In this document: positions 1-64,000 of the stretch, piece after piece
How positions within the stretch are numbered: the stretch's first letter is position 1
How the letters are laid out: each line of letters begins with the position of its first letter
Notes under the pieces: generated by a model
Told to the model about the DNA's origin: nothing
The model's database searches: none
The model's input: the letters and a program-made list of their open reading frames with translations, nothing else
Assembly (NCBI GenBank): GCA_027923505.1
Contig: BROI01000018.1
Location: 248,001-312,000 of the forward strand
Origin: Mayamaea pseudoterrestris
Lineage: Eukaryota
Direction: 5' to 3'
DNA: 64,000 nt
Program-made: the position numbers and the translations under genes

Positions 1-3000
1 CTACAAGGTGGTATGCCTGGATGGGGTCTCAGGGGATGGCAATGTGATTGGTGACAACTTGTCACCAGTCTCAGCCCGCAGATGCCTTGACATTCAAACG
101 CTCCTACAGCACGCCATGTATACACCCAAATTACACCAGAATGGTGCCAACATCATTATTTGGGCTGCGCTACAAGATGGTATGCCTGGCTGGGGTCTCA
201 GGGGATGGCAATGTGATTGGTGACAACTTGTCACCAGTCTCAGCCCGCAGATGCCTTGACATTCAAACGCTCCTACAGCACGCCATGTATACACCCAAAT
301 TACACCAGAATGGTGCCAACATCATTATTTGGGCTGCGCTACAAGATGGTATGCCTGGATGGGGTCTCAGGGGATGGCAATGTGATTGGTGACAACTTGT
401 CACCAGTCTCAGCCCGCAGATGCCTTGACATTCAAACGCCCCTACAGCACGCCATGTATACACCCAAATTACACCAGAATGGTGCCAACATCATTATTTG
501 GGCTGCGCTACAAGATGGTATGCCTGGCTGGGGTCTCAGGGGATGGCAATGTGATTGGTGACAACTTGTCACCAGTCTCAGCCCGCAGATGCCTTGACAT
601 TCAAACGCTCCTACAGCACGCCATGTATACACCCAAATTACACCAGAATGGTGCCAACATCATTATTTGGGCTGCGCTACAAGATGGTATGCCTGGCTGG
701 TGTCTCAGGGGATGGCAATGTGATTGGTGACAACTTGTCACCAGTCTCAGCCCGCAGATGCCTTGACATTCAAACGCTCCACCTACAGCACGCCATGTAT
801 ACACCCAAATTACACCAGAATGGTGCCAACATCATTATTTGGGCTGCGCTACAAGATGGTATGCCTGGCTGGGGTCTCAGGGGATGGCAATGTGATTGGT
901 GACAACTTGTCACCAGTCTCAGCCCGCAGATGCCTTGACATTCAAACGCCCCTACAGCACGCCATGTATACACCCAAATTACACCAGAATGGTGCCAACA
1001 TCATTCTTTGGGCTGCGCTACAAGATGGTATGCCTGGCTGGTGTCTCAGGGGATGGCAATGTGATTGGTGACAACTTGTCACCAGTCTCAGCCCGCAGAT
1101 GCCTTGACATTCAAACGCCCCTACAGCACGCCATGTATACACCCAAATTACACCAGAATGGTGCCAACATCATTCTTTGGGCTGCGCTACAAGATGGTAT
1201 GCCTGGCTGGGGTCTCAGGGGATGGCAATGTGATTGGTGACAACTTGTCACCAGTCTCAGCCCGCAGATGCCTTGACATTCAAACGCTCCTACAGCACGC
1301 CATGTATACACCCAAATTACACCAGAATGGTGCCAACATCATTATTTGGGCTGCGCTACAAGATGGTATGCCTGGCTGGGGTCTCAGGGGATGGCAATGT
1401 GATTGGTGACAACTTGTCACCAGTCTCAGCCCGCAGATGCCTTGACATTCAAACGCTCCTACAGCACGCCATGTATACACCCAAATTACACCAGAATGGT
1501 GCCAACATCATTATTTGGGCTGCGCTACAAGATGGTATGCCTGGCTGGGGTCTCAGGGGATGGCAATGTGATTGGTGACAACTTGTCACCAGTCTCAGCC
1601 CGCAGATGCCTTGACATTCAAACGCTCCTACAGCAAGCCATGTATACACCCAAATTACACCAGAATGGTGCCAACATCATTATTTGGGCTGCGCTACAAG
1701 ATGGTATGCCTGGCTGGGGTCTCAGGGGATGGCAATGTGATTGGTGACAACTTGTCACCAGTCTCAGCCCGCAGATGCCTTGACATTCAAACGCCCCTAC
1801 AGCACGCCATGTATACACCCAAATTACACCAGAATGGTGCCAACATCATTATTTGGGCTGCGCTACAAGATGGTATGCCTGGCTGGGGTCTCAGGGGATG
1901 GCAATGTGATTGGTGACAACTTGTCACCAGTCTCAGCCCGCAGATGCCTTGACATTCAAACGCTCCTACAGCACGCCATGTATACACCCAAATTACACCA
2001 GAATGGTGCCAACATCATTCTTTGGGCTGCGCTACAAGGTGGTATGCCTGGCTGGTGTCTCAGGGGATGGCAATGTGATTGGTGACAACTTGTCACCAGT
2101 CTCAGCCCGCAGATGCCTTGACATTCAAACGCTCCTACAGCACGCCATGTATACACCCAAATTACACCAGAATGGTGCCAACATCATTATTTGGGCTGCG
2201 CTACAAGATGGTATGCCTGGCTGGGGTCTCAGGGGATGGCAATGTGATTGGTGACAACTTGTCACCAGTCTCAGCCCGCAGATGCCTTGACATTCAAACG
2301 CCCTACAGCACGCCATGTATACACCCAAATTACACCAGAATGGTGCCAACATCATTATTTGGGCTGCGCTACAAGATGGTATGCCTGGCTGGGGTCTCAG
2401 GGGATGGCAATGTGATTGGTGACAACTTGTCACCAGTCTCAGCCCGCAGATGCCTTGACATTCAAACGCTCCTACAGCACGCCATGTATACACCCAAATT
2501 ACACCAGAATGGTGCCAACATCATTATTTGGGCTGCGCTACAAGATGGTATGCCTGGCTGGGGTCTCAGGGGATGGCAATGTGATTGGTGACAACTTGTC
2601 ACCAGTCTCAGCCCGCAGATGCCTTGACATTCAAACGCTCCTACAGCACGCCATGTATACACCCAAATTACACCAGAATGGTGCCAACATCATTATTTGG
2701 GCTGCGCTACAAGATGGTATGCCTGGCTGGGGTCTCAGGGGATGGCAATGTGATTGGTGACAACTTGTCACCAGTCTCAGCCCGCAGATGCCTTGACATT
2801 CAAACGCTCCTACAGCACGCCATGTATACACCCAAATTACACCAGAATGGTGCCAACATCATTATTTGGGCTGCGCTACAAGATGGTATGCCTGGCTGGG
2901 GTCTCAGGGGATGGCAATGTGATTGGTGACAACTTGTCACCAGTCTCAGCCCGCAGATGCCTTGACATTCAAACGCTCCTACAGCACGCCATGTATACAC

Positions 3001-6000
3001 CCAAATTACACCAGAATGGTGCCAACATCATTCTTTGGACTGCGCTACAAGATGGTATGCCTGGCTGGGGTCTCAGGGGATGGCAATGTGATTGGTGACA
3101 ACTTGTCACCAGTCTCAGCCCGCAGATGCCTTGACATTCAAACGCTCCTACAGCACGCCATGTATACACCCAAATTACACCAGAATGGTGCCAACATCAT
3201 TATTTGGGCTGCGCTACAAGATGGTATGCCTGGCTGGGGTCTCAGGGGATGGCAATGTGATTGGTGACAACTTGTCACCAGTCTCAGCCCGCAGATGCCT
3301 TGACATTCAAACGCTCCTACAGCACGCCATGTATACACCCAAATTACACCAGAATGGTGCCAACATCATTATTTGGGCTGCGCTACAAGATGGTATGCCT
3401 GGCTGGGGTCTCAGGGGATGGCAATGTGATTGGTGACAACTTGTCACCAGTCTCAGCCCGCAGATGCCTTGACATTCAAACGCTCCTACAGCAAGCCATG
3501 TATACACCCAAATTACACCAGAATGGTGCCAACATCATTATTTGGGCTGCGCTACAAGATGGTATGCCTGGCTGGGGTCTCAGGGGATGGCAATGTGATT
3601 GGTGACAACTTGTCACCAATCTCAGCCAGCTGATGCCTTGACATTCAAACGCTCCTACAGCACGCCATGTATACACCCAAATTACACCAGAATGGTGCCA
3701 ACATCATTATTTGGGCTGCGCTACAAGATGGTATGCCTGGCTGGGGTCTCAGGGGATGGCAATGTGATTGGTGACAACTTGTCACCAGTCTCAGCCCGCA
3801 GATGCCTTGACATTCAAACGCTCCTACAGCAAGCCATGTATACACCCAAATTACACCAGAATGGTGCCAACATCATTATTTGGGCTGCGCTACAAGATGG
3901 TATGCCTGGCTGGGGTCTCAGGGGATGGCAATGTGATTGGTGACAACTTGTCACCAGTCTCAGCCCGCAGATGCCTTGACATTCAAACGCTCCTACAGCA
4001 AGCCATGTATACACCCAAATTACACCAGAATGGTGCCAACATCATTATTTGGGCTGCGCTACAAGGTGGTATGCCTGGATGGTGTCTCAGGGGATGGCAA
4101 TGTGATTGGTGACAACTTGTCACCAGTCTCAGCCCGCAGATGCCTTGACATTCAAACGCCCCTACAGCAAGCCATGTATACACCCAAATTACACCAGAAT
4201 GGTGCCAACATCATTATTTGGGCTGCGCTACAAGATGGTATGCCTGGCTGGGGTCTCAGGGGATGGCAATGTGATTGGTGACAACTTGTCACCAGTCTCA
4301 GCCCGCAGATGCCTTGACATTCAAACGCTCCTACAGCACGCCATGTATACACCCAAATTACACCAGAATGGTGCAAACATCATTATTTGGGCTGCGCTAC
4401 AAGATGGTATGCCTGGCTGGTGTCTCAGGGGATGGCAATGTGATTGGTGACAACTTGTCACCAGTCTCAGCCCGCAGATGCCTTGACATTCAAACGCTCC
4501 TACAGCACGCCATGTATACACCCAAATTACACCAGAATGGTGCCAACATCATTATTTGGGCTGCGCTACAAGATGGTATGCCTGGCTGGTGTCTCAGGGG
4601 ATGGCAATGTGATTGGTGACAACTTGTCACCAGTCTCAGCCCGCAGATGCCTTGACATTCAAACGCTCCTACAGCAAGCCATGTATACACCCAAATTACA
4701 GCAGAATGGTGCCAACATCATTGTTTGGGCTGCGCTACAAGACGGTATGCCTGTATGGTATCTCAGGGGATGGCAATGTGATTGGTGACAACTTGTCACC
4801 AGTCTCAGCCCGCAGATGCCTTGACATTCAAATGCTCCTACAGCACGCCATGTATACACCCAAATTAAACCAAAATGGTGCCAACATCATTATTTAGGCT
4901 GTGCTACAAGATGATATGCCTGGCTGGTGTCTCAGGGGATGGCAATGTGATTGGTGACAACTTGTCACCAGTCTCAGCCCACAGATGCCTTGACATTCAA
5001 ACGCCCCTACAGCACGCCATGTATACACCCAAATTACACCAGAATGGTGCCAAAATCATTATTTGGGTTGCGCTACAAGATGGTATGCCTGGCTGGTGTC
5101 TCAGGGGATGGCAATGTGATTGGTGACAACTTGTCACCAATCTCAGCCAGCTGATGCCTTGACATTCAAACGCCCCTACAGCACGCCATGTATACACCCA
5201 AATTACACCAGAATGGTGCCAACATCATTCTTTGGGCTGCGCTACAAGATGATATGCCTGGCTGGGGTCTCAGGGGATGGCAATGTGATTGGTGACAACT
5301 TGTCACCAGTCTCAGCCCGCAGATGCCTTGACATTTAAACGCTCCTACAGCACGCCATGTATACACCCAAATTACACCAGAATGGTGCTAACATCATTTT
5401 TTGGGCTGCGCTACAAGACGGTATGCCTGGCTGGGGTCTCAGGAGATGGCAATGTGATTGGTGACAACTTGTCACCAGTCTCGGCCCGCAGATGCCTTGA
5501 CATTCAAACGCTCCTACAGCATGCCATGTATACACCCAAATTACACCAGAATGGTGCCAACATCATTATTGGAGCTGCGCTGCAAGATGGTATGCCTGGC
5601 TGGTGTCTCAGGGGATGGCAATGTGATTGGTGACAACTTGTCACCAGTCTCAGCCCGCAGATGCCTTGACATTCAAACGCTCCTACAGCATGCCATGTAT
5701 ACACCCAAATTACATTATAATGGTGCCAACATCATTATATGGGCTGCGCTACAAGATGGTATGCCTGGATGGTGTCTCAGGGGATGGCAATGTGATTGGT
5801 GACAACTTGTCACCAATCTCAGCCCGCAGATGCCTTGACATTCAAACGCTCCTACAGCAAGCCATGTATACACCCAAATTACAGCAGAATGGTGCCAACA
5901 TCATTGTTTGGGCTGCGCTACAAGACGGTATGCCTGTATGGTATCTCAGGGGATGGCAATGTGATTGGTGACAACTTGTCACCAGTCTCAGCCCTCAGAT

Positions 6001-9000
6001 GCCTTGACATTCAAACGCTCCTACAGCACACCATGTATACACCCAATTTACACCAGAATGGTGCCAACATCATTATTTAGGCTGTGCTACAAGATGATAT
6101 GCCTGGCTGGTGTCTCAGGGGATGGCAATGTGATTGGTGACAACTTGTCACCAGTCTCATCCCACAGATGCCTAACATCATTATTTGGGCTGCGCTACAA
6201 GATGGTATGCCTGGCTGGGGTCTCAGGGGATGGCAATGTGATTGGTGACAACTTGTCACCAGTCTCAGCCCGCAGATGCCTTGACATTCAAACGCTCCTA
6301 CAGCACGCCATGTATACACCCAAATTACACCAGAATGGTGCCAACATCATTATTTGGGCTGCGCTACAAGATGGTATGCCTGGCTGGGGTCTCAGGGGAT
6401 GGCAATGTGATTGGTGACAACTTGTCACCAGTCTCAGCCCGCAGATGCCTTGACATTCAAACGCTCCTACAGCAAGCCATGTATACACCCAAATTACACC
6501 AGAATGGTGCCAACATCATTATTTGGGCTGCGCTACAAGATGGTATGCCTGGCTGGGGTCTCAGGGGATGGCAATGTGATTGGTGACAACTTGTCACCAG
6601 TCTCAGCCCGCAGATGCCTTGACATTCAAACGCCCCTACAGCACGCCATGTATACACCCAAATTACACCAGAATGGTGCCAACATCATTATTTGGGCTGC
6701 GCTACAAGATGGTATGCCTGGCTGGGGTCTCAGGGGATGGCAATGTGATTGGTGACAACTTGTCACCAGTCTCAGCCCGCAGATGCCTTGACATTCAAAC
6801 GCTCCTACAGCACGCCATGTATACACCCAAATTACACCAGAATGGTGCCAACATCATTCTTTGGGCTGCGCTACAAGGTGGTATGCCTGGCTGGTGTCTC
6901 AGGGGATGGCAATGTGATTGGTGACAACTTGTCACCAGTCTCAGCCCGCAGATGCCTTGACATTCAAACGCTCCTACAGCACGCCATGTATACACCCAAA
7001 TTACACCAGAATGGTGCCAACATCATTATTTGGGCTGCGCTACAAGATGGTATGCCTGGCTGGGGTCTCAGGGGATGGCAATGTGATTGGTGACAACTTG
7101 TCACCAGTCTCAGCCCGCAGATGCCTTGACATTCAAACGCCCTACAGCACGCCATGTATACACCCAAATTACACCAGAATGGTGCCAACATCATTATTTG
7201 GGCTGCGCTACAAGATGGTATGCCTGGCTGGGGTCTCAGGGGATGGCAATGTGATTGGTGACAACTTGTCACCAGTCTCAGCCCGCAGATGCCTTGACAT
7301 TCAAACGCTCCTACAGCACGCCATGTATACACCCAAATTACACCAGAATGGTGCCAACATCATTATTTGGGCTGCGCTACAAGATGGTATGCCTGGCTGG
7401 GGTCTCAGGGGATGGCAATGTGATTGGTGACAACTTGTCACCAGTCTCAGCCCGCAGATGCCTTGACATTCAAACGCTCCTACAGCACGCCATGTATACA
7501 CCCAAATTACACCAGAATGGTGCCAACATCATTATTTGGGCTGCGCTACAAGATGGTATGCCTGGCTGGGGTCTCAGGGGATGGCAATGTGATTGGTGAC
7601 AACTTGTCACCAGTCTCAGCCCGCAGATGCCTTGACATTCAAACGCTCCTACAGCACGCCATGTATACACCCAAATTACACCAGAATGGTGCCAACATCA
7701 TTATTTGGGCTGCGCTACAAGATGGTATGCCTGGCTGGGGTCTCAGGGGATGGCAATGTGATTGGTGACAACTTGTCACCAGTCTCAGCCCGCAGATGCC
7801 TTGACATTCAAACGCTCCTACAGCACGCCATGTATACACCCAAATTACACCAGAATGGTGCCAACATCATTCTTTGGACTGCGCTACAAGATGGTATGCC
7901 TGGCTGGGGTCTCAGGGGATGGCAATGTGATTGGTGACAACTTGTCACCAGTCTCAGCCCGCAGATGCCTTGACATTCAAACGCTCCTACAGCACGCCAT
8001 GTATACACCCAAATTACACCAGAATGGTGCCAACATCATTATTTGGGCTGCGCTACAAGATGGTATGCCTGGCTGGGGTCTCAGGGGATGGCAATGTGAT
8101 TGGTGACAACTTGTCACCAGTCTCAGCCCGCAGATGCCTTGACATTCAAACGCTCCTACAGCACGCCATGTATACACCCAAATTACACCAGAATGGTGCC
8201 AACATCATTATTTGGGCTGCGCTACAAGATGGTATGCCTGGCTGGGGTCTCAGGGGATGGCAATGTGATTGGTGACAACTTGTCACCAGTCTCAGCCCGC
8301 AGATGCCTTGACATTCAAACGCTCCTACAGCAAGCCATGTATACACCCAAATTACACCAGAATGGTGCCAACATCATTATTTGGGCTGCGCTACAAGATG
8401 GTATGCCTGGCTGGGGTCTCAGGGGATGGCAATGTGATTGGTGACAACTTGTCACCAATCTCAGCCAGCTGATGCCTTGACATTCAAACGCTCCTACAGC
8501 ACGCCATGTATACACCCAAATTACACCAGAATGGTGCCAACATCATTATTTGGGCTGCGCTACAAGATGGTATGCCTGGCTGGGGTCTCAGGGGATGGCA
8601 ATGTGATTGGTGACAACTTGTCACCAGTCTCAGCCCGCAGATGCCTTGACATTCAAACGCTCCTACAGCAAGCCATGTATACACCCAAATTACACCAGAA
8701 TGGTGCCAACATCATTATTTGGGCTGCGCTACAAGATGGTATGCCTGGCTGGGGTCTCAGGGGATGGCAATGTGATTGGTGACAACTTGTCACCAGTCTC
8801 AGCCCGCAGATGCCTTGACATTCAAACGCTCCTACAGCAAGCCATGTATACACCCAAATTACACCAGAATGGTGCCAACATCATTATTTGGGCTGCGCTA
8901 CAAGGTGGTATGCCTGGATGGTGTCTCAGGGGATGGCAATGTGATTGGTGACAACTTGTCACCAGTCTCAGCCCGCAGATGCCTTGACATTCAAACGCCC

Positions 9001-11012
9001 CTACAGCAAGCCATGTATACACCCAAATTACACCAGAATGGTGCCAACATCATTATTTGGGCTGCGCTACAAGATGGTATGCCTGGCTGGGGTCTCAGGG
9101 GATGGCAATGTGATTGGTGACAACTTGTCACCAGTCTCAGCCCGCAGATGCCTTGACATTCAAACGCTCCTACAGCACGCCATGTATACACCCAAATTAC
9201 ACCAGAATGGTGCAAACATCATTATTTGGGCTGCGCTACAAGATGGTATGCCTGGCTGGTGTCTCAGGGGATGGCAATGTGATTGGTGACAACTTGTCAC
9301 CAGTCTCAGCCCGCAGATGCCTTGACATTCAAACGCTCCTACAGCACGCCATGTATACACCCAAATTACACCAGAATGGTGCCAACATCATTATTTGGGC
9401 TGCGCTACAAGATGGTATGCCTGGCTGGTGTCTCAGGGGATGGCAATGTGATTGGTGACAACTTGTCACCAGTCTCAGCCCGCAGATGCCTTGACATTCA
9501 AACGCTCCTACAGCAAGCCATGTATACACCCAAATTACAGCAGAATGGTGCCAACATCATTGTTTGGGCTGCGCTACAAGACGGTATGCCTGTATGGTAT
9601 CTCAGGGGATGGCAATGTGATTGGTGACAACTTGTCACCAGTCTCAGCCCGCAGATGCCTTGACATTCAAATGCTCCTACAGCACGCCATGTATACACCC
9701 AAATTAAACCAAAATGGTGCCAACATCATTATTTAGGCTGTGCTACAAGATGATATGCCTGGCTGGTGTCTCAGGGGATGGCAATGTGATTGGTGACAAC
9801 TTGTCACCAGTCTCAGCCCACAGATGCCTTGACATTCAAACGCCCCTACAGCACGCCATGTATACACCCAAATTACACCAGAATGGTGCCAAAATCATTA
9901 TTTGGGTTGCGCTACAAGATGGTATGCCTGGCTGGTGTCTCAGGGGATGGCAATGTGATTGGTGACAACTTGTCACCAATCTCAGCCAGCTGATGCCTTG
10001 ACATTCAAACGCCCCTACAGCACGCCATGTATACACCCAAATTACACCAGAATGGTGCCAACATCATTCTTTGGGCTGCGCTACAAGATGATATGCCTGG
10101 CTGGGGTCTCAGGGGATGGCAATGTGATTGGTGACAACTTGTCACCAGTCTCAGCCCGCAGATGCCTTGACATTTAAACGCTCCTACAGCACGCCATGTA
10201 TACACCCAAATTACACCAGAATGGTGCTAACATCATTTTTTGGGCTGCGCTACAAGACGGTATGCCTGGCTGGGGTCTCAGGAGATGGCAATGTGATTGG
10301 TGACAACTTGTCACCAGTCTCGGCCCGCAGATGCCTTGACATTCAAACGCTCCTACAGCATGCCATGTATACACCCAAATTACACCAGAATGGTGCCAAC
10401 ATCATTATTGGAGCTGCGCTGCAAGATGGTATGCCTGGCTGGTGTCTCAGGGGATGGCAATGTGATTGGTGACAACTTGTCACCAGTCTCAGCCCGCAGA
10501 TGCCTTGACATTCAAACGCTCCTACAGCATGCCATGTATACACCCAAATTACATTATAATGGTGCCAACATCATTATATGGGCTGCGCTACAAGATGGTA
10601 TGCCTGGATGGTGTCTCAGGGGATGGCAATGTGATTGGTGACAACTTGTCACCAATCTCAGCCCGCAGATGCCTTGACATTCAAACGCTCCTACAGCAAG
10701 CCATGTATACACCCAAATTACAGCAGAATGGTGCCAACATCATTGTTTGGGCTGCGCTACAAGACGGTATGCCTGTATGGTATCTCAGGGGATGGCAATG
10801 TGATTGGTGACAACTTGTCACCAGTCTCAGCCCTCAGATGCCTTGACATTCAAACGCTCCTACAGCACACCATGTATACACCCAATTTACACCAGAATGG
10901 TGCCAACATCATTATTTAGGCTGTGCTACAAGATGATATGCCTGGCTGGTGTCTCAGGGGATGGCAATGTGATTGGTGACAACTTGTCACCAGTCTCATC
11001 CCACAGATGCCT
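1..11012 (+). repeat. 169-bp tandem satellite array (family A), about 65 monomers, continues past the left window edge
   Basis: Near-identical monomer ...GCCTTGACATTCAAACGCTCCTACAGCACGCCATGTATACACCCAAATTACACCAGAATGG... recurs every 169 bp (ORF starts at 48, 217, 386, 555...). Each monomer carries the palindrome TGGTGACAA-C-TTGTCACCA (first at 49-67). Confidence 0.99.
1335..11012 (+). repeat. 4839-bp tandem segmental duplication within the satellite (1335-6173 and 6174-11012)
   Basis: The diagnostic variants I compared recur at +4839 (1-bp deletion ~2300/~7139; CCAGCTGA ~3626/~8465; variant block ~4680-6170/~9520-11010). An out-of-register junction CAGATGCCT|AACATCATT lies at 6173/6174. Confidence 0.93.
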
Positions 11013-11249
11013 ACAAACAAACAAACAAGCTGGCTAGACAACAGGGTTGGCAAGCAAGCAAGCAAGCAAGAGGAATGAGAGGCATCGGATGGGGATCGGC
11101 AACTCGGTCTGTGGTTGTCGGTCCTCCATTGATGTCGCATCTGACGTGTCCCGAACCATCGATGATGTGTATCACTCAGAGTGTACTCATAAGGTATCTT
11201 ATGAGTGTCCCCAAGGCAGTCTCCTCGAAGCATCCGCCCTGAGCCGGAC
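11013..11249. repeat. Terminal direct repeat, 3' copy of the element (237 bp)
   Basis: ACAAACAAACAAACAAGCTGGCTAGAC...CCCTGAGCCGGAC matches 14535-14767 except for one extra CAAG unit and one SNP (GGTATC vs GGTACC). Confidence 0.97.
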
Positions 11250-11730
11250 AATCAGCACAAGTGCAGATTGCCCTCCGTCGCTCGGCTGTTTCTTTCCGCG
11301 GTGCAAGGCTCTGTCCGGTCTAGCTGCCCAACAGGAGGCAGCGATGTCCATGTAGGTTGCGTATGCTATGTGACCCGGAAATCCGGGTCCCTGAGCAACC
11401 ACGTCATCGATGATGACTGGCAGCGAGTCCTGTCTTGACAGGAGTCGCCTCAACCCACACGACAACAGCTAGCTGGATGGACGTCCCGCCACACAACAAC
11501 AAAGGCCGTGTGGCGAGAACCGCGAAAAGAAACAAGGAAGAAAGAACAGGAAACGAGAAGAAGGATGTGTCCCGCAGAACAAAGCATCCTGACTCCCTCT
11601 GAGCAAAGGGAGGGAGCTAGAGCCGAGGAGCGCATAAGCAACCTGGACCGTTAGGACCAGGCGACTCGGATGCAAAGCAATAGCTACCAACTCGAATCGA
11701 GTAGATGAATAATGTGTAATAAATGAAAGG

Positions 11731-11945
11731 TTATAATAAAACTGCTCCTTCAATGGCTTTCATGGTGAGGCGGCCAACCTCATGAGTGCTCTCGCGCAAG
11801 TAGTGCTGCACTGAGGGAGGCGACCAACGCAAGCGAAACGCGATTTCCTCGATTGTGAGGCCCGCGTTTTGGAGTGCGACCGCTGCTGTAACTCTATTAG
11901 AATGTGCCACAATGCGGTCCACGTTCTGGCGCAAGTAGTGGCCGC
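11731..11945 (-). pseudogene. C-terminal fragment of a tyrosine recombinase (DIRS-type YR)
   Basis: The end of ORF 11731..12102 reads HYLRQNVDRIVAHSNRVTAAVALQNAGLTIEEIAFRLRWSPPSVQHYLRE. This has H-x-x-R, the RW motif and the catalytic Tyr at the usual box II spacing. The N-terminal part with the first catalytic Arg is missing. Confidence 0.85.
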
Positions 11946-14471
11946 AGTGGCCGCGCCGGTGGCTGGTGTTGCTGCTGGTGATGGAGCACTGGCGGTGGCC
12001 TAATTGGCATGACGTCGGCAGGGAGTGGGCGACTGTAAAAGGTTGCTGGAGAGTCTGCTGTCGAGGTGAAGACGTTGACATTGAAGGCTGCCTCACACTC
12101 ACTGCGCCAGACCGTTAATTCTTCTTTTAATGTTTTCCAATCTCGCATCCGTATGGCACTGTCAAAGGCACAGACATCGGATCGTTCAGGGTAAGACCAC
12201 AGGAGTAGAGGGACACAATGTTCATCAGGGAAATAATTTTGCGCCCAGTCGGTGAAAACTTTGAATAAATGTTGCAGGCCGATGAAAGCAGCCGCGGTTA
12301 CGCGCAGACGTAGAGCAGGTCTCAAGCGCATCCACGCCTGTTGTGTAGGGTGATGAGATAGATGTTCAATGAACCAGAACAAATGTCCAGCCAATGGGGA
12401 AGCGAGTAGGAATGGCGACAACTCGGCGCTGATATCGCGGAGATTCTTGTACCGGGAAGGAAAGTGAAAAACCAAGTGTAGCCACCAACCAATATTGCGG
12501 ACACTTTCACGTGCTTCTTCTGTCGTTGGTCCCATGCGAATAGTTGGTGGAACTGCGTATGCTCCAAAGTGGGCTAGCAATCCCATTGTGGCGTTCAAAG
12601 TCCCTACCACGTACTTGGTGCGGTTGAACATGAATGGATCGTCGATGTCATCCACTGTAGGAAGAAGGCAGTGACCAACTGGTTCGCGTGATGTCTGGGC
12701 ATGGCCTGGGAAGTAAGGTGTGATACCTGTGCGGATCTGTTCGAAAGGCAGATGCAATCCGGATGTGCTGAGTGTTTCCGTGTTGACTCTGTTGCGCTGG
12801 CGCTGTTGGACTCGCGGCGGAGTTGCTGGATGCGTTGGCGGTTTTCTGACGCCAGTGACTTCAACTGAGTCATCGCTGTCTTCCCAATGGCCATGCTTTC
12901 GATAATCCAACTGAGTGGCGATGCTCGGTCCGCCACTTTGCTTGCGTTTGCGGTCGCGTCGTTGCCAGTCCAACTCCTCATCAGGCGTGCTGTGCTTTGC
13001 TGTCGTTTCAGTCTGTTGCGACGCGTGCTGTTTAACTTGCGGCGGGCTGGTGGCCTCCGACTGGAAGCGATCTCTAATCATGGCGGACAGTAGAGCTGTT
13101 GGCGGAGGACGGCGCGCAGCATGCGTGTTATGCGCTGGCGTGAGCTCTTTGGCTTGCGTATGCTTGGAGAGGATTTTGAGTTGCGCGAGGCCTTCTACTG
13201 ACAGTGTTGCGGCAATGTCGACTCTGACGAATTCGTTCAGCCAGGCTGGCAAATCTGTTTTCTGGAAAGCTATCTCGAAGTTTTTGATCCAACTTTGCGT
13301 CTTAATGTTGAGCAATCCTGGCAAGTACCACATGTCGTCCATGCGAGTGGAATGGAACGGCGCGATGTCTGGCGACTGGTCGAAAATCGTCATGGCGTGC
13401 GATCCTAACTGCTGGAGCTTGTCTGGCCAATGACCATCCAACGTGTGGAGCAAGTGGTCCCATAGTAGTCTACTGCGTAAGACCAGCTCGGGATGGCGAA
13501 ACGTGTCGAAAGCTGCCTGTGACTCGAGTCCTTTCCAAGCAGTCCAAGTGTCGGCCACCTGTGACATGAAGAGCGTATCGACTTTGACCAAATCTGGGCT
13601 CACATAGCAGCCATTGAGCCACATGTCCAGGAGCGGGTTGTCGTCCATCCACTGGTAGACGGCTTCTGGCAATCCAGTGAACTCAACGCAATAGTTCTTG
13701 AAGGCGGCGCCGCTGCGGCAATGTTCTGGCTGGAAAGCGACGGCTAGTGGAATGCCATGATTCTTGGGCAAGAAGAAGCAGCGTCCCATTGGGGCCAGGC
13801 CGGTTGTATCGGGCGTCACAAATACACCAGAATGGTGCTAGCATCATTCTTTGGGCTGCCTTTACAAGACAGTATGCCTGGCTGGGGTCCAGGAGATGGC
13901 ATGTGATTGGTGACAACTTGTCACCAGTCACCACATTCGGAATGCCTTGACATTCAGCGCTTTTACGGAAGCCATTATACACCCAAATTACGCAGAATGG
14001 TCCAACATTATTATTTGGGCTGCGCTACAGATGGTATGCCTGGTTGGTGTCTCAGGGGATGGCAATGTGATTGGTGACAACTTGTCACCAGTCTCGGCCC
14101 GCAGATGCCTTGACATTCAAACGCTCTTACAGCACGCCATGTATACACCCAATTTACACCAGAATGGTGCCAACATCATTATTTGGGCTGCGCTGCAAGA
14201 TGGTATGCCTGGCTGGTGTCTCAGGGGATGGCAATGTGATTGGTGACAACTTGTCACCAATCTCAGCCAGCTGATGCCTTGACATTCAAACGCCATGCAC
14301 GCCTTCCGTCCAACCGTCAATCTGGAACTCCATCGCTGCAGCTCTCTCTTCTTTCTTTGGTGCTGCGTCGCCCAACCAGGTCGTAGAGGCCTTGGTTTGG
14401 ATCGGCAGACGGAAAGATGGCGAGGCCCCAGCAAACTCTTGGAGAGCCCCTGGAAAGCGGACAAGCGTCAT
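11897..14471 (-). CDS. ORF1 (gag-position protein) of the YR element, ~697 aa, interrupted by a satellite segment at 13820-14300
   Basis: A 640-codon open frame spans 13819-11897. A further 57 codons run from ATG 14471 (MTLVRFPG...DGWTEG) and join it in frame when 13820-14300 is removed. The C-terminus runs out of frame into YR sequence, consistent with a deletion junction near 11945. The gag identity rests on position only. Confidence 0.65.
13820..14297 (+). repeat. ~2.8 monomers of the 169-bp satellite inside the element; first monomer is indel-rich
   Basis: AAATACACCAGAATGGTGCTAGCATC...GACATTCAAACGCCATG, with palindromes at ~13908, 14072 and 14241. Confidence 0.95.
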
Positions 14472-14534
14472 GATCGAAGGAAATGAGGGAGTGAGAGCGA
14501 GGAAAGAAACGCGGTTCGAGCAACAAAGGCAAGA

Positions 14535-14767
14535 ACAAACAAACAAACAAGCTGGCTAGACAACAGGGTTGGCAAGCAAGCAAGCAAGAGGAATGAGAGG
14601 CATCGGATGGGGATCGGCAACTCGGTCTGTGGTTGTCGGTCCTCCATTGATGTCGCATCTGACGTGTCCCGAACCATCGATGATGTGTATCACTCAGAGT
14701 GTACTCATAAGGTACCTTATGAGTGTCCCCAAGGCAGTCTCCTCGAAGCATCCGCCCTGAGCCGGAC
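14535..14767. repeat. Terminal direct repeat, 5' copy of the element (233 bp)
   Basis: Matches 11013-11249. Contains the perfect 22-bp palindrome ACTCATAAGGTACCTTATGAGT at 14703-14724. Confidence 0.97.
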
Positions 14768-17700
14768 CATGTATACACCCAAATTACACCATAATGGTGC
14801 CAACATCATTATTTGGCCTGCGCTACAAGATGGTATGCCTGGATGGTGTCTCAGGGGATGGCAATGTGATTGGTGACAACTTGTCACCAATCTCAGCCCG
14901 CAGATGCCTTGACATTCAAACGCTCCTACAGCAAGCCATGTATACACCCAAATTACACCAGAATGGTGCCAACATCATTGTTTGGACTGCGCTACAAGAC
15001 GGTATGCCTGTATGGTATCTCAGGGGATGGCAATGTGATTGGTGACAACTTGTCACCAGTCTCAGCCCGCAGATGCCTTGACATTCAAACGCTCCTACAG
15101 CACGCCATGTATACACCCAAATTACACCAGAATGGTGCCAAAATCATTATTTAGGCTGTGCTACAAGATGATATGCCTGGCTGGTGTCTCAGGGGATGGC
15201 AATGTGATTGGTGACAACTTGTCACCAGTCTCAGCCCGCAGATGCCTTGACATTCAAACGCCCCTACAGCACGCCATGTATACACCCAAATTACACCAGA
15301 ATGGTGCCAACATCATTATTTGGGCTGCGCTACAAGATGGTATGCCTGGCTGGTGTCTCAGGGGATGGCAATGTGATTGGTGACAACTTGTCACCAGTCT
15401 CAGCCCGCAGATGCCTTGACATTCAAACGCCCCTACGGCACGCCATGTATACACCCAAATTACACCAGAATGGTGCCAACATTATTATTTGGACTGCGCT
15501 ACAAGATGGTATGCCTGGCTGGGGTCTCAGGGGATGGCAATGTGATTGGTGACAACTTGTCACCAATCTCAGCCAGCTGATGCCTTGACATTCAAATGCC
15601 CCTACAGCACGCCATGTATACACCCAAATTACACCAGAATGGTGCCAACATCATTCTTCCGGCTGCAAAACAAGATGGTATGCCTGGATGGGGTCTCAGG
15701 GGATGGCAATGTGATTGGTGACAACTTGTCACCAGTCTCAGCCCGCAGATGCCTTGACATTCAAACGCCCCTACAGCACGCCATGTATACACCCAAATTA
15801 CACCAGAATGGTGCCAACATCATTATTTGGGCTGCGCTACAAGATGGTATGCCTGGCTGGGGTCTCAGGGGATGGCAATGTGATTGGTGACAACTTGTCA
15901 CCAGTCTCAGCCCTCAGATGCCTTGACATTCAAACGCCCCTACAGCACGCCATGTATACACCCAAATTACACCAGAATGGTGCCAACATCATTATTTGGG
16001 CTGCGCTACAAGATGGTATGCCTGGCTGGTGTCTCAGGGGATGGCAATGTGATTGGTGACAACTTGTCACCAGTCTCAGCCCTCAGATGCCTTGACATTC
16101 AAACGCCCCTACAGCACGCCATGTATACACCCAAATTACACCAGAATGGTGCCAACATCATTCTTTGGGCTGCGCTACAAGATGGTATGCCTGGCTGGTG
16201 TCTCAGGGGATGGCAATGTGATTGGTGACAACTTGTCACCAGTCTCAGCCCGCAGATGCCTTGACATTCAAACGCCCCTACGGCACGCCATGTATACACC
16301 CAAATTACACCAGAATGGTGCCAACATTATTATTTGGGCTGCGCTACAAGATGGTATGCCTGGCTGGTGTCTCAGGGGATGGCAATGTGATTGGTGACAA
16401 CTTGTCACCAGTCTCAGCCAGCTGATGCCTTGACATTCAAACGCCCCTACAGCACGCCATGTATACACCCAAATTACACCAGAATGGTGCCAACATCATT
16501 ATTTGGGCTGCGCTACAAGATGGTATGCCTGGCTGGTGTCTCAGGGGATGGCAATGTGATTGGTGACAACTTGTCACCAATCTCAGCCAGCTGATGCCTT
16601 GACATTCAAACGCCCCTACAGCACGCCATGTATACACCCAAATTACACCAGAATGGTGCCAACATCATTCTTCCGGCTGCGCTACAAGATGGTATGCCTG
16701 GATGGGGTCTCAGGGGATGGCAATGTGATTGGTGACAACTTGTCACCAGTCTCAGCCCGCAGATGCCTTGACATTCAAACGCTCCTACAGCACGCCATGT
16801 ATACACCCAAATTACACCAGAATGGTGCCAACATCATTCTTTGAGCTGCGCTACAAGATGGAATGCTTGGCTGGTGTCTCAGGGGATGGCAATGTGATTG
16901 GTGACAACTTGTCACCAGTCTCAGCCCGCAGATGCCTTGACATTCAAACGCTCCTACAGCAAGCCATGTATACACCCAAATTACACCAGAATGGTGCCAA
17001 CATTATTATTTGGACTGCGCTACAAGATGGTATGCCTGGCTGGGGTCTCAGGGGATGGCAATGTGATTGGTGACAACTTGTCACCAATCTCAGCCAGCTG
17101 ATGCCTTGACATTCAAACGCCCCTACAGCACGCCATGTATACACCCAAATTACACCAGAATGGTGCCAACATCATTTTTTGATCTGCGCTACAAGATGGT
17201 ATGCCTGGCTGGTGTCTCAGGGGATGGCAATGTGATTGGTGACAACTTGTCACCAGTCTCAGCCAGCTGATGCCCTGACATTCAATCACCCCTACAGCAA
17301 GACATGTATACACCCAAATTACACCAGAATGGTGCCAACACCATTATTTGGGCTGCGCTACAAGATGGTATGCCTGGATGGTGGTCCCAGGTGATGGCAA
17401 TGTGATTGGTGACAACTTGTCACCAATCTCAGCCAGCTGATGCCTTGACATTCAAATGCCCCTATAGCACGCCATGTATATACCCAAATTACACCCAAAT
17501 GATGCCAACATCATTATTTGGGCTGCGCTACAAGATGGTATGCCTGGATGGTGTCTCAGGGGATGGCAATGTGATTGGTGACAACTTGTCACCAAGCTCA
17601 GCCAGCTGATGCCTTGACATTCAAATGCTCCTACAGCAAACCATGTATACACCCAAATTACACCAGAATGGTGCCAACATCATTCTTTGGGCTGCGCTAC

Positions 17701-19454
17701 AAGGTGGTATGCCTGTATGGTGTCTCAGGGGATGGCAATGTGATTGGTGACAACTTGTCACCAAGCTCAGCCAGCTGATGCCTTGACATTCAAACGCTCC
17801 TACAGCAAGCCATGTATACACCCAAATTACACCAGAATGGTGCCAACATCATTCTTCCGGCTGCGCTACAAGGTGGTATGCCTGGCTGGTGTCTCAGGGG
17901 ATGGCAATGTGATTGGTGACAACTTGTCACCAATCTCAGCCAGCTGATGCCTTGACATTCAAACACCTCTACAGCACGCCATGTATACACCCAAATTACA
18001 CCAGAATGGTGCCAACATTATTATTTGGACTGCGCTACAAGATGGTATGCCTGGATGGTGTCTCAGGGGATGGCAATGTGATTGGTGACAACTTGTCACC
18101 AGTCTCAGCCCGCAGATGCCATGACATTCAAATGCTCCTACAGCAAACCATGTATACACCCAAATTACACCAGAATGGTGCCAACATCATTCTTTGGGCT
18201 GCGCTACAAGGTGGTATGCCTGGATGGTGTCTCAGGGGATGGCAATGTGATTGGTGACAACTTGTCACCAGTCTCAGCCCGCAGATGCCTTGACATTCAA
18301 ACGCTCCTACAGCAAGCCATGTATACACCCAAATTACACCAGAATGGTGCCAACATCATTCTTCCGGCTGCGCTACAAGGTGGTATGCCTGGCTGGTGTC
18401 TCAGGGGATGGCAATGTGATTGGTGACAACTTGTCACCAATCTCAGCCAGCTGATGCCTTGACATTAAATCACCATTCAAACGCCCCTACAGCACGCCAT
18501 GTATACACCCAAATTACACCAGAATGGTGCTAACATCATTATTTGGGCTGCGCTACAAGACGGTATGCCTGGCTGGGGTCTCAGGGGATGGCAATGTGAT
18601 TGGTGACAACTTGTCACCAGTCTCAGCCCGCAGATGCCTTGACATTCAAACGCTTTTACAGCACGCCATGTATACACCCAAATTACACCAGAATGGTGCC
18701 AACATCATTATTTGGGCTGCGCTACAAGATGGTATGCCTGGCTGGGGTCTCAGGGGATGGCAATGTGATTGGTGACAACTTGTCACCAATCTCAGCCAGC
18801 TGATGCCTTGACATTCAAACACCCCTACAGCACGCCATGTATACACCCAAATTACACCAGAATGGTGCCAACATCATTATTTTGGCTGCGCTACAAGTGG
18901 TATGCTTGGATGGTGTCTCAGGGGATGGCAATGTAATTGGTGACAACTTGTCACCAGTCTCAGCCAACAGATGCCTTGACAATCAAACGCTCCTACAGCA
19001 AGCCATGTATACACCAAAATTACACCAGAATGGTGCCAACATCATTCTTTGGGCTGCGCTACAAGGTGGTATGCCTGTATGGTGTCTCAGGGGATGGCAA
19101 TGTGATTGGTGACAACTTGTCACCAGTCTCAGCCCGCAGATGCCTTGACATTCAAATGCTCCTACATCAAGCCATTTATACACCCAAATTACACCAGAAT
19201 GGTTCCAACATCATTAATTGGGCTGCGTTACAAGATGGTATGCCTGGCTGGGGTCCCAGGGGATGGCAATGTGATTGGTGACAACTTGTCACCAAACTCA
19301 GCCAGCTGATGCCTTGACATTCAAACGCCCCTACAGCACGCCATGTATACACCCAAATTACACCAGAATGGTGCCAACATTATTATTTGGGCTGCGCTAC
19401 AAGGTGGTATGCCTGGATGGTGTCTCAGGGGATGGCAATGTGATTTGTGACAAC
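14768..19454 (+). repeat. 169-bp satellite array (family A) continued, about 28 monomers, increasingly diverged rightwards
   Basis: Same monomer and period. Substitutions and small indels accumulate after ~17200. The array ends at the palindrome centre (GTGACAAC). Confidence 0.98.
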
Positions 19455-20280
19455 ACTGTAGCACCGTGGAGCTGGTAACTGTGTGGAGGTTTGCCCTCCC
19501 AAACAACTAATGCTACATGTGAGCTGGGAATGATTGTTATGCACCAATCACACCGCATATGTGTTCCCAACCATAGCCAGAACAGAATTCATGGAACAAG
19601 ACTATTGGGGGTATTCTTTATAGGCCACACACTGTAGCACCGTGGAGCTGGTCACTGTGTGGAGGTTTGCCTTCCCAAACAACTAATGCTACATGTGAGC
19701 TGGGAATGAGTTTTATGCACCAATCTCACTGAATATGTATTCCCAAGCATAGCCAGAACAGAATTCATGGAACAAGACTATGGGGGTAGTCTTCATAGGC
19801 CACACACTGTAATACCATGGAGCTGGTCCATGTGTGGACGTCTGCCCTCCCAAACAACTACTGCTACATGTGAGCTGGGAATGATTTTTATGCCCCAATC
19901 TCACCACATACATGTCTTCAAGCGTAGCCAGAACAGAATTCATGGAACAAGACTATGGGGGTAGTCTTTGAAGGCAACACACTGTAGCACCGTGCAGCTG
20001 GTTACTGTGTGGAGGTTTGCCCTTCCAAACAACTGATCCTACACCTGAGCTGCAATTGATTGGTATGCACCAATCATACAGTATATGTGTCCCTAAGCAT
20101 AGCCAAAACAAAATTCATGGAACAAGACTATTGGGGGTAGTCTTTGAAGGCCACACACATTGGCACCGTGGAGCTGGTTACTGTGTGGAGGTTTGCCCTC
20201 CCATATATTCCAGGTTACAACTGAGCTAGAAATGATAAAGTGGACCAACCTGGCCACGTACTAGTCCCAAAGCATAAACA
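19453..20280. repeat. ~175-176-bp diverged tandem repeat (family B), about 4.7 monomers
   Basis: ACACTGTAGCACCGTGGAGCTGG...AGAATTCATGGAACAAGACTAT recurs at 19453, 19629, 19804, 19979 and ~20155. Confidence 0.93.
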
Positions 20281-20436
20281 TACTATGATAGAGTAGGACC
20301 AAAAATAACGGCGTGGGATGTGATATAGATACCGGTAAGACAAGATGAGATCTTCGAATTACGCTGCGACGAGCACCTTTTCGTCGCCTCGATCGATCCA
20401 CAGTTATTTGAACAAACCTTTGTACTTGGTACTACT

Positions 20437-21675
20437 ATGAACCCGTCACAGCTCCAGAAACATACGCCAGCAGGTCTCCTTGTCAAGCATCTTGATTGGT
20501 CTGACAAGCAGCGCCGTATTCTCACGGCAAATTGCCAAGCCGAGTCGTACTTTCACCCCGATCGGGGTTTCGAATTCGATGAATCCGATCTGCCTCATTT
20601 CCTTCTCACAAATGAAGCTATTGATAATCGGCAAGTCTTTACAGATTGGAAGACGAAAGGTTGTAAATCAAGTCTTATTGCCGGAGCTTGGACGCGCGTC
20701 CTTTTTCACGGTGGATGGGAATTTACGTCGCATGCCGACGAACACACGTACAATCTGCAAACCGAAACGCTCTTTATTGATTTACGCATTCCGAAGACAA
20801 GAAGGGACATCTTTTCGTTACTAGCAGATGGTGACAAGAGCAGGCCAATTTGTTCCGTGCATGATCTTGATGCGCAAGCCTTGCGCTACTACGCTCGCCA
20901 GCACGTCTTTGCCGGATTCTCCAAGCTAACACGGCACGACAGCAAGGCACACTACCCTTGGAGCTGCACCCGCCATCACGTCATGGACTGGAACTATGTG
21001 GGAATGCCTAGAACGCGTCCAAACAAGTGGTGGATTGAAATGAAACCACATGCCGATGGAGAAGCTGCAGCAGATGCTTGGAAGGAATGGGCATTCGCGA
21101 CAGACTCTGCAGGGCAGCACTACTACTGCGAGCAGTGGGAGCGACGAAAGAGCTTGAATTTGCGTAATAACAATGAAGGCGATGAGGATAAAGGTGAAGT
21201 TGATAGACCAATGATGCTGGCGCTCCGCATGAAGCAAAATCCTCAGAACAAGGATGGTATTTTAATTGTCGTTGGAAACGAATTCAACTATTGTCTATCA
21301 CAGCGACCCATTAACTCTAATCAAGATGCAGCTCACGCAAGTTTGGTGGCACTGGTGGATGATGCAGTGACTCGGGGTGACTTGGACGCCGCTAGGCAAT
21401 GGCTTGGAAGTATGCAGGGCGGACATGGCCACGTTCACACGTCGCAGGACAATCCGACGCACAATTCCTGGACGATTGACGCAGCCATTGAGTTTTGGAA
21501 GGAAGGAACGAGCTTGCTTACACCAGGTGACGTTACTGTCAGTGGTAGCTCAGTGGACGATTGTACTATAATTTGGAATGGTGAGGAATGGAGCGTCTTT
21601 GAAAGCTCAATTGACAATCTCGAATCATTGGTGCAGCTCTTTGGTTGTTTGCAGATGCGGCGCAGAGTGAGATGA
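20437..21675 (+). CDS. Hypothetical protein, possibly HRI1-like beta-rich family
   Basis: 412-aa ATG-initiated ORF. The motifs LQTETLFIDLRIP, FAGFS, CTRHHVMDW and YCEQWER resemble HRI1-type proteins as I recall them (tentative). Confidence 0.75.
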   Translation: MNPSQLQKHTPAGLLVKHLDWSDKQRRILTANCQAESYFHPDRGFEFDESDLPHFLLTNEAIDNRQVFTDWKTKGCKSSLIAGAWTRVLFHGGWEFTSHADEHTYNLQTETLFIDLRIPKTRRDIFSLLADGDKSRPICSVHDLDAQALRYYARQHVFAGFSKLTRHDSKAHYPWSCTRHHVMDWNYVGMPRTRPNKWWIEMKPHADGEAAADAWKEWAFATDSAGQHYYCEQWERRKSLNLRNNNEGDEDKGEVDRPMMLALRMKQNPQNKDGILIVVGNEFNYCLSQRPINSNQDAAHASLVALVDDAVTRGDLDAARQWLGSMQGGHGHVHTSQDNPTHNSWTIDAAIEFWKEGTSLLTPGDVTVSGSSVDDCTIIWNGEEWSVFESSIDNLESLVQLFGCLQMRRRVR

Positions 21676-21769
21676 GATAAGGATAGCAGGCTCGCACTAG
21701 CTAATGTGGTTAATTGCGATATTATATTCTCGTGGTAACAAAGTTAGCGGTATTCTATATTGAACTGGC

Positions 21770-22627
21770 CTATTCCTCCTCTTGTTGCCTCCGAGATGCT
21801 GGGTTTGTTGGCGCGGCGTCTTGCGTTTCTTGCTGCATATGTTGTTGTTGTTGTTGCTGCTGCTGCATGTAATAGTATGGATTATAATAGCCATATCCGC
21901 CTTGCTGCGGCTGCGCGGGAGTCGGTTGCTGCGGATAGTAGGCGGCTTGCGCCGCCATTAACCCTGGCTGCATGGCGTATCCGTTCCAAGCTGCTGCAGT
22001 TTGATGATGCGTCGCTGCAGCAGCTGCTGCCGGAATACTGTTTGCCGCATAGTCTCTATGACTGCTTGACTGCGCCGTCGTGGAAGCTGCTGCTGTTGCT
22101 GCAGACGTCGAAGCCGCAGATGCCGCCCCTCCTCGTGGAGATGCCGCTCGCTCCTCTGCTGGAACTAGCGTTGGAAGCATGACGAGGACTTCCTCGTCAT
22201 CGCCGCCACTTCCACCTCGACGAGAGCTTCCGCCGCCTCCTCCTCCTCGCTTCGCTTCAGCGAGCTGTCGCTTGAGCTGCTGGTTCTCACGATGCAAGCT
22301 TCGAATGCATTGAATCGTTCCTCCAATCAAATCAAACCTCGTCAACGATGAATCTTGCTCCGGCTTGATTTTTTTGCTGGGTCGCTCCGACGCATCATCT
22401 CCATCCGCCGCAGAAGCTCCTTGCGGCGGCGGCGGGTTGCCTTCGACGAGAGCGAGTAGATTCGAAAGCTCATCAAAGGCGCTGGCAAGGTCGGACCGCC
22501 GCTGCTTTTCGCGCTCGCGCTTCCGAAGCGACTTGTTGGCTGTGGATTGGGATGACATGTCAATGAGTGGATCGGAAAGCGTATCGTCGGCCTCTTGCTG
22601 TTGTTGCTGGTAATGGACCTCCGGCAT
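21770..22627 (-). CDS. bHLH transcription factor with Gln/Ala/Tyr-rich C-terminus
   Basis: Basic region and helix 1 KREREKQRRSDLASAFDELSNLL; helix 2 and zipper TRFDLIGGTIQCIRSLHRENQQLK. First ATG at 22627. Confidence 0.88.
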   Translation of the reverse strand: MPEVHYQQQQQEADDTLSDPLIDMSSQSTANKSLRKREREKQRRSDLASAFDELSNLLALVEGNPPPPQGASAADGDDASERPSKKIKPEQDSSLTRFDLIGGTIQCIRSLHRENQQLKRQLAEAKRGGGGGGSSRRGGSGGDDEEVLVMLPTLVPAEERAASPRGGAASAASTSAATAAASTTAQSSSHRDYAANSIPAAAAAATHHQTAAAWNGYAMQPGLMAAQAAYYPQQPTPAQPQQGGYGYYNPYYYMQQQQQQQQHMQQETQDAAPTNPASRRQQEEE

Positions 22628-22991
22628 TGTGATAAGAGTGATGGGCCACGCGCAGTGATAAACCAAGTGGAAAGGGACTTTAAAGGCGCTTGCATTCAAG
22701 TGCACGCGCAATCATGGAGACGAAGGCAATGAGCAGCGCGGCGGACGATTCCGGCGCGCCGCGCCGACCGAGTTTTCAGTGCCGGTTCAGTCGTGCCTGT
22801 GACTTTGCGGCTCAGAACCTCCAGCGCGGCGTCGCAGCGCATCATCGAACACAAAAACGATTCATCGGCTTGCATCGCACCGACCAACGAAACAGATTCT
22901 GTTCCCGCATCTTACCGAATACTCGTTCGTCTACGGAAGTATCGTAAAAAGGAAGCAGCTGCGACCAGAGATTTATTGACGCTTAAAAATC

Positions 22992-25900
22992 ATGATCCGA
23001 TTCGCTGGATCCAATGGTGCAATGCTGAGGAAACGATGTAGACCATCACCGTCGATCACAGCAATTACTGCTCCAGTGCCTGTCACGCAGTCGATGCGAT
23101 TGCAAAGCAGCAACTCCTCGGCACGCGAACAGGCAGATGCAAGACATGGTGTTTCTTCAACGAACACGTCAAGATTATCGGCAGCTACCAATGCTCCGCT
23201 GTCAGAGAAGGACAAGATTTTGTCGAGCACGGAAATTATGCGCAAGTTCTTTTCCAATCGACCCGCAGTTTCAACCAACGCAAAAGGCAATCTCAAGGTG
23301 TCTCCTCCGTCGGCCGGACTTTCCAAGCTTGTTGCGTCACAAAATATATGGCAACGGAATTCAAATGGGGCAATCAGCAGCGATAAAGGAGGAAATCAAT
23401 CGAAAAAGCCTCCAATGAGCATTACAAATATGCAAAGGAAACCCGATGGTCTACGACTCAACCGCAACAATAACAACAAGCGACAATCTTCACCTCGACG
23501 AGACTCAAGTGCATCGTTACTTTCAACCGCAGCAGCCTACCGCAAGGGATTGGATTTGCCCGACTTTTTACAGAATATACAGCAGAAGCCAGTCGAAACG
23601 AATTCTAAGTCCACAATGTCGACGCATTGGAACAGCAGTAAATCCGCTACAACATCAATCACTGCCTCGACCACTGCTCTACCATCAAGGCTGGAGGAAG
23701 ATACTGGATCCTCTCCGGTATCGGATTTTATTCGCAAGATGCAGCTCGGTGCACCAGCAAGCAATATATCGATGGATCATCGCAGATCTTCAATTTTGCC
23801 TCCAAGTAACAATGATTCTCTAGCGACAGCGAATCCTACAGCAGGTGTGCCAGAGCTTCGAAGTTTACCACTCCCTCCATTGCCGACGGATCGCAATGAC
23901 AGCAGCACCACACTTTCACTGACGGACTTTATTCGCAAAATGCAGGAGGACCATGAGAAGAAGCAAAAGGAAATGAAAGACAGGCAACCGCCACTCTCTG
24001 CGATGCAACGTCAAGCAGTTAACAATAATTTCAACAATGCAGAGCCACTGCCAAAGTGGAGAATGTTTCGCGATTCCAACGTGAGTCTACGCGACTTGCG
24101 CAAGCAGGAGCGAGGACACCGGCAACGACCCGTACCAAACTTTGGTCAGCAGGAACAGGAACGATATGTTAGACCCGTCTACGTTAATCCCAAGAAGCAA
24201 CCTGTTACCATTCCATCCTATCCTGTGTCATTGGCGGAAGCCTCGCTGCTATTTCGGGAAAAGACTAGAGTACTCTTACGCAAACTCAAGCAACTGGGAG
24301 AAACCACGACTGCCAGCAAGAGCATGATGATTGAGCCAGAAACCATGGAACTCATGGCGTTGCAGCTAAAGCGGAAAGTAGAATTGGCGGAAGCCAAGGC
24401 TGACATGAATGATGATGCGATTTTGGTGCAGCGCCGCATGGAGCAGGAGGCGGCGGCGGAGAATGGATACGACGCCTTGCCTCCGCGCGCGCCTGTAGTA
24501 ACAATCATGGGGCATGTGGATCACGGGAAGACGACGCTCATGGACAATTTGCGGAGGAGGTCATTGTTGGCCAATGCTGCCAATGGTGGGACCGAGGTTA
24601 AAAAGAAGAGCAAAAAGGCAAAGACTGGCAAAGCTGTGAATGGGTCATCAGATGTGGCTGGAACAGAGGCCGGAGGTATTACTCAAGTTATCTCGGCCTT
24701 TCAGGTTCCATTGGATGGCATGGATCAAGCAGTCACATTCCTCGATACACCCGGGCATGCTGCGTTTAAAGCAATGCGGCAGTCGGGGTCAGATGCCGCG
24801 GACATTATCGTTTTGGTAGTTGCAGCCGACGATGGAGTTTCTAAGCAAACTATTGAGATATTGGACTTTTACAAGTCGATCGTGAAGGAGGCTGGCGAAA
24901 ACGGCATATCTTTGGTTGTTGCCATGAACAAGATTGACAAGCCAGGCATTGATGTGGATGAGTCGCGTCGAAAAATCGAAACGCAGCTGCAGGAGCAAGG
25001 CATACAGGTTGAGGGAATCCCGTCACAGTATGGGACAGAATCCGGTCTGCCGGTGGAGATTTATCCAGTGTCTGGTTTGACTGGCGAGGGCCTTGATGAT
25101 TTTATTGAAGGTCTTGCCTTGCAAGCGGAGGTGATGGATCTACGAGCTGATGACAGTACGCGAGCCGAAGGGCTAGTCATGGACGCGCGTGTCGACAAGG
25201 GTGTCGGCATTGTAGTTGATACAATTGTACGCTGGGGTTCGATTCGTAAGGGCGACGTGGTTGTGAGTGGCACGGCTATGGGAAAAGTTCGCTTGTTAAA
25301 GGACATGAGTGGCCAAGCAGTGAAGCAAGGTCTCCCCTCGCAACCAGTTCGAATTATTGGTTTCGACGCGGTGCCGAAAGCTGGAGACCCTGTCATGTGC
25401 GTCGAATCAGAAGAAGCAGCTCATGAACTTGTCGAACGTCGAAAGGCAATAGAAATCAAGAACGATCGGGCCCATGCTGTTGAAGCCACGGAGGCGGAAT
25501 TACAGAGTTCTGGAAAGCATTTGTTACATCACGAGTGGCGAGAGATGCTGGAAACTAAACATGGCATCGAATCAGAATCAGCGACAGTGATCCGCGTTCC
25601 AGTGATCATCAAGGCTGACGCAGATGGCACCCTTGCCGCCGTCCGCGAAGCGTTAATGGCGGTCGGTGAAGAATCGACGCATAACCTCATTGTCGACCCT
25701 GTGCGAGTCGGTGTTGGTCCAGTTCTGGCGAGTGACATACAATTGGCCAAAGAAGGTGGAGCGACTATTTTTGCTTTTAATTTAAAGCATGAGCAGACTA
25801 TTGCCAGCATGGCGGACGAGGAAAAGGTCAAGTTGGTGACGAGCAAAGTTATATACTCGTTGCTGGAGGACGCCAAGGTTGAATATGCCAACTATCTTCC

Positions 25901-26252
25901 TGCCATTCCTGTCGAAGTTGTTCACGGCCGCGGCAAGGTACAGGCTGTATTTGAGATCGGAGGCATTAGCGACAAAGTTGCTGGTCTTCGCGTAATAGAG
26001 GGAACGTTGTTTCGGGACAAGGCAACGCGCCCTGGCGGACCGAAGCTCAAGTCGGAATATCGCATCCTCCGAAATGGCAAAGTACTTTCTGACGCTACCT
26101 ACACAGTATCAAGCCTCAAGTACTTTAAGGAAGATGTCAATGAAGTGGCGCGAGGCAAGGAGTGCGGTTTATCGCTAGCTGGATACAGCCTTTTCGAGGA
26201 GGGTGACGAAATCGAGTGCTTTTCCATTGAGATGAAAAGGGAGTTTGTTTAG
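22992..26252 (+). CDS. MTIF2: Translation initiation factor IF-2, bacterial type (probably mitochondrial)
   Basis: [31 protein letters not shown] and C-terminal GKECG. Long low-complexity N-terminus with an Arg/Ser-rich presequence-like start. Confidence 0.95.
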
Positions 26253-26318
26253 GATATAATGTTAGCATAGTAAGATAGACATATTAGACTATAACTTTCT
26301 ATAATAGCGTACACAAGC

Positions 26319-27540
26319 TCACGCTTTCTCGGGCGGCAATGTCAATATCTCAACGCCGTTGTCAGTGATCAAGACGGTGTGCTCAAATTGCGCCGCCAAT
26401 CCATTGTCACTGGTCGAAACTGTCCAGTCATCGTCCCATTCAAAGCAATCAGCCAATCCCTGTGTCAGCATTGGTTCAATCGTAAAGATCATGCCGGGTT
26501 GTAGCTTGCAAACGTCGCGATTTCGGTAGTGCTTGACAAATGGTGCACAATGAAACTCCTCGCTTATCCCATGACCTCTATATTTGTAGACTGAGCTGTA
26601 GCCTTGCGCATCAGCTATATCCTGAATCGCAGCACCAATATCTGACAAGCAACCACCCGGCCGACAGGTTTCAATGGCAGCGTACAAACTTTGGCGCGTC
26701 GTTTGCACCAACCGTCGCGCCTCGTCAAAGTGCAACTGATCCTCCGCGGCGTCAAAGTGAGCTCGGTACGGGACGCCTCTCCAGTCTGCACCGATCGTGT
26801 TTTCGGCTTGTACATCGCCAACAATGACAGTGGCGCAGTTGTCTCCGTGAACGCCGTTCAAGTAGCAACTGTAATGATTCGTGTGTGTGGAACGAGTGAG
26901 TGACGAATGTCGGGTGATTGCGCCTCGCGCTTCACCGCTTGACTTTCAAGTTTTTTGGCTGGCGAGCAACCTCGTTTGCTCAGTTCGATTTTCCGATAAC
27001 ATACCTGACATCAAAACTAACGACATCGCCCACTTGTAAAACTCTTGTATCGGGAATTCCGTGACAAATGACTTCGTTGATGGACGAACAAAGCGACTTT
27101 GGAAATCCTGCATAGTTCAACGGCGACGGGTACGCTCCCCTTTCTATAATGAAATCATGAACAGCTTGATCAATGTCATCCGTTGTCACATTCGCAACAG
27201 CCGCATCATTCGCCATGGAGCATGCCAAGTCCAAGGCGACTCGAGCAAGCTGCGCGGCACTCCGCATGCGCTGCATGGACGCAGCGTCGTGAATCTTGAT
27301 CTTGTCGTGCGTTGGACTCATATGAACAATTCCAGTCTTTGCATATGGAGGATATGCAATGGAAGCTGGTACCTTGCGACGCGGCGTTTGAGGGAAGGGT
27401 TTCATGCGTTCTCGTTGCACCAAAGGAGTTGCTGCTGTTGACGGTGCAGAAATTGTTGATGCCGCTTTGGAGCTCCGGGAGCGATCAATATGTCGACCGG
27501 CAGTGCATGCTGCTCGTCTCAGCGCCATTATATGTTGCAT
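26319..27540 (-). CDS. METAP1D: Methionine aminopeptidase type 1 (organellar, MAP1D-like), 2 exons, intron 26869-27004
   Basis: YPSPLNYAGFPKSLCSSINEVICHGIPD; GHGI; FTIEPM; AQFEHT. Splicing of the GTATGT...TTACAG intron restores DVSCYLNGVHGD. Confidence 0.95.
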
Positions 27541-27800
27541 ACTCTTTTGTGCAAGATTTGTGGTAATTATTTAGTTGTCACAAGGCAATCAGAATGATTT
27601 TGATGAGAGTGTCTGGTGTCTGCCATGGCCGAGTTGTGAGGTGAGTCGGCCGAGTTTCGATGCGACATCACCTACCGGGGTGGATGGACCGTTAGCTTTC
27701 CTTTCACTGTCAGTTCAGTTACATGCATACTGGTAGTCCACATCAAGAAATAACGAAAGAACAAATTTAACAGAAAACTAAGTCACCTCAAACATTATTT

Positions 27801-29503
27801 TTACAGCAGTAACGTCATTGGATTCTCCACGTGTGACTTGAACGCCGCAAGCCACTGCGCACCCACAGCTCCATCAACGACGCGGTGGTCACAGCTTAGC
27901 GTCGCCGTGAACAATACACTTTCCCTGTATAGCTCATCGGCTTGTTCGCTGGGAACAATGCGATTCTCCAAGGCGCCAATCGCCAAGGCGCAGGACTGCG
28001 GTTCGCGAATAATGGGAGCGCAAGACTTGATTCCGTACATGCCAAGGTTCATGAATGTAAAGGTACCAACGGGTCCATGTAGCTCGGGAGGAACTTGGCC
28101 ACTCGCTTGACCATCAGAGGCAACTGCTGCAGCGGCAGCCACTGCAGTCGCCACTTGCTGCGAAATTTGCGCGAGTCCCTTGGTGGCAACGTTGGTAATC
28201 ACCGGCGTATACAGGCAATCCCCTCCGCTACCAATCACAATGTTCATGTCAACTTCATCATAGACGCGCACAATACTTTCCAGCCAACTGGCATTGACTG
28301 ACGGAACCGTCCTCATGGACAACGCGGCGGCCTTGATCAAAAAGTCATTGACGCTAATTGACAAAGTTTCGTCCTTCGATTCATTCAACTGCGATCGCAT
28401 GGCAAGTAGCTTGTCGCATGAAATGTCCACCGTCAAGTAGTAGTGCGGAACATTGCGCTTGGACTGAAGCAAACGAGCAGCCAACTCTCTCGCTTGGTCT
28501 GACAATGGATAGTCCGTGTAGCCCGAGCCAGAAACGGGGGCAGAAGGTGGTGATGCAGCCGCCATGGCTGCTTGGGCAGGCGCTGGAGTTGCATCAGGTG
28601 CAGTGCTCGTAGATGCAGCAGCTCCTGCTGCGGATGGAGTGTATTCCTTGACGTCAGCGGCAAGGATGCGTCCGTCGGGTCCAGTTCCAGAAATGGCAGC
28701 AAGGTCGTACTTCAGCTCCTTGGCTAGCTTGTGCGCCAGTGGAGAAGCAATGACGCGGCCGTGACTGTTTAAAGTCGGTGCAGAAGCGGATGATGATTGT
28801 GTATCGGGTGCGGCTGCAGCAGGAGATGGAGCAGCTGCTGGTGCATCGGCGGCGGCAGCTGGCGGTGCAGGAGTGACGGCTGAAGTAGACGCTGCATCAC
28901 TCCCTTGAATGACATAATCCTTGAAAGCCCCAATGTCATCAGCATCATCCACAGTGATCATGATTGGCGAGCCGCATTTGATTTCGTCGGGACCGGCTTG
29001 CACCAATATCCTGGCAACGAATCCATCATCCTGCGCCTCAAAGTCCATGGTGGCCTTATCCGTTTCAACGCTGCAAAAGACGTCACCGGCAATAAAAGAT
29101 GCTCCTTCCTCCATGTTCCATGCGCTAATGGAACCGGCTTCCATTGTCTGTTGAAGAGTAAGAATGGAGGGACAAAGAAAGTCGGTGTGAGAAGGACCGG
29201 CAGGCTTGTCGTGCTGAAAGACAACATGAAAAGAGCCGCACGCACGCTCGCCGTGAACTCTCTCGTTGATCAGTCTATCCTCTAAATTGTACTCACCGGA
29301 GATAGGCTTGGTAGACCGACTAGCTGATGCGGTGGATAGCTTGAAAACCATTGTTTAGAGATTCTGCCAGATAGTTCCAGCAAGGACGGCGACCACTGGT
29401 AAGAAGCAGCTGCAGCTGCAGCTGCGGAAGCCACTTGACACCGTTGCTGCAGTCGCCGACTTGCTATCGAAATTCCTCTCGACGCGATTTGCATTGTAGA
29501 CAT
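27801..29503 (-). CDS. DLAT: Pyruvate dehydrogenase E2 (dihydrolipoamide acetyltransferase)-family protein, mitochondrial, intron 29148-29296
   Basis: Spliced PSLSP|TMEAG; lipoyl domain VETDKA; subunit-binding domain ASPLA...GTGPDGRI; catalytic DHRVVDGA. Intron is GTGAGT...CAG. Confidence 0.93.
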
Positions 29504-29702
29504 GTTCTATAGAAGAGGTGCTCTTATACAAGCCAATGATGGCGAGTAACAATGAAGGAGCGAGGGAGAAAGTGAACGAAGGCAAAGCAGATGTGCGATC
29601 CGGCGGTGGCGCAGATCGTCGTGTCGCATCGTTACACGTTAGTACCGATGCGATTTTTATTGCAATGCATGACGATGGCCGCATTTTCACAGCCTTGAGC
29701 TC

Positions 29703-31163
29703 ATGCATGCACAACCACATTCTTCGCTCATGTTTTCGCCACCAACAATGGAACGCATAAGGAATATCTGCGCACAAACAAATGTCAAGCTGCGACAATT
29801 TACAAATTCATTCGTGGCGGAGCAGCCGACGGCTCGAGCCGTCGCTTACGCCTCGGCCGTGTTTCTTGGGACGTTTGCATTGCTATACATGCTTGGCGTA
29901 TCTTTATTTGTAGCTTTGAAATGGGAATCAACAATGCAGCAGCAGCATGAAACATTTTTACTTCCGACGCATTTACCATTGGAACAAGCCAGTCTCGTTC
30001 GACTGCTGGAAAGCGACGCGGATGCAACGCACCGACAACTGGACGGACGGCTACAGCAACTGCAGGAGCTTCTCCGGCAGCATAACGACGTTTATCAGGA
30101 GTCTCAAAATCATATAGCAAGCCTCCAATCAAAGATTGAGCAAGCATCGGATCCGTTGGATATACCAAAAGTCATGAGCCGCGCCAGTGCCGGTGACTTG
30201 ACGCAGCGCACGCCACACTTGCTCATGTTGCTGCAGTCGCTTCCCGACAAGTTAGAAAAGACATATCCAACACTGGCAGATCTCGAAAACGGACTGGAGC
30301 TTGCTAAGCACGATATTTACGAATTGATGGAGGACGACACGACGCCATGGGACAAGGTGACGGACTGGTTGCAGAATCCGTATTGGCGATCGCTAAAGTG
30401 GAACAACTTTGAAGGATCTCGCTACTGCTCGGCGTCGTCAGCGACTGGAAACATAGATATAGTAATGAGCCCGGAGGATCAAGCTTTTGTCAAGGAGCTT
30501 GTGCAAGAAGTTCGATACTTTTTGGAGCAGCGAGACAAGGATCCAGATGACAATGGCTGGAAGGCGACGCTGGATCAGACGATTGATTTACTCGACGATA
30601 CCTATAAGAAAAATGTTGCAATTGCTTCCAGCCGACTCAAGTACCTTGGCAGCAAATACAAGAGAAGTTTAAAGAAAAAGAGTTCGTTAACAATTGAAAG
30701 TGTGGTCACGACGGACACGTGTCCAGTCACTAACGAAACAATCGTTGCCATGGTCGAAGCGGGGCTAGATGCGCTCTATCGCAAACAGGATATTCGTCGA
30801 GCGGTGGGAGTGATGGCAAGCACTAGTGCTCAGCAGCACAATGAGAGCTCTTTAATTTTGGGTGCAGTCTTGGATGAGCCTTGGAAGCCGCCGCGAGCTC
30901 TCTACTCGGAATCCGTCAATTTGCGGCGCGTGATTGACAAGCCCATATTAAAGTTGGCTGCAAAGTGGATTGACAATGGTTTGGATCTTGTGGGTGGGCA
31001 CAGTGACTTTATCGACAGCAAAGTCGATTCCTTTACTGGTGGGCGAGATGAGTTTGGATCGATTTGTATAGAGTACTTGCTACGGCAGTCAGGCAAGGTT
31101 GACATGCCGGTGCCGCTCAAACTTCAAACCAAGAAAATGGCAGAGCAAACTACACGACTTTAA
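29703..31163 (+). CDS. Hypothetical protein with N-terminal transmembrane helix and coiled coil
   Basis: 486-aa ORF. Hydrophobic segment AVAYASAVFLGTFALLYMLGVSLFVAL is followed by a Q/L-rich heptad region. Start codon uncertain. Confidence 0.75.
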   Translation: MHAQPHSSLMFSPPTMERIRNICAQTNVKLRQFTNSFVAEQPTARAVAYASAVFLGTFALLYMLGVSLFVALKWESTMQQQHETFLLPTHLPLEQASLVRLLESDADATHRQLDGRLQQLQELLRQHNDVYQESQNHIASLQSKIEQASDPLDIPKVMSRASAGDLTQRTPHLLMLLQSLPDKLEKTYPTLADLENGLELAKHDIYELMEDDTTPWDKVTDWLQNPYWRSLKWNNFEGSRYCSASSATGNIDIVMSPEDQAFVKELVQEVRYFLEQRDKDPDDNGWKATLDQTIDLLDDTYKKNVAIASSRLKYLGSKYKRSLKKKSSLTIESVVTTDTCPVTNETIVAMVEAGLDALYRKQDIRRAVGVMASTSAQQHNESSLILGAVLDEPWKPPRALYSESVNLRRVIDKPILKLAAKWIDNGLDLVGGHSDFIDSKVDSFTGGRDEFGSICIEYLLRQSGKVDMPVPLKLQTKKMAEQTTRL

Positions 31164-31235
31164 TAGGAAATGATAAGCCACTAAGTAAGCATCGAATGGG
31201 GAATAATGTATTTAATAACCATGCGTCAACAGCTA

Positions 31236-34200
31236 CTACTTTGTGAACCCTACCAAATTCAACTTTTTAACCGGTGCCCGGTCGGCAGCGGCGTAGCCGC
31301 CTAGCTCCGCTCGCACTGAGAACTCTAAAAGCTGTCTTTCCATATCGTCCAGACCAGCCACTGTTACTTTAAACGGACCGGGAGATGTTCTCGCAATGCT
31401 GGTGATTGCCTGCGCGCACATTCGCCCCAATGCAAAATTTGCGCTTGGGTTTGAAGCGGGATGGTTCGGCAGTCCGTTGTATCGGATCACGGGAAGGAAG
31501 CAGTCGAAAACTATTGTGAGAAACTCAGCAACTTCTTCCGCTGTTCCGTGCGCCAGAATCTGCTGATAGCCGACCAGTAATATCTTTGCAGCCTCGGTAC
31601 ACGCAGACTGACGCTCTGGGCTTTCAATTGGCATGACGAGCGTTCCATATGCTAATAAAATATGAACAATAGGCGCTCCGATGTGACTGAATATGCGATC
31701 CGTGAGTGGGCTAGCGCCAGACGCAATGATGATTTCTCGGAGTTTAGCAAGCAGGCGCAGCTGCGACGACGGCTTGTCGAAGTTGAGCAGCGATTGACTA
31801 ATGTAATCAAAGCTATCGGTTGCATATTTGCCTTCGTCGATGGATAGGATAACTTTCCAAGCTTCCCAGTTACCTTCTTTTGCCGTTTCTACAGCGACGC
31901 GTGATTTTTCGACTCCAGATATTGCATCGTGTTCCATGCAATGCTTCATTAATAAAGCTGCACCAGTTTTGACTCTGGCGGGCAAACCAAACTCGCAATC
32001 GATATGTAGAACAAGTCGTAGTAACGCTCGAACAAAAGAATGATGAAGTTGGCGTTGCGTAACTAAAAGCACCGCTGCATCGAGACAGGTTAAAATGATC
32101 AATTCGTTTTGACGTTCTGCGAAGTCAAGCTGTCCTTGTTGCAAAATATTTAGTGGCTGCAGAAGCGCCGCCAGCAGCGCGGAGTCCTTTCGGACTTTAT
32201 CACTCTCAGATTGGATCATCTGCAGCAAAAAATCACAAATTGTGGGTATAAGGCGCAGCATTTCACACGTAAGGCTTTCGGGGCAGTCATTTTTGATCGA
32301 CGGCATTATGAAAATCGACCATAGTCGCCCCAAGATCATCTCAATCTCTTTTGTCCAGGAAGTATCGAAGGAGTGTTTCGGGCATCTTTCCACCAGTGAC
32401 CCAAGTCCTCGAAGACAAGTAATACCGACTAGCGTGGTATCGACTCCCACAGCGTTTAAACTAGGCGACGAGACCCTGTCGGTAAGATCTATATAACAGT
32501 CGCATATGTCATGAACGCCTGACAGGAGAAGCGGTGCGATGCGTTTGACCCAAACCGAGCACGCTTGTTGCCTCTCATCTTCCTTTAAATTCGAATCTAA
32601 ATGCGGTAACAATGCATACGACCCGCAACATGCCCACCTATTTGCGATCAAATTTTTCAAAGGCTGATCGACGCCATCGATACTTGCGAAGCGCGAGTTG
32701 ACATTGCCGTCAAACTGTCGTCGAGCGTCGTGTGGTGAAAGCTGCTTTCCCGCTAGGGACAAGTTATCAGCGAGCAATAGATGGGCACCCTCAACACAGA
32801 TTGCCGCACAGTTCGCCGCGAGGATCACAGGTTCATTGACCAATTCATCCAACACAGATAACACCATAGGTCGAATCTCCGTACTCGATAAGGAATATAT
32901 TGAGGCGAAACAAATTATCTTGTTTAGTTCAACAAACACGGTCAATGGTGCATCAATATCTTCAAAATCGCGTTGCTGAGTATACGCGCGTTGCCATTCG
33001 AAAACAGAAAAAGATTTCCCGCTAGGAATGACTAAACGAAGCAATTTTAAAGCAACAGCTCGGTCTGTAATTAAACCAATCTTGAAAACGCTTTCTAAAG
33101 CTTGACAGCCAGCCCTAAAGAGCAACTCAGAATCGTTTGAATTTGATTCTTCCGCCGGCGTTAGTGCGTGACGTAAGGCTGATATGATTTGCGGCAGGTA
33201 TTGCTCCAAAATAGTTGATTTGTCGGTGTCAGGGTCGCCAATTGGACCAAAAAACTCAACAAGCTTTGATAAGCAGATGATAGCCGAGCTTTGTAAAGCC
33301 TTCAACTCTGACTGATCTACGGCAGCTGATGCTGCCAGACATGTTGCTGAAAGCAGATCATCCAAATGATATACCAATTTTGAACTGGATTCTCCTTGCG
33401 TACAATTTTTTAAAGCTTCGTCCGCAAGATTAGGTTCGAAATTTGAATCGGCGTTAATGTTGTCATGTATGGACAAAGCACCTTTCCCTACTGCTTCAAG
33501 TGCGAAAGTCAGCAATCGCATAGCTATCGCTTTCACCTGCCACCTGGGAGTTCCACAGATGGACAAAACCTTTAAAGCGTCAGCCTTACCCCTCGAATTT
33601 GCGACCATGACAACCGCCGCTCGAGAAATCGTACTTATAGGCGCCGCATCTTCTTCTTCTGGTAATGTGACACCGACAAGCACAAAACGACAAAACAGAA
33701 TCCATCGAAGAAATGCGTCGGTCTTGACCTTGTATCGACAATCAAACTTGACCATGTCCCCGAGCGCGTCAACGACCTCGCATTCCAGAGCAACGGCTTC
33801 GGATAATCGCAATTCAACCTGCCGTCGAGTGGCTAGTGATCGGAGTAACGGATAGCCAACAAAGTGCCGTACTGTGCATACTTTCTCGTGCAAGGCCATC
33901 AAGTGACACGTGCCATCCATGTCCGTCACTTGAGAAACGCTTATTTTCGAAAGACCTAGCCTCTGCATCACTTGCACGGACGCTCGAACACTTCTGACTG
34001 ATGAAAGATATTCGTTCCCTGCGAACACAGCTTCGCTCACTTTCGCATTCAAAGTGAAAGGTAAACAGGAAAGTAAGGCATTTTCAAAGTAAGGAAGCTT
34101 GGTAGATGGCGGAGAAAGGCAGTCACGGTTCGCCGCCAAAGCTTCAAAAAACGCCAGTCCGTCCAAGGCGACAGCAGGATGCGAGGACAAACTCTCCATG

Positions 34201-37200
34201 ATTAAAGTCGCCATGACAGAGAAGCGATCGGCAAGATCGGCATTTTCATGTTTGAGATTACGTAAATGCGGAGTTATTCGCGTCATGAGTCTTAAAACAC
34301 CGGCAAGAAAGGCAGCTTCATACGCCACTTTCTCGCCTCCGTCGCCTCGTTCAAGTTCGCCTGTCACAGCAGTCCAGCATGACGCAAAATTTCCTTCAAT
34401 CATTTCGATTCCCTTTCGTACCAATTGCAAATGAATCTCATCTAGATGATATTCATCAGCAGCGCCCGAGTACGTCAAAAAAGTGGCGTACGCATGCAGT
34501 GCGTAGGCCCGAACGCCGAAATGATCACAGAATGAGCCATGGTAGGTAGATGATGGAAGTATTCGAGTCATCATCTGGAGTAATGGCAAACTTTCCTCTT
34601 TAGCTAGATCATCCGCTGTGTCAGTACTTCCAGTGCGATCCCTGACGCGATCCTGTCGCAGCTTCGTCACATTGTGCTGTGTGCGTTGTATACAGGAAAG
34701 CGTGAACAGAGATCCTGACCTAGCCGCACTGATCTGTTCCGTTCCTGCCTTGGCCTTCCCATCTAATTTGTGACCTTGCATCACATCATCTATGCTATGA
34801 AGCAGCGCACTTTGTAAAAAATGAGCATCCTCGCTAACCCCTACTGTTACCAACAGCGCCAGCGACTCCGAAGCACCACGAAGTACATTTGTCGAAAGTG
34901 ATGGCATTATCGTAAGCAGCAAAGACTTTGCTTTGTTCATCCATTGAGGTCCAAGTCCAACAGGGTCGTTTTTCGTCGAGTCTTGCAGCGGAATGGCGCG
35001 CAAGCAAGCAAGTAGCACTGTCGCAATGTTTGTCGTCGCGGAACAATCTGCACCATGCTTTAATATCCTTTCCTGTACAATTTGGTCGGTGTTTAGTCCC
35101 ATTAACTGCGCAAGCTGAATGGTTGACGTCGGAACTAATGATTCAAGCATCTCGACGACCTCCTGCTGCTCATGACCACTTTTCAAACCGAACGTTGCCG
35201 CGAAAGCTTGAATGGCGGCATCTACTAACCGAGTTTTTGACGACGCTGAGGGGTCTAGGGGACACCGCCATGAACCTACATCATGAAGCGGGGTTGGTGG
35301 TTTTGATTCTTTGTTTTCACGAGCAAAATTCTCAAGAATAGCACTGCCTGTGCTCGTCCACCCTGTTGGTAGGATAGAGACATCATGTGATGACATCAAA
35401 TGCATGACAGCTTCGCGTTCTCCGTACCCTACGCATTCTGACGTAAGAATGGCGAGTGTTTCTTCAAGCTCATCGGCGCCACCACTCTGGCCAGTTGAGC
35501 TCGCTCGGCATAACGTTTTAGAGGTAAGCAAGGAATCCTCGTTATTGACCAAGGAGTCCAGTATAGATGAGGTAATGTTCCCATCAAATGCAGCTTTGAT
35601 ATTTCTTGCAGCGAGCTTAAAAACCTCATCAGCTGCCATTGGAAAGGACCCAGAAGGCAGCCAGGCAAAAGCTTCTAGCAATGACGCTAACGCACGCTCG
35701 TATCTTCCTGCAACAGCAGGATTCATCGCCATACCACCAAGACGCCCGGTTGGCAAAAGCAGCTGCAAGACATTTTCAAGCAGTACTACTATTGTCGACA
35801 GTGCTTCAGGTATAGTAAGCAATAAGTCGGGACAAAACTTTAGGAACGCGACAAGCGATGCTAGCATTGCATCTACACAGAAGAGATCATGTCGTGGTTG
35901 CAGTCCTGCGTCTTCTCCACTGCTTGTACATGCCTTTTGCCAAGCTTGCATCAAAAATGGAGTATGTGGCGCAATCATCGTTGGACCAGTAGTCAAGGCG
36001 CCAGCGATGATAGTAAAACCAGCTATTGCGCACATGCACAACGCTCCTGGGTTCGACTTTGCAGCCTGGTTGTTGAAGTGCATAGCTACCAAGCTCTCGG
36101 CAACGGTGATCGCACTGCCTACAAAGCTGACAGGAAGGCCACCAGGAAGCCTTGGGAGATCTCGGAGGAGCAGAGAGACCAGTAGGCATCCTCCATGGAT
36201 AGCGTACTGATGCGACAGCGTTGGGTCACCGTGTGCAGATTGATGACTATCTTTGGGCGAACGACGAAACATGCCACGAGCCTGTACTTGCTCTTCCACT
36301 TTTGTTTCCAACGAGGTCAGCTTAGCAACCAATTCGGCGTGTTGTGTTTTTATATGCACAAGCGAAGACTGCATCAAACGACGACCAATATTTGGAAAGC
36401 TCGCAGCAATGGCGGCACACGCAATTGCTGCTTCATGCCGCACCCCGTGCTCGTTATAGGCGAGACATGACGTTAGACGTATAACAAGTTCTTCGCACGA
36501 CGAAGCAGTAGCTTCGCCAAGGGCTGACAGCAGATGAGACATTTCAATGAGCAAGACTTGAATCTGGTGTGCATTTAGTGTTTCCAAATGTTCGAGCCTT
36601 GTAAGGATCGAGTGTAATATCGAAAGCTGGACGGGCTCCGATGCAACTCCAGACAGTCCTCGGCGCAGTACTCGACTCGCTGCTAAACATACCAACATAG
36701 GATCGCCTTTAGAACGACTCTTTGTCCCACCAAACAACTGATTAGCTGAGAATGGAGCGGTCGAAGAAGTCGAATCCGTCGCAAGTGGAGCGTTCAATTC
36801 CTTCTCCATCTCGTTGCCTAGCATATTCAGTGTGAGAGCAATGCACGTGTCGACTGAAACGTTTTGGTCGTCTCTAATATTTCCCAGCATGAATTGTTGC
36901 TTGAACAAACTTATTAAAACCAAGGATAAGCCAACTCGCGGCGCGCGACCTCCCGTTGAGAACGGACCTCCCATACGCTGTGCATTCAACTCGCCACCAA
37001 CCTTGATGAATTGGTCGACCAGATATGAAATGGCTTTAGATAGGTTCAAGCAAATCTCCGTCACGCTCACTTTCTTTGCAACGCCAAACCTTGATGTTGT
37101 AGTTTGCGGACCCGTCGTATCCACCACTCCTGCCTTGGGCTCCTTGCCAGGACTCGCATCGCCATCATCGGTCTCACTGCGCCGACTTCGACCCGCTTGC

Positions 37201-38291
37201 CGCTGTCTGCTATATTCCACCGCCGTACAAAGACACCTTGCCAAAGCATTCGCCCATTGCCTCGCCACGTACGCACTTTCATCGTCCAAATTCTTCATGG
37301 CCAATTGCAAAGCAGCTTCATCGAGCAGCGCGTAGACTGGAGCATTGTCCGTCGGGCGCGACAATATGAGCATGGGTGCTAAACGAGCCACCAAATGTGC
37401 CGCCTCCCAGCGGACTTCGGGTAACTTGTCTGTAATCGCTTGCCTGACAACTTTCAAGGCTTCTGCCAATGCTTTTGCTTCCATGCCGCCTTGCAGCAAG
37501 ACAAGTTTGGATTGATTTCTGTCATTCGCCGCTGCGCTGTTTATTTCCTCCTGCAATTTATGCGTCTTGACAAAGGCTCTTCGACAAGCCGTCGCTGCCG
37601 CGCATGCCATTTTCATGGCTTCAATTCGATAGGTTGGCTCATTGTGCCCCGCGCTCTTTAGTGCGCGAAGTGTTGTCTGAAAGATTTCCAAGCTCCACGG
37701 CGCCAGTTGCTGCGCCAACGAGTCATTATTGGCGCCGTGATACTCGAACAAGCCAGCAACAACTTGAACGGCGGCAATGCGAACCCCGCCCGCCGCCTTG
37801 GCAGAGCGAGGATTCAACACTGCTAGTGCCAGCATGGAACGAACAAAGGCAATGGTTTCCATAGATTGTCCAACGCCGTGACACAAAACGACGGAATCGC
37901 ACCACAACTTTCGAATTGCATTGGACAGGAGCGGCGGCGTCAAAATAAAGGCTCCTGCTGCCTCGTGAGCGCTCAAAACCTGTGTCGCTAGAGCGGACGA
38001 CATGCCAATGAGTTTCATCAGCAAGGCTTGAATGGAACGAGCGGAGACAAGAGGTGACGACGAATTCCTCAAAAAGGCCCGAAGCGTATGAAGACGCATG
38101 ATTAGCTCCGTTGACGGTAGATTGCTATATGTACTCCATGCCGAGTGCATTCCCTTTGGTGGTAATTGGCGAGGTAGAATGAGCGGCTGGCCCGTCATTT
38201 GAGTAATGGTTGCTCCGAGCAAGGCAGCGGCCTCCTCGATGGATTCAGGAAGATTGTCCGTGCGTTCAACATTGCTGCGGGCAGAACTCAT
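31236..38291 (-). CDS. HEATR5: HEAT repeat-containing protein 5 (HEATR5/Laa1/SWEETIE family)
   Basis: ~2350-aa uninterrupted helical ORF. Motifs resemble HEATR5: RLVDAAIQAF, PRWQVK, ILEQYLPQIISALRHAL, C-terminal LLEFSVRA...KLNL. Probable ATG at 38291. Confidence 0.85.
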   Translation of the reverse strand: MSSARSNVERTDNLPESIEEAAALLGATITQMTGQPLILPRQLPPKGMHSAWSTYSNLPSTELIMRLHTLRAFLRNSSSPLVSARSIQALLMKLIGMSSALATQVLSAHEAAGAFILTPPLLSNAIRKLWCDSVVLCHGVGQSMETIAFVRSMLALAVLNPRSAKAAGGVRIAAVQVVAGLFEYHGANNDSLAQQLAPWSLEIFQTTLRALKSAGHNEPTYRIEAMKMACAAATACRRAFVKTHKLQEEINSAAANDRNQSKLVLLQGGMEAKALAEALKVVRQAITDKLPEVRWEAAHLVARLAPMLILSRPTDNAPVYALLDEAALQLAMKNLDDESAYVARQWANALARCLCTAVEYSRQRQAGRSRRSETDDGDASPGKEPKAGVVDTTGPQTTTSRFGVAKKVSVTEICLNLSKAISYLVDQFIKVGGELNAQRMGGPFSTGGRAPRVGLSLVLISLFKQQFMLGNIRDDQNVSVDTCIALTLNMLGNEMEKELNAPLATDSTSSTAPFSANQLFGGTKSRSKGDPMLVCLAASRVLRRGLSGVASEPVQLSILHSILTRLEHLETLNAHQIQVLLIEMSHLLSALGEATASSCEELVIRLTSCLAYNEHGVRHEAAIACAAIAASFPNIGRRLMQSSLVHIKTQHAELVAKLTSLETKVEEQVQARGMFRRSPKDSHQSAHGDPTLSHQYAIHGGCLLVSLLLRDLPRLPGGLPVSFVGSAITVAESLVAMHFNNQAAKSNPGALCMCAIAGFTIIAGALTTGPTMIAPHTPFLMQAWQKACTSSGEDAGLQPRHDLFCVDAMLASLVAFLKFCPDLLLTIPEALSTIVVLLENVLQLLLPTGRLGGMAMNPAVAGRYERALASLLEAFAWLPSGSFPMAADEVFKLAARNIKAAFDGNITSSILDSLVNNEDSLLTSKTLCRASSTGQSGGADELEETLAILTSECVGYGEREAVMHLMSSHDVSILPTGWTSTGSAILENFARENKESKPPTPLHDVGSWRCPLDPSASSKTRLVDAAIQAFAATFGLKSGHEQQEVVEMLESLVPTSTIQLAQLMGLNTDQIVQERILKHGADCSATTNIATVLLACLRAIPLQDSTKNDPVGLGPQWMNKAKSLLLTIMPSLSTNVLRGASESLALLVTVGVSEDAHFLQSALLHSIDDVMQGHKLDGKAKAGTEQISAARSGSLFTLSCIQRTQHNVTKLRQDRVRDRTGSTDTADDLAKEESLPLLQMMTRILPSSTYHGSFCDHFGVRAYALHAYATFLTYSGAADEYHLDEIHLQLVRKGIEMIEGNFASCWTAVTGELERGDGGEKVAYEAAFLAGVLRLMTRITPHLRNLKHENADLADRFSVMATLIMESLSSHPAVALDGLAFFEALAANRDCLSPPSTKLPYFENALLSCLPFTLNAKVSEAVFAGNEYLSSVRSVRASVQVMQRLGLSKISVSQVTDMDGTCHLMALHEKVCTVRHFVGYPLLRSLATRRQVELRLSEAVALECEVVDALGDMVKFDCRYKVKTDAFLRWILFCRFVLVGVTLPEEEDAAPISTISRAAVVMVANSRGKADALKVLSICGTPRWQVKAIAMRLLTFALEAVGKGALSIHDNINADSNFEPNLADEALKNCTQGESSSKLVYHLDDLLSATCLAASAAVDQSELKALQSSAIICLSKLVEFFGPIGDPDTDKSTILEQYLPQIISALRHALTPAEESNSNDSELLFRAGCQALESVFKIGLITDRAVALKLLRLVIPSGKSFSVFEWQRAYTQQRDFEDIDAPLTVFVELNKIICFASIYSLSSTEIRPMVLSVLDELVNEPVILAANCAAICVEGAHLLLADNLSLAGKQLSPHDARRQFDGNVNSRFASIDGVDQPLKNLIANRWACCGSYALLPHLDSNLKEDERQQACSVWVKRIAPLLLSGVHDICDCYIDLTDRVSSPSLNAVGVDTTLVGITCLRGLGSLVERCPKHSFDTSWTKEIEMILGRLWSIFIMPSIKNDCPESLTCEMLRLIPTICDFLLQMIQSESDKVRKDSALLAALLQPLNILQQGQLDFAERQNELIILTCLDAAVLLVTQRQLHHSFVRALLRLVLHIDCEFGLPARVKTGAALLMKHCMEHDAISGVEKSRVAVETAKEGNWEAWKVILSIDEGKYATDSFDYISQSLLNFDKPSSQLRLLAKLREIIIASGASPLTDRIFSHIGAPIVHILLAYGTLVMPIESPERQSACTEAAKILLVGYQQILAHGTAEEVAEFLTIVFDCFLPVIRYNGLPNHPASNPSANFALGRMCAQAITSIARTSPGPFKVTVAGLDDMERQLLEFSVRAELGGYAAADRAPVKKLNLVGFTK

Positions 38292-38630
38292 GATGACTAA
38301 AGGGGTGTTATTTTGTTGCAAAAGTCTGCTAGTTTCTTCGTCTCGTGCGGTATGGTAGGTGGTGATAAGCAAGCGATCGTCCCATGGTGATATTGAGGAT
38401 TGAGGCGCGATCGATGAACCGATTAGTGTCACAGCGACACGACATTCAGTACCGTATCTAATAACTTGGCTGCCGCGCATTGTGATTGGAAGCTTATCAA
38501 CTAAACTGAACAACTAATGCGTTGAAAGAGTCAACCAAATGCCTTTCACTGACCCAAACAGGTCCAGTAAGTGCAAAGTCATTGACCTGTGAGGTCCAGT
38601 AAGTAGAAAGTTTGATGTATGGACAATTAA

Positions 38631-39730
38631 TTGAATGTCAAGGCATCGGCGGGCTGAGACTGGTGACAAGTTGTCACCAGTCACATTGCAGTCTGCTGAG
38701 CCACCAGCCAGGCAAACCATCTTGTAGTGCAGCCAGAATAATGATGTTGGCACCAATCTGGCTTGATACGGGCATACACATGGCTCAAGGTATGGGCATT
38801 TGATAATTGCAGCATTTGCTGGCTGAGACTGGTAGCAAGTTGTCACCAATCACTTTGCAGTCTACCGAGGGAACAGCCAGGCAATCCATCTTGTAGCGCA
38901 CCTGAAAAACGGATGTTAGCAGCATTCTGGCTTCATTTGGGCATACACATGGCTCAAAGTATGGGCATTTGAAAATCTTGGCATCTGCTGGCTGAGACTG
39001 GTGACAAGTTGTCACCAATGACATTGCAGTCTACTGAGGGACCAGCCAGGCAATCCATCTTGTAGCGCACCTGAAAGAAGGATGTTAGCACCATTCTGGC
39101 TTGATACGGGCATACACATGGCTCAAGGTATGGGCATTTGAAAATCATGGCGTCTGCTGGCTGAGACAGGTGACAAGTTGTCACCAATCACATTGCAGTC
39201 TACTGAGGGACCAGCCAGGCAATCCATCTTGTAGCGCCCCTGAAATATGGATGTTAGCACCAATCTGGTTTGATTTGGGCATACACATGGATCCAGGTAT
39301 GGGCATTTGAAAATCATGGCATCTGTGGGCTGAGACTGGTGACAAGTTGTCACCAATCACATTGCAGTCTACCGAGGGACCAGCCAGGCAATCCATCTTG
39401 TAGCGCCCCTGAAATAAGGATGTTAGCACCATTCTGGCTTGATTTGGGCATACACATGGATCAAGGTATTAGCATTTGAAAATCATGGCATCTGCGGGCC
39501 TAGACTGGTGACAAGTTGTCACCAATCACATTGCAGTCTACTGAGGGAACAGCCCGGCATTCCATCTTGTAGCCCACCTGAAATAAGGATGTTAGCACCA
39601 TTCTGGCTTGATTTGGGCATACACATGGCTCAAGGTATGGGCATTTGAAAATCATGGCATCTGCTGGCTGAGACTGGTGACAAGTTGTCACCAATCACAT
39701 TGCAGTCTACCAAGGGCACTGCCAGGCAAT
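38631..39730 (-). repeat. Inverted, diverged 169-bp satellite (family A subfamily), about 6.5 monomers
   Basis: Reverse complement of family A (GGCTGAGACTGGTGACAAGTTGTCACCAATCACATTGC) at a 169-bp period. Confidence 0.96.
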
Positions 39731-42700
39731 CATTCGCGAACCTAAATCTCATGCAACATGGTGCTTGCACACTTGGCTGCAAGGAGTTATGGCATGTGTA
39801 ATGCGCATCTCCACGTGGTCGCAAGCTCAGGGGCAGCTCCAACAATGATCGGGCAAAAAATCAAACTCATGCAACATGGAAGTGACCTTGCAAGACTTGG
39901 CTGCTCCAACAAGGAGCTTATGCATGCTGTAATGCGCTCCACCAAGTGGATCTATGATCAAGCTCAGCGCAGTGGTCTGGCAGGCTCCAAGGCTACAGAC
40001 AATCATTCCGGGAATCAAAAGATCAAACTCATTCAACATGAAAGTGATCTTGCAACACTTGGCTGCTCCAACAAGGAGCTCATGCATGCTGTAATGCGCT
40101 CCACCAAGTGGATCAATGATCAAGCTCAGCGCAGTCATCTGGCAGGCTCCAAGTCTACAGACAATCATTCCGGGAATCAAAAGATCAAACTCATGCAACA
40201 TGAAAGTGACCCTGCAAGACTTGGCTGCTGCAACAAGGAGCTCATGCATGCTGTAATGCGCCTCCACCAAGTGGATCTATGATCAAGCTCAGCGCAGTCA
40301 TCTGGCAGGCTCCAAGGCTACAGACAATCATTCCGGGAATCAAAAGATCAAACTCATGCAACATGAAAGTGACCCTGCAAGACTTGGCTGCTGCAACAAG
40401 GAGCTCATGCATGCTGTAATGCGCTCCACCAAGTGGATCTATGATCAAGCTCAGCGCAGTGGTCTGGCAGGCTCCAAGGCTACAGACAATCATTCCGGGA
40501 ATCAAAAGATCAAACTCATGCAACATGAAAGTGACCCTGCAAGACTTGGCTGCTGCAACAAGGAGCTCATGCATGCTGTAATGCGCTCCACCAAGTGGAT
40601 CAATGATCAAGCTCAGCGCAGTGGTCTGGCAGGCTCCAAGGCTACAGACAATCATTCCGGGAATCAAAAGATCAAACTCATGCAACATGAAAGTGACCTT
40701 GCAAGACTTGGGTTGCTCCTACAAGGAGCTCATGCATGCTGTAATGCGCTCCACAAAGTGGATCTATGATCAAGCTCAGCGCAGTGGTCTGGCAGGCTCC
40801 AAGGCTACAGACAATCATTCCGGGAATCAAAAGATCAAACTCATGCAACATGAAAGTGACCCTGCAAGACTTGGCTGCTGCAACAAGGAGCTCATGCATG
40901 CTGTAATGCGCTCCACCAAGTGGATCAATCATCAAGCTCAGCGCAGTGGTCTGGCAGGCTCCAAGGCTACAGACAATCATTCCGGGAATCAAAAGATCAA
41001 ACTCATGCAACATGAAAGTGACCTTGCAAGACTTGGCTGCTCCAACAAGGAGCTTATGCATGCTGTAATGCGCTCCACAAAGTTGATCTATGATCAAGCT
41101 GAGTGAGCACCTTGGTCTGGCAGGCTCCAAGGCTACAGCGCAGTGGTCTGGCAGGCTCTAAGGCTACAGACAATCATTCCGGGAATCAAAAGATCAAACT
41201 CATGCAACATGGAAGTGACCTTGCAAGACTTGGCTGCTGCAACAAGGAGCTCATGCATGCTGTAATGCGCTCCACAAAGTTGATCTATGATCAAGCTCAG
41301 CGCAGTGGTCTGGCAGGCTCCAAGGCTACAGACAATCATTCCGGGAATCAAAAGATCAAACTCATGCAACATGGAAGTGACCTTGCAAGACTTGGCTGCT
41401 CCAACAAGGAGCTCATGCATGCTGTAATGTGCTCCACCAAGTGGATCTATGATCAAGCTCAGCGCAGTGGTCTGGCAGGCTCCAAGGCTACAGACAATCA
41501 TTCCGGGAATCAAAAGATCAAACTCATGCAACATGGAAGTGACCTTGCAAGACTTGGCTGCTCCAACAAGGAGCTCATGCATGCTGTAATGCGCTCCACC
41601 AAGTTGATCTATGATCAAACTCAGCGCAGTGGTCTGGCAGGCTCCAAGGCTACAGACAATCATTCCGGGAATCAAAAGATCAAACTCATGCAACATGGAA
41701 GTGACCTTGCAAGACTTGGCTGCTGCAACAAGGAGCTCATGCATGCTGTAATGCGCTCCACCAAGTTGATCTATGATCAAGCTGAGCGAGCGCCTTGGTC
41801 TGACAGGCTCCAAGGCTACAGACAATCATTCCGGGAATCAAAAGGTCAAGCTCATGCAACCTGAAAGTGACCTTGCAAGACTTGGCTGCTCCTACAAGGA
41901 GCTCATGCATGCTGTAATGCGCTCCACCAAGTGGATCTATGATCAAGCTGAGCGAGCACAGTGGTCTGGCAGGCTCCAAGGCTACAGACAATGATTCCGG
42001 GAATCAACAGATCAAACTCATGCAACATGGAAGTGACCTTGCAAGACTTGGCTGTTCCAACAAGGAGCTTATGCATGCTGTAATGCGCTCCACAAAGTTG
42101 ATCTATGATCAAGCTCAGCGCAGTGGTCTGGCAGGCTCCAAGGCTACAGACAATCATTCCGGGAATCAAAAGATCAAACTCATGCAACATGGAAGTGACC
42201 TTGCAAGACTTGGCTGCTCCAACAAGGAGCTTATGCATGCTGTAATGCGCTCCACAAAGTTGATCTATGATCAAGCTTAGCGCAGTGGTATGGCAGGCTC
42301 CAAGGCTACAGACAATCATTCCGGGAATCAAAAGATCAAACTCATGCAACATGGAAGTGACCTTGCAAGACTTGGCTGCGGCAACAAGGAGCTCATGCAT
42401 GCTGTAATGCGCTCCACCAAGTGGATCTATGATCAAGCTCAGCGCAGTGGTCTGGCAGGCTCCAAGGCTACAGACAATCATTCCGGGAATCAAAAGATCA
42501 AACTCATGCAACATGGAAGTGACCTTGCAAGACTTGGCTGCTCCAACAAGGAGCTTATGCATGCTGTAATGCGCTCCACAAAGTTGATCTATGATCAAGC
42601 TCATTGCAGTGGTCTGGCAGGCTCCAAGGCTACAGACAATCATTCCGGGAATCAAAAGATCAAACTCATGCAACATGGAAGTGACCTTGCAAGACTTGGC

Positions 42701-45700
42701 TGCTCCTACAAGGAGCTTATGCATGCTGTAATGCGCTCCACCAAGTGGATCTATGATCAAGCTCAGCGCAGTGGTCTGGCAGGCTCCAAGGCTACAGACA
42801 ATCATTCCGGGAATCAAAAGATCAAACTCATGCAACATGAAAGTGACCTTGCAAGACTTGGCTGCTCCAACAAGGAGCTTATGCATGCTGTAATGCGCTC
42901 CACCAAGTGGATCTATGATCAAGCTCAGCGCAGTGGTCTGGCAGGCTCCAAGGCTACAGACAATCATTCCGGGAATCAAAAGATCAAACTCATGCAACAT
43001 GGAAGTGACCTTGCAAGACTTGGCTGCTCCAACAAGGAGCTCATGCATGCTGTAATGCGCTCCACCAAGTTGATCTATGATCAAGCTCAGCGCAGTGGTC
43101 TGGCAGGCTCCAAGGCTACAGACAATCATTCCGGGAATCAAAAGATCAAACTCATGCAACATGGAAGTGACCTTGCAAGACTTGGCTGCTCCAACAAGGA
43201 GCTCATGCATGCTGTAATGCGCTCCACAAAGTTGATCTATGATCAAGCTCAGCGCAGTGGTCTGGCAGGCTCCAAGGCTACAGACAATCATTCCGGGAAT
43301 CAAAAGATCAAACTCATGCAACATGAAAGTGACCTTGCAAGACTTGGCTGCTCCTACAAGGAGCTCATGCATGCTGTAATGCGCTCCACAAAGTTGATCT
43401 ATGATCAAGCTCAGCGCAGTGGTCTGGCAGGCTCCAAGGCTACAGACAATCATTCCGGGAATCAAAAGATCAAACTCATGCAACATGGAAGTGACCTTGC
43501 AAGACTTGGCTGCTCCAACAAGGAGCTTATGCATGCTGTAATGCGCTCCACAAAGTGGATCTATGATCAAGCTCAGCGCAGTGGTCTGGCAGGCTCCAAG
43601 GCTACAGACAATCATTCCGGGAATCAAAAGATCAAACTCATGCAACATGAAAGTGACCTTGCAAGACTTGGCTGCTCCAACAAGGAGCTTATGCATGCTG
43701 TAATGCGCTCCACAAAGTGGATCTATGATCAAGCTCAGCGCAGTGGTCTGGCAGGCTCCAAGGCTACAGACAATCATTCCGGGAATCAAAAGATCAAACT
43801 CATGCAACATGGAAGTGACCTTGCAAGACTTGGCTGCTCCTACAAGGAGCTCATGCATGCTGTAATGCGCTCCACAAAGTTGATCTATGATCAAGCTCAG
43901 CGCAGTGGTCTGGCAGGCTCCAAGGCTACAGACAATCATTCCGGGAATCAAAAGATCAAACTCATGCAACATGGAAGTGACCTTGCAAGACTTGGCTGCT
44001 CCAACAAGGAGCTTATGCATGCTGTAATGCGCTCCACCAAGTTGATCTATGATCAAGCTCAGCGCAGTGGTCTGGCAGGCTCCAAGGCTACAGACAATCA
44101 TTCCGGGAATCAAAAGATCAAACTCATGCAACATGGAAGTGACCTTGCAAGACTTGGCTGCTGCAACAAGGAGCTCATGCATGCTGTATTGCGCTCCACA
44201 AAGTTGATCTATGATCAAGCTCAGCGCAGTGGTCTGGCAGGCTCCAAGGCTACAGACAATCATTCCGGGAATCAAAAGATCAAACTCATGCAACATGAAA
44301 GTGACCTTGCAAGACTTGGCTGCTCCAACAAGGAGCTTATGCATGCTGTAATGCGCTCCACAAAGTGGATCTATGATCAAGCTCAGCGCAGTGGTCTGGC
44401 AGGCTCCAAGGCTACAGACAATCATTCCGGGAATCAAAAGATCAAACTCATGCAACATGAAAGTGACCTTGCAAGACTTGGCTGCTCCAACAAGGAGCTT
44501 ATGCATGCTGTAATGCGCTCCACAAAGTTGATCTATGATCAAGCTCAGCGCAGTGGTCTGGCAGGCTCCAAGGCTACAGACAATCATTCCGGGAATCAAA
44601 AGATCAAACTCATGCAACATGGAAGTGACCTTGCAAGACTTGGCTGCTCCTACAAGGAGCTTATGCATGCTGTAATGCGCTCCACAAAGTTGATCTATGA
44701 TCAAGCTCAGCGCAGTGGTCTGGCAGGCTCCAAGGCTACAGACAATCATTCCGGGAATCAAAAGATCAAACTCATGCAACATGGAAGTGACCTTGCAAGA
44801 CTTGGGTGCTCCAACAAGGAGCTTATGCATGCTGTAATGCGCTCCACAAAGTTGATCTATGATCAAGCTCAGCGCAGTGGTCTGGCAGGCTCCAAGGCTA
44901 CAGACAATCATTCCGGGAATCAAAAGATCAAACTCATGCAACATGAAAGTGACCTTGCAAGACTTGGCTGCGGCAACAAGGAGCTCATGCATGCTGTAAT
45001 GCGCTCCACAAAGTTGATCTATGATCAAGCTCAGCGCAGTGGTCTGGTAGGCTCCAAGGCTACAGACAATCATTCCGGGAATCAAAAGATCAAACTCATG
45101 CAACATGGAAGTGACCTTGCAAGACTTGGCTGCTCCTACAAGGAGCTCATGCATGCTGTAATGCGCTCCACAAAGTTGATCTATGATCAAGCTCAGCGCA
45201 GTGGTCTGGCAGGCTCCAAGGCTACAGACAATCATTCCGGGAATCAAAAGATCAAACTCATGCAACATGGAAGTGACCTTGCAAGACTTGGCTGCTCCAA
45301 CAAGGAGCTCATGCATGCTGTAATGCGCTCCACAAAGTTGATCTATGATCAAGCTCAGCGCAGTGGTCTGGCAGGCTCCAAGGCTACAGACAATCATTCC
45401 GGGAATCAAAAGATCAAACTCATGCAACATGGAAGTGACCTTGCAAGACTTGGCTGCTCCAACAAGGAGCTCATGCATGCTGTAATGCGCTCCACAAAGT
45501 TGATCTATGATCAAGCTCAGCGCAGTGGTCTGGCAGGCTCCAAGGCTACAGACAATCATTCCGGGAATCAAAAGATCAAACTCATGCAACATGGAAGTGA
45601 CCTTGCAAGACTTGGGTTGCTCCTACAAGGAGCTCATGCATGCTGTAATGCGCTCCACCAAGTGGATCAATGATCAAGCTCAGCGCAGTGGTCTGGCAGG

Positions 45701-48680
45701 CTCCAAGGCTACAGACAATCATTCCGGGAATCAAAAGATCAAACTCATGCAACATGGAAGTGACCTTGCAAGACTTGGCTGCTCCAACCAGGAGCTTATG
45801 CATGCTGTAATGCGCTCCACAAAGTTGATCTATGATCAAGCTCATTGCAGTGGTCTGGCAGGCTCCAAGGCTACAGACAATCATTCCAGGAATAAAAAGA
45901 TCAGACTCATGCAACATGAATGTGACCTTGCAAGACTTGGCTGCTGCAACAAGGAGCTCATGCATGCTGTAATGCGCTCCACAAAGTTGATCTATGATCA
46001 AGCTCAGCGCAGTGGTCTGGCAGGCTCCAAGGCTACAGACAATCATTCCGGGAATCAAAAGATCAAACTCATGCAACATGGAAGTGACCTTGCAAGACTT
46101 GGCTGCTCCAACAAGGAGCTTATGCATGCTGTCATGTGCTCCACAAAGTTGATCTATGATCAAGCTCAGCGCAGTGGTCTGGCAGGCTCCAAGGCTACAG
46201 ACAATCATTCCGGGAATCAAAAGATCAAACTCATGCAACATGAAAGTGACCTTGCAAGACTTGGCTGCTCCAACAAGGAGCTCATGCATGCTGTAATGCG
46301 CTCCACAAAGTTGATCTATGATCAAGCTCAGCGCAGTGGTCTGGCAGGCTCCAAGGCTACAGACAATCATTCCGGGAATCAAAAGATCAAACTCATGCAA
46401 CATGGAAGTGACCTTGCAAGACTTGGCTGCTCCTACAAGGAGCTCATGCATGCTGTAATGCGCTCCACCAAGTGGATCTATGATCAAGCTCAGCGCAGTG
46501 GTCTGGCAGGCTCCAAGGCTACAGACAATCATTCCGGGAATCAAAAGATCAAACTCATGCAACATGAAAGTGACCTTGCAAGAGTTGGCTGCTCCTACAA
46601 GGAGCTCATGCATGCTGTAATGCGCTCCACAAAGTTGATCTATGATCAAGCTCAGCGCAGTGGTCTGGCAGGCTCCAAGGCTACAGAAAATCATTCCGGG
46701 AATCAAAAGATCAATCTCACTCATGCAACATGAAAGTGACCTTGCAAGACTTGGGTTGCTCCTACAAGGATCTCATGCATGCTGTAATGCGCTCCACAAA
46801 GTTGATCTATGATCAAGCTCAGCGCAGTGGTCTGGCAGGCTCCAAGGGTACAGACAATCATTCCGGGAAACAAAAGATCAAACTCATGCAACATGAAAGT
46901 GACCTTGCAAGACTTGGCTGCTCCTACAAGGAGCTCATGCATGCTGTAAAGCGCTCCACAAAGTTGATCTATGATCAAGCTCAGCGCAGTGGTCTGGCAG
47001 GCTCCAAGGCTACAGACAATCATTCCGGGAATCAAAAGATCAAACTCATGCAACATGGAAGTGACCTTGCAAGACTTGGGTTGCTCCTACAAGGAGCTCA
47101 TGCATGCTGTAATGCGCTCCACCAAGTGGATCTATGATCAAGCTCAGCGCAGTGGTCTGGCAGGCTCCAAGGCTCCAGACAATCATTCTGGGAATCAAAA
47201 GATCAAACTCATGCAACATGAAAGTGACCTTGCAAGACTTGGCTGCTGCAACAAGGCCTGTAATGCGCTCCACAAAGTTGATCTATAATCAAGCTGAGCG
47301 AGCGCCTTGGTCTGACAGGCTCCAAGGCTACATACAATCATTCCGGGGATCAAAAGATCAAACTCATGCAACATGGAAGTGACCTTGCAAGACTTGGCTG
47401 CTCCAACAAGGAGCTTATGCATGCTGTTATGCGCTCCACCAATTTGATCTGTGATCAAGCTCATTGCAGTGGTCTGGCAGGCTCCAAGGCTACAGACAAT
47501 CATTCCAGGAATAAAAAGATCAGACTCATGCAACATGAATGTGACCTTGCAAGACTTGGCTGCTGCAACAAGGAGCTCATGCATGCTGTAATGCGCTCCA
47601 CAAAGTTGATCTATGATCAAGCTCAGCGCAGTGGTCTGGCAGGCTCCAAGGCTACAGACAATCATTCCAAGAATCAAAAGATCAAACTCATGCAACATGG
47701 AAGTGACCTTGCAAGACTTGGGTTGCTCCTACAAGGAGCTCATGCATGCTGTAATGCGCTCCACCAAGTGGATCAATGATCAAGCTCAGCGCAGTGGTCT
47801 GGCAGGCTCCAAGGCTACAGACAATCATTCCGGGAATCAAAAGATCAAACTCATGCAACATGAAAGTGACCTTGCAAGACTTGGCTGCTGCAACAAGGAG
47901 CTCATGCATGCTGTAATGCGCTCCACAAAGTTGATCTATGATCAAGCTGAGCCAGCGCCTTGGTCTGGCAGGCTCCAAGGCTACAGACAATCATTCCGGG
48001 AATCAAAAGATCAAACTCATGCAACATGAAAGTGACCTTGCAAGACTTGGCTGCTCCAACAAGGAGCTCATGCATGCTGTAATGCGCTCCACAAAGTTGA
48101 TCTATGATCAAGCTCAGCGCAGTGGTCTGGCAGGCTCCAAGGGTACAGACAATCATTCCGGGAAACAAAAGATCAAACTCATGCAACATGAAAGTGACCT
48201 TGCAAGACTTGGCTGCTCCAACAAGGAGCTTATGCATGCTGTAAAGCGCTCCACAAAGTTGATCTATGATCAAGCTCAGCGCAGTGGTCTGGCAGGCTCC
48301 AAGGCTACAGACAATCATTCCGGGAATCAAAAGATCAAACTCATGCAACATGGAAGTGACCTTGCAAGACTTGGGTTGCTCCTACAAGGAGCTCATGCAT
48401 GCTGTAATGCGCTCCACCAAGTGGATCTATGATCAAGCTCAGCGCAGTGGTCTGGCAGGCTCCAAGGCTCCAGACAATCATTCCGGGAATCAAAAGATCA
48501 AACTCATGCAACATGAAAGTGACCTTGCAAGACTTGGCTGCTGCAACAAGGAGCTCATGAATGCTGTAATGCGCTCCACAAAGTTGATCTATGATCAAGC
48601 TGAGCGAGCGCCTTGGTCTGACAGGCTCCAAGGCTACATACAATCATTCCGGGGATCAATAGATCCATCTCATGCAACAT
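39727..48680. repeat. 162-bp tandem satellite (family C), about 55 monomers
   Basis: Monomer CAAACTCATGCAACATGGAAGTGACCTTGCAAGACTTGG...ATTCCGGGAATCAAAAGAT. Identical lines at 42121, 43741 and 45361 are 1620 bp apart (10 x 162). The first monomer (39727-~39860) is degenerate. Confidence 0.99.
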
Positions 48681-49650
48681 ATTGTCTCCAGTCACATTGC
48701 CGTCTATTGAGGGACCAGCCAGGCAATCCATCATGTAGCGCACCTGAAATAAGGATGTTAGCACCATTCTGGCTTGATTTGGGCATACACATGGCTCAAG
48801 GTTTGGGCATTTGAAAATCACGGCATCTGCTGGCTGAGACTGGTGAGAACTTCTCGCCAATGAAATTGCTGTCTACTGAGGGACCAGCCAGGCAATCCAT
48901 CTTGTAGCGCACCTGAAATAAGGATGTTAGCACCATTCTGGCTTGATTTGGGCATACACATGGCTCAAGGTATGGGCATTTGAAAATCACGGCATCTGCT
49001 GGCTGAGACTGGTGAGAACTTCTCACCAGTCACATTGCAGTCTACCGAGGGACCAGCCAGGCAATCCATCTTGTAGCGCACCTGAAATAAGGATGTTAGC
49101 ACCATTCTGGCTTGATTTGGGCATACACATGGCTCAAGGTATGGACATTTGAAAATCATGGCATCAGTTGTCGCCAGTCACATTGCAGTCAACCGAGGGA
49201 CCAGCCAGGCAATTAATCTTGTAGCGCACCTGAAATAAGGATGTTTCCACCATTCTGGTATGATTTGGGTGTATATATGGCCTGTTATAGGGGCATTTGA
49301 ATGTCAAGGCATTGGCGGGCTGAGACTGGTGAAAAGTTGTCACCAATCATCTTGCAGTCTGGTGAGACACCAGTCAAGCTGACCATCTTGTAGCACAGCG
49401 TGATTTTTGTTGTTGGCACCATTATTGTGTGATTTGGGTGTATCCATGGCTTGTTATAGGGGCATCTGAATGTCAAGGCATCAGTGGACTGAGACTGGTG
49501 ACAAGTTGTCACCAATCATATTGCAGTCTACTGAGACTCCAGCCAGGCATACCACTTGTATTTCAGGCTAATTATTGATGCTGGCACCATTCTTGTGTGA
49601 TTTGGGTGTATACATGGCATGTTATATGGGCAATTAAAGTTCAAGGGTAT
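48681..49650 (-). repeat. Inverted, diverged 169-bp satellite (family A subfamily), about 6 monomers
   Basis: Same subfamily as 38631-39730. Decays into an AT-rich tract at ~49650. Confidence 0.95.
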
Positions 49651-50070
49651 TGTACTTTTTGATGCAGTTTAATTGATTAAATTAACAAATGCTGTTTTCC
49701 ACATTTACTCACACACTCATATTGATCATAAGAAATCAAGAGGCTTTGATATTGTTCATCACTCTGTGGACCACGAAGAATGCTCCTAAGCAACATCATA
49801 CACCGGTATGATAGCTAAACCATGCGTGACGCCGACCAACCGTTGCGACGTTTCGACGAGCGAGGCGGCGCGCCAGTATAGGCCGGCCACACACAACTTC
49901 CGATGAATGGAGATGCGTTGAAAGTAACTGTAGGATTTCTCATCGCTTCGTCAAAGCTTGAAATTGAGTTGTAATTTGAAAACTTGGAGTTGATTACCAT
50001 CTAGGAGTTGCTTGTGGAAGGAATTGCAGTTGGTAAAGCGGAGAGCACTAGAGGCCATTTATCTGAGAGG

Positions 50071-51618
50071 ATGAAGCGCAGCACGAGAAGGACTATCGCT
50101 TCTGTGACAGCAGCGACATTCCTCGTCGCATTTAACTTCACGATGATCAATGCTATGGACATTCAGAAGCCTCCCAAACGAGCTCTTCGAAGACTGCAAA
50201 CCTGTTATATAAATGGAATCAGTTACTGTCAACCGTCCGAGCTCAATGTGTCTGCCTCACCCGTGGCATCTCCGACGACTGCCGCACCTGTTCCAGTTCC
50301 AACCTATCCAAGTCCAGTCAACGTTCCTTCTACATTCTTCCCAACGCCTTATCCAGTGACTACGACTCCTAGCCCAGTAACACCCAGTCCCACAGCTTCT
50401 ATTGACACGTTTAGTCCAAGCGACAGTCCGACATTGATGCCCACATTAGTTCCGACTGCTTACCCAACGTTTTCTCCTGTGCCGTCAAAATCACCATCGG
50501 CATTTCCATCAAAACATCCATCATCCATTCCGACAGCCGCGCCAACTGCAACACCAACAGGGACTCCTACGTCATCGGCTGCTCCAAGCATGGACCCAGA
50601 TGGTTTCGATACAACGATTCGAGTCGGAGACGACGGCTTACCAAAGGCTGTCTCGACTTGCCGGAATGAGATTCCAGCGAAAGCTACCAACGTGACAAAC
50701 CAGCTTGTATCTTTTGACTACGTTTTGAATGTTGCACCTGGTTCATCGGCACAGCTATCCATGTCGACAATTACCATGCGTCTGCACAACGCATTGACAG
50801 AACAATTCTTGGATTGCCTGTTCGATGGCAACTCAGATACGTTTTACACGGCCAGAATCAGTACAAACCCTGGAGATGCACCGTCAAACGTGACCTGCAG
50901 CAGCGACCAAAGATTTGAAAGCAACGAATGCTACATTGTCAATGGAGGGTTCACCGTGCAGACCTTTTATTTGCAGTCTCAGGACGGACGGAGATTGGGA
51001 GTCGATAGCGACAGCTCAGTCGTTCACGACAAAGCTGTACTGGATTCGTTCTCCGCTTCATTAGCGAATATTTTTGATAGCGGACTCTTTGACACGCCGC
51101 CAATAGCGTCAACGACCTTTCTTGGTGTAACCAATTCTGCGGTGGTCGTGTCCGACAGTGCGGCCAAGGTCATTGCGGGAAGCGTATTTGGATCATTGCT
51201 CGTGATAGGGCTCATTTGCGGGGTGCTCTTCCTTGCCGGGCGGGGTCTCAAGCGACGTAGGCAATACACTGAAGAGCTGAAGGATCAATACTCACTGTCG
51301 CTTTACGAGGACAGGTCGCAGACCGCATCAGTGGATAATTCACCGAGAGTTGATCTTGAAGGCGATAGCGAGCTCGCCAACTCTATCATCATCAGTGATA
51401 ATGACAGTTTGACCCAGATGGAACGTTTGGAAGTTATACCAGGAGCTTCCATGAGCCCGAAAAGGCATATGCGGCCTCCACAACCTGCAATGGAGGACGA
51501 TGAACTTGATGCAATTGTCGCCAGAACAATGCTTTCCCATGTGAGACGAGATCTCGGACCAAGGACAGCACCGGCATCACCACGAAGGTATGATATTCAA
51601 GATACAGTCGATTTATAA
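50071..51618 (+). CDS. Type I membrane / cell-surface protein with Pro/Ser/Thr-rich mucin-like region
   Basis: N-terminal hydrophobic signal, RRL motifs, PS/PT repeats, Cys-containing ectodomain, and a TM helix VIAGSVFGSLLVIGLICGVLFL followed by KRRR. Confidence 0.85.
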   Translation: MKRSTRRTIASVTAATFLVAFNFTMINAMDIQKPPKRALRRLQTCYINGISYCQPSELNVSASPVASPTTAAPVPVPTYPSPVNVPSTFFPTPYPVTTTPSPVTPSPTASIDTFSPSDSPTLMPTLVPTAYPTFSPVPSKSPSAFPSKHPSSIPTAAPTATPTGTPTSSAAPSMDPDGFDTTIRVGDDGLPKAVSTCRNEIPAKATNVTNQLVSFDYVLNVAPGSSAQLSMSTITMRLHNALTEQFLDCLFDGNSDTFYTARISTNPGDAPSNVTCSSDQRFESNECYIVNGGFTVQTFYLQSQDGRRLGVDSDSSVVHDKAVLDSFSASLANIFDSGLFDTPPIASTTFLGVTNSAVVVSDSAAKVIAGSVFGSLLVIGLICGVLFLAGRGLKRRRQYTEELKDQYSLSLYEDRSQTASVDNSPRVDLEGDSELANSIIISDNDSLTQMERLEVIPGASMSPKRHMRPPQPAMEDDELDAIVARTMLSHVRRDLGPRTAPASPRRYDIQDTVDL

Positions 51619-52190
51619 CGAGGGGAAATCGCAGAATTGTAACAATAATAACATGGGGGTCATTTATTTGTTAGCTTTTAGCGCTATGGGTAGTTGTCCC
51701 AGTCCTGGCGGCATTTTGTGACGCGATACTCGTGATCCAATTTTGAAATTTCATCGGAGTTTTACCACTCTTTACACCGCAGTGTCATGACGTGGCAATG
51801 AATGAACGGTTCGCAGGGCTGTTTCGAAGTCGTTCCATCCTGTTCCGTTCGATCGAATGGTTTCTGGTTCACCATGATCACAAGTCGTGCGAAAGAGGGG
51901 CACACACAAACTATGGATGAACCTCTGACGACGAGCCACCAAATCCATCGAGCTCTCTTGCGAATAGTTCGGCGAAAGTCGTGGACAGCCAAAGACTCGA
52001 GCTCCCAACTATAGATACAGACCTCATTGCTTCGTCAGTGTTGATTGGAACTCGCAGGCTTGATTGATCGTGCTCACAATTCATTCGAAAATTCGACCTC
52101 GACCACGGGTGCTCATCGGCATTGCAAGTGCATCGGAAGAGTCTGCTGCCGTCCACAAACATTCGTAAAGCACAAAACTACACTGGCACC

Positions 52191-53195
52191 ATGACAAATA
52201 CTGCATCAACTGCTCGCCGACGAGCCCGAGTTGGCGACTGCGTCAAGATTGCGTTAGACATGACTCCCGAGAATGGATACGTGCCTGAATCTCTCTTTGA
52301 CACCCAGGGCACAGTCAATGTGATTATTGGCTGGGGCGAAGCCTTGCCCGGTTTGCATGAGCTACTCATGGACAAGGCTGTTGGAGACAGAGTCAACAAC
52401 GTTTCTATTGATGCTGGATGGGGACAGCGACGCGACGATCTGGTGCTCCAAGTCCACAAGGAGAAGCTAAAGCGGTTTGTCAATGTCGACGCCTTATCTA
52501 TTGGTGACGCAATCCAGCTCAAGTCGGATATGCAAGTAGTGGTGACTGACATTGCGAAGGACAGTGTCACTGTGGACGCCAATCACTCATTGGCAGGCAC
52601 AAGCTACTCCTGCACCTTCACCGTTCTTCAGATTGATCGTCTACCAGAATCGTTTGCCTATGGAAATGACGACGAGTGCACCAGCCAAGCATCGGAATTT
52701 CCTTACGAATGCGCCTCTTTTTCGCTCGGTTGCTTTTGGGGCGCGCAGATTGCCTTCGACCGACTGCCTGGCGTAATTGGCACGCGAGTTGGGTACACGC
52801 AGGGCACTTCCAATAAGCCACCAACCTATGACGAGGTTTGCCAAGGCTTGACCAAACACCGAGAAACTGTGTTGATAGTTTACGATCCCTTGATTGTGAG
52901 CTATCAAAGGCTGGTTCGCTTGGCATTGGAGCGCCTTGCTGTGACCACGTCGACGCTCGAGCTGCATCGCATTTTTGAGCCGCATCACATGCAGTACCAG
53001 CATGGATGCTTCTTCCATACGCAGGAGCAGCGAATGATCGCTGAGCGAGAACTGGAGAAGAACAACAAGTTTGGAATGGAGTTGCTCCCGGCAACGGCAT
53101 TTTATGAAGCCGAGGAAGAGCATCAAAAATATCTATACAAGGGAGGCCAGAGTCAAAAGAAAGAGGCGAGAGAGGACATTCGGTGTTTCGGATGA
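52191..53195 (+). CDS. msrA: FKBP-type PPIase (SlyD/FkpB-like) fused to peptide methionine sulfoxide reductase A
   Basis: N-terminal half has LPGLHELL...GWGQRRDDLV...VTVDANHSLAG. C-terminal half has GCFWG, RVGYTQG, PTYDEVC and FYEAEEEHQKYL. Confidence 0.92.
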   Translation: MTNTASTARRRARVGDCVKIALDMTPENGYVPESLFDTQGTVNVIIGWGEALPGLHELLMDKAVGDRVNNVSIDAGWGQRRDDLVLQVHKEKLKRFVNVDALSIGDAIQLKSDMQVVVTDIAKDSVTVDANHSLAGTSYSCTFTVLQIDRLPESFAYGNDDECTSQASEFPYECASFSLGCFWGAQIAFDRLPGVIGTRVGYTQGTSNKPPTYDEVCQGLTKHRETVLIVYDPLIVSYQRLVRLALERLAVTTSTLELHRIFEPHHMQYQHGCFFHTQEQRMIAERELEKNNKFGMELLPATAFYEAEEEHQKYLYKGGQSQKKEAREDIRCFG

Positions 53196-53570
53196 ACGCT
53201 ACTCTTTGTTTCTAATTCATATCATGCATAGACGCTACTTGTCCTTCTGGCAAGTTGTACATAATGAGGGAGCAATGAATGGAACATAAAAATAATGAAT
53301 ACGTGAGATCAAGGACAGTCGCGAAACAAGACGGGCTACTTACATGTGCTGCACCTAAGTATCTATAAAATTTTTAGCGACGGACCTGAAACAACTATAG
53401 AAGCAGTACAAGTAGTAGTCGTAGAGTAATTAAGACCACGCTGCAGATTCGCAAGCGATAGCTAAAGTTGTCTATGACTGACGCACTGGGACTAACTGTT
53501 TGTCGCGGCGCGACGCGACGACGATTCCAACTCCTCCCCCGACCCACTACATCTCACTCAAAGTTCCACC

Positions 53571-54263
53571 ATGACAATCATGTCGACGAGAAGAACTGTT
53601 TCTATGCTACCAACATTACAGCAGTCTTTCGCCTTGCTTGCGCGAAGAAAGCTGACGCCATCGAATTTGCATGTAAAGGCCAAGAGCAAATTCGTCCTGC
53701 ACTCCGCCACTTCGCGACACTTTTCATCCGCTTCCACAGCCCTTGCCTTTGAGGACGATGATGGGCCTGTTGGAGAATTATTTCAAGCGAACAAGGAGAT
53801 TGGACCTTCCCTCATCGGTCAAACCGCGAGTATTCGCCGCACCTTTGGCCCTCGATCGAACGCGCAAGCACTGTTGACGTGCGGTGGAGAGTCGCTGGCG
53901 GCGCACGCTAGTTTTGATCCCGACTATTTGCGAGCGCAGGATTGGATTCGATCGCATGCCGTTGGACCAGCTGTACTGAGCCCAGTGCTTATTTCAGGCT
54001 TGATTGGTGCTTTGGTGGAGGCGGCCTTTCCGTTCAGCGTGCCGGACACTCAATCATTGACACTGCTGCGACCGCTGATTGTAGGAGTTTCAGTGAATGC
54101 CAAGATCCAAGTGGAAAATGTTCTTCAAGAATCGAGCGATGGAGCTAAGCGAGAGCAAGGCTACCAAGTTATTCTGTCGACGCAAGTGGCAAGAGTCCGA
54201 GATGATACCATCATTGCCGAGGGCACACATTCGATATGGATTATAGATTACCAAAAAATGTAG
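53571..54263 (+). CDS. Hotdog-fold (MaoC-like) protein with a likely mitochondrial presequence
   Basis: 230-aa ORF. GQTASIRRTF, HASFDPDY and QSLTLLRPLIVGVSV resemble the MaoC dehydratase fold. N-terminus is Arg/Ser-rich. Confidence 0.7.
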   Translation: MTIMSTRRTVSMLPTLQQSFALLARRKLTPSNLHVKAKSKFVLHSATSRHFSSASTALAFEDDDGPVGELFQANKEIGPSLIGQTASIRRTFGPRSNAQALLTCGGESLAAHASFDPDYLRAQDWIRSHAVGPAVLSPVLISGLIGALVEAAFPFSVPDTQSLTLLRPLIVGVSVNAKIQVENVLQESSDGAKREQGYQVILSTQVARVRDDTIIAEGTHSIWIIDYQKM

Positions 54264-54889
54264 TGTCATGCTTGTCGATATAATCTTAACTTATAAGTTC
54301 AATGTTTGACATCAAGTACACAGTAATGTTTAACTTGTACAGCATATTTTTGTTGTTTCTTTGAACACCTGCCCTCCAAATCAAGGCTAGGATTAAGCTA
54401 GCCCTGAATCATTTGTACCTTTCTCACCGGCTACAAGCCACAGCGCATATCCAGCAGAACATGACTGGAAAAGGAGTCGGGGTGTGACACTTGAGACCAA
54501 TTATTGTGGTCCATGGAGCTGCAGCAGCTTGGATGTCTCTTCTCTGACAAATCAAAGGCTGGGAGTGAGCTAGAGCTGCAAGTTGATGAATGCTCCTACG
54601 AACTACCTTCGAATGGTTCAACGAGGTTGTATCATGAGTCTGCCCATGTCCTCAGCTTCACCATAGCAAAAAGAGACTCTCATTATTAAGTCATGCAGAA
54701 CTGAACGGTACACACCGGTAGCAGCTGTCTTATCGGTTTTGAGTCTTACGACGGACAGACGGCTTCGCACAGCCACGCAGAAGGATCTTTCGCTGCAGTT
54801 CATCGCGGATCATTGTTGCTTCCAATCCTGAAGAGATTGTTTACAATAGCTTGCTACTGTGCTTTTTGTATCATTCTATTTACAACACA

Positions 54890-55844
54890 ATGACATCTAA
54901 TATTGCTCCAATCAAGTGGGCGCAGCGCTCTGACTCAATTTATTTAACTATCGCACTTCCTGGTACGTGGGCAGCGTAGCAGCTAGGAATTCCGTGCACG
55001 ACGAATCTCGTTCCCAATGAGTTTTGCACTGGCGACGATGTGTTTTCGGTGTCGTAATCGATTAACTGAAGCGAGGGCTTGGTTTATTGCTTTTTGTTGT
55101 TGGAGGATATCGTTGTTCAAAGCGCGTCGACGACATGACTAGTGCTGCCACGTGGAATAGTTCTTCCTCGCGTCTCACTTCCTATAACTCACGCCTCTCA
55201 TTTCGCCATTGTAGATGTCACTAACGAAACAATCAACTTGACGGAAGACGCGCTCAAATTTCAAGGAACCTCGGGTGGTAAGGAGTATACTGTTGACATT
55301 GAATTCTTCAAGCCGATTAGCACCAGCGCGGCCGACTCCAAGTATGCGGTGCATCCGCGTAATGTGCAGTTTTTGCTCATCAAGAAAGAGACCGACGAGG
55401 AGTTTTGGCCGCGGCTGCTAAAGGATAAGACGTTGGAGAAGAATCAAGTTGCGGTGGACTGGGATCGCTATGTAGATGAGGATGAACAAGACGAAGGCTT
55501 TGATACATCGGCCCTAGCTGGAGGACAAGGCCTTGGCGGCATGGGAGGCATGGGGGGAATGCCAGGCATGGGAGGAATGGGCGGCATGGGAGGCATGGAT
55601 ATGGAAGCGCTTATGAAGCAGGTACGTTTATCTGGTTTTTGTTCGTTTTTATGTGAGTCGGTACCTGACTCGGTTTTGCAATCGACTTCATCTGCAGATG
55701 GGAGGCATGGGCGGCGGCGGTATGGGAGGCATGCCTGATATGGGTGACATGGGTAATATGGACTTTGGAGCAGAAGGAGATGATGAGGACGACGACGGTG
55801 ATGATGATGGCGATGAGCTGCCCGACCTTGAGGAAGTAAACTAA
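54890..55844 (+). CDS. p23: Hsp90 co-chaperone p23 (CS domain); exons 54890-54962, 55215-55621, 55698-55844
   Basis: APIKWAQRSDSIYLTI, FWPRLLK, VDWDRYVDEDE and a GM-rich acidic tail. Two GTACGT...AG introns keep the frame. Confidence 0.95.
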
Positions 55845-55942
55845 ACTGTCCACGCACGAGCGAATCATACTTGAAAAAGATAGACAAAATTGAGTCTAGA
55901 AACACTTCTATATACTACACACTACGTTACATTCTAAAAATA

Positions 55943-57467
55943 CTAGGGCGTTGTTCCACTCATCATGTGACGTGCATGGCAGGCAGGGTTGTCATTCGTG
56001 TCATGGCCATCGAGCAATATAGTCTCGGAAGGATACACGTCCATTACATCGCTACAACTTTCGGGATCGTATCTCCAGCGTTGAATGGTTATTTTCTTTG
56101 TAGGTGGTCCTAGAATTGTCATGAGAATGGTCGACGCGTCAAATTCGTCGTCAAAGTCATGATTTTCACGCGGCGGCGCTGGCGCACCAGCTCTTCGATC
56201 ACAATGAGAACAACCTTCCGTGCAAAAGCAACATCCCTTTGCTCCAAATAATCGTCTACAGCCAAACATTCTACACATGGTGGAGCGATGGATAGGGCCT
56301 TCGAAGTTTTGGTACTCTTGTCGCTGCTCGGATGTGAGGTGACCGTATGTTTCATAGGCCTGGAGAAGCGGATGAGTCACCTTCACAGTCACTACAGATC
56401 GATCAATACATTTTTGCAAACTTACCGCTGTCAACTCAGGAGTGACATCTTCATCCTTGTATGGTATATTTCGTTTCAAATGCGTACATTGAAAGCATAA
56501 ACGACAAGTGCAACATGGAGTGAAATAGGGCTCACAGCAGACGGGCCGCTTTCGACCAATTGGATCATGACGCTCCGACAGGTTCTCTCTCCAAAATTCA
56601 ATGCACTTAACCATGTCTTGAGGCGTCATCTTACGTCCCTCAAAGTAAGCTTGTAAGGCAATGGCACACGCAAACGCAGCTTCATCGGGATCAGCCAAAC
56701 CAGAGTATCTATAGGTACAGAAGCACATTTTGCAAGGCCTGCAGCGAGGAACAATATGAAATTAGCCACTTTGCAATAATGTCTTAAGCAGAGCCCATTT
56801 TTCGTCGTTCGCACCATTCTTCACACCAGCAGCCTCCACAATCCGTAAACATTCGATTCCAAGCAGGCCCATTACACTGACACCTATGCCGAGCAACTGT
56901 ACCCCCATAAACCGGCCAGCAACCAAAGAGATAGTCAATAATGCCACAGGAAACGACAGAAAATCCAAATGCTCCTCGATCAAACGGATGATTCAGTACT
57001 TGATCGGCGTTCCAGCTGCCACATCCCAAAAATCCCCACGGCCATCGCACTTTTGGCTGATTGATGGAAATCCTGTTTGGGTAAATTCTGAAAAAGCTCC
57101 GCGTGGAATATTCCTTGCGTACCCATTGGCATGACTCGTCGCAGGTAAGGTGGGCGCATACCTTGTTGAGGCCCTTGGAAAACAAATAGATCCAACCCCA
57201 CGGACAAAACAGACAAAAGTATTCCATGCGCAGACAACGAAATCCATAGCCTTGATCCATGCGCGCGTCATAGAGTAACAGATCAGTGTCACTGGGAAGA
57301 TAGTTTTGCAAATATGGTCCAGGAAGGGCGCCGCAGTCATCTGGTATGAGATTGCTGCCGGCTCGAAAGGTTCCAAAGGTACGAGCAGGAACGTCCACCT
57401 CATCCAAGTCGGCAGGATCGCGATAGTAGACCCGCTTGGAGTAAGGCGAGCTGACGCAGCATCCCAT
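55943..57467 (-). CDS. Cysteine-rich hypothetical protein with N-terminal MGCC acylation motif, intron 56739-56814
   Basis: ORFs 56784..57467 and 55943..56728 join in frame through a GTGCGA...CTGCAG intron (CEEW|PCKMCFC). Confidence 0.8.
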
Positions 57468-58185
57468 TGTGGAGAGTTGAGTAGTTGTAGATGACTATCG
57501 ATGCTAGTCTCGTTCAAAGGACGGCAAGGTGGGACAGCAAGCCATGGTCATGGTGGATACTGGATGTGGCATCGAAAAGATCTTGATTATCTCGCATCGC
57601 AGCGGTTCCTAATGACGCCAATCATCCCCTGGCATCGTAGCGGTACTCATCGGGTTCCACGTCGCCTTTGCATCGAACTACAAGGTGCTATCACAACATT
57701 GATGTCATCTATACATACAGATAAGCATGTACATGCGACTCTAGTTAACGATCGATAGATAGACATACGACTTGACAGTGATAGAAATGATTTAAAATAC
57801 ACTAAAAGAGACGCGGCAGTGCGCCATGTGCGTCGTCCAACGCACTCGAGATCGGCCGTTCCAACGTCCAGGGCTGGCCAGATTTTCGTGCAACAGTTTT
57901 GGCAGACTCAACGTGCACCGCGCATGCCTCCAACATCCATGAGACTCTACGAGCATTGGCTTGCGGTTACCAGGTCATCCGTTGGCTAAATTTGGCCACG
58001 AGCAAGCCAATCACGAGCATCATGTTACCCACCACTCGAGGCGCGAGACGATAACGTAGTTGGGTTTTGTTGCAACCATGACGGCAAATTGTTCACTCGA
58101 GCTCACTCCTTCACAACCCAAGCTCCTGCATGGAGTCATTCAGCAAAGTTACTCGATCGATTTTAGTCAAGCGGAAGCGTCAATC

Positions 58186-59433
58186 ATGGGTGGTAGTTTT
58201 GACGACGACGAGATGAATGAGGGAAGTATGGTGATGGAATCAAATAAGCAACTGGAGACCCACGCCTCCGAACATGCAAGATCACAACTTCACGAAAGTA
58301 AATCGCTAATAACGCCTGCTGTCAAGAGCAACAAATACTACCATATTTTGAATGCAAGGTCCATGTCGCCTCGACCGTTTCTCGCGACCCAAGCATCCAT
58401 GCGGTCCGCCGCTTCGAGTCCAGGAGGCCTCCAATATCCATTGCAGGACAAGCTTCGAAAGCTTTCGCGAGCGCAGCGACAGGAGTTGCTGATCCGGACC
58501 GGAGCTCCCATTCCTATTACTCGATCCAACAGCTTGGAGGATGGCGCCAGCCAGTCGGAATCACCTACGACTACGACTTGTTCGTCCAAGTTTTTGCACT
58601 TTTTGCATCCCCATTCGGTCGTTGAACTGCGACGCGATAGCAGCATATTGGATCGTGCTACTAACGCTACTCGATCACGACGAAAGTCGGGTTGCTGCTC
58701 GTCGGATGAACTGGATCATCACGTCATTCGAAAGTCTCGTTCCAAGGCCCAGCGGTCCGCCATGCGATCCTTGTCTCCGTCCAACGCGCCACGAACGAGC
58801 AAGTCGAACCATATTCTGTTGCATATATACGATCTCATTACTACAGACACACTGATGCAACTACCTTTTGGATGCATTTGCGAAATTGGCAAGTGTTTCA
58901 AGGATTTGAACGATGGCTTGCATCTCATGGGCACGGGAGCGTATCACGTTGGCGTGGAGGTGAATGGAATTGAGTATGCCTTTGGAGCTTGCTCCACGCC
59001 TGGTAGATCCGGAGTGTTTCCATGTACACCGAAACGCTCGCCCGGCTATCAATATCGCACGACTGTGGATTTTGGAGAGCGAGCCGTGATACGACGAAGC
59101 AACGTGGCGGTGTTGCAGCATGATCAAAACATTGAGTTTAAGGATAATGTGGAGTACTTGGATGGCCGGGAGATTATTCGCAACTTGGCCAAGGAGTACA
59201 TGGGAGCGGACTATGACATACTTCGAAAGAACTGCTGCACCTTTGCTCGAGATGTCTGCTTTCGGTTCGGCATAGAGCAGGAGGAAATACCAGGTTGGTT
59301 TAGTAACTTGGCAGAGTCGGGAGCCATGACACAGGACATTGCTCGCGCGACTGTCGAGCCACTAAAGGTCTTTTCGATATGTGAAACGGACGCATATGAG
59401 ATTAAAATGGGAAGTGGAGTACTTTGCAGTTGA
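58186..59433 (+). CDS. PPPDE/DeSI family cysteine isopeptidase
   Basis: LHIYDL, GAYHVGVEVNGIEYAFG and YDILRKNCCTF give the His-Cys dyad. Start could instead be the ATG at 58078. Confidence 0.92.
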   Translation: MGGSFDDDEMNEGSMVMESNKQLETHASEHARSQLHESKSLITPAVKSNKYYHILNARSMSPRPFLATQASMRSAASSPGGLQYPLQDKLRKLSRAQRQELLIRTGAPIPITRSNSLEDGASQSESPTTTTCSSKFLHFLHPHSVVELRRDSSILDRATNATRSRRKSGCCSSDELDHHVIRKSRSKAQRSAMRSLSPSNAPRTSKSNHILLHIYDLITTDTLMQLPFGCICEIGKCFKDLNDGLHLMGTGAYHVGVEVNGIEYAFGACSTPGRSGVFPCTPKRSPGYQYRTTVDFGERAVIRRSNVAVLQHDQNIEFKDNVEYLDGREIIRNLAKEYMGADYDILRKNCCTFARDVCFRFGIEQEEIPGWFSNLAESGAMTQDIARATVEPLKVFSICETDAYEIKMGSGVLCS

Positions 59434-59580
59434 TTCCGCACGGAAGCCGCGAGGTTTTCGAAAATAGCCTTTTGACGAATACATTATTGCACATGTTGAA
59501 TTAAACTACTATATCTTAGCAAGATTGTTGTTCTCGCTATCAATGACTCCACTCCTGCGTCGAGCAGAAGACGGTAGCAA

Positions 59581-62366
59581 TTAAGGCATCCCATCAAATG
59601 CAGCGATGATCTCGCTAAAGGTCGGTCTTTCCTCGGGTACTCTCTTGATACACGAGCGGATTACAGTTTGCAGCGACGGTGGACACCATTTCGGTATCTC
59701 TGGGCGCTGGTCGCGATTCAGGACAGCCAGGGCGCACTGGATAGGAGTCATGCCGTCATATGGGCATAGACGCGAGAGAAGCTCCCAAAGAATGATACCA
59801 TATGAGTAGATATCCGCCTTTTCATCATAGCTCATATTAGACAGAACTTCCTGTATCAAAAATGAGGATTATAATGTTAGTTGCATCGCGTGTCATGCTT
59901 CTGTCGGCCAAGCTGCTTGCTGTCTCAAGCGGACATCGCTGACGCAAATATATGCTTGATTCTTACCGGAGCCATCCACTGCACAGTTCCACAAGATCCT
60001 GTCATACTATCATTTGCCTTCAATCGTGACAAACCGAAGTCACAGACCTTGGCAGTGTAGCTCTCATCCAATAATATATTAGCGCTCTGTAAATATCAAA
60101 GAAACCGCCGTTAGTATACGCTTTCATGGCAGCAAATTAATACTCACTGTTCAGCAGATACCTTTAAATCACGATGTAGCACTGGCGGCTTGCCACTGTG
60201 CAGATAGGCCATGCCGCGAGCGGCACCGCACGCAACGCGCTTCACAAGCTCCCACGGCCAAGTGTCACGAGGCGGTATCGGAGGAGGCAGTCGCGAAGAC
60301 GGTCCAGGAGGAGCTCCATGACGTGCATCTGGCAAATACAACCGCATCGGCCAAGCTTGCCGAGTTTGCCCATCGCATGCGATGTACGGAGGACACAATG
60401 GCAAGCGCAACGCATCCCACAATGATCCATTCGCGGCAAGCTCGGTGATAATGGCTCGGTTTGGATGATCCAGACAAGCGCCCATGTACAAACATATGTT
60501 AGGATGGCGCATTCCCTTTAAGAGATTTATCTCGGCAACGAATTCCTGAAGAACAGGTTTTGGAATGTTTTTGCTCTGCGCAGACCCCGTCAGAATCTTC
60601 ACAGCAACAGGAGTTCCATTCCAGATGGCTCTCCAAACCTGGCCAAATCCACCTCCACCAATGACGTCAACAAGTTTCAACTCCTTGAAGTCAATAGCAC
60701 CCTGGAGCGACGCAGACGCATTTGTCGAGCTGGTCAAATCAGCTCGCTTGTGTTGAATATTTTTCCTCGGATCATTTGATAGCATCTCATAACTGGAATC
60801 TGTATCATCATCGCTAGCGTCGGCTGCTACCAAGAGCTCGCTTCTACTGCTACCGCCATGCGACGTGGCGATTCGATCCTCCAACTGGCGCGACTCTTCG
60901 GCGACGCGGGCCTTCCAGTGCGAAACATTGCCCGACTCCATCATTTGGTAGAGCTGCAAATCGTCAAGCTTGACCGACATTGGCGGTCCTTGCGTTTGCT
61001 GCTGCTGCCGCTGCAACGTTGGAATGAACGGGAATGGTAATGACTCGTCAGACTGGGGCTCGTCAGCCCGCCTCCGCAAGTACGGTGATGATGCAAATTG
61101 AAATGCATCGTCGCGCAAGGGACTGCTTGAACCGGATTTCTGATCTGGTAATTGCGGCATATAACCGTCAACCCGTGGCAGTATGCGTCTCTGATTTCCA
61201 ATTCGGGGAGTCCCTTCAATCGCGCCCGAGTATGTGGGCATTGCCGGAGGAGGAAGCGAAAATACAAGGAAATCAACCGCCGGTGACGACTTTTCAGCAG
61301 CTGCACAACCTAACAGCTGATCATCATGCCCGGGAGAAAGCAGCAAATGATTCTCACGAGGCCGCATCCTCGGCCCTAATGCTGGTGACGCATTGTGCGT
61401 CGAATCTGTCGCTAAACGGCGATCAGTCAACTCGCAGCGCGTCCGTGGCGTACGCAAAGGCCTATCCGAGTCAGGTGTAGTCGTTGAAAAGGAAGATGCT
61501 GTTGACAAAGGCTGAGGATTCATCGTGGTCCGCTGAGGAGGCGCATATAAATGCTGCGCCATGACGGCTCGTTCCGGAATTGGAGAAATGCCTGGGTTGA
61601 CGTTTACCACCAGGCGCGAGCTCCTCGTCGACGAGCATGGGCTCTTGCCTGCAAAACTACTTGCCGCTGCTGGAGAAACGGCACCGAGAAGCAAGGGCGA
61701 ATGCTGGTAGCTAGGTTGTGGTGGAGGATACGCAGTGGCTACTGCTGCTGCTGCGTTCGCTGCTGGCATAGGTAGATTACTTGGCTTGCGGCGATGTCGA
61801 TGCTGTTGTTGAACATGTAAACCATGATCCGGCGTATGGTATGGATAATAGTTCATTGCCATATTCTCTCCATTCGATGCTTCAGTAGTCAGATCCTGGC
61901 TTTGACTAAAGCTTTCGTCAATGTCATGGTTGTCGTCCTCATCCTCGTTCCATTCGTCAGTCTTCTTCTTGGCCCGCCTCCAAGCTCGCGCAGCCCTGCT
62001 GCGTCTGTAAAGCTTGCGATCTTGAGTTTGCGAGTCCGACAATATATGCAAAAAGAATGCACCAAGTAGAATAATCGTCAGCAGCATTGCCCAAGCTGAG
62101 AAATGCCATGGTGTCGTTGGATGTCGATGGCGACCGGCAACTCGATTCGTGCTACTGGTAGCCTCCTGCAGATCCTTGAAATACAAGTCAAATCGCTCCG
62201 CCGACGAAAGAGCTGGATGCTCCTGCGCCGCCAGTCGAGGGTCTTTTTCTCGACGACGAACATTGGCGTTCCAGTCGCGAGCCTTTTTGGGTTCCGCCAC
62301 CTTGACGTTGCCGTCGCCCAAGCCCGCAATGTAGTGCGGGGTTCGTACACGCTTCAAGCCTCCCAT
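59581..62366 (-). CDS. Tyrosine-kinase-like (Raf/CTR1-like) protein kinase with N-terminal TM segment; exons 62366-60162, 60086-59967, 59850-59581
   Basis: GGGGFG, VAVK, HRDLK|SANILL, DFG, GTVQWMAP|E and DIYSYG. Two GT-AG introns keep the frame. Confidence 0.95.
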
Positions 62367-62856
62367 GGTGCAGATTGTTACAAAAACAACTTATTCGCGA
62401 TCAGGATCTGATCGAATATGAAAGTGGCTGCTCCGAGTAGTCGTTTACTCACGTTGAGTTGAGCTGCCGCCGACAGTGATCTTCCTTAAAACAACGCACC
62501 GAATTCACATTCGTGTCACAGTCGCACTGCACCACTGCAATTCTCTCGACGGAAACGCTAGAGATTGTCGTCAGATAAGACGCGACAAAGCAAGGAAATC
62601 TTCAGCAACTAGATTATAATCGCTGTAACAGTTTAATCGACTGCTTGCTTGTTTTAATCCTGCAAGATTTGACGGCGCGGCACTGCGAAATGGCGCGGTT
62701 CATCTCGTGTCCGGGCCATTAAGAAATGTGTCTTTTCATTGCCGCGAACCTCTTATCGAACAGAGTAGCTACCGGGATTTGTCAAGCTACTGTTAGTAAA
62801 GCATCCAAAGCTATGTTACTGGATTGTACAATGGAAAAGACTTTACAGCTGAAATG

Positions 62857-62980
62857 ATGAACGAATAAATAGGCTTGTCCGTGGATCGCCCAGGGCGAGC
62901 AATGCTGACCAAGAAGAATGAACGAATAAAAAAGGCTCGTCCATGGATAGCCCATGGCGAGCAGGGCTGACCAAGAAGAA
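62857..62980. repeat. Imperfect 61-bp tandem duplication just downstream of the LPAAT stop codon
   Basis: ATGAACGAATAAATAGGCTTGTCC...CTGACCAAGAAGA occurs at 62857 and 62918. Confidence 0.85.
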
Positions 62981-62981
62981 T

Positions 62982-63887
62982 CTACTTCTCCTTCTTGCTG
63001 CCGCTTCCTGGAGGAGGCGGCAAGACGCTGTAAATGACATCTGCGCATTGTTGCTTGAGCGCTTCTCGATCTTCAGTCCCGGTCACTTGAATTGGCTTGT
63101 GTATCGTCAGCCTCACCTCTGGACATTGATTCCATAGCAGCGAAAAGGGATAAGCAGTATTCCAGCCCTTTTTTGGCATTTCCAGCGAAATGGGCACAAT
63201 CATGCTCTTATTCGTTTGCGCTACGATAAAGGCTCCATCTTTGAAAGCAAGTCGTTCGGCCTGACTCCGCGTTCCTTGAGGGAAAAAGAACATTGGAAGG
63301 CCCTTTTGTATTGCTTCGTTAGACTTCTCGTACAAGTTGGAGACACTCTTCTTGTTCTTTCCACTCCGCTTTATCAAAACATGGCCTCCCAAATACATGA
63401 CGCCGCCAACGCCTGGCAAGAACAAAACGCTCGACTTGGCGACCCACAGGAAGCGTCGGTTAAAGAAATAAACGGACGCGGCGTCCATCTGACTGGCATG
63501 GTTCGAAATATAAACTGGCGCTGGAACCATGTTAGGTTCCGGTAGATTCTCCTCTCCCATGACTTGCACGTCGCCGACAAAGCACCGAATAATAATGACA
63601 GCCGCCCAGTGTTCGACCCAGCGATTCATCTCCAGAGCAAGGTCGGATGTTCCAAGTGTCAATATCCATCGGATACATACAATGATGGATCCGAGAAAGC
63701 AGATTGTGAACCAAACCAGATTGAACAGAAATACTTTTAGTACCCCAAAGATAGAGAGCGATGGCAGTCCCTCTGGTGCCCAAATCTTGGCCTCTTGAAA
63801 GACACCCATGGCTGACCCGAGCGTCATGGTTAGTGCCAAATACGCTACCAGCAGTAGCCCAACGTAGTATATGAGAATGGAAAGCAT
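62982..63887 (-). CDS. 1-acyl-sn-glycerol-3-phosphate acyltransferase (LPAAT/PlsC family)
   Basis: NHASQMD (HX4D), FPQGTRS and N-terminal TM helices. The frame stays open to the window edge, so the true start may lie upstream of 63887. Confidence 0.92.
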   Translation of the reverse strand: MLSILIYYVGLLLVAYLALTMTLGSAMGVFQEAKIWAPEGLPSLSIFGVLKVFLFNLVWFTICFLGSIIVCIRWILTLGTSDLALEMNRWVEHWAAVIIIRCFVGDVQVMGEENLPEPNMVPAPVYISNHASQMDAASVYFFNRRFLWVAKSSVLFLPGVGGVMYLGGHVLIKRSGKNKKSVSNLYEKSNEAIQKGLPMFFFPQGTRSQAERLAFKDGAFIVAQTNKSMIVPISLEMPKKGWNTAYPFSLLWNQCPEVRLTIHKPIQVTGTEDREALKQQCADVIYSVLPPPPGSGSKKEK

Positions 63888-64000
63888 AGTATCAAAAGTT
63901 AAAGGCAGCAGCCTCGATGACGAAGGAGAGGACAAAGTGGAAGCTGCAGATGCAGACGGACGATGGAAAAAGCGCCCTGCATTGTTAATGCGACAAGATG

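Follow-up and report, generated by a model that had tools for sequence, protein, structure and literature searches.

What kind of element lies at positions 11013-14767 of the window (the whole 64,000-nucleotide stretch of Mayamaea pseudoterrestris contig BROI01000018.1 analysed here), and is its place inside a satellite array a matter of targeting? A sequence-only reading had proposed a young tyrosine-recombinase derivative with simple terminal repeats that might seek out the satellite. Our analysis agrees that the element derives from a tyrosine-recombinase retrotransposon, is young and is not able to move alone. We consider it likely, however, that it is a recently inserted, now decayed Ngaro-like diatom retrotransposon (DIRS order, split direct repeat) that bears four lesions: a satellite patch in ORF1, a 122-codon gap, a deletion of about 4 kb and the loss of the terminal B2 repeat. 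The copy is an ordinary remnant, not demonstrated as a new mobile or satellite-seeking element. Its parts, in window coordinates, are as follows.

1-11012, plus strand: left array of the 169-bp satellite, ending at the element junction.
11013-11248, minus strand: A2 repeat, 236 bp, cut exactly where A ends; spacer and B2 are missing.
11249-11456, minus strand: B1 repeat, 208 bp, ending GATTG at the B1/A2 joint; contigs from runs X2 and X4 depart from the window at 11456.
11457-11730, minus strand: 3' non-coding stretch from recombinase to B1, assigned from sequence and covered by run contigs.
11731-11945, minus strand: last ~69 codons of a tyrosine recombinase with H-x-x-R, W and the catalytic Y kept, fused out of frame to ORF1.
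11944-13818, minus strand: 3' part of ORF1, a putative protein in the Gag position, without 122 conserved codons and the C-terminus.
13819-14294, plus strand: ~2.9 monomers of the 169-bp satellite (476 bp) replacing ~225 ORF1 codons; the first 211 bp hold 14 gap columns.
14295-14471, minus strand: 5' beginning of ORF1 proper, with its ATG at 14471 and 59 codons, matching the N-termini of proteins P0002 and P0083 and interrupted by satellite.
14535-14766, minus strand: A1, the 5' split direct repeat, 232 bp, starting TCCGG like the A of relatives, with a clean joint to the satellite.
14767-19454, plus strand: right array of the 169-bp satellite.

The terminal direct repeats (11013-11249 and 14535-14767) are separated by a single substitution and a single 4-bp unit, as had been noticed before, and are 99.6% alike; with 11249 (a G) counted as part of B1 and 14767 (also a G) as satellite, A itself measures 236 and 232 bp. 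The element ends read TCCGG...TTTGT, and its sequence points to an insertion without target duplication. Only A...A had been thought visible, but a single-copy B repeat is present at 11249-11456. Its identity comes from public sequencing runs, whose contigs (X1-X4) were compared with 11013-13819, runs X5-X7 (shares 0.06-0.15) being left out; what we say of the runs rests on the matches listed, which comprise 32 of 462 pieces and 24 of 74 loose ends, and RNA data were not found among the runs listed as matching. A contig of X2 and another of X4, two runs from separate studies, exit the window at 11456 and pass through (GGGT)3GGG into the start of A, which on the element strand gives the order A, C-rich spacer, B. 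Because these contigs join B to the spacer and A, we take 11249-11456 to be B1 and the family to end in A2-spacer-B2. All four repeats together were seen on no single contig of the runs or metagenome loci.

Relatives in metagenomes carry the same ends. Eighty loci were collected, and the 42 of at least 3.4 kb were inspected for end repeats: a B1/B2 pair stands behind the recombinase in 10 of them (108-209 bp, 349-450 bp apart), and 3 further loci show a tandem doubling of 408-430 bp. The B1/A2 joint reads ATTG/TCCGGC, as in the window, in seven of the eight joints that hold the A-start motif, and in locus L002, which has lost its RT and sits in unique DNA, A lies ahead of ORF1. A C-rich stretch precedes B2 in most cases (in seven of ten relatives, the 30 nt ahead of B2 contain 47-53% C). 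We rejected a G-quadruplex spacer as a trait of the clade, the strict motif occurring in none of the ten relatives' spacers. The sequence-only reading had counted ordinary A-B-A-B termini in other copies as evidence against itself, and such termini are what the relatives display; together with the runs, they speak against a family with simple terminal repeats. Pieced together from relatives and run contigs, the family layout is shown to be A1-ORF1-RT/RNase H-tyrosine recombinase-B1-A2-spacer-B2, with a parent of about 8.5 kb as the sum of the pieces.

The recombinase connects this copy to complete members of the family. Its tail reads H-S-N-R...R-W...Y, as first described, the conserved R and K positions further upstream being deleted, and although the Pfam Phage_integrase match is weak (E 0.052), 77 longer relatives were found, among them gene models of the same host (P0005, 94% identity; P0006, 86%; P0007, 71%), all three with RT and RNase H as well. 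The predicted fold of a full-length relative's recombinase resembles Cre (pLDDT 87.6, Foldseek E 1.6e-6), and that of a family ORF2 resembles retroelement RT, both caulimoviral and retroviral (pLDDT 87.3, E 1.3e-8). The P0005 order is ORF1, RT, RNase H, recombinase, and RT and RNase H, the latter recognised by alignment motifs, also lie between ORF1 and recombinase in L004, L012 and L064. Searches with seven family proteins (tblastn) upheld the earlier statement that the element has no RT or RNase H, and gave no match in the rest of the window either. The join at 11944/11945 deletes ~1,290 residues of the P0005 model, or ~4 kb, and so removes the end of ORF1 together with RT/RNase H and the greater part of the recombinase. 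The possibility that the deletions are spliced-out introns was considered and found unsupported, given that ORF1 and recombinase are joined out of frame and just 69 codons of the latter are left.

Domain libraries barely register these proteins. RVT_1 was found by Pfam in only 2 of 42 ORF2 proteins (best E 0.017), and a profile of the 42 gave nothing below E 0.12 against PDB sequences. In 38 of the 42, the protein continues for 41-196 residues (median 79) beyond the end motif of RNase H, which leaves no room for a methyltransferase there. The Dam family had no match at E<=0.5 in the 42 proteins, which carry ~250 residues without assignment ahead of the RT core. We use the putative label Ngaro-like on the basis of the repeat layout, the order of RT/RNase H and recombinase, and the lack of a methyltransferase.

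ORF1, which the sequence-only reading took to have been kept, is broken in three places: ~225 codons are replaced, 122 are missing and the C-terminus is gone. Nor is the element a unique island, the replacement at 13819-14294 being monomers of the very satellite that surrounds it. The 646-codon stop-free frame on the minus strand (11897-13837, stop at 11897-11899) begins inside this satellite, and the genuine start at 14471 lies in a different frame that meets a stop in the satellite after 61 codons. Past 13818, X3 and X4 contigs carry non-satellite letters, and those of X4 translate, by eye, like the ORF1 of P0002. The 122 codons absent at 12502/12503 are present in all but one of the relatives that span the region; contigs in X1 and X2, from two studies, bridge the same gap (37 letters on the short side; 1.6-1.9% from the window), and we infer that it was inherited, in that it predates this copy or is common to other copies. 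The deleted C-terminus includes a Cys/His motif that ends many ORF1 relatives. What is left of ORF1 and the recombinase tail is collinear with relatives and free of frameshifts. Throughout the clade ORF1 has 1000-1250 aa, and no Pfam family rose above cut-off for it or its relatives (zf-CCCH_2 reached E 0.049 in P0102); an ESM Atlas search with P0002 gave no usable match. Four ORF1-matching proteins bear the source label Mayamaea pseudoterrestris. One of them, P0001, is collinear with the long frame, including satellite-derived residues at its start, and is probably the gene model of this locus; since it starts with such residues, the element has been turned into a false gene by gene callers.

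The 169-bp satellite flanks the element on both sides, as had been stated, and covers the first 19.5 kb of the window. It stands where B2 should be, which also agrees with the first description. The right array picks up 27 bp further along the monomer than the point at which the left array stops. Positions 6174-11012 are a 100% identical duplicate of 1335-6173 (4,839 bp, 0 mismatches) that ends at the element junction. Within the patch, 14 gap columns fall into 211 bp (13820-14030), against 0-1 in five other main-array stretches; diverged monomers at 38631-39731 have 36. The inverted repeats found (n=18) were just satellite palindromes and short pairs. Derivation of the satellite from the element's repeats was rejected, as there was no match between satellite and A or B in the window, nor any satellite match in the 80 loci. 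Outside satellite and element, the window is dense in genes with few introns.

How might such a copy have come about? We envision a scenario whereby RNA of the parent, in which the 122-codon gap may already have been present, would have been reverse transcribed and its ends rebuilt on the B1-A2 joint, and whereby the recombinase would have inserted the DNA at 14766/14767, within a monomer of the satellite and next to an A1 end that is still intact. At least about 250 bp would have been lost later, namely the spacer, B2 and, on the satellite side, 27 bp plus any whole monomers. Among the matches listed, in which neither the ORF1/recombinase junction nor the satellite junctions were seen, this loss, the ~4-kb deletion and the satellite patch look private to the copy. 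Three private lesions are many for A repeats that are 99.6% alike.

By analogy, the loss of B2 might tentatively be ascribed to a deletion at a stalled G-quadruplex, an account that we rate as possible rather than probable. The B2 break at the exact end of A coincides with the 3' side of (GGGT)3GGG on the plus strand, a motif known from related copies, and in C. elegans, the 3' junction of G-quadruplex deletions lies at most 3 bp from the motif, the deletions extending over about 50-300 bp, according to the accessible part of PMC4654259. The analogy concerns a single event here and is drawn from another kingdom. The left junction is also the end of the perfect 4,839-bp duplication, for which the G-quadruplex idea does not account. 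Details of the end-regeneration model for split-repeat elements have it that B2 is needed. A copy without B2 cannot rebuild its ends, so that this one is most likely dead, immobile even in trans. Reverse transcription of split-repeat elements is described as dependent on annealing between repeats (PMC6681497, in part). Degenerate Ngaro copies with lost 3' repeats have been described (PMC9210276, likewise in part).

Alternatively, the anatomy may partly be an artefact of assembly: the locus would hold an intact or at least longer element, or two haplotypes, and the satellite patch, the left junction or the duplication of 4.8 kb would have been stitched together by the assembler. We regard this as unlikely, albeit worth weighing: the gap columns of the patch resemble an unpolished long-read consensus, the mismatch-free duplication stops exactly at the element junction, and no piece identical to the window occurs among the 24 matches listed from X1-X3. 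The same-host gene models, moreover, look frameshifted. The remaining ORF1 pieces and the recombinase tail, however, are collinear and frameshift-free, real diverged monomers carry indels too (the 36 gap columns at 38631-39731), and contigs from two studies span the 122-codon gap.

Could the elements of this family have a preference, in this host, for the 169-bp satellite, through target sequence or chromatin tethering, as TATE has for telomeric repeats? We find the proposed targeting unsupported and think it rather improbable. The window's 5' junction does lie in satellite, and one X4 contig (depth 2.1, from a sister family) joins its B end to 21 bases that match the satellite; a 15-mer spanning that joint occurs nowhere in the window, which sets the joint apart from the ordinary monomer variants found here. 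Ngaro types with a target preference exist, according to the accessible part of PMC8547959. The two satellite junctions differ, however, in monomer position (by 27 bp) and in orientation, and satellite occupies 20 kb of this window alone. None of 11 relatives' 3' flanks (up to 1 kb; L002 and L004 excluded as repeats of L001 and L003) carries a tandem array, all flanks being unrelated to one another, with the proviso that short-read contigs are biased against satellite flanks. Were targeting true, it would offer a handle on diatom heterochromatin and would be, to our knowledge, the first satellite-targeting case for the group outside telomeric TATE. Similarly improbable is a scenario in which, in this diatom, subfamilies of an undescribed, Pfam-invisible Ngaro-like clade are directed to the 169-bp satellite and B2 is broken off time and again at a G-quadruplex spacer between A2 and B2, so that LTR-like A...A remnants stay behind in the arrays.

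It is also conceivable, but very unlikely, that the element belongs, as the sequence-only reading had it, to a non-autonomous family in its own right, one whose ends are simply A...A and which is copied in trans in its deleted form. Such a family would fit the near-identity of the A repeats, the 122-codon gap common to X1 and X2 contigs, the exact stop of A2 at the end of A (chance about 1-2% by our estimate), the RT-deleted relative L002 in unique DNA and the several- to fifty-fold excess of A/B depth over coding depth in the runs. Against it stand the presence of B2 in the family and its requirement in the published end-regeneration model (cited in the accessible part of PMC6681497); the run contigs nearest the ORF1/recombinase junction, which among the matches listed do not take it and instead continue beyond 11945 (404 nt) and 11944 (68 nt) with other letters; and a left flank from which 27 bp of satellite are missing, as would not be the case after a clean insertion. 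The high A/B depth, in turn, is explained by sister families and by solo AB repeats, as the available text of PMC8547959 describes them.

An LTR element, a TRIM or a Crypton DNA transposon, suggested by two long direct repeats at the ends and by the report of Cryptons from a diatom, is refuted with near certainty by recombinase relatives that sit behind RT/RNase H and by B1-A2-B2 ends, as well as by termini that read TCCGG...TTTGT rather than TG...CA, the lack of a target duplication and the terminal repeats of only 4-6 bp in Cryptons (PMC3212892, in its accessible part).

In itself, a single decayed copy is of little weight, but it exemplifies how a split-repeat element can come to resemble an LTR element, and it leads to a clade of split-repeat tyrosine-recombinase retrotransposons that is large and widespread (102 metagenome stretches; 104 RT relatives) and nearly missed by domain libraries. 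No named Ngaro, PAT, DIRS or VIPER sequence was among the matches of the protein and profile searches. For diatoms, we found no description of such elements in the open literature, and Repbase, subscription papers or supplements may hold them; DIRS/Ngaro-like elements are noted in the brown alga Ectocarpus (accessible part of PMC3145265).

How, then, does the element compare with known systems, taken from the accessible portions of the sources cited? DIRS1-like elements share RT/RNase H and a tyrosine recombinase, and differ in their inverted termini and internal complementary region, of which none was found in this element. TATE of Leishmania (VIPER-like; PMC6681497) is likewise a tyrosine-recombinase retrotransposon in a tandem repeat; its copies, clustered in tandem, all sit at the same point of the telomeric hexamer, whereas here the junctions vary and relatives sit in unique DNA. 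PAT-like elements (PAT, TOC, Kangaroo; PMC4157794) share split direct repeats and the recombinase, and some have a Gag zinc finger. They carry a methyltransferase after RNase H, a domain that marks PAT and DIRS1 elements (PMC4157794, PMC3783388), whereas here none was matched and a median of 79 residues occupies that place. The closest layout is that of Ngaro, in the stramenopile Cafeteria burkhardae (Ngaro1-4; PMC8547959) and in Xenopus (DIRS-53_XT; PMC9210276), where the same A1-[ORF1, RT/RH, YR]-B1-A2-B2 is found. Compared with these, our copy is without B2 and RT/RH and retains no more than the tail of YR and an incomplete ORF1, and its clade has an RT and YR barely detected by Pfam and an ORF1 of 1000-1250 aa. 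In both, the repeats lie downstream of the recombinase and there is no room for a methyltransferase, and for Ngaro, too, deletion variants, solo AB repeats and copies without 3' repeats have been described.

Near-complete relatives are found at four metagenome loci, L064 (590-8232), L069, L073 and L060. These elements measure ~8.1 kb; in each of them ORF1 and ORF2 share one frame with a single stop between them, and the end of ORF2 and the recombinase frame overlap. Other relatives (L002, L001, L015 and L076) end in a single B repeat. The one at L002 (833-5863) is a further deletion derivative: it possesses A1, a damaged ORF1 and a whole recombinase, has lost most of the RT, and is flanked by unique sequence. 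In a contig of the public sequencing run X2, position 11389 is joined to 13188, so that B leads directly into ORF1 and 1,798 bases are skipped; this contig may represent a sister-family derivative of reduced length.

Repeat A contains a 22-bp palindrome (window 11185-11206 and 14703-14724). Contig depth in the runs is highest around it, which suggests that this palindrome is common to many families or to solo repeats. A separate 31-bp palindrome occurs in every 169-bp satellite monomer (for example, window 14235-14265). In some relatives (L011, L012 and L041), the B end carries a palindrome loosely resembling it; a BLAST comparison of the two gave no significant match.

To the left of the element, the satellite includes two neighbouring 4,839-bp stretches (window 1335-6173 and 6174-11012) that are 100% identical and share the monomer position at which they stop; the end of the second stretch is the element's left junction. 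The pair might reflect a recent duplication, two haplotypes or an assembly error.

Further repeats were observed. An array of ~54 162-bp units with long stop-free frames (39854-48680), unrelated to the 169-bp satellite, is flanked on both sides by more diverged, minus-strand 169-bp monomers (38631-49646 overall). A 175-bp repeat occupies 19453-20203, and at L009 a 180-bp tandem array (6606-7993) lies 3.5 kb downstream of the relative's B2 end. Compact host genes occur in window 20329-38513 and 50005-62390; judged by eye, they resemble genes for translation factor IF2, methionine aminopeptidase, pyruvate dehydrogenase E2, a large HEAT-repeat protein, an MsrA fusion, p23 and a protein kinase.
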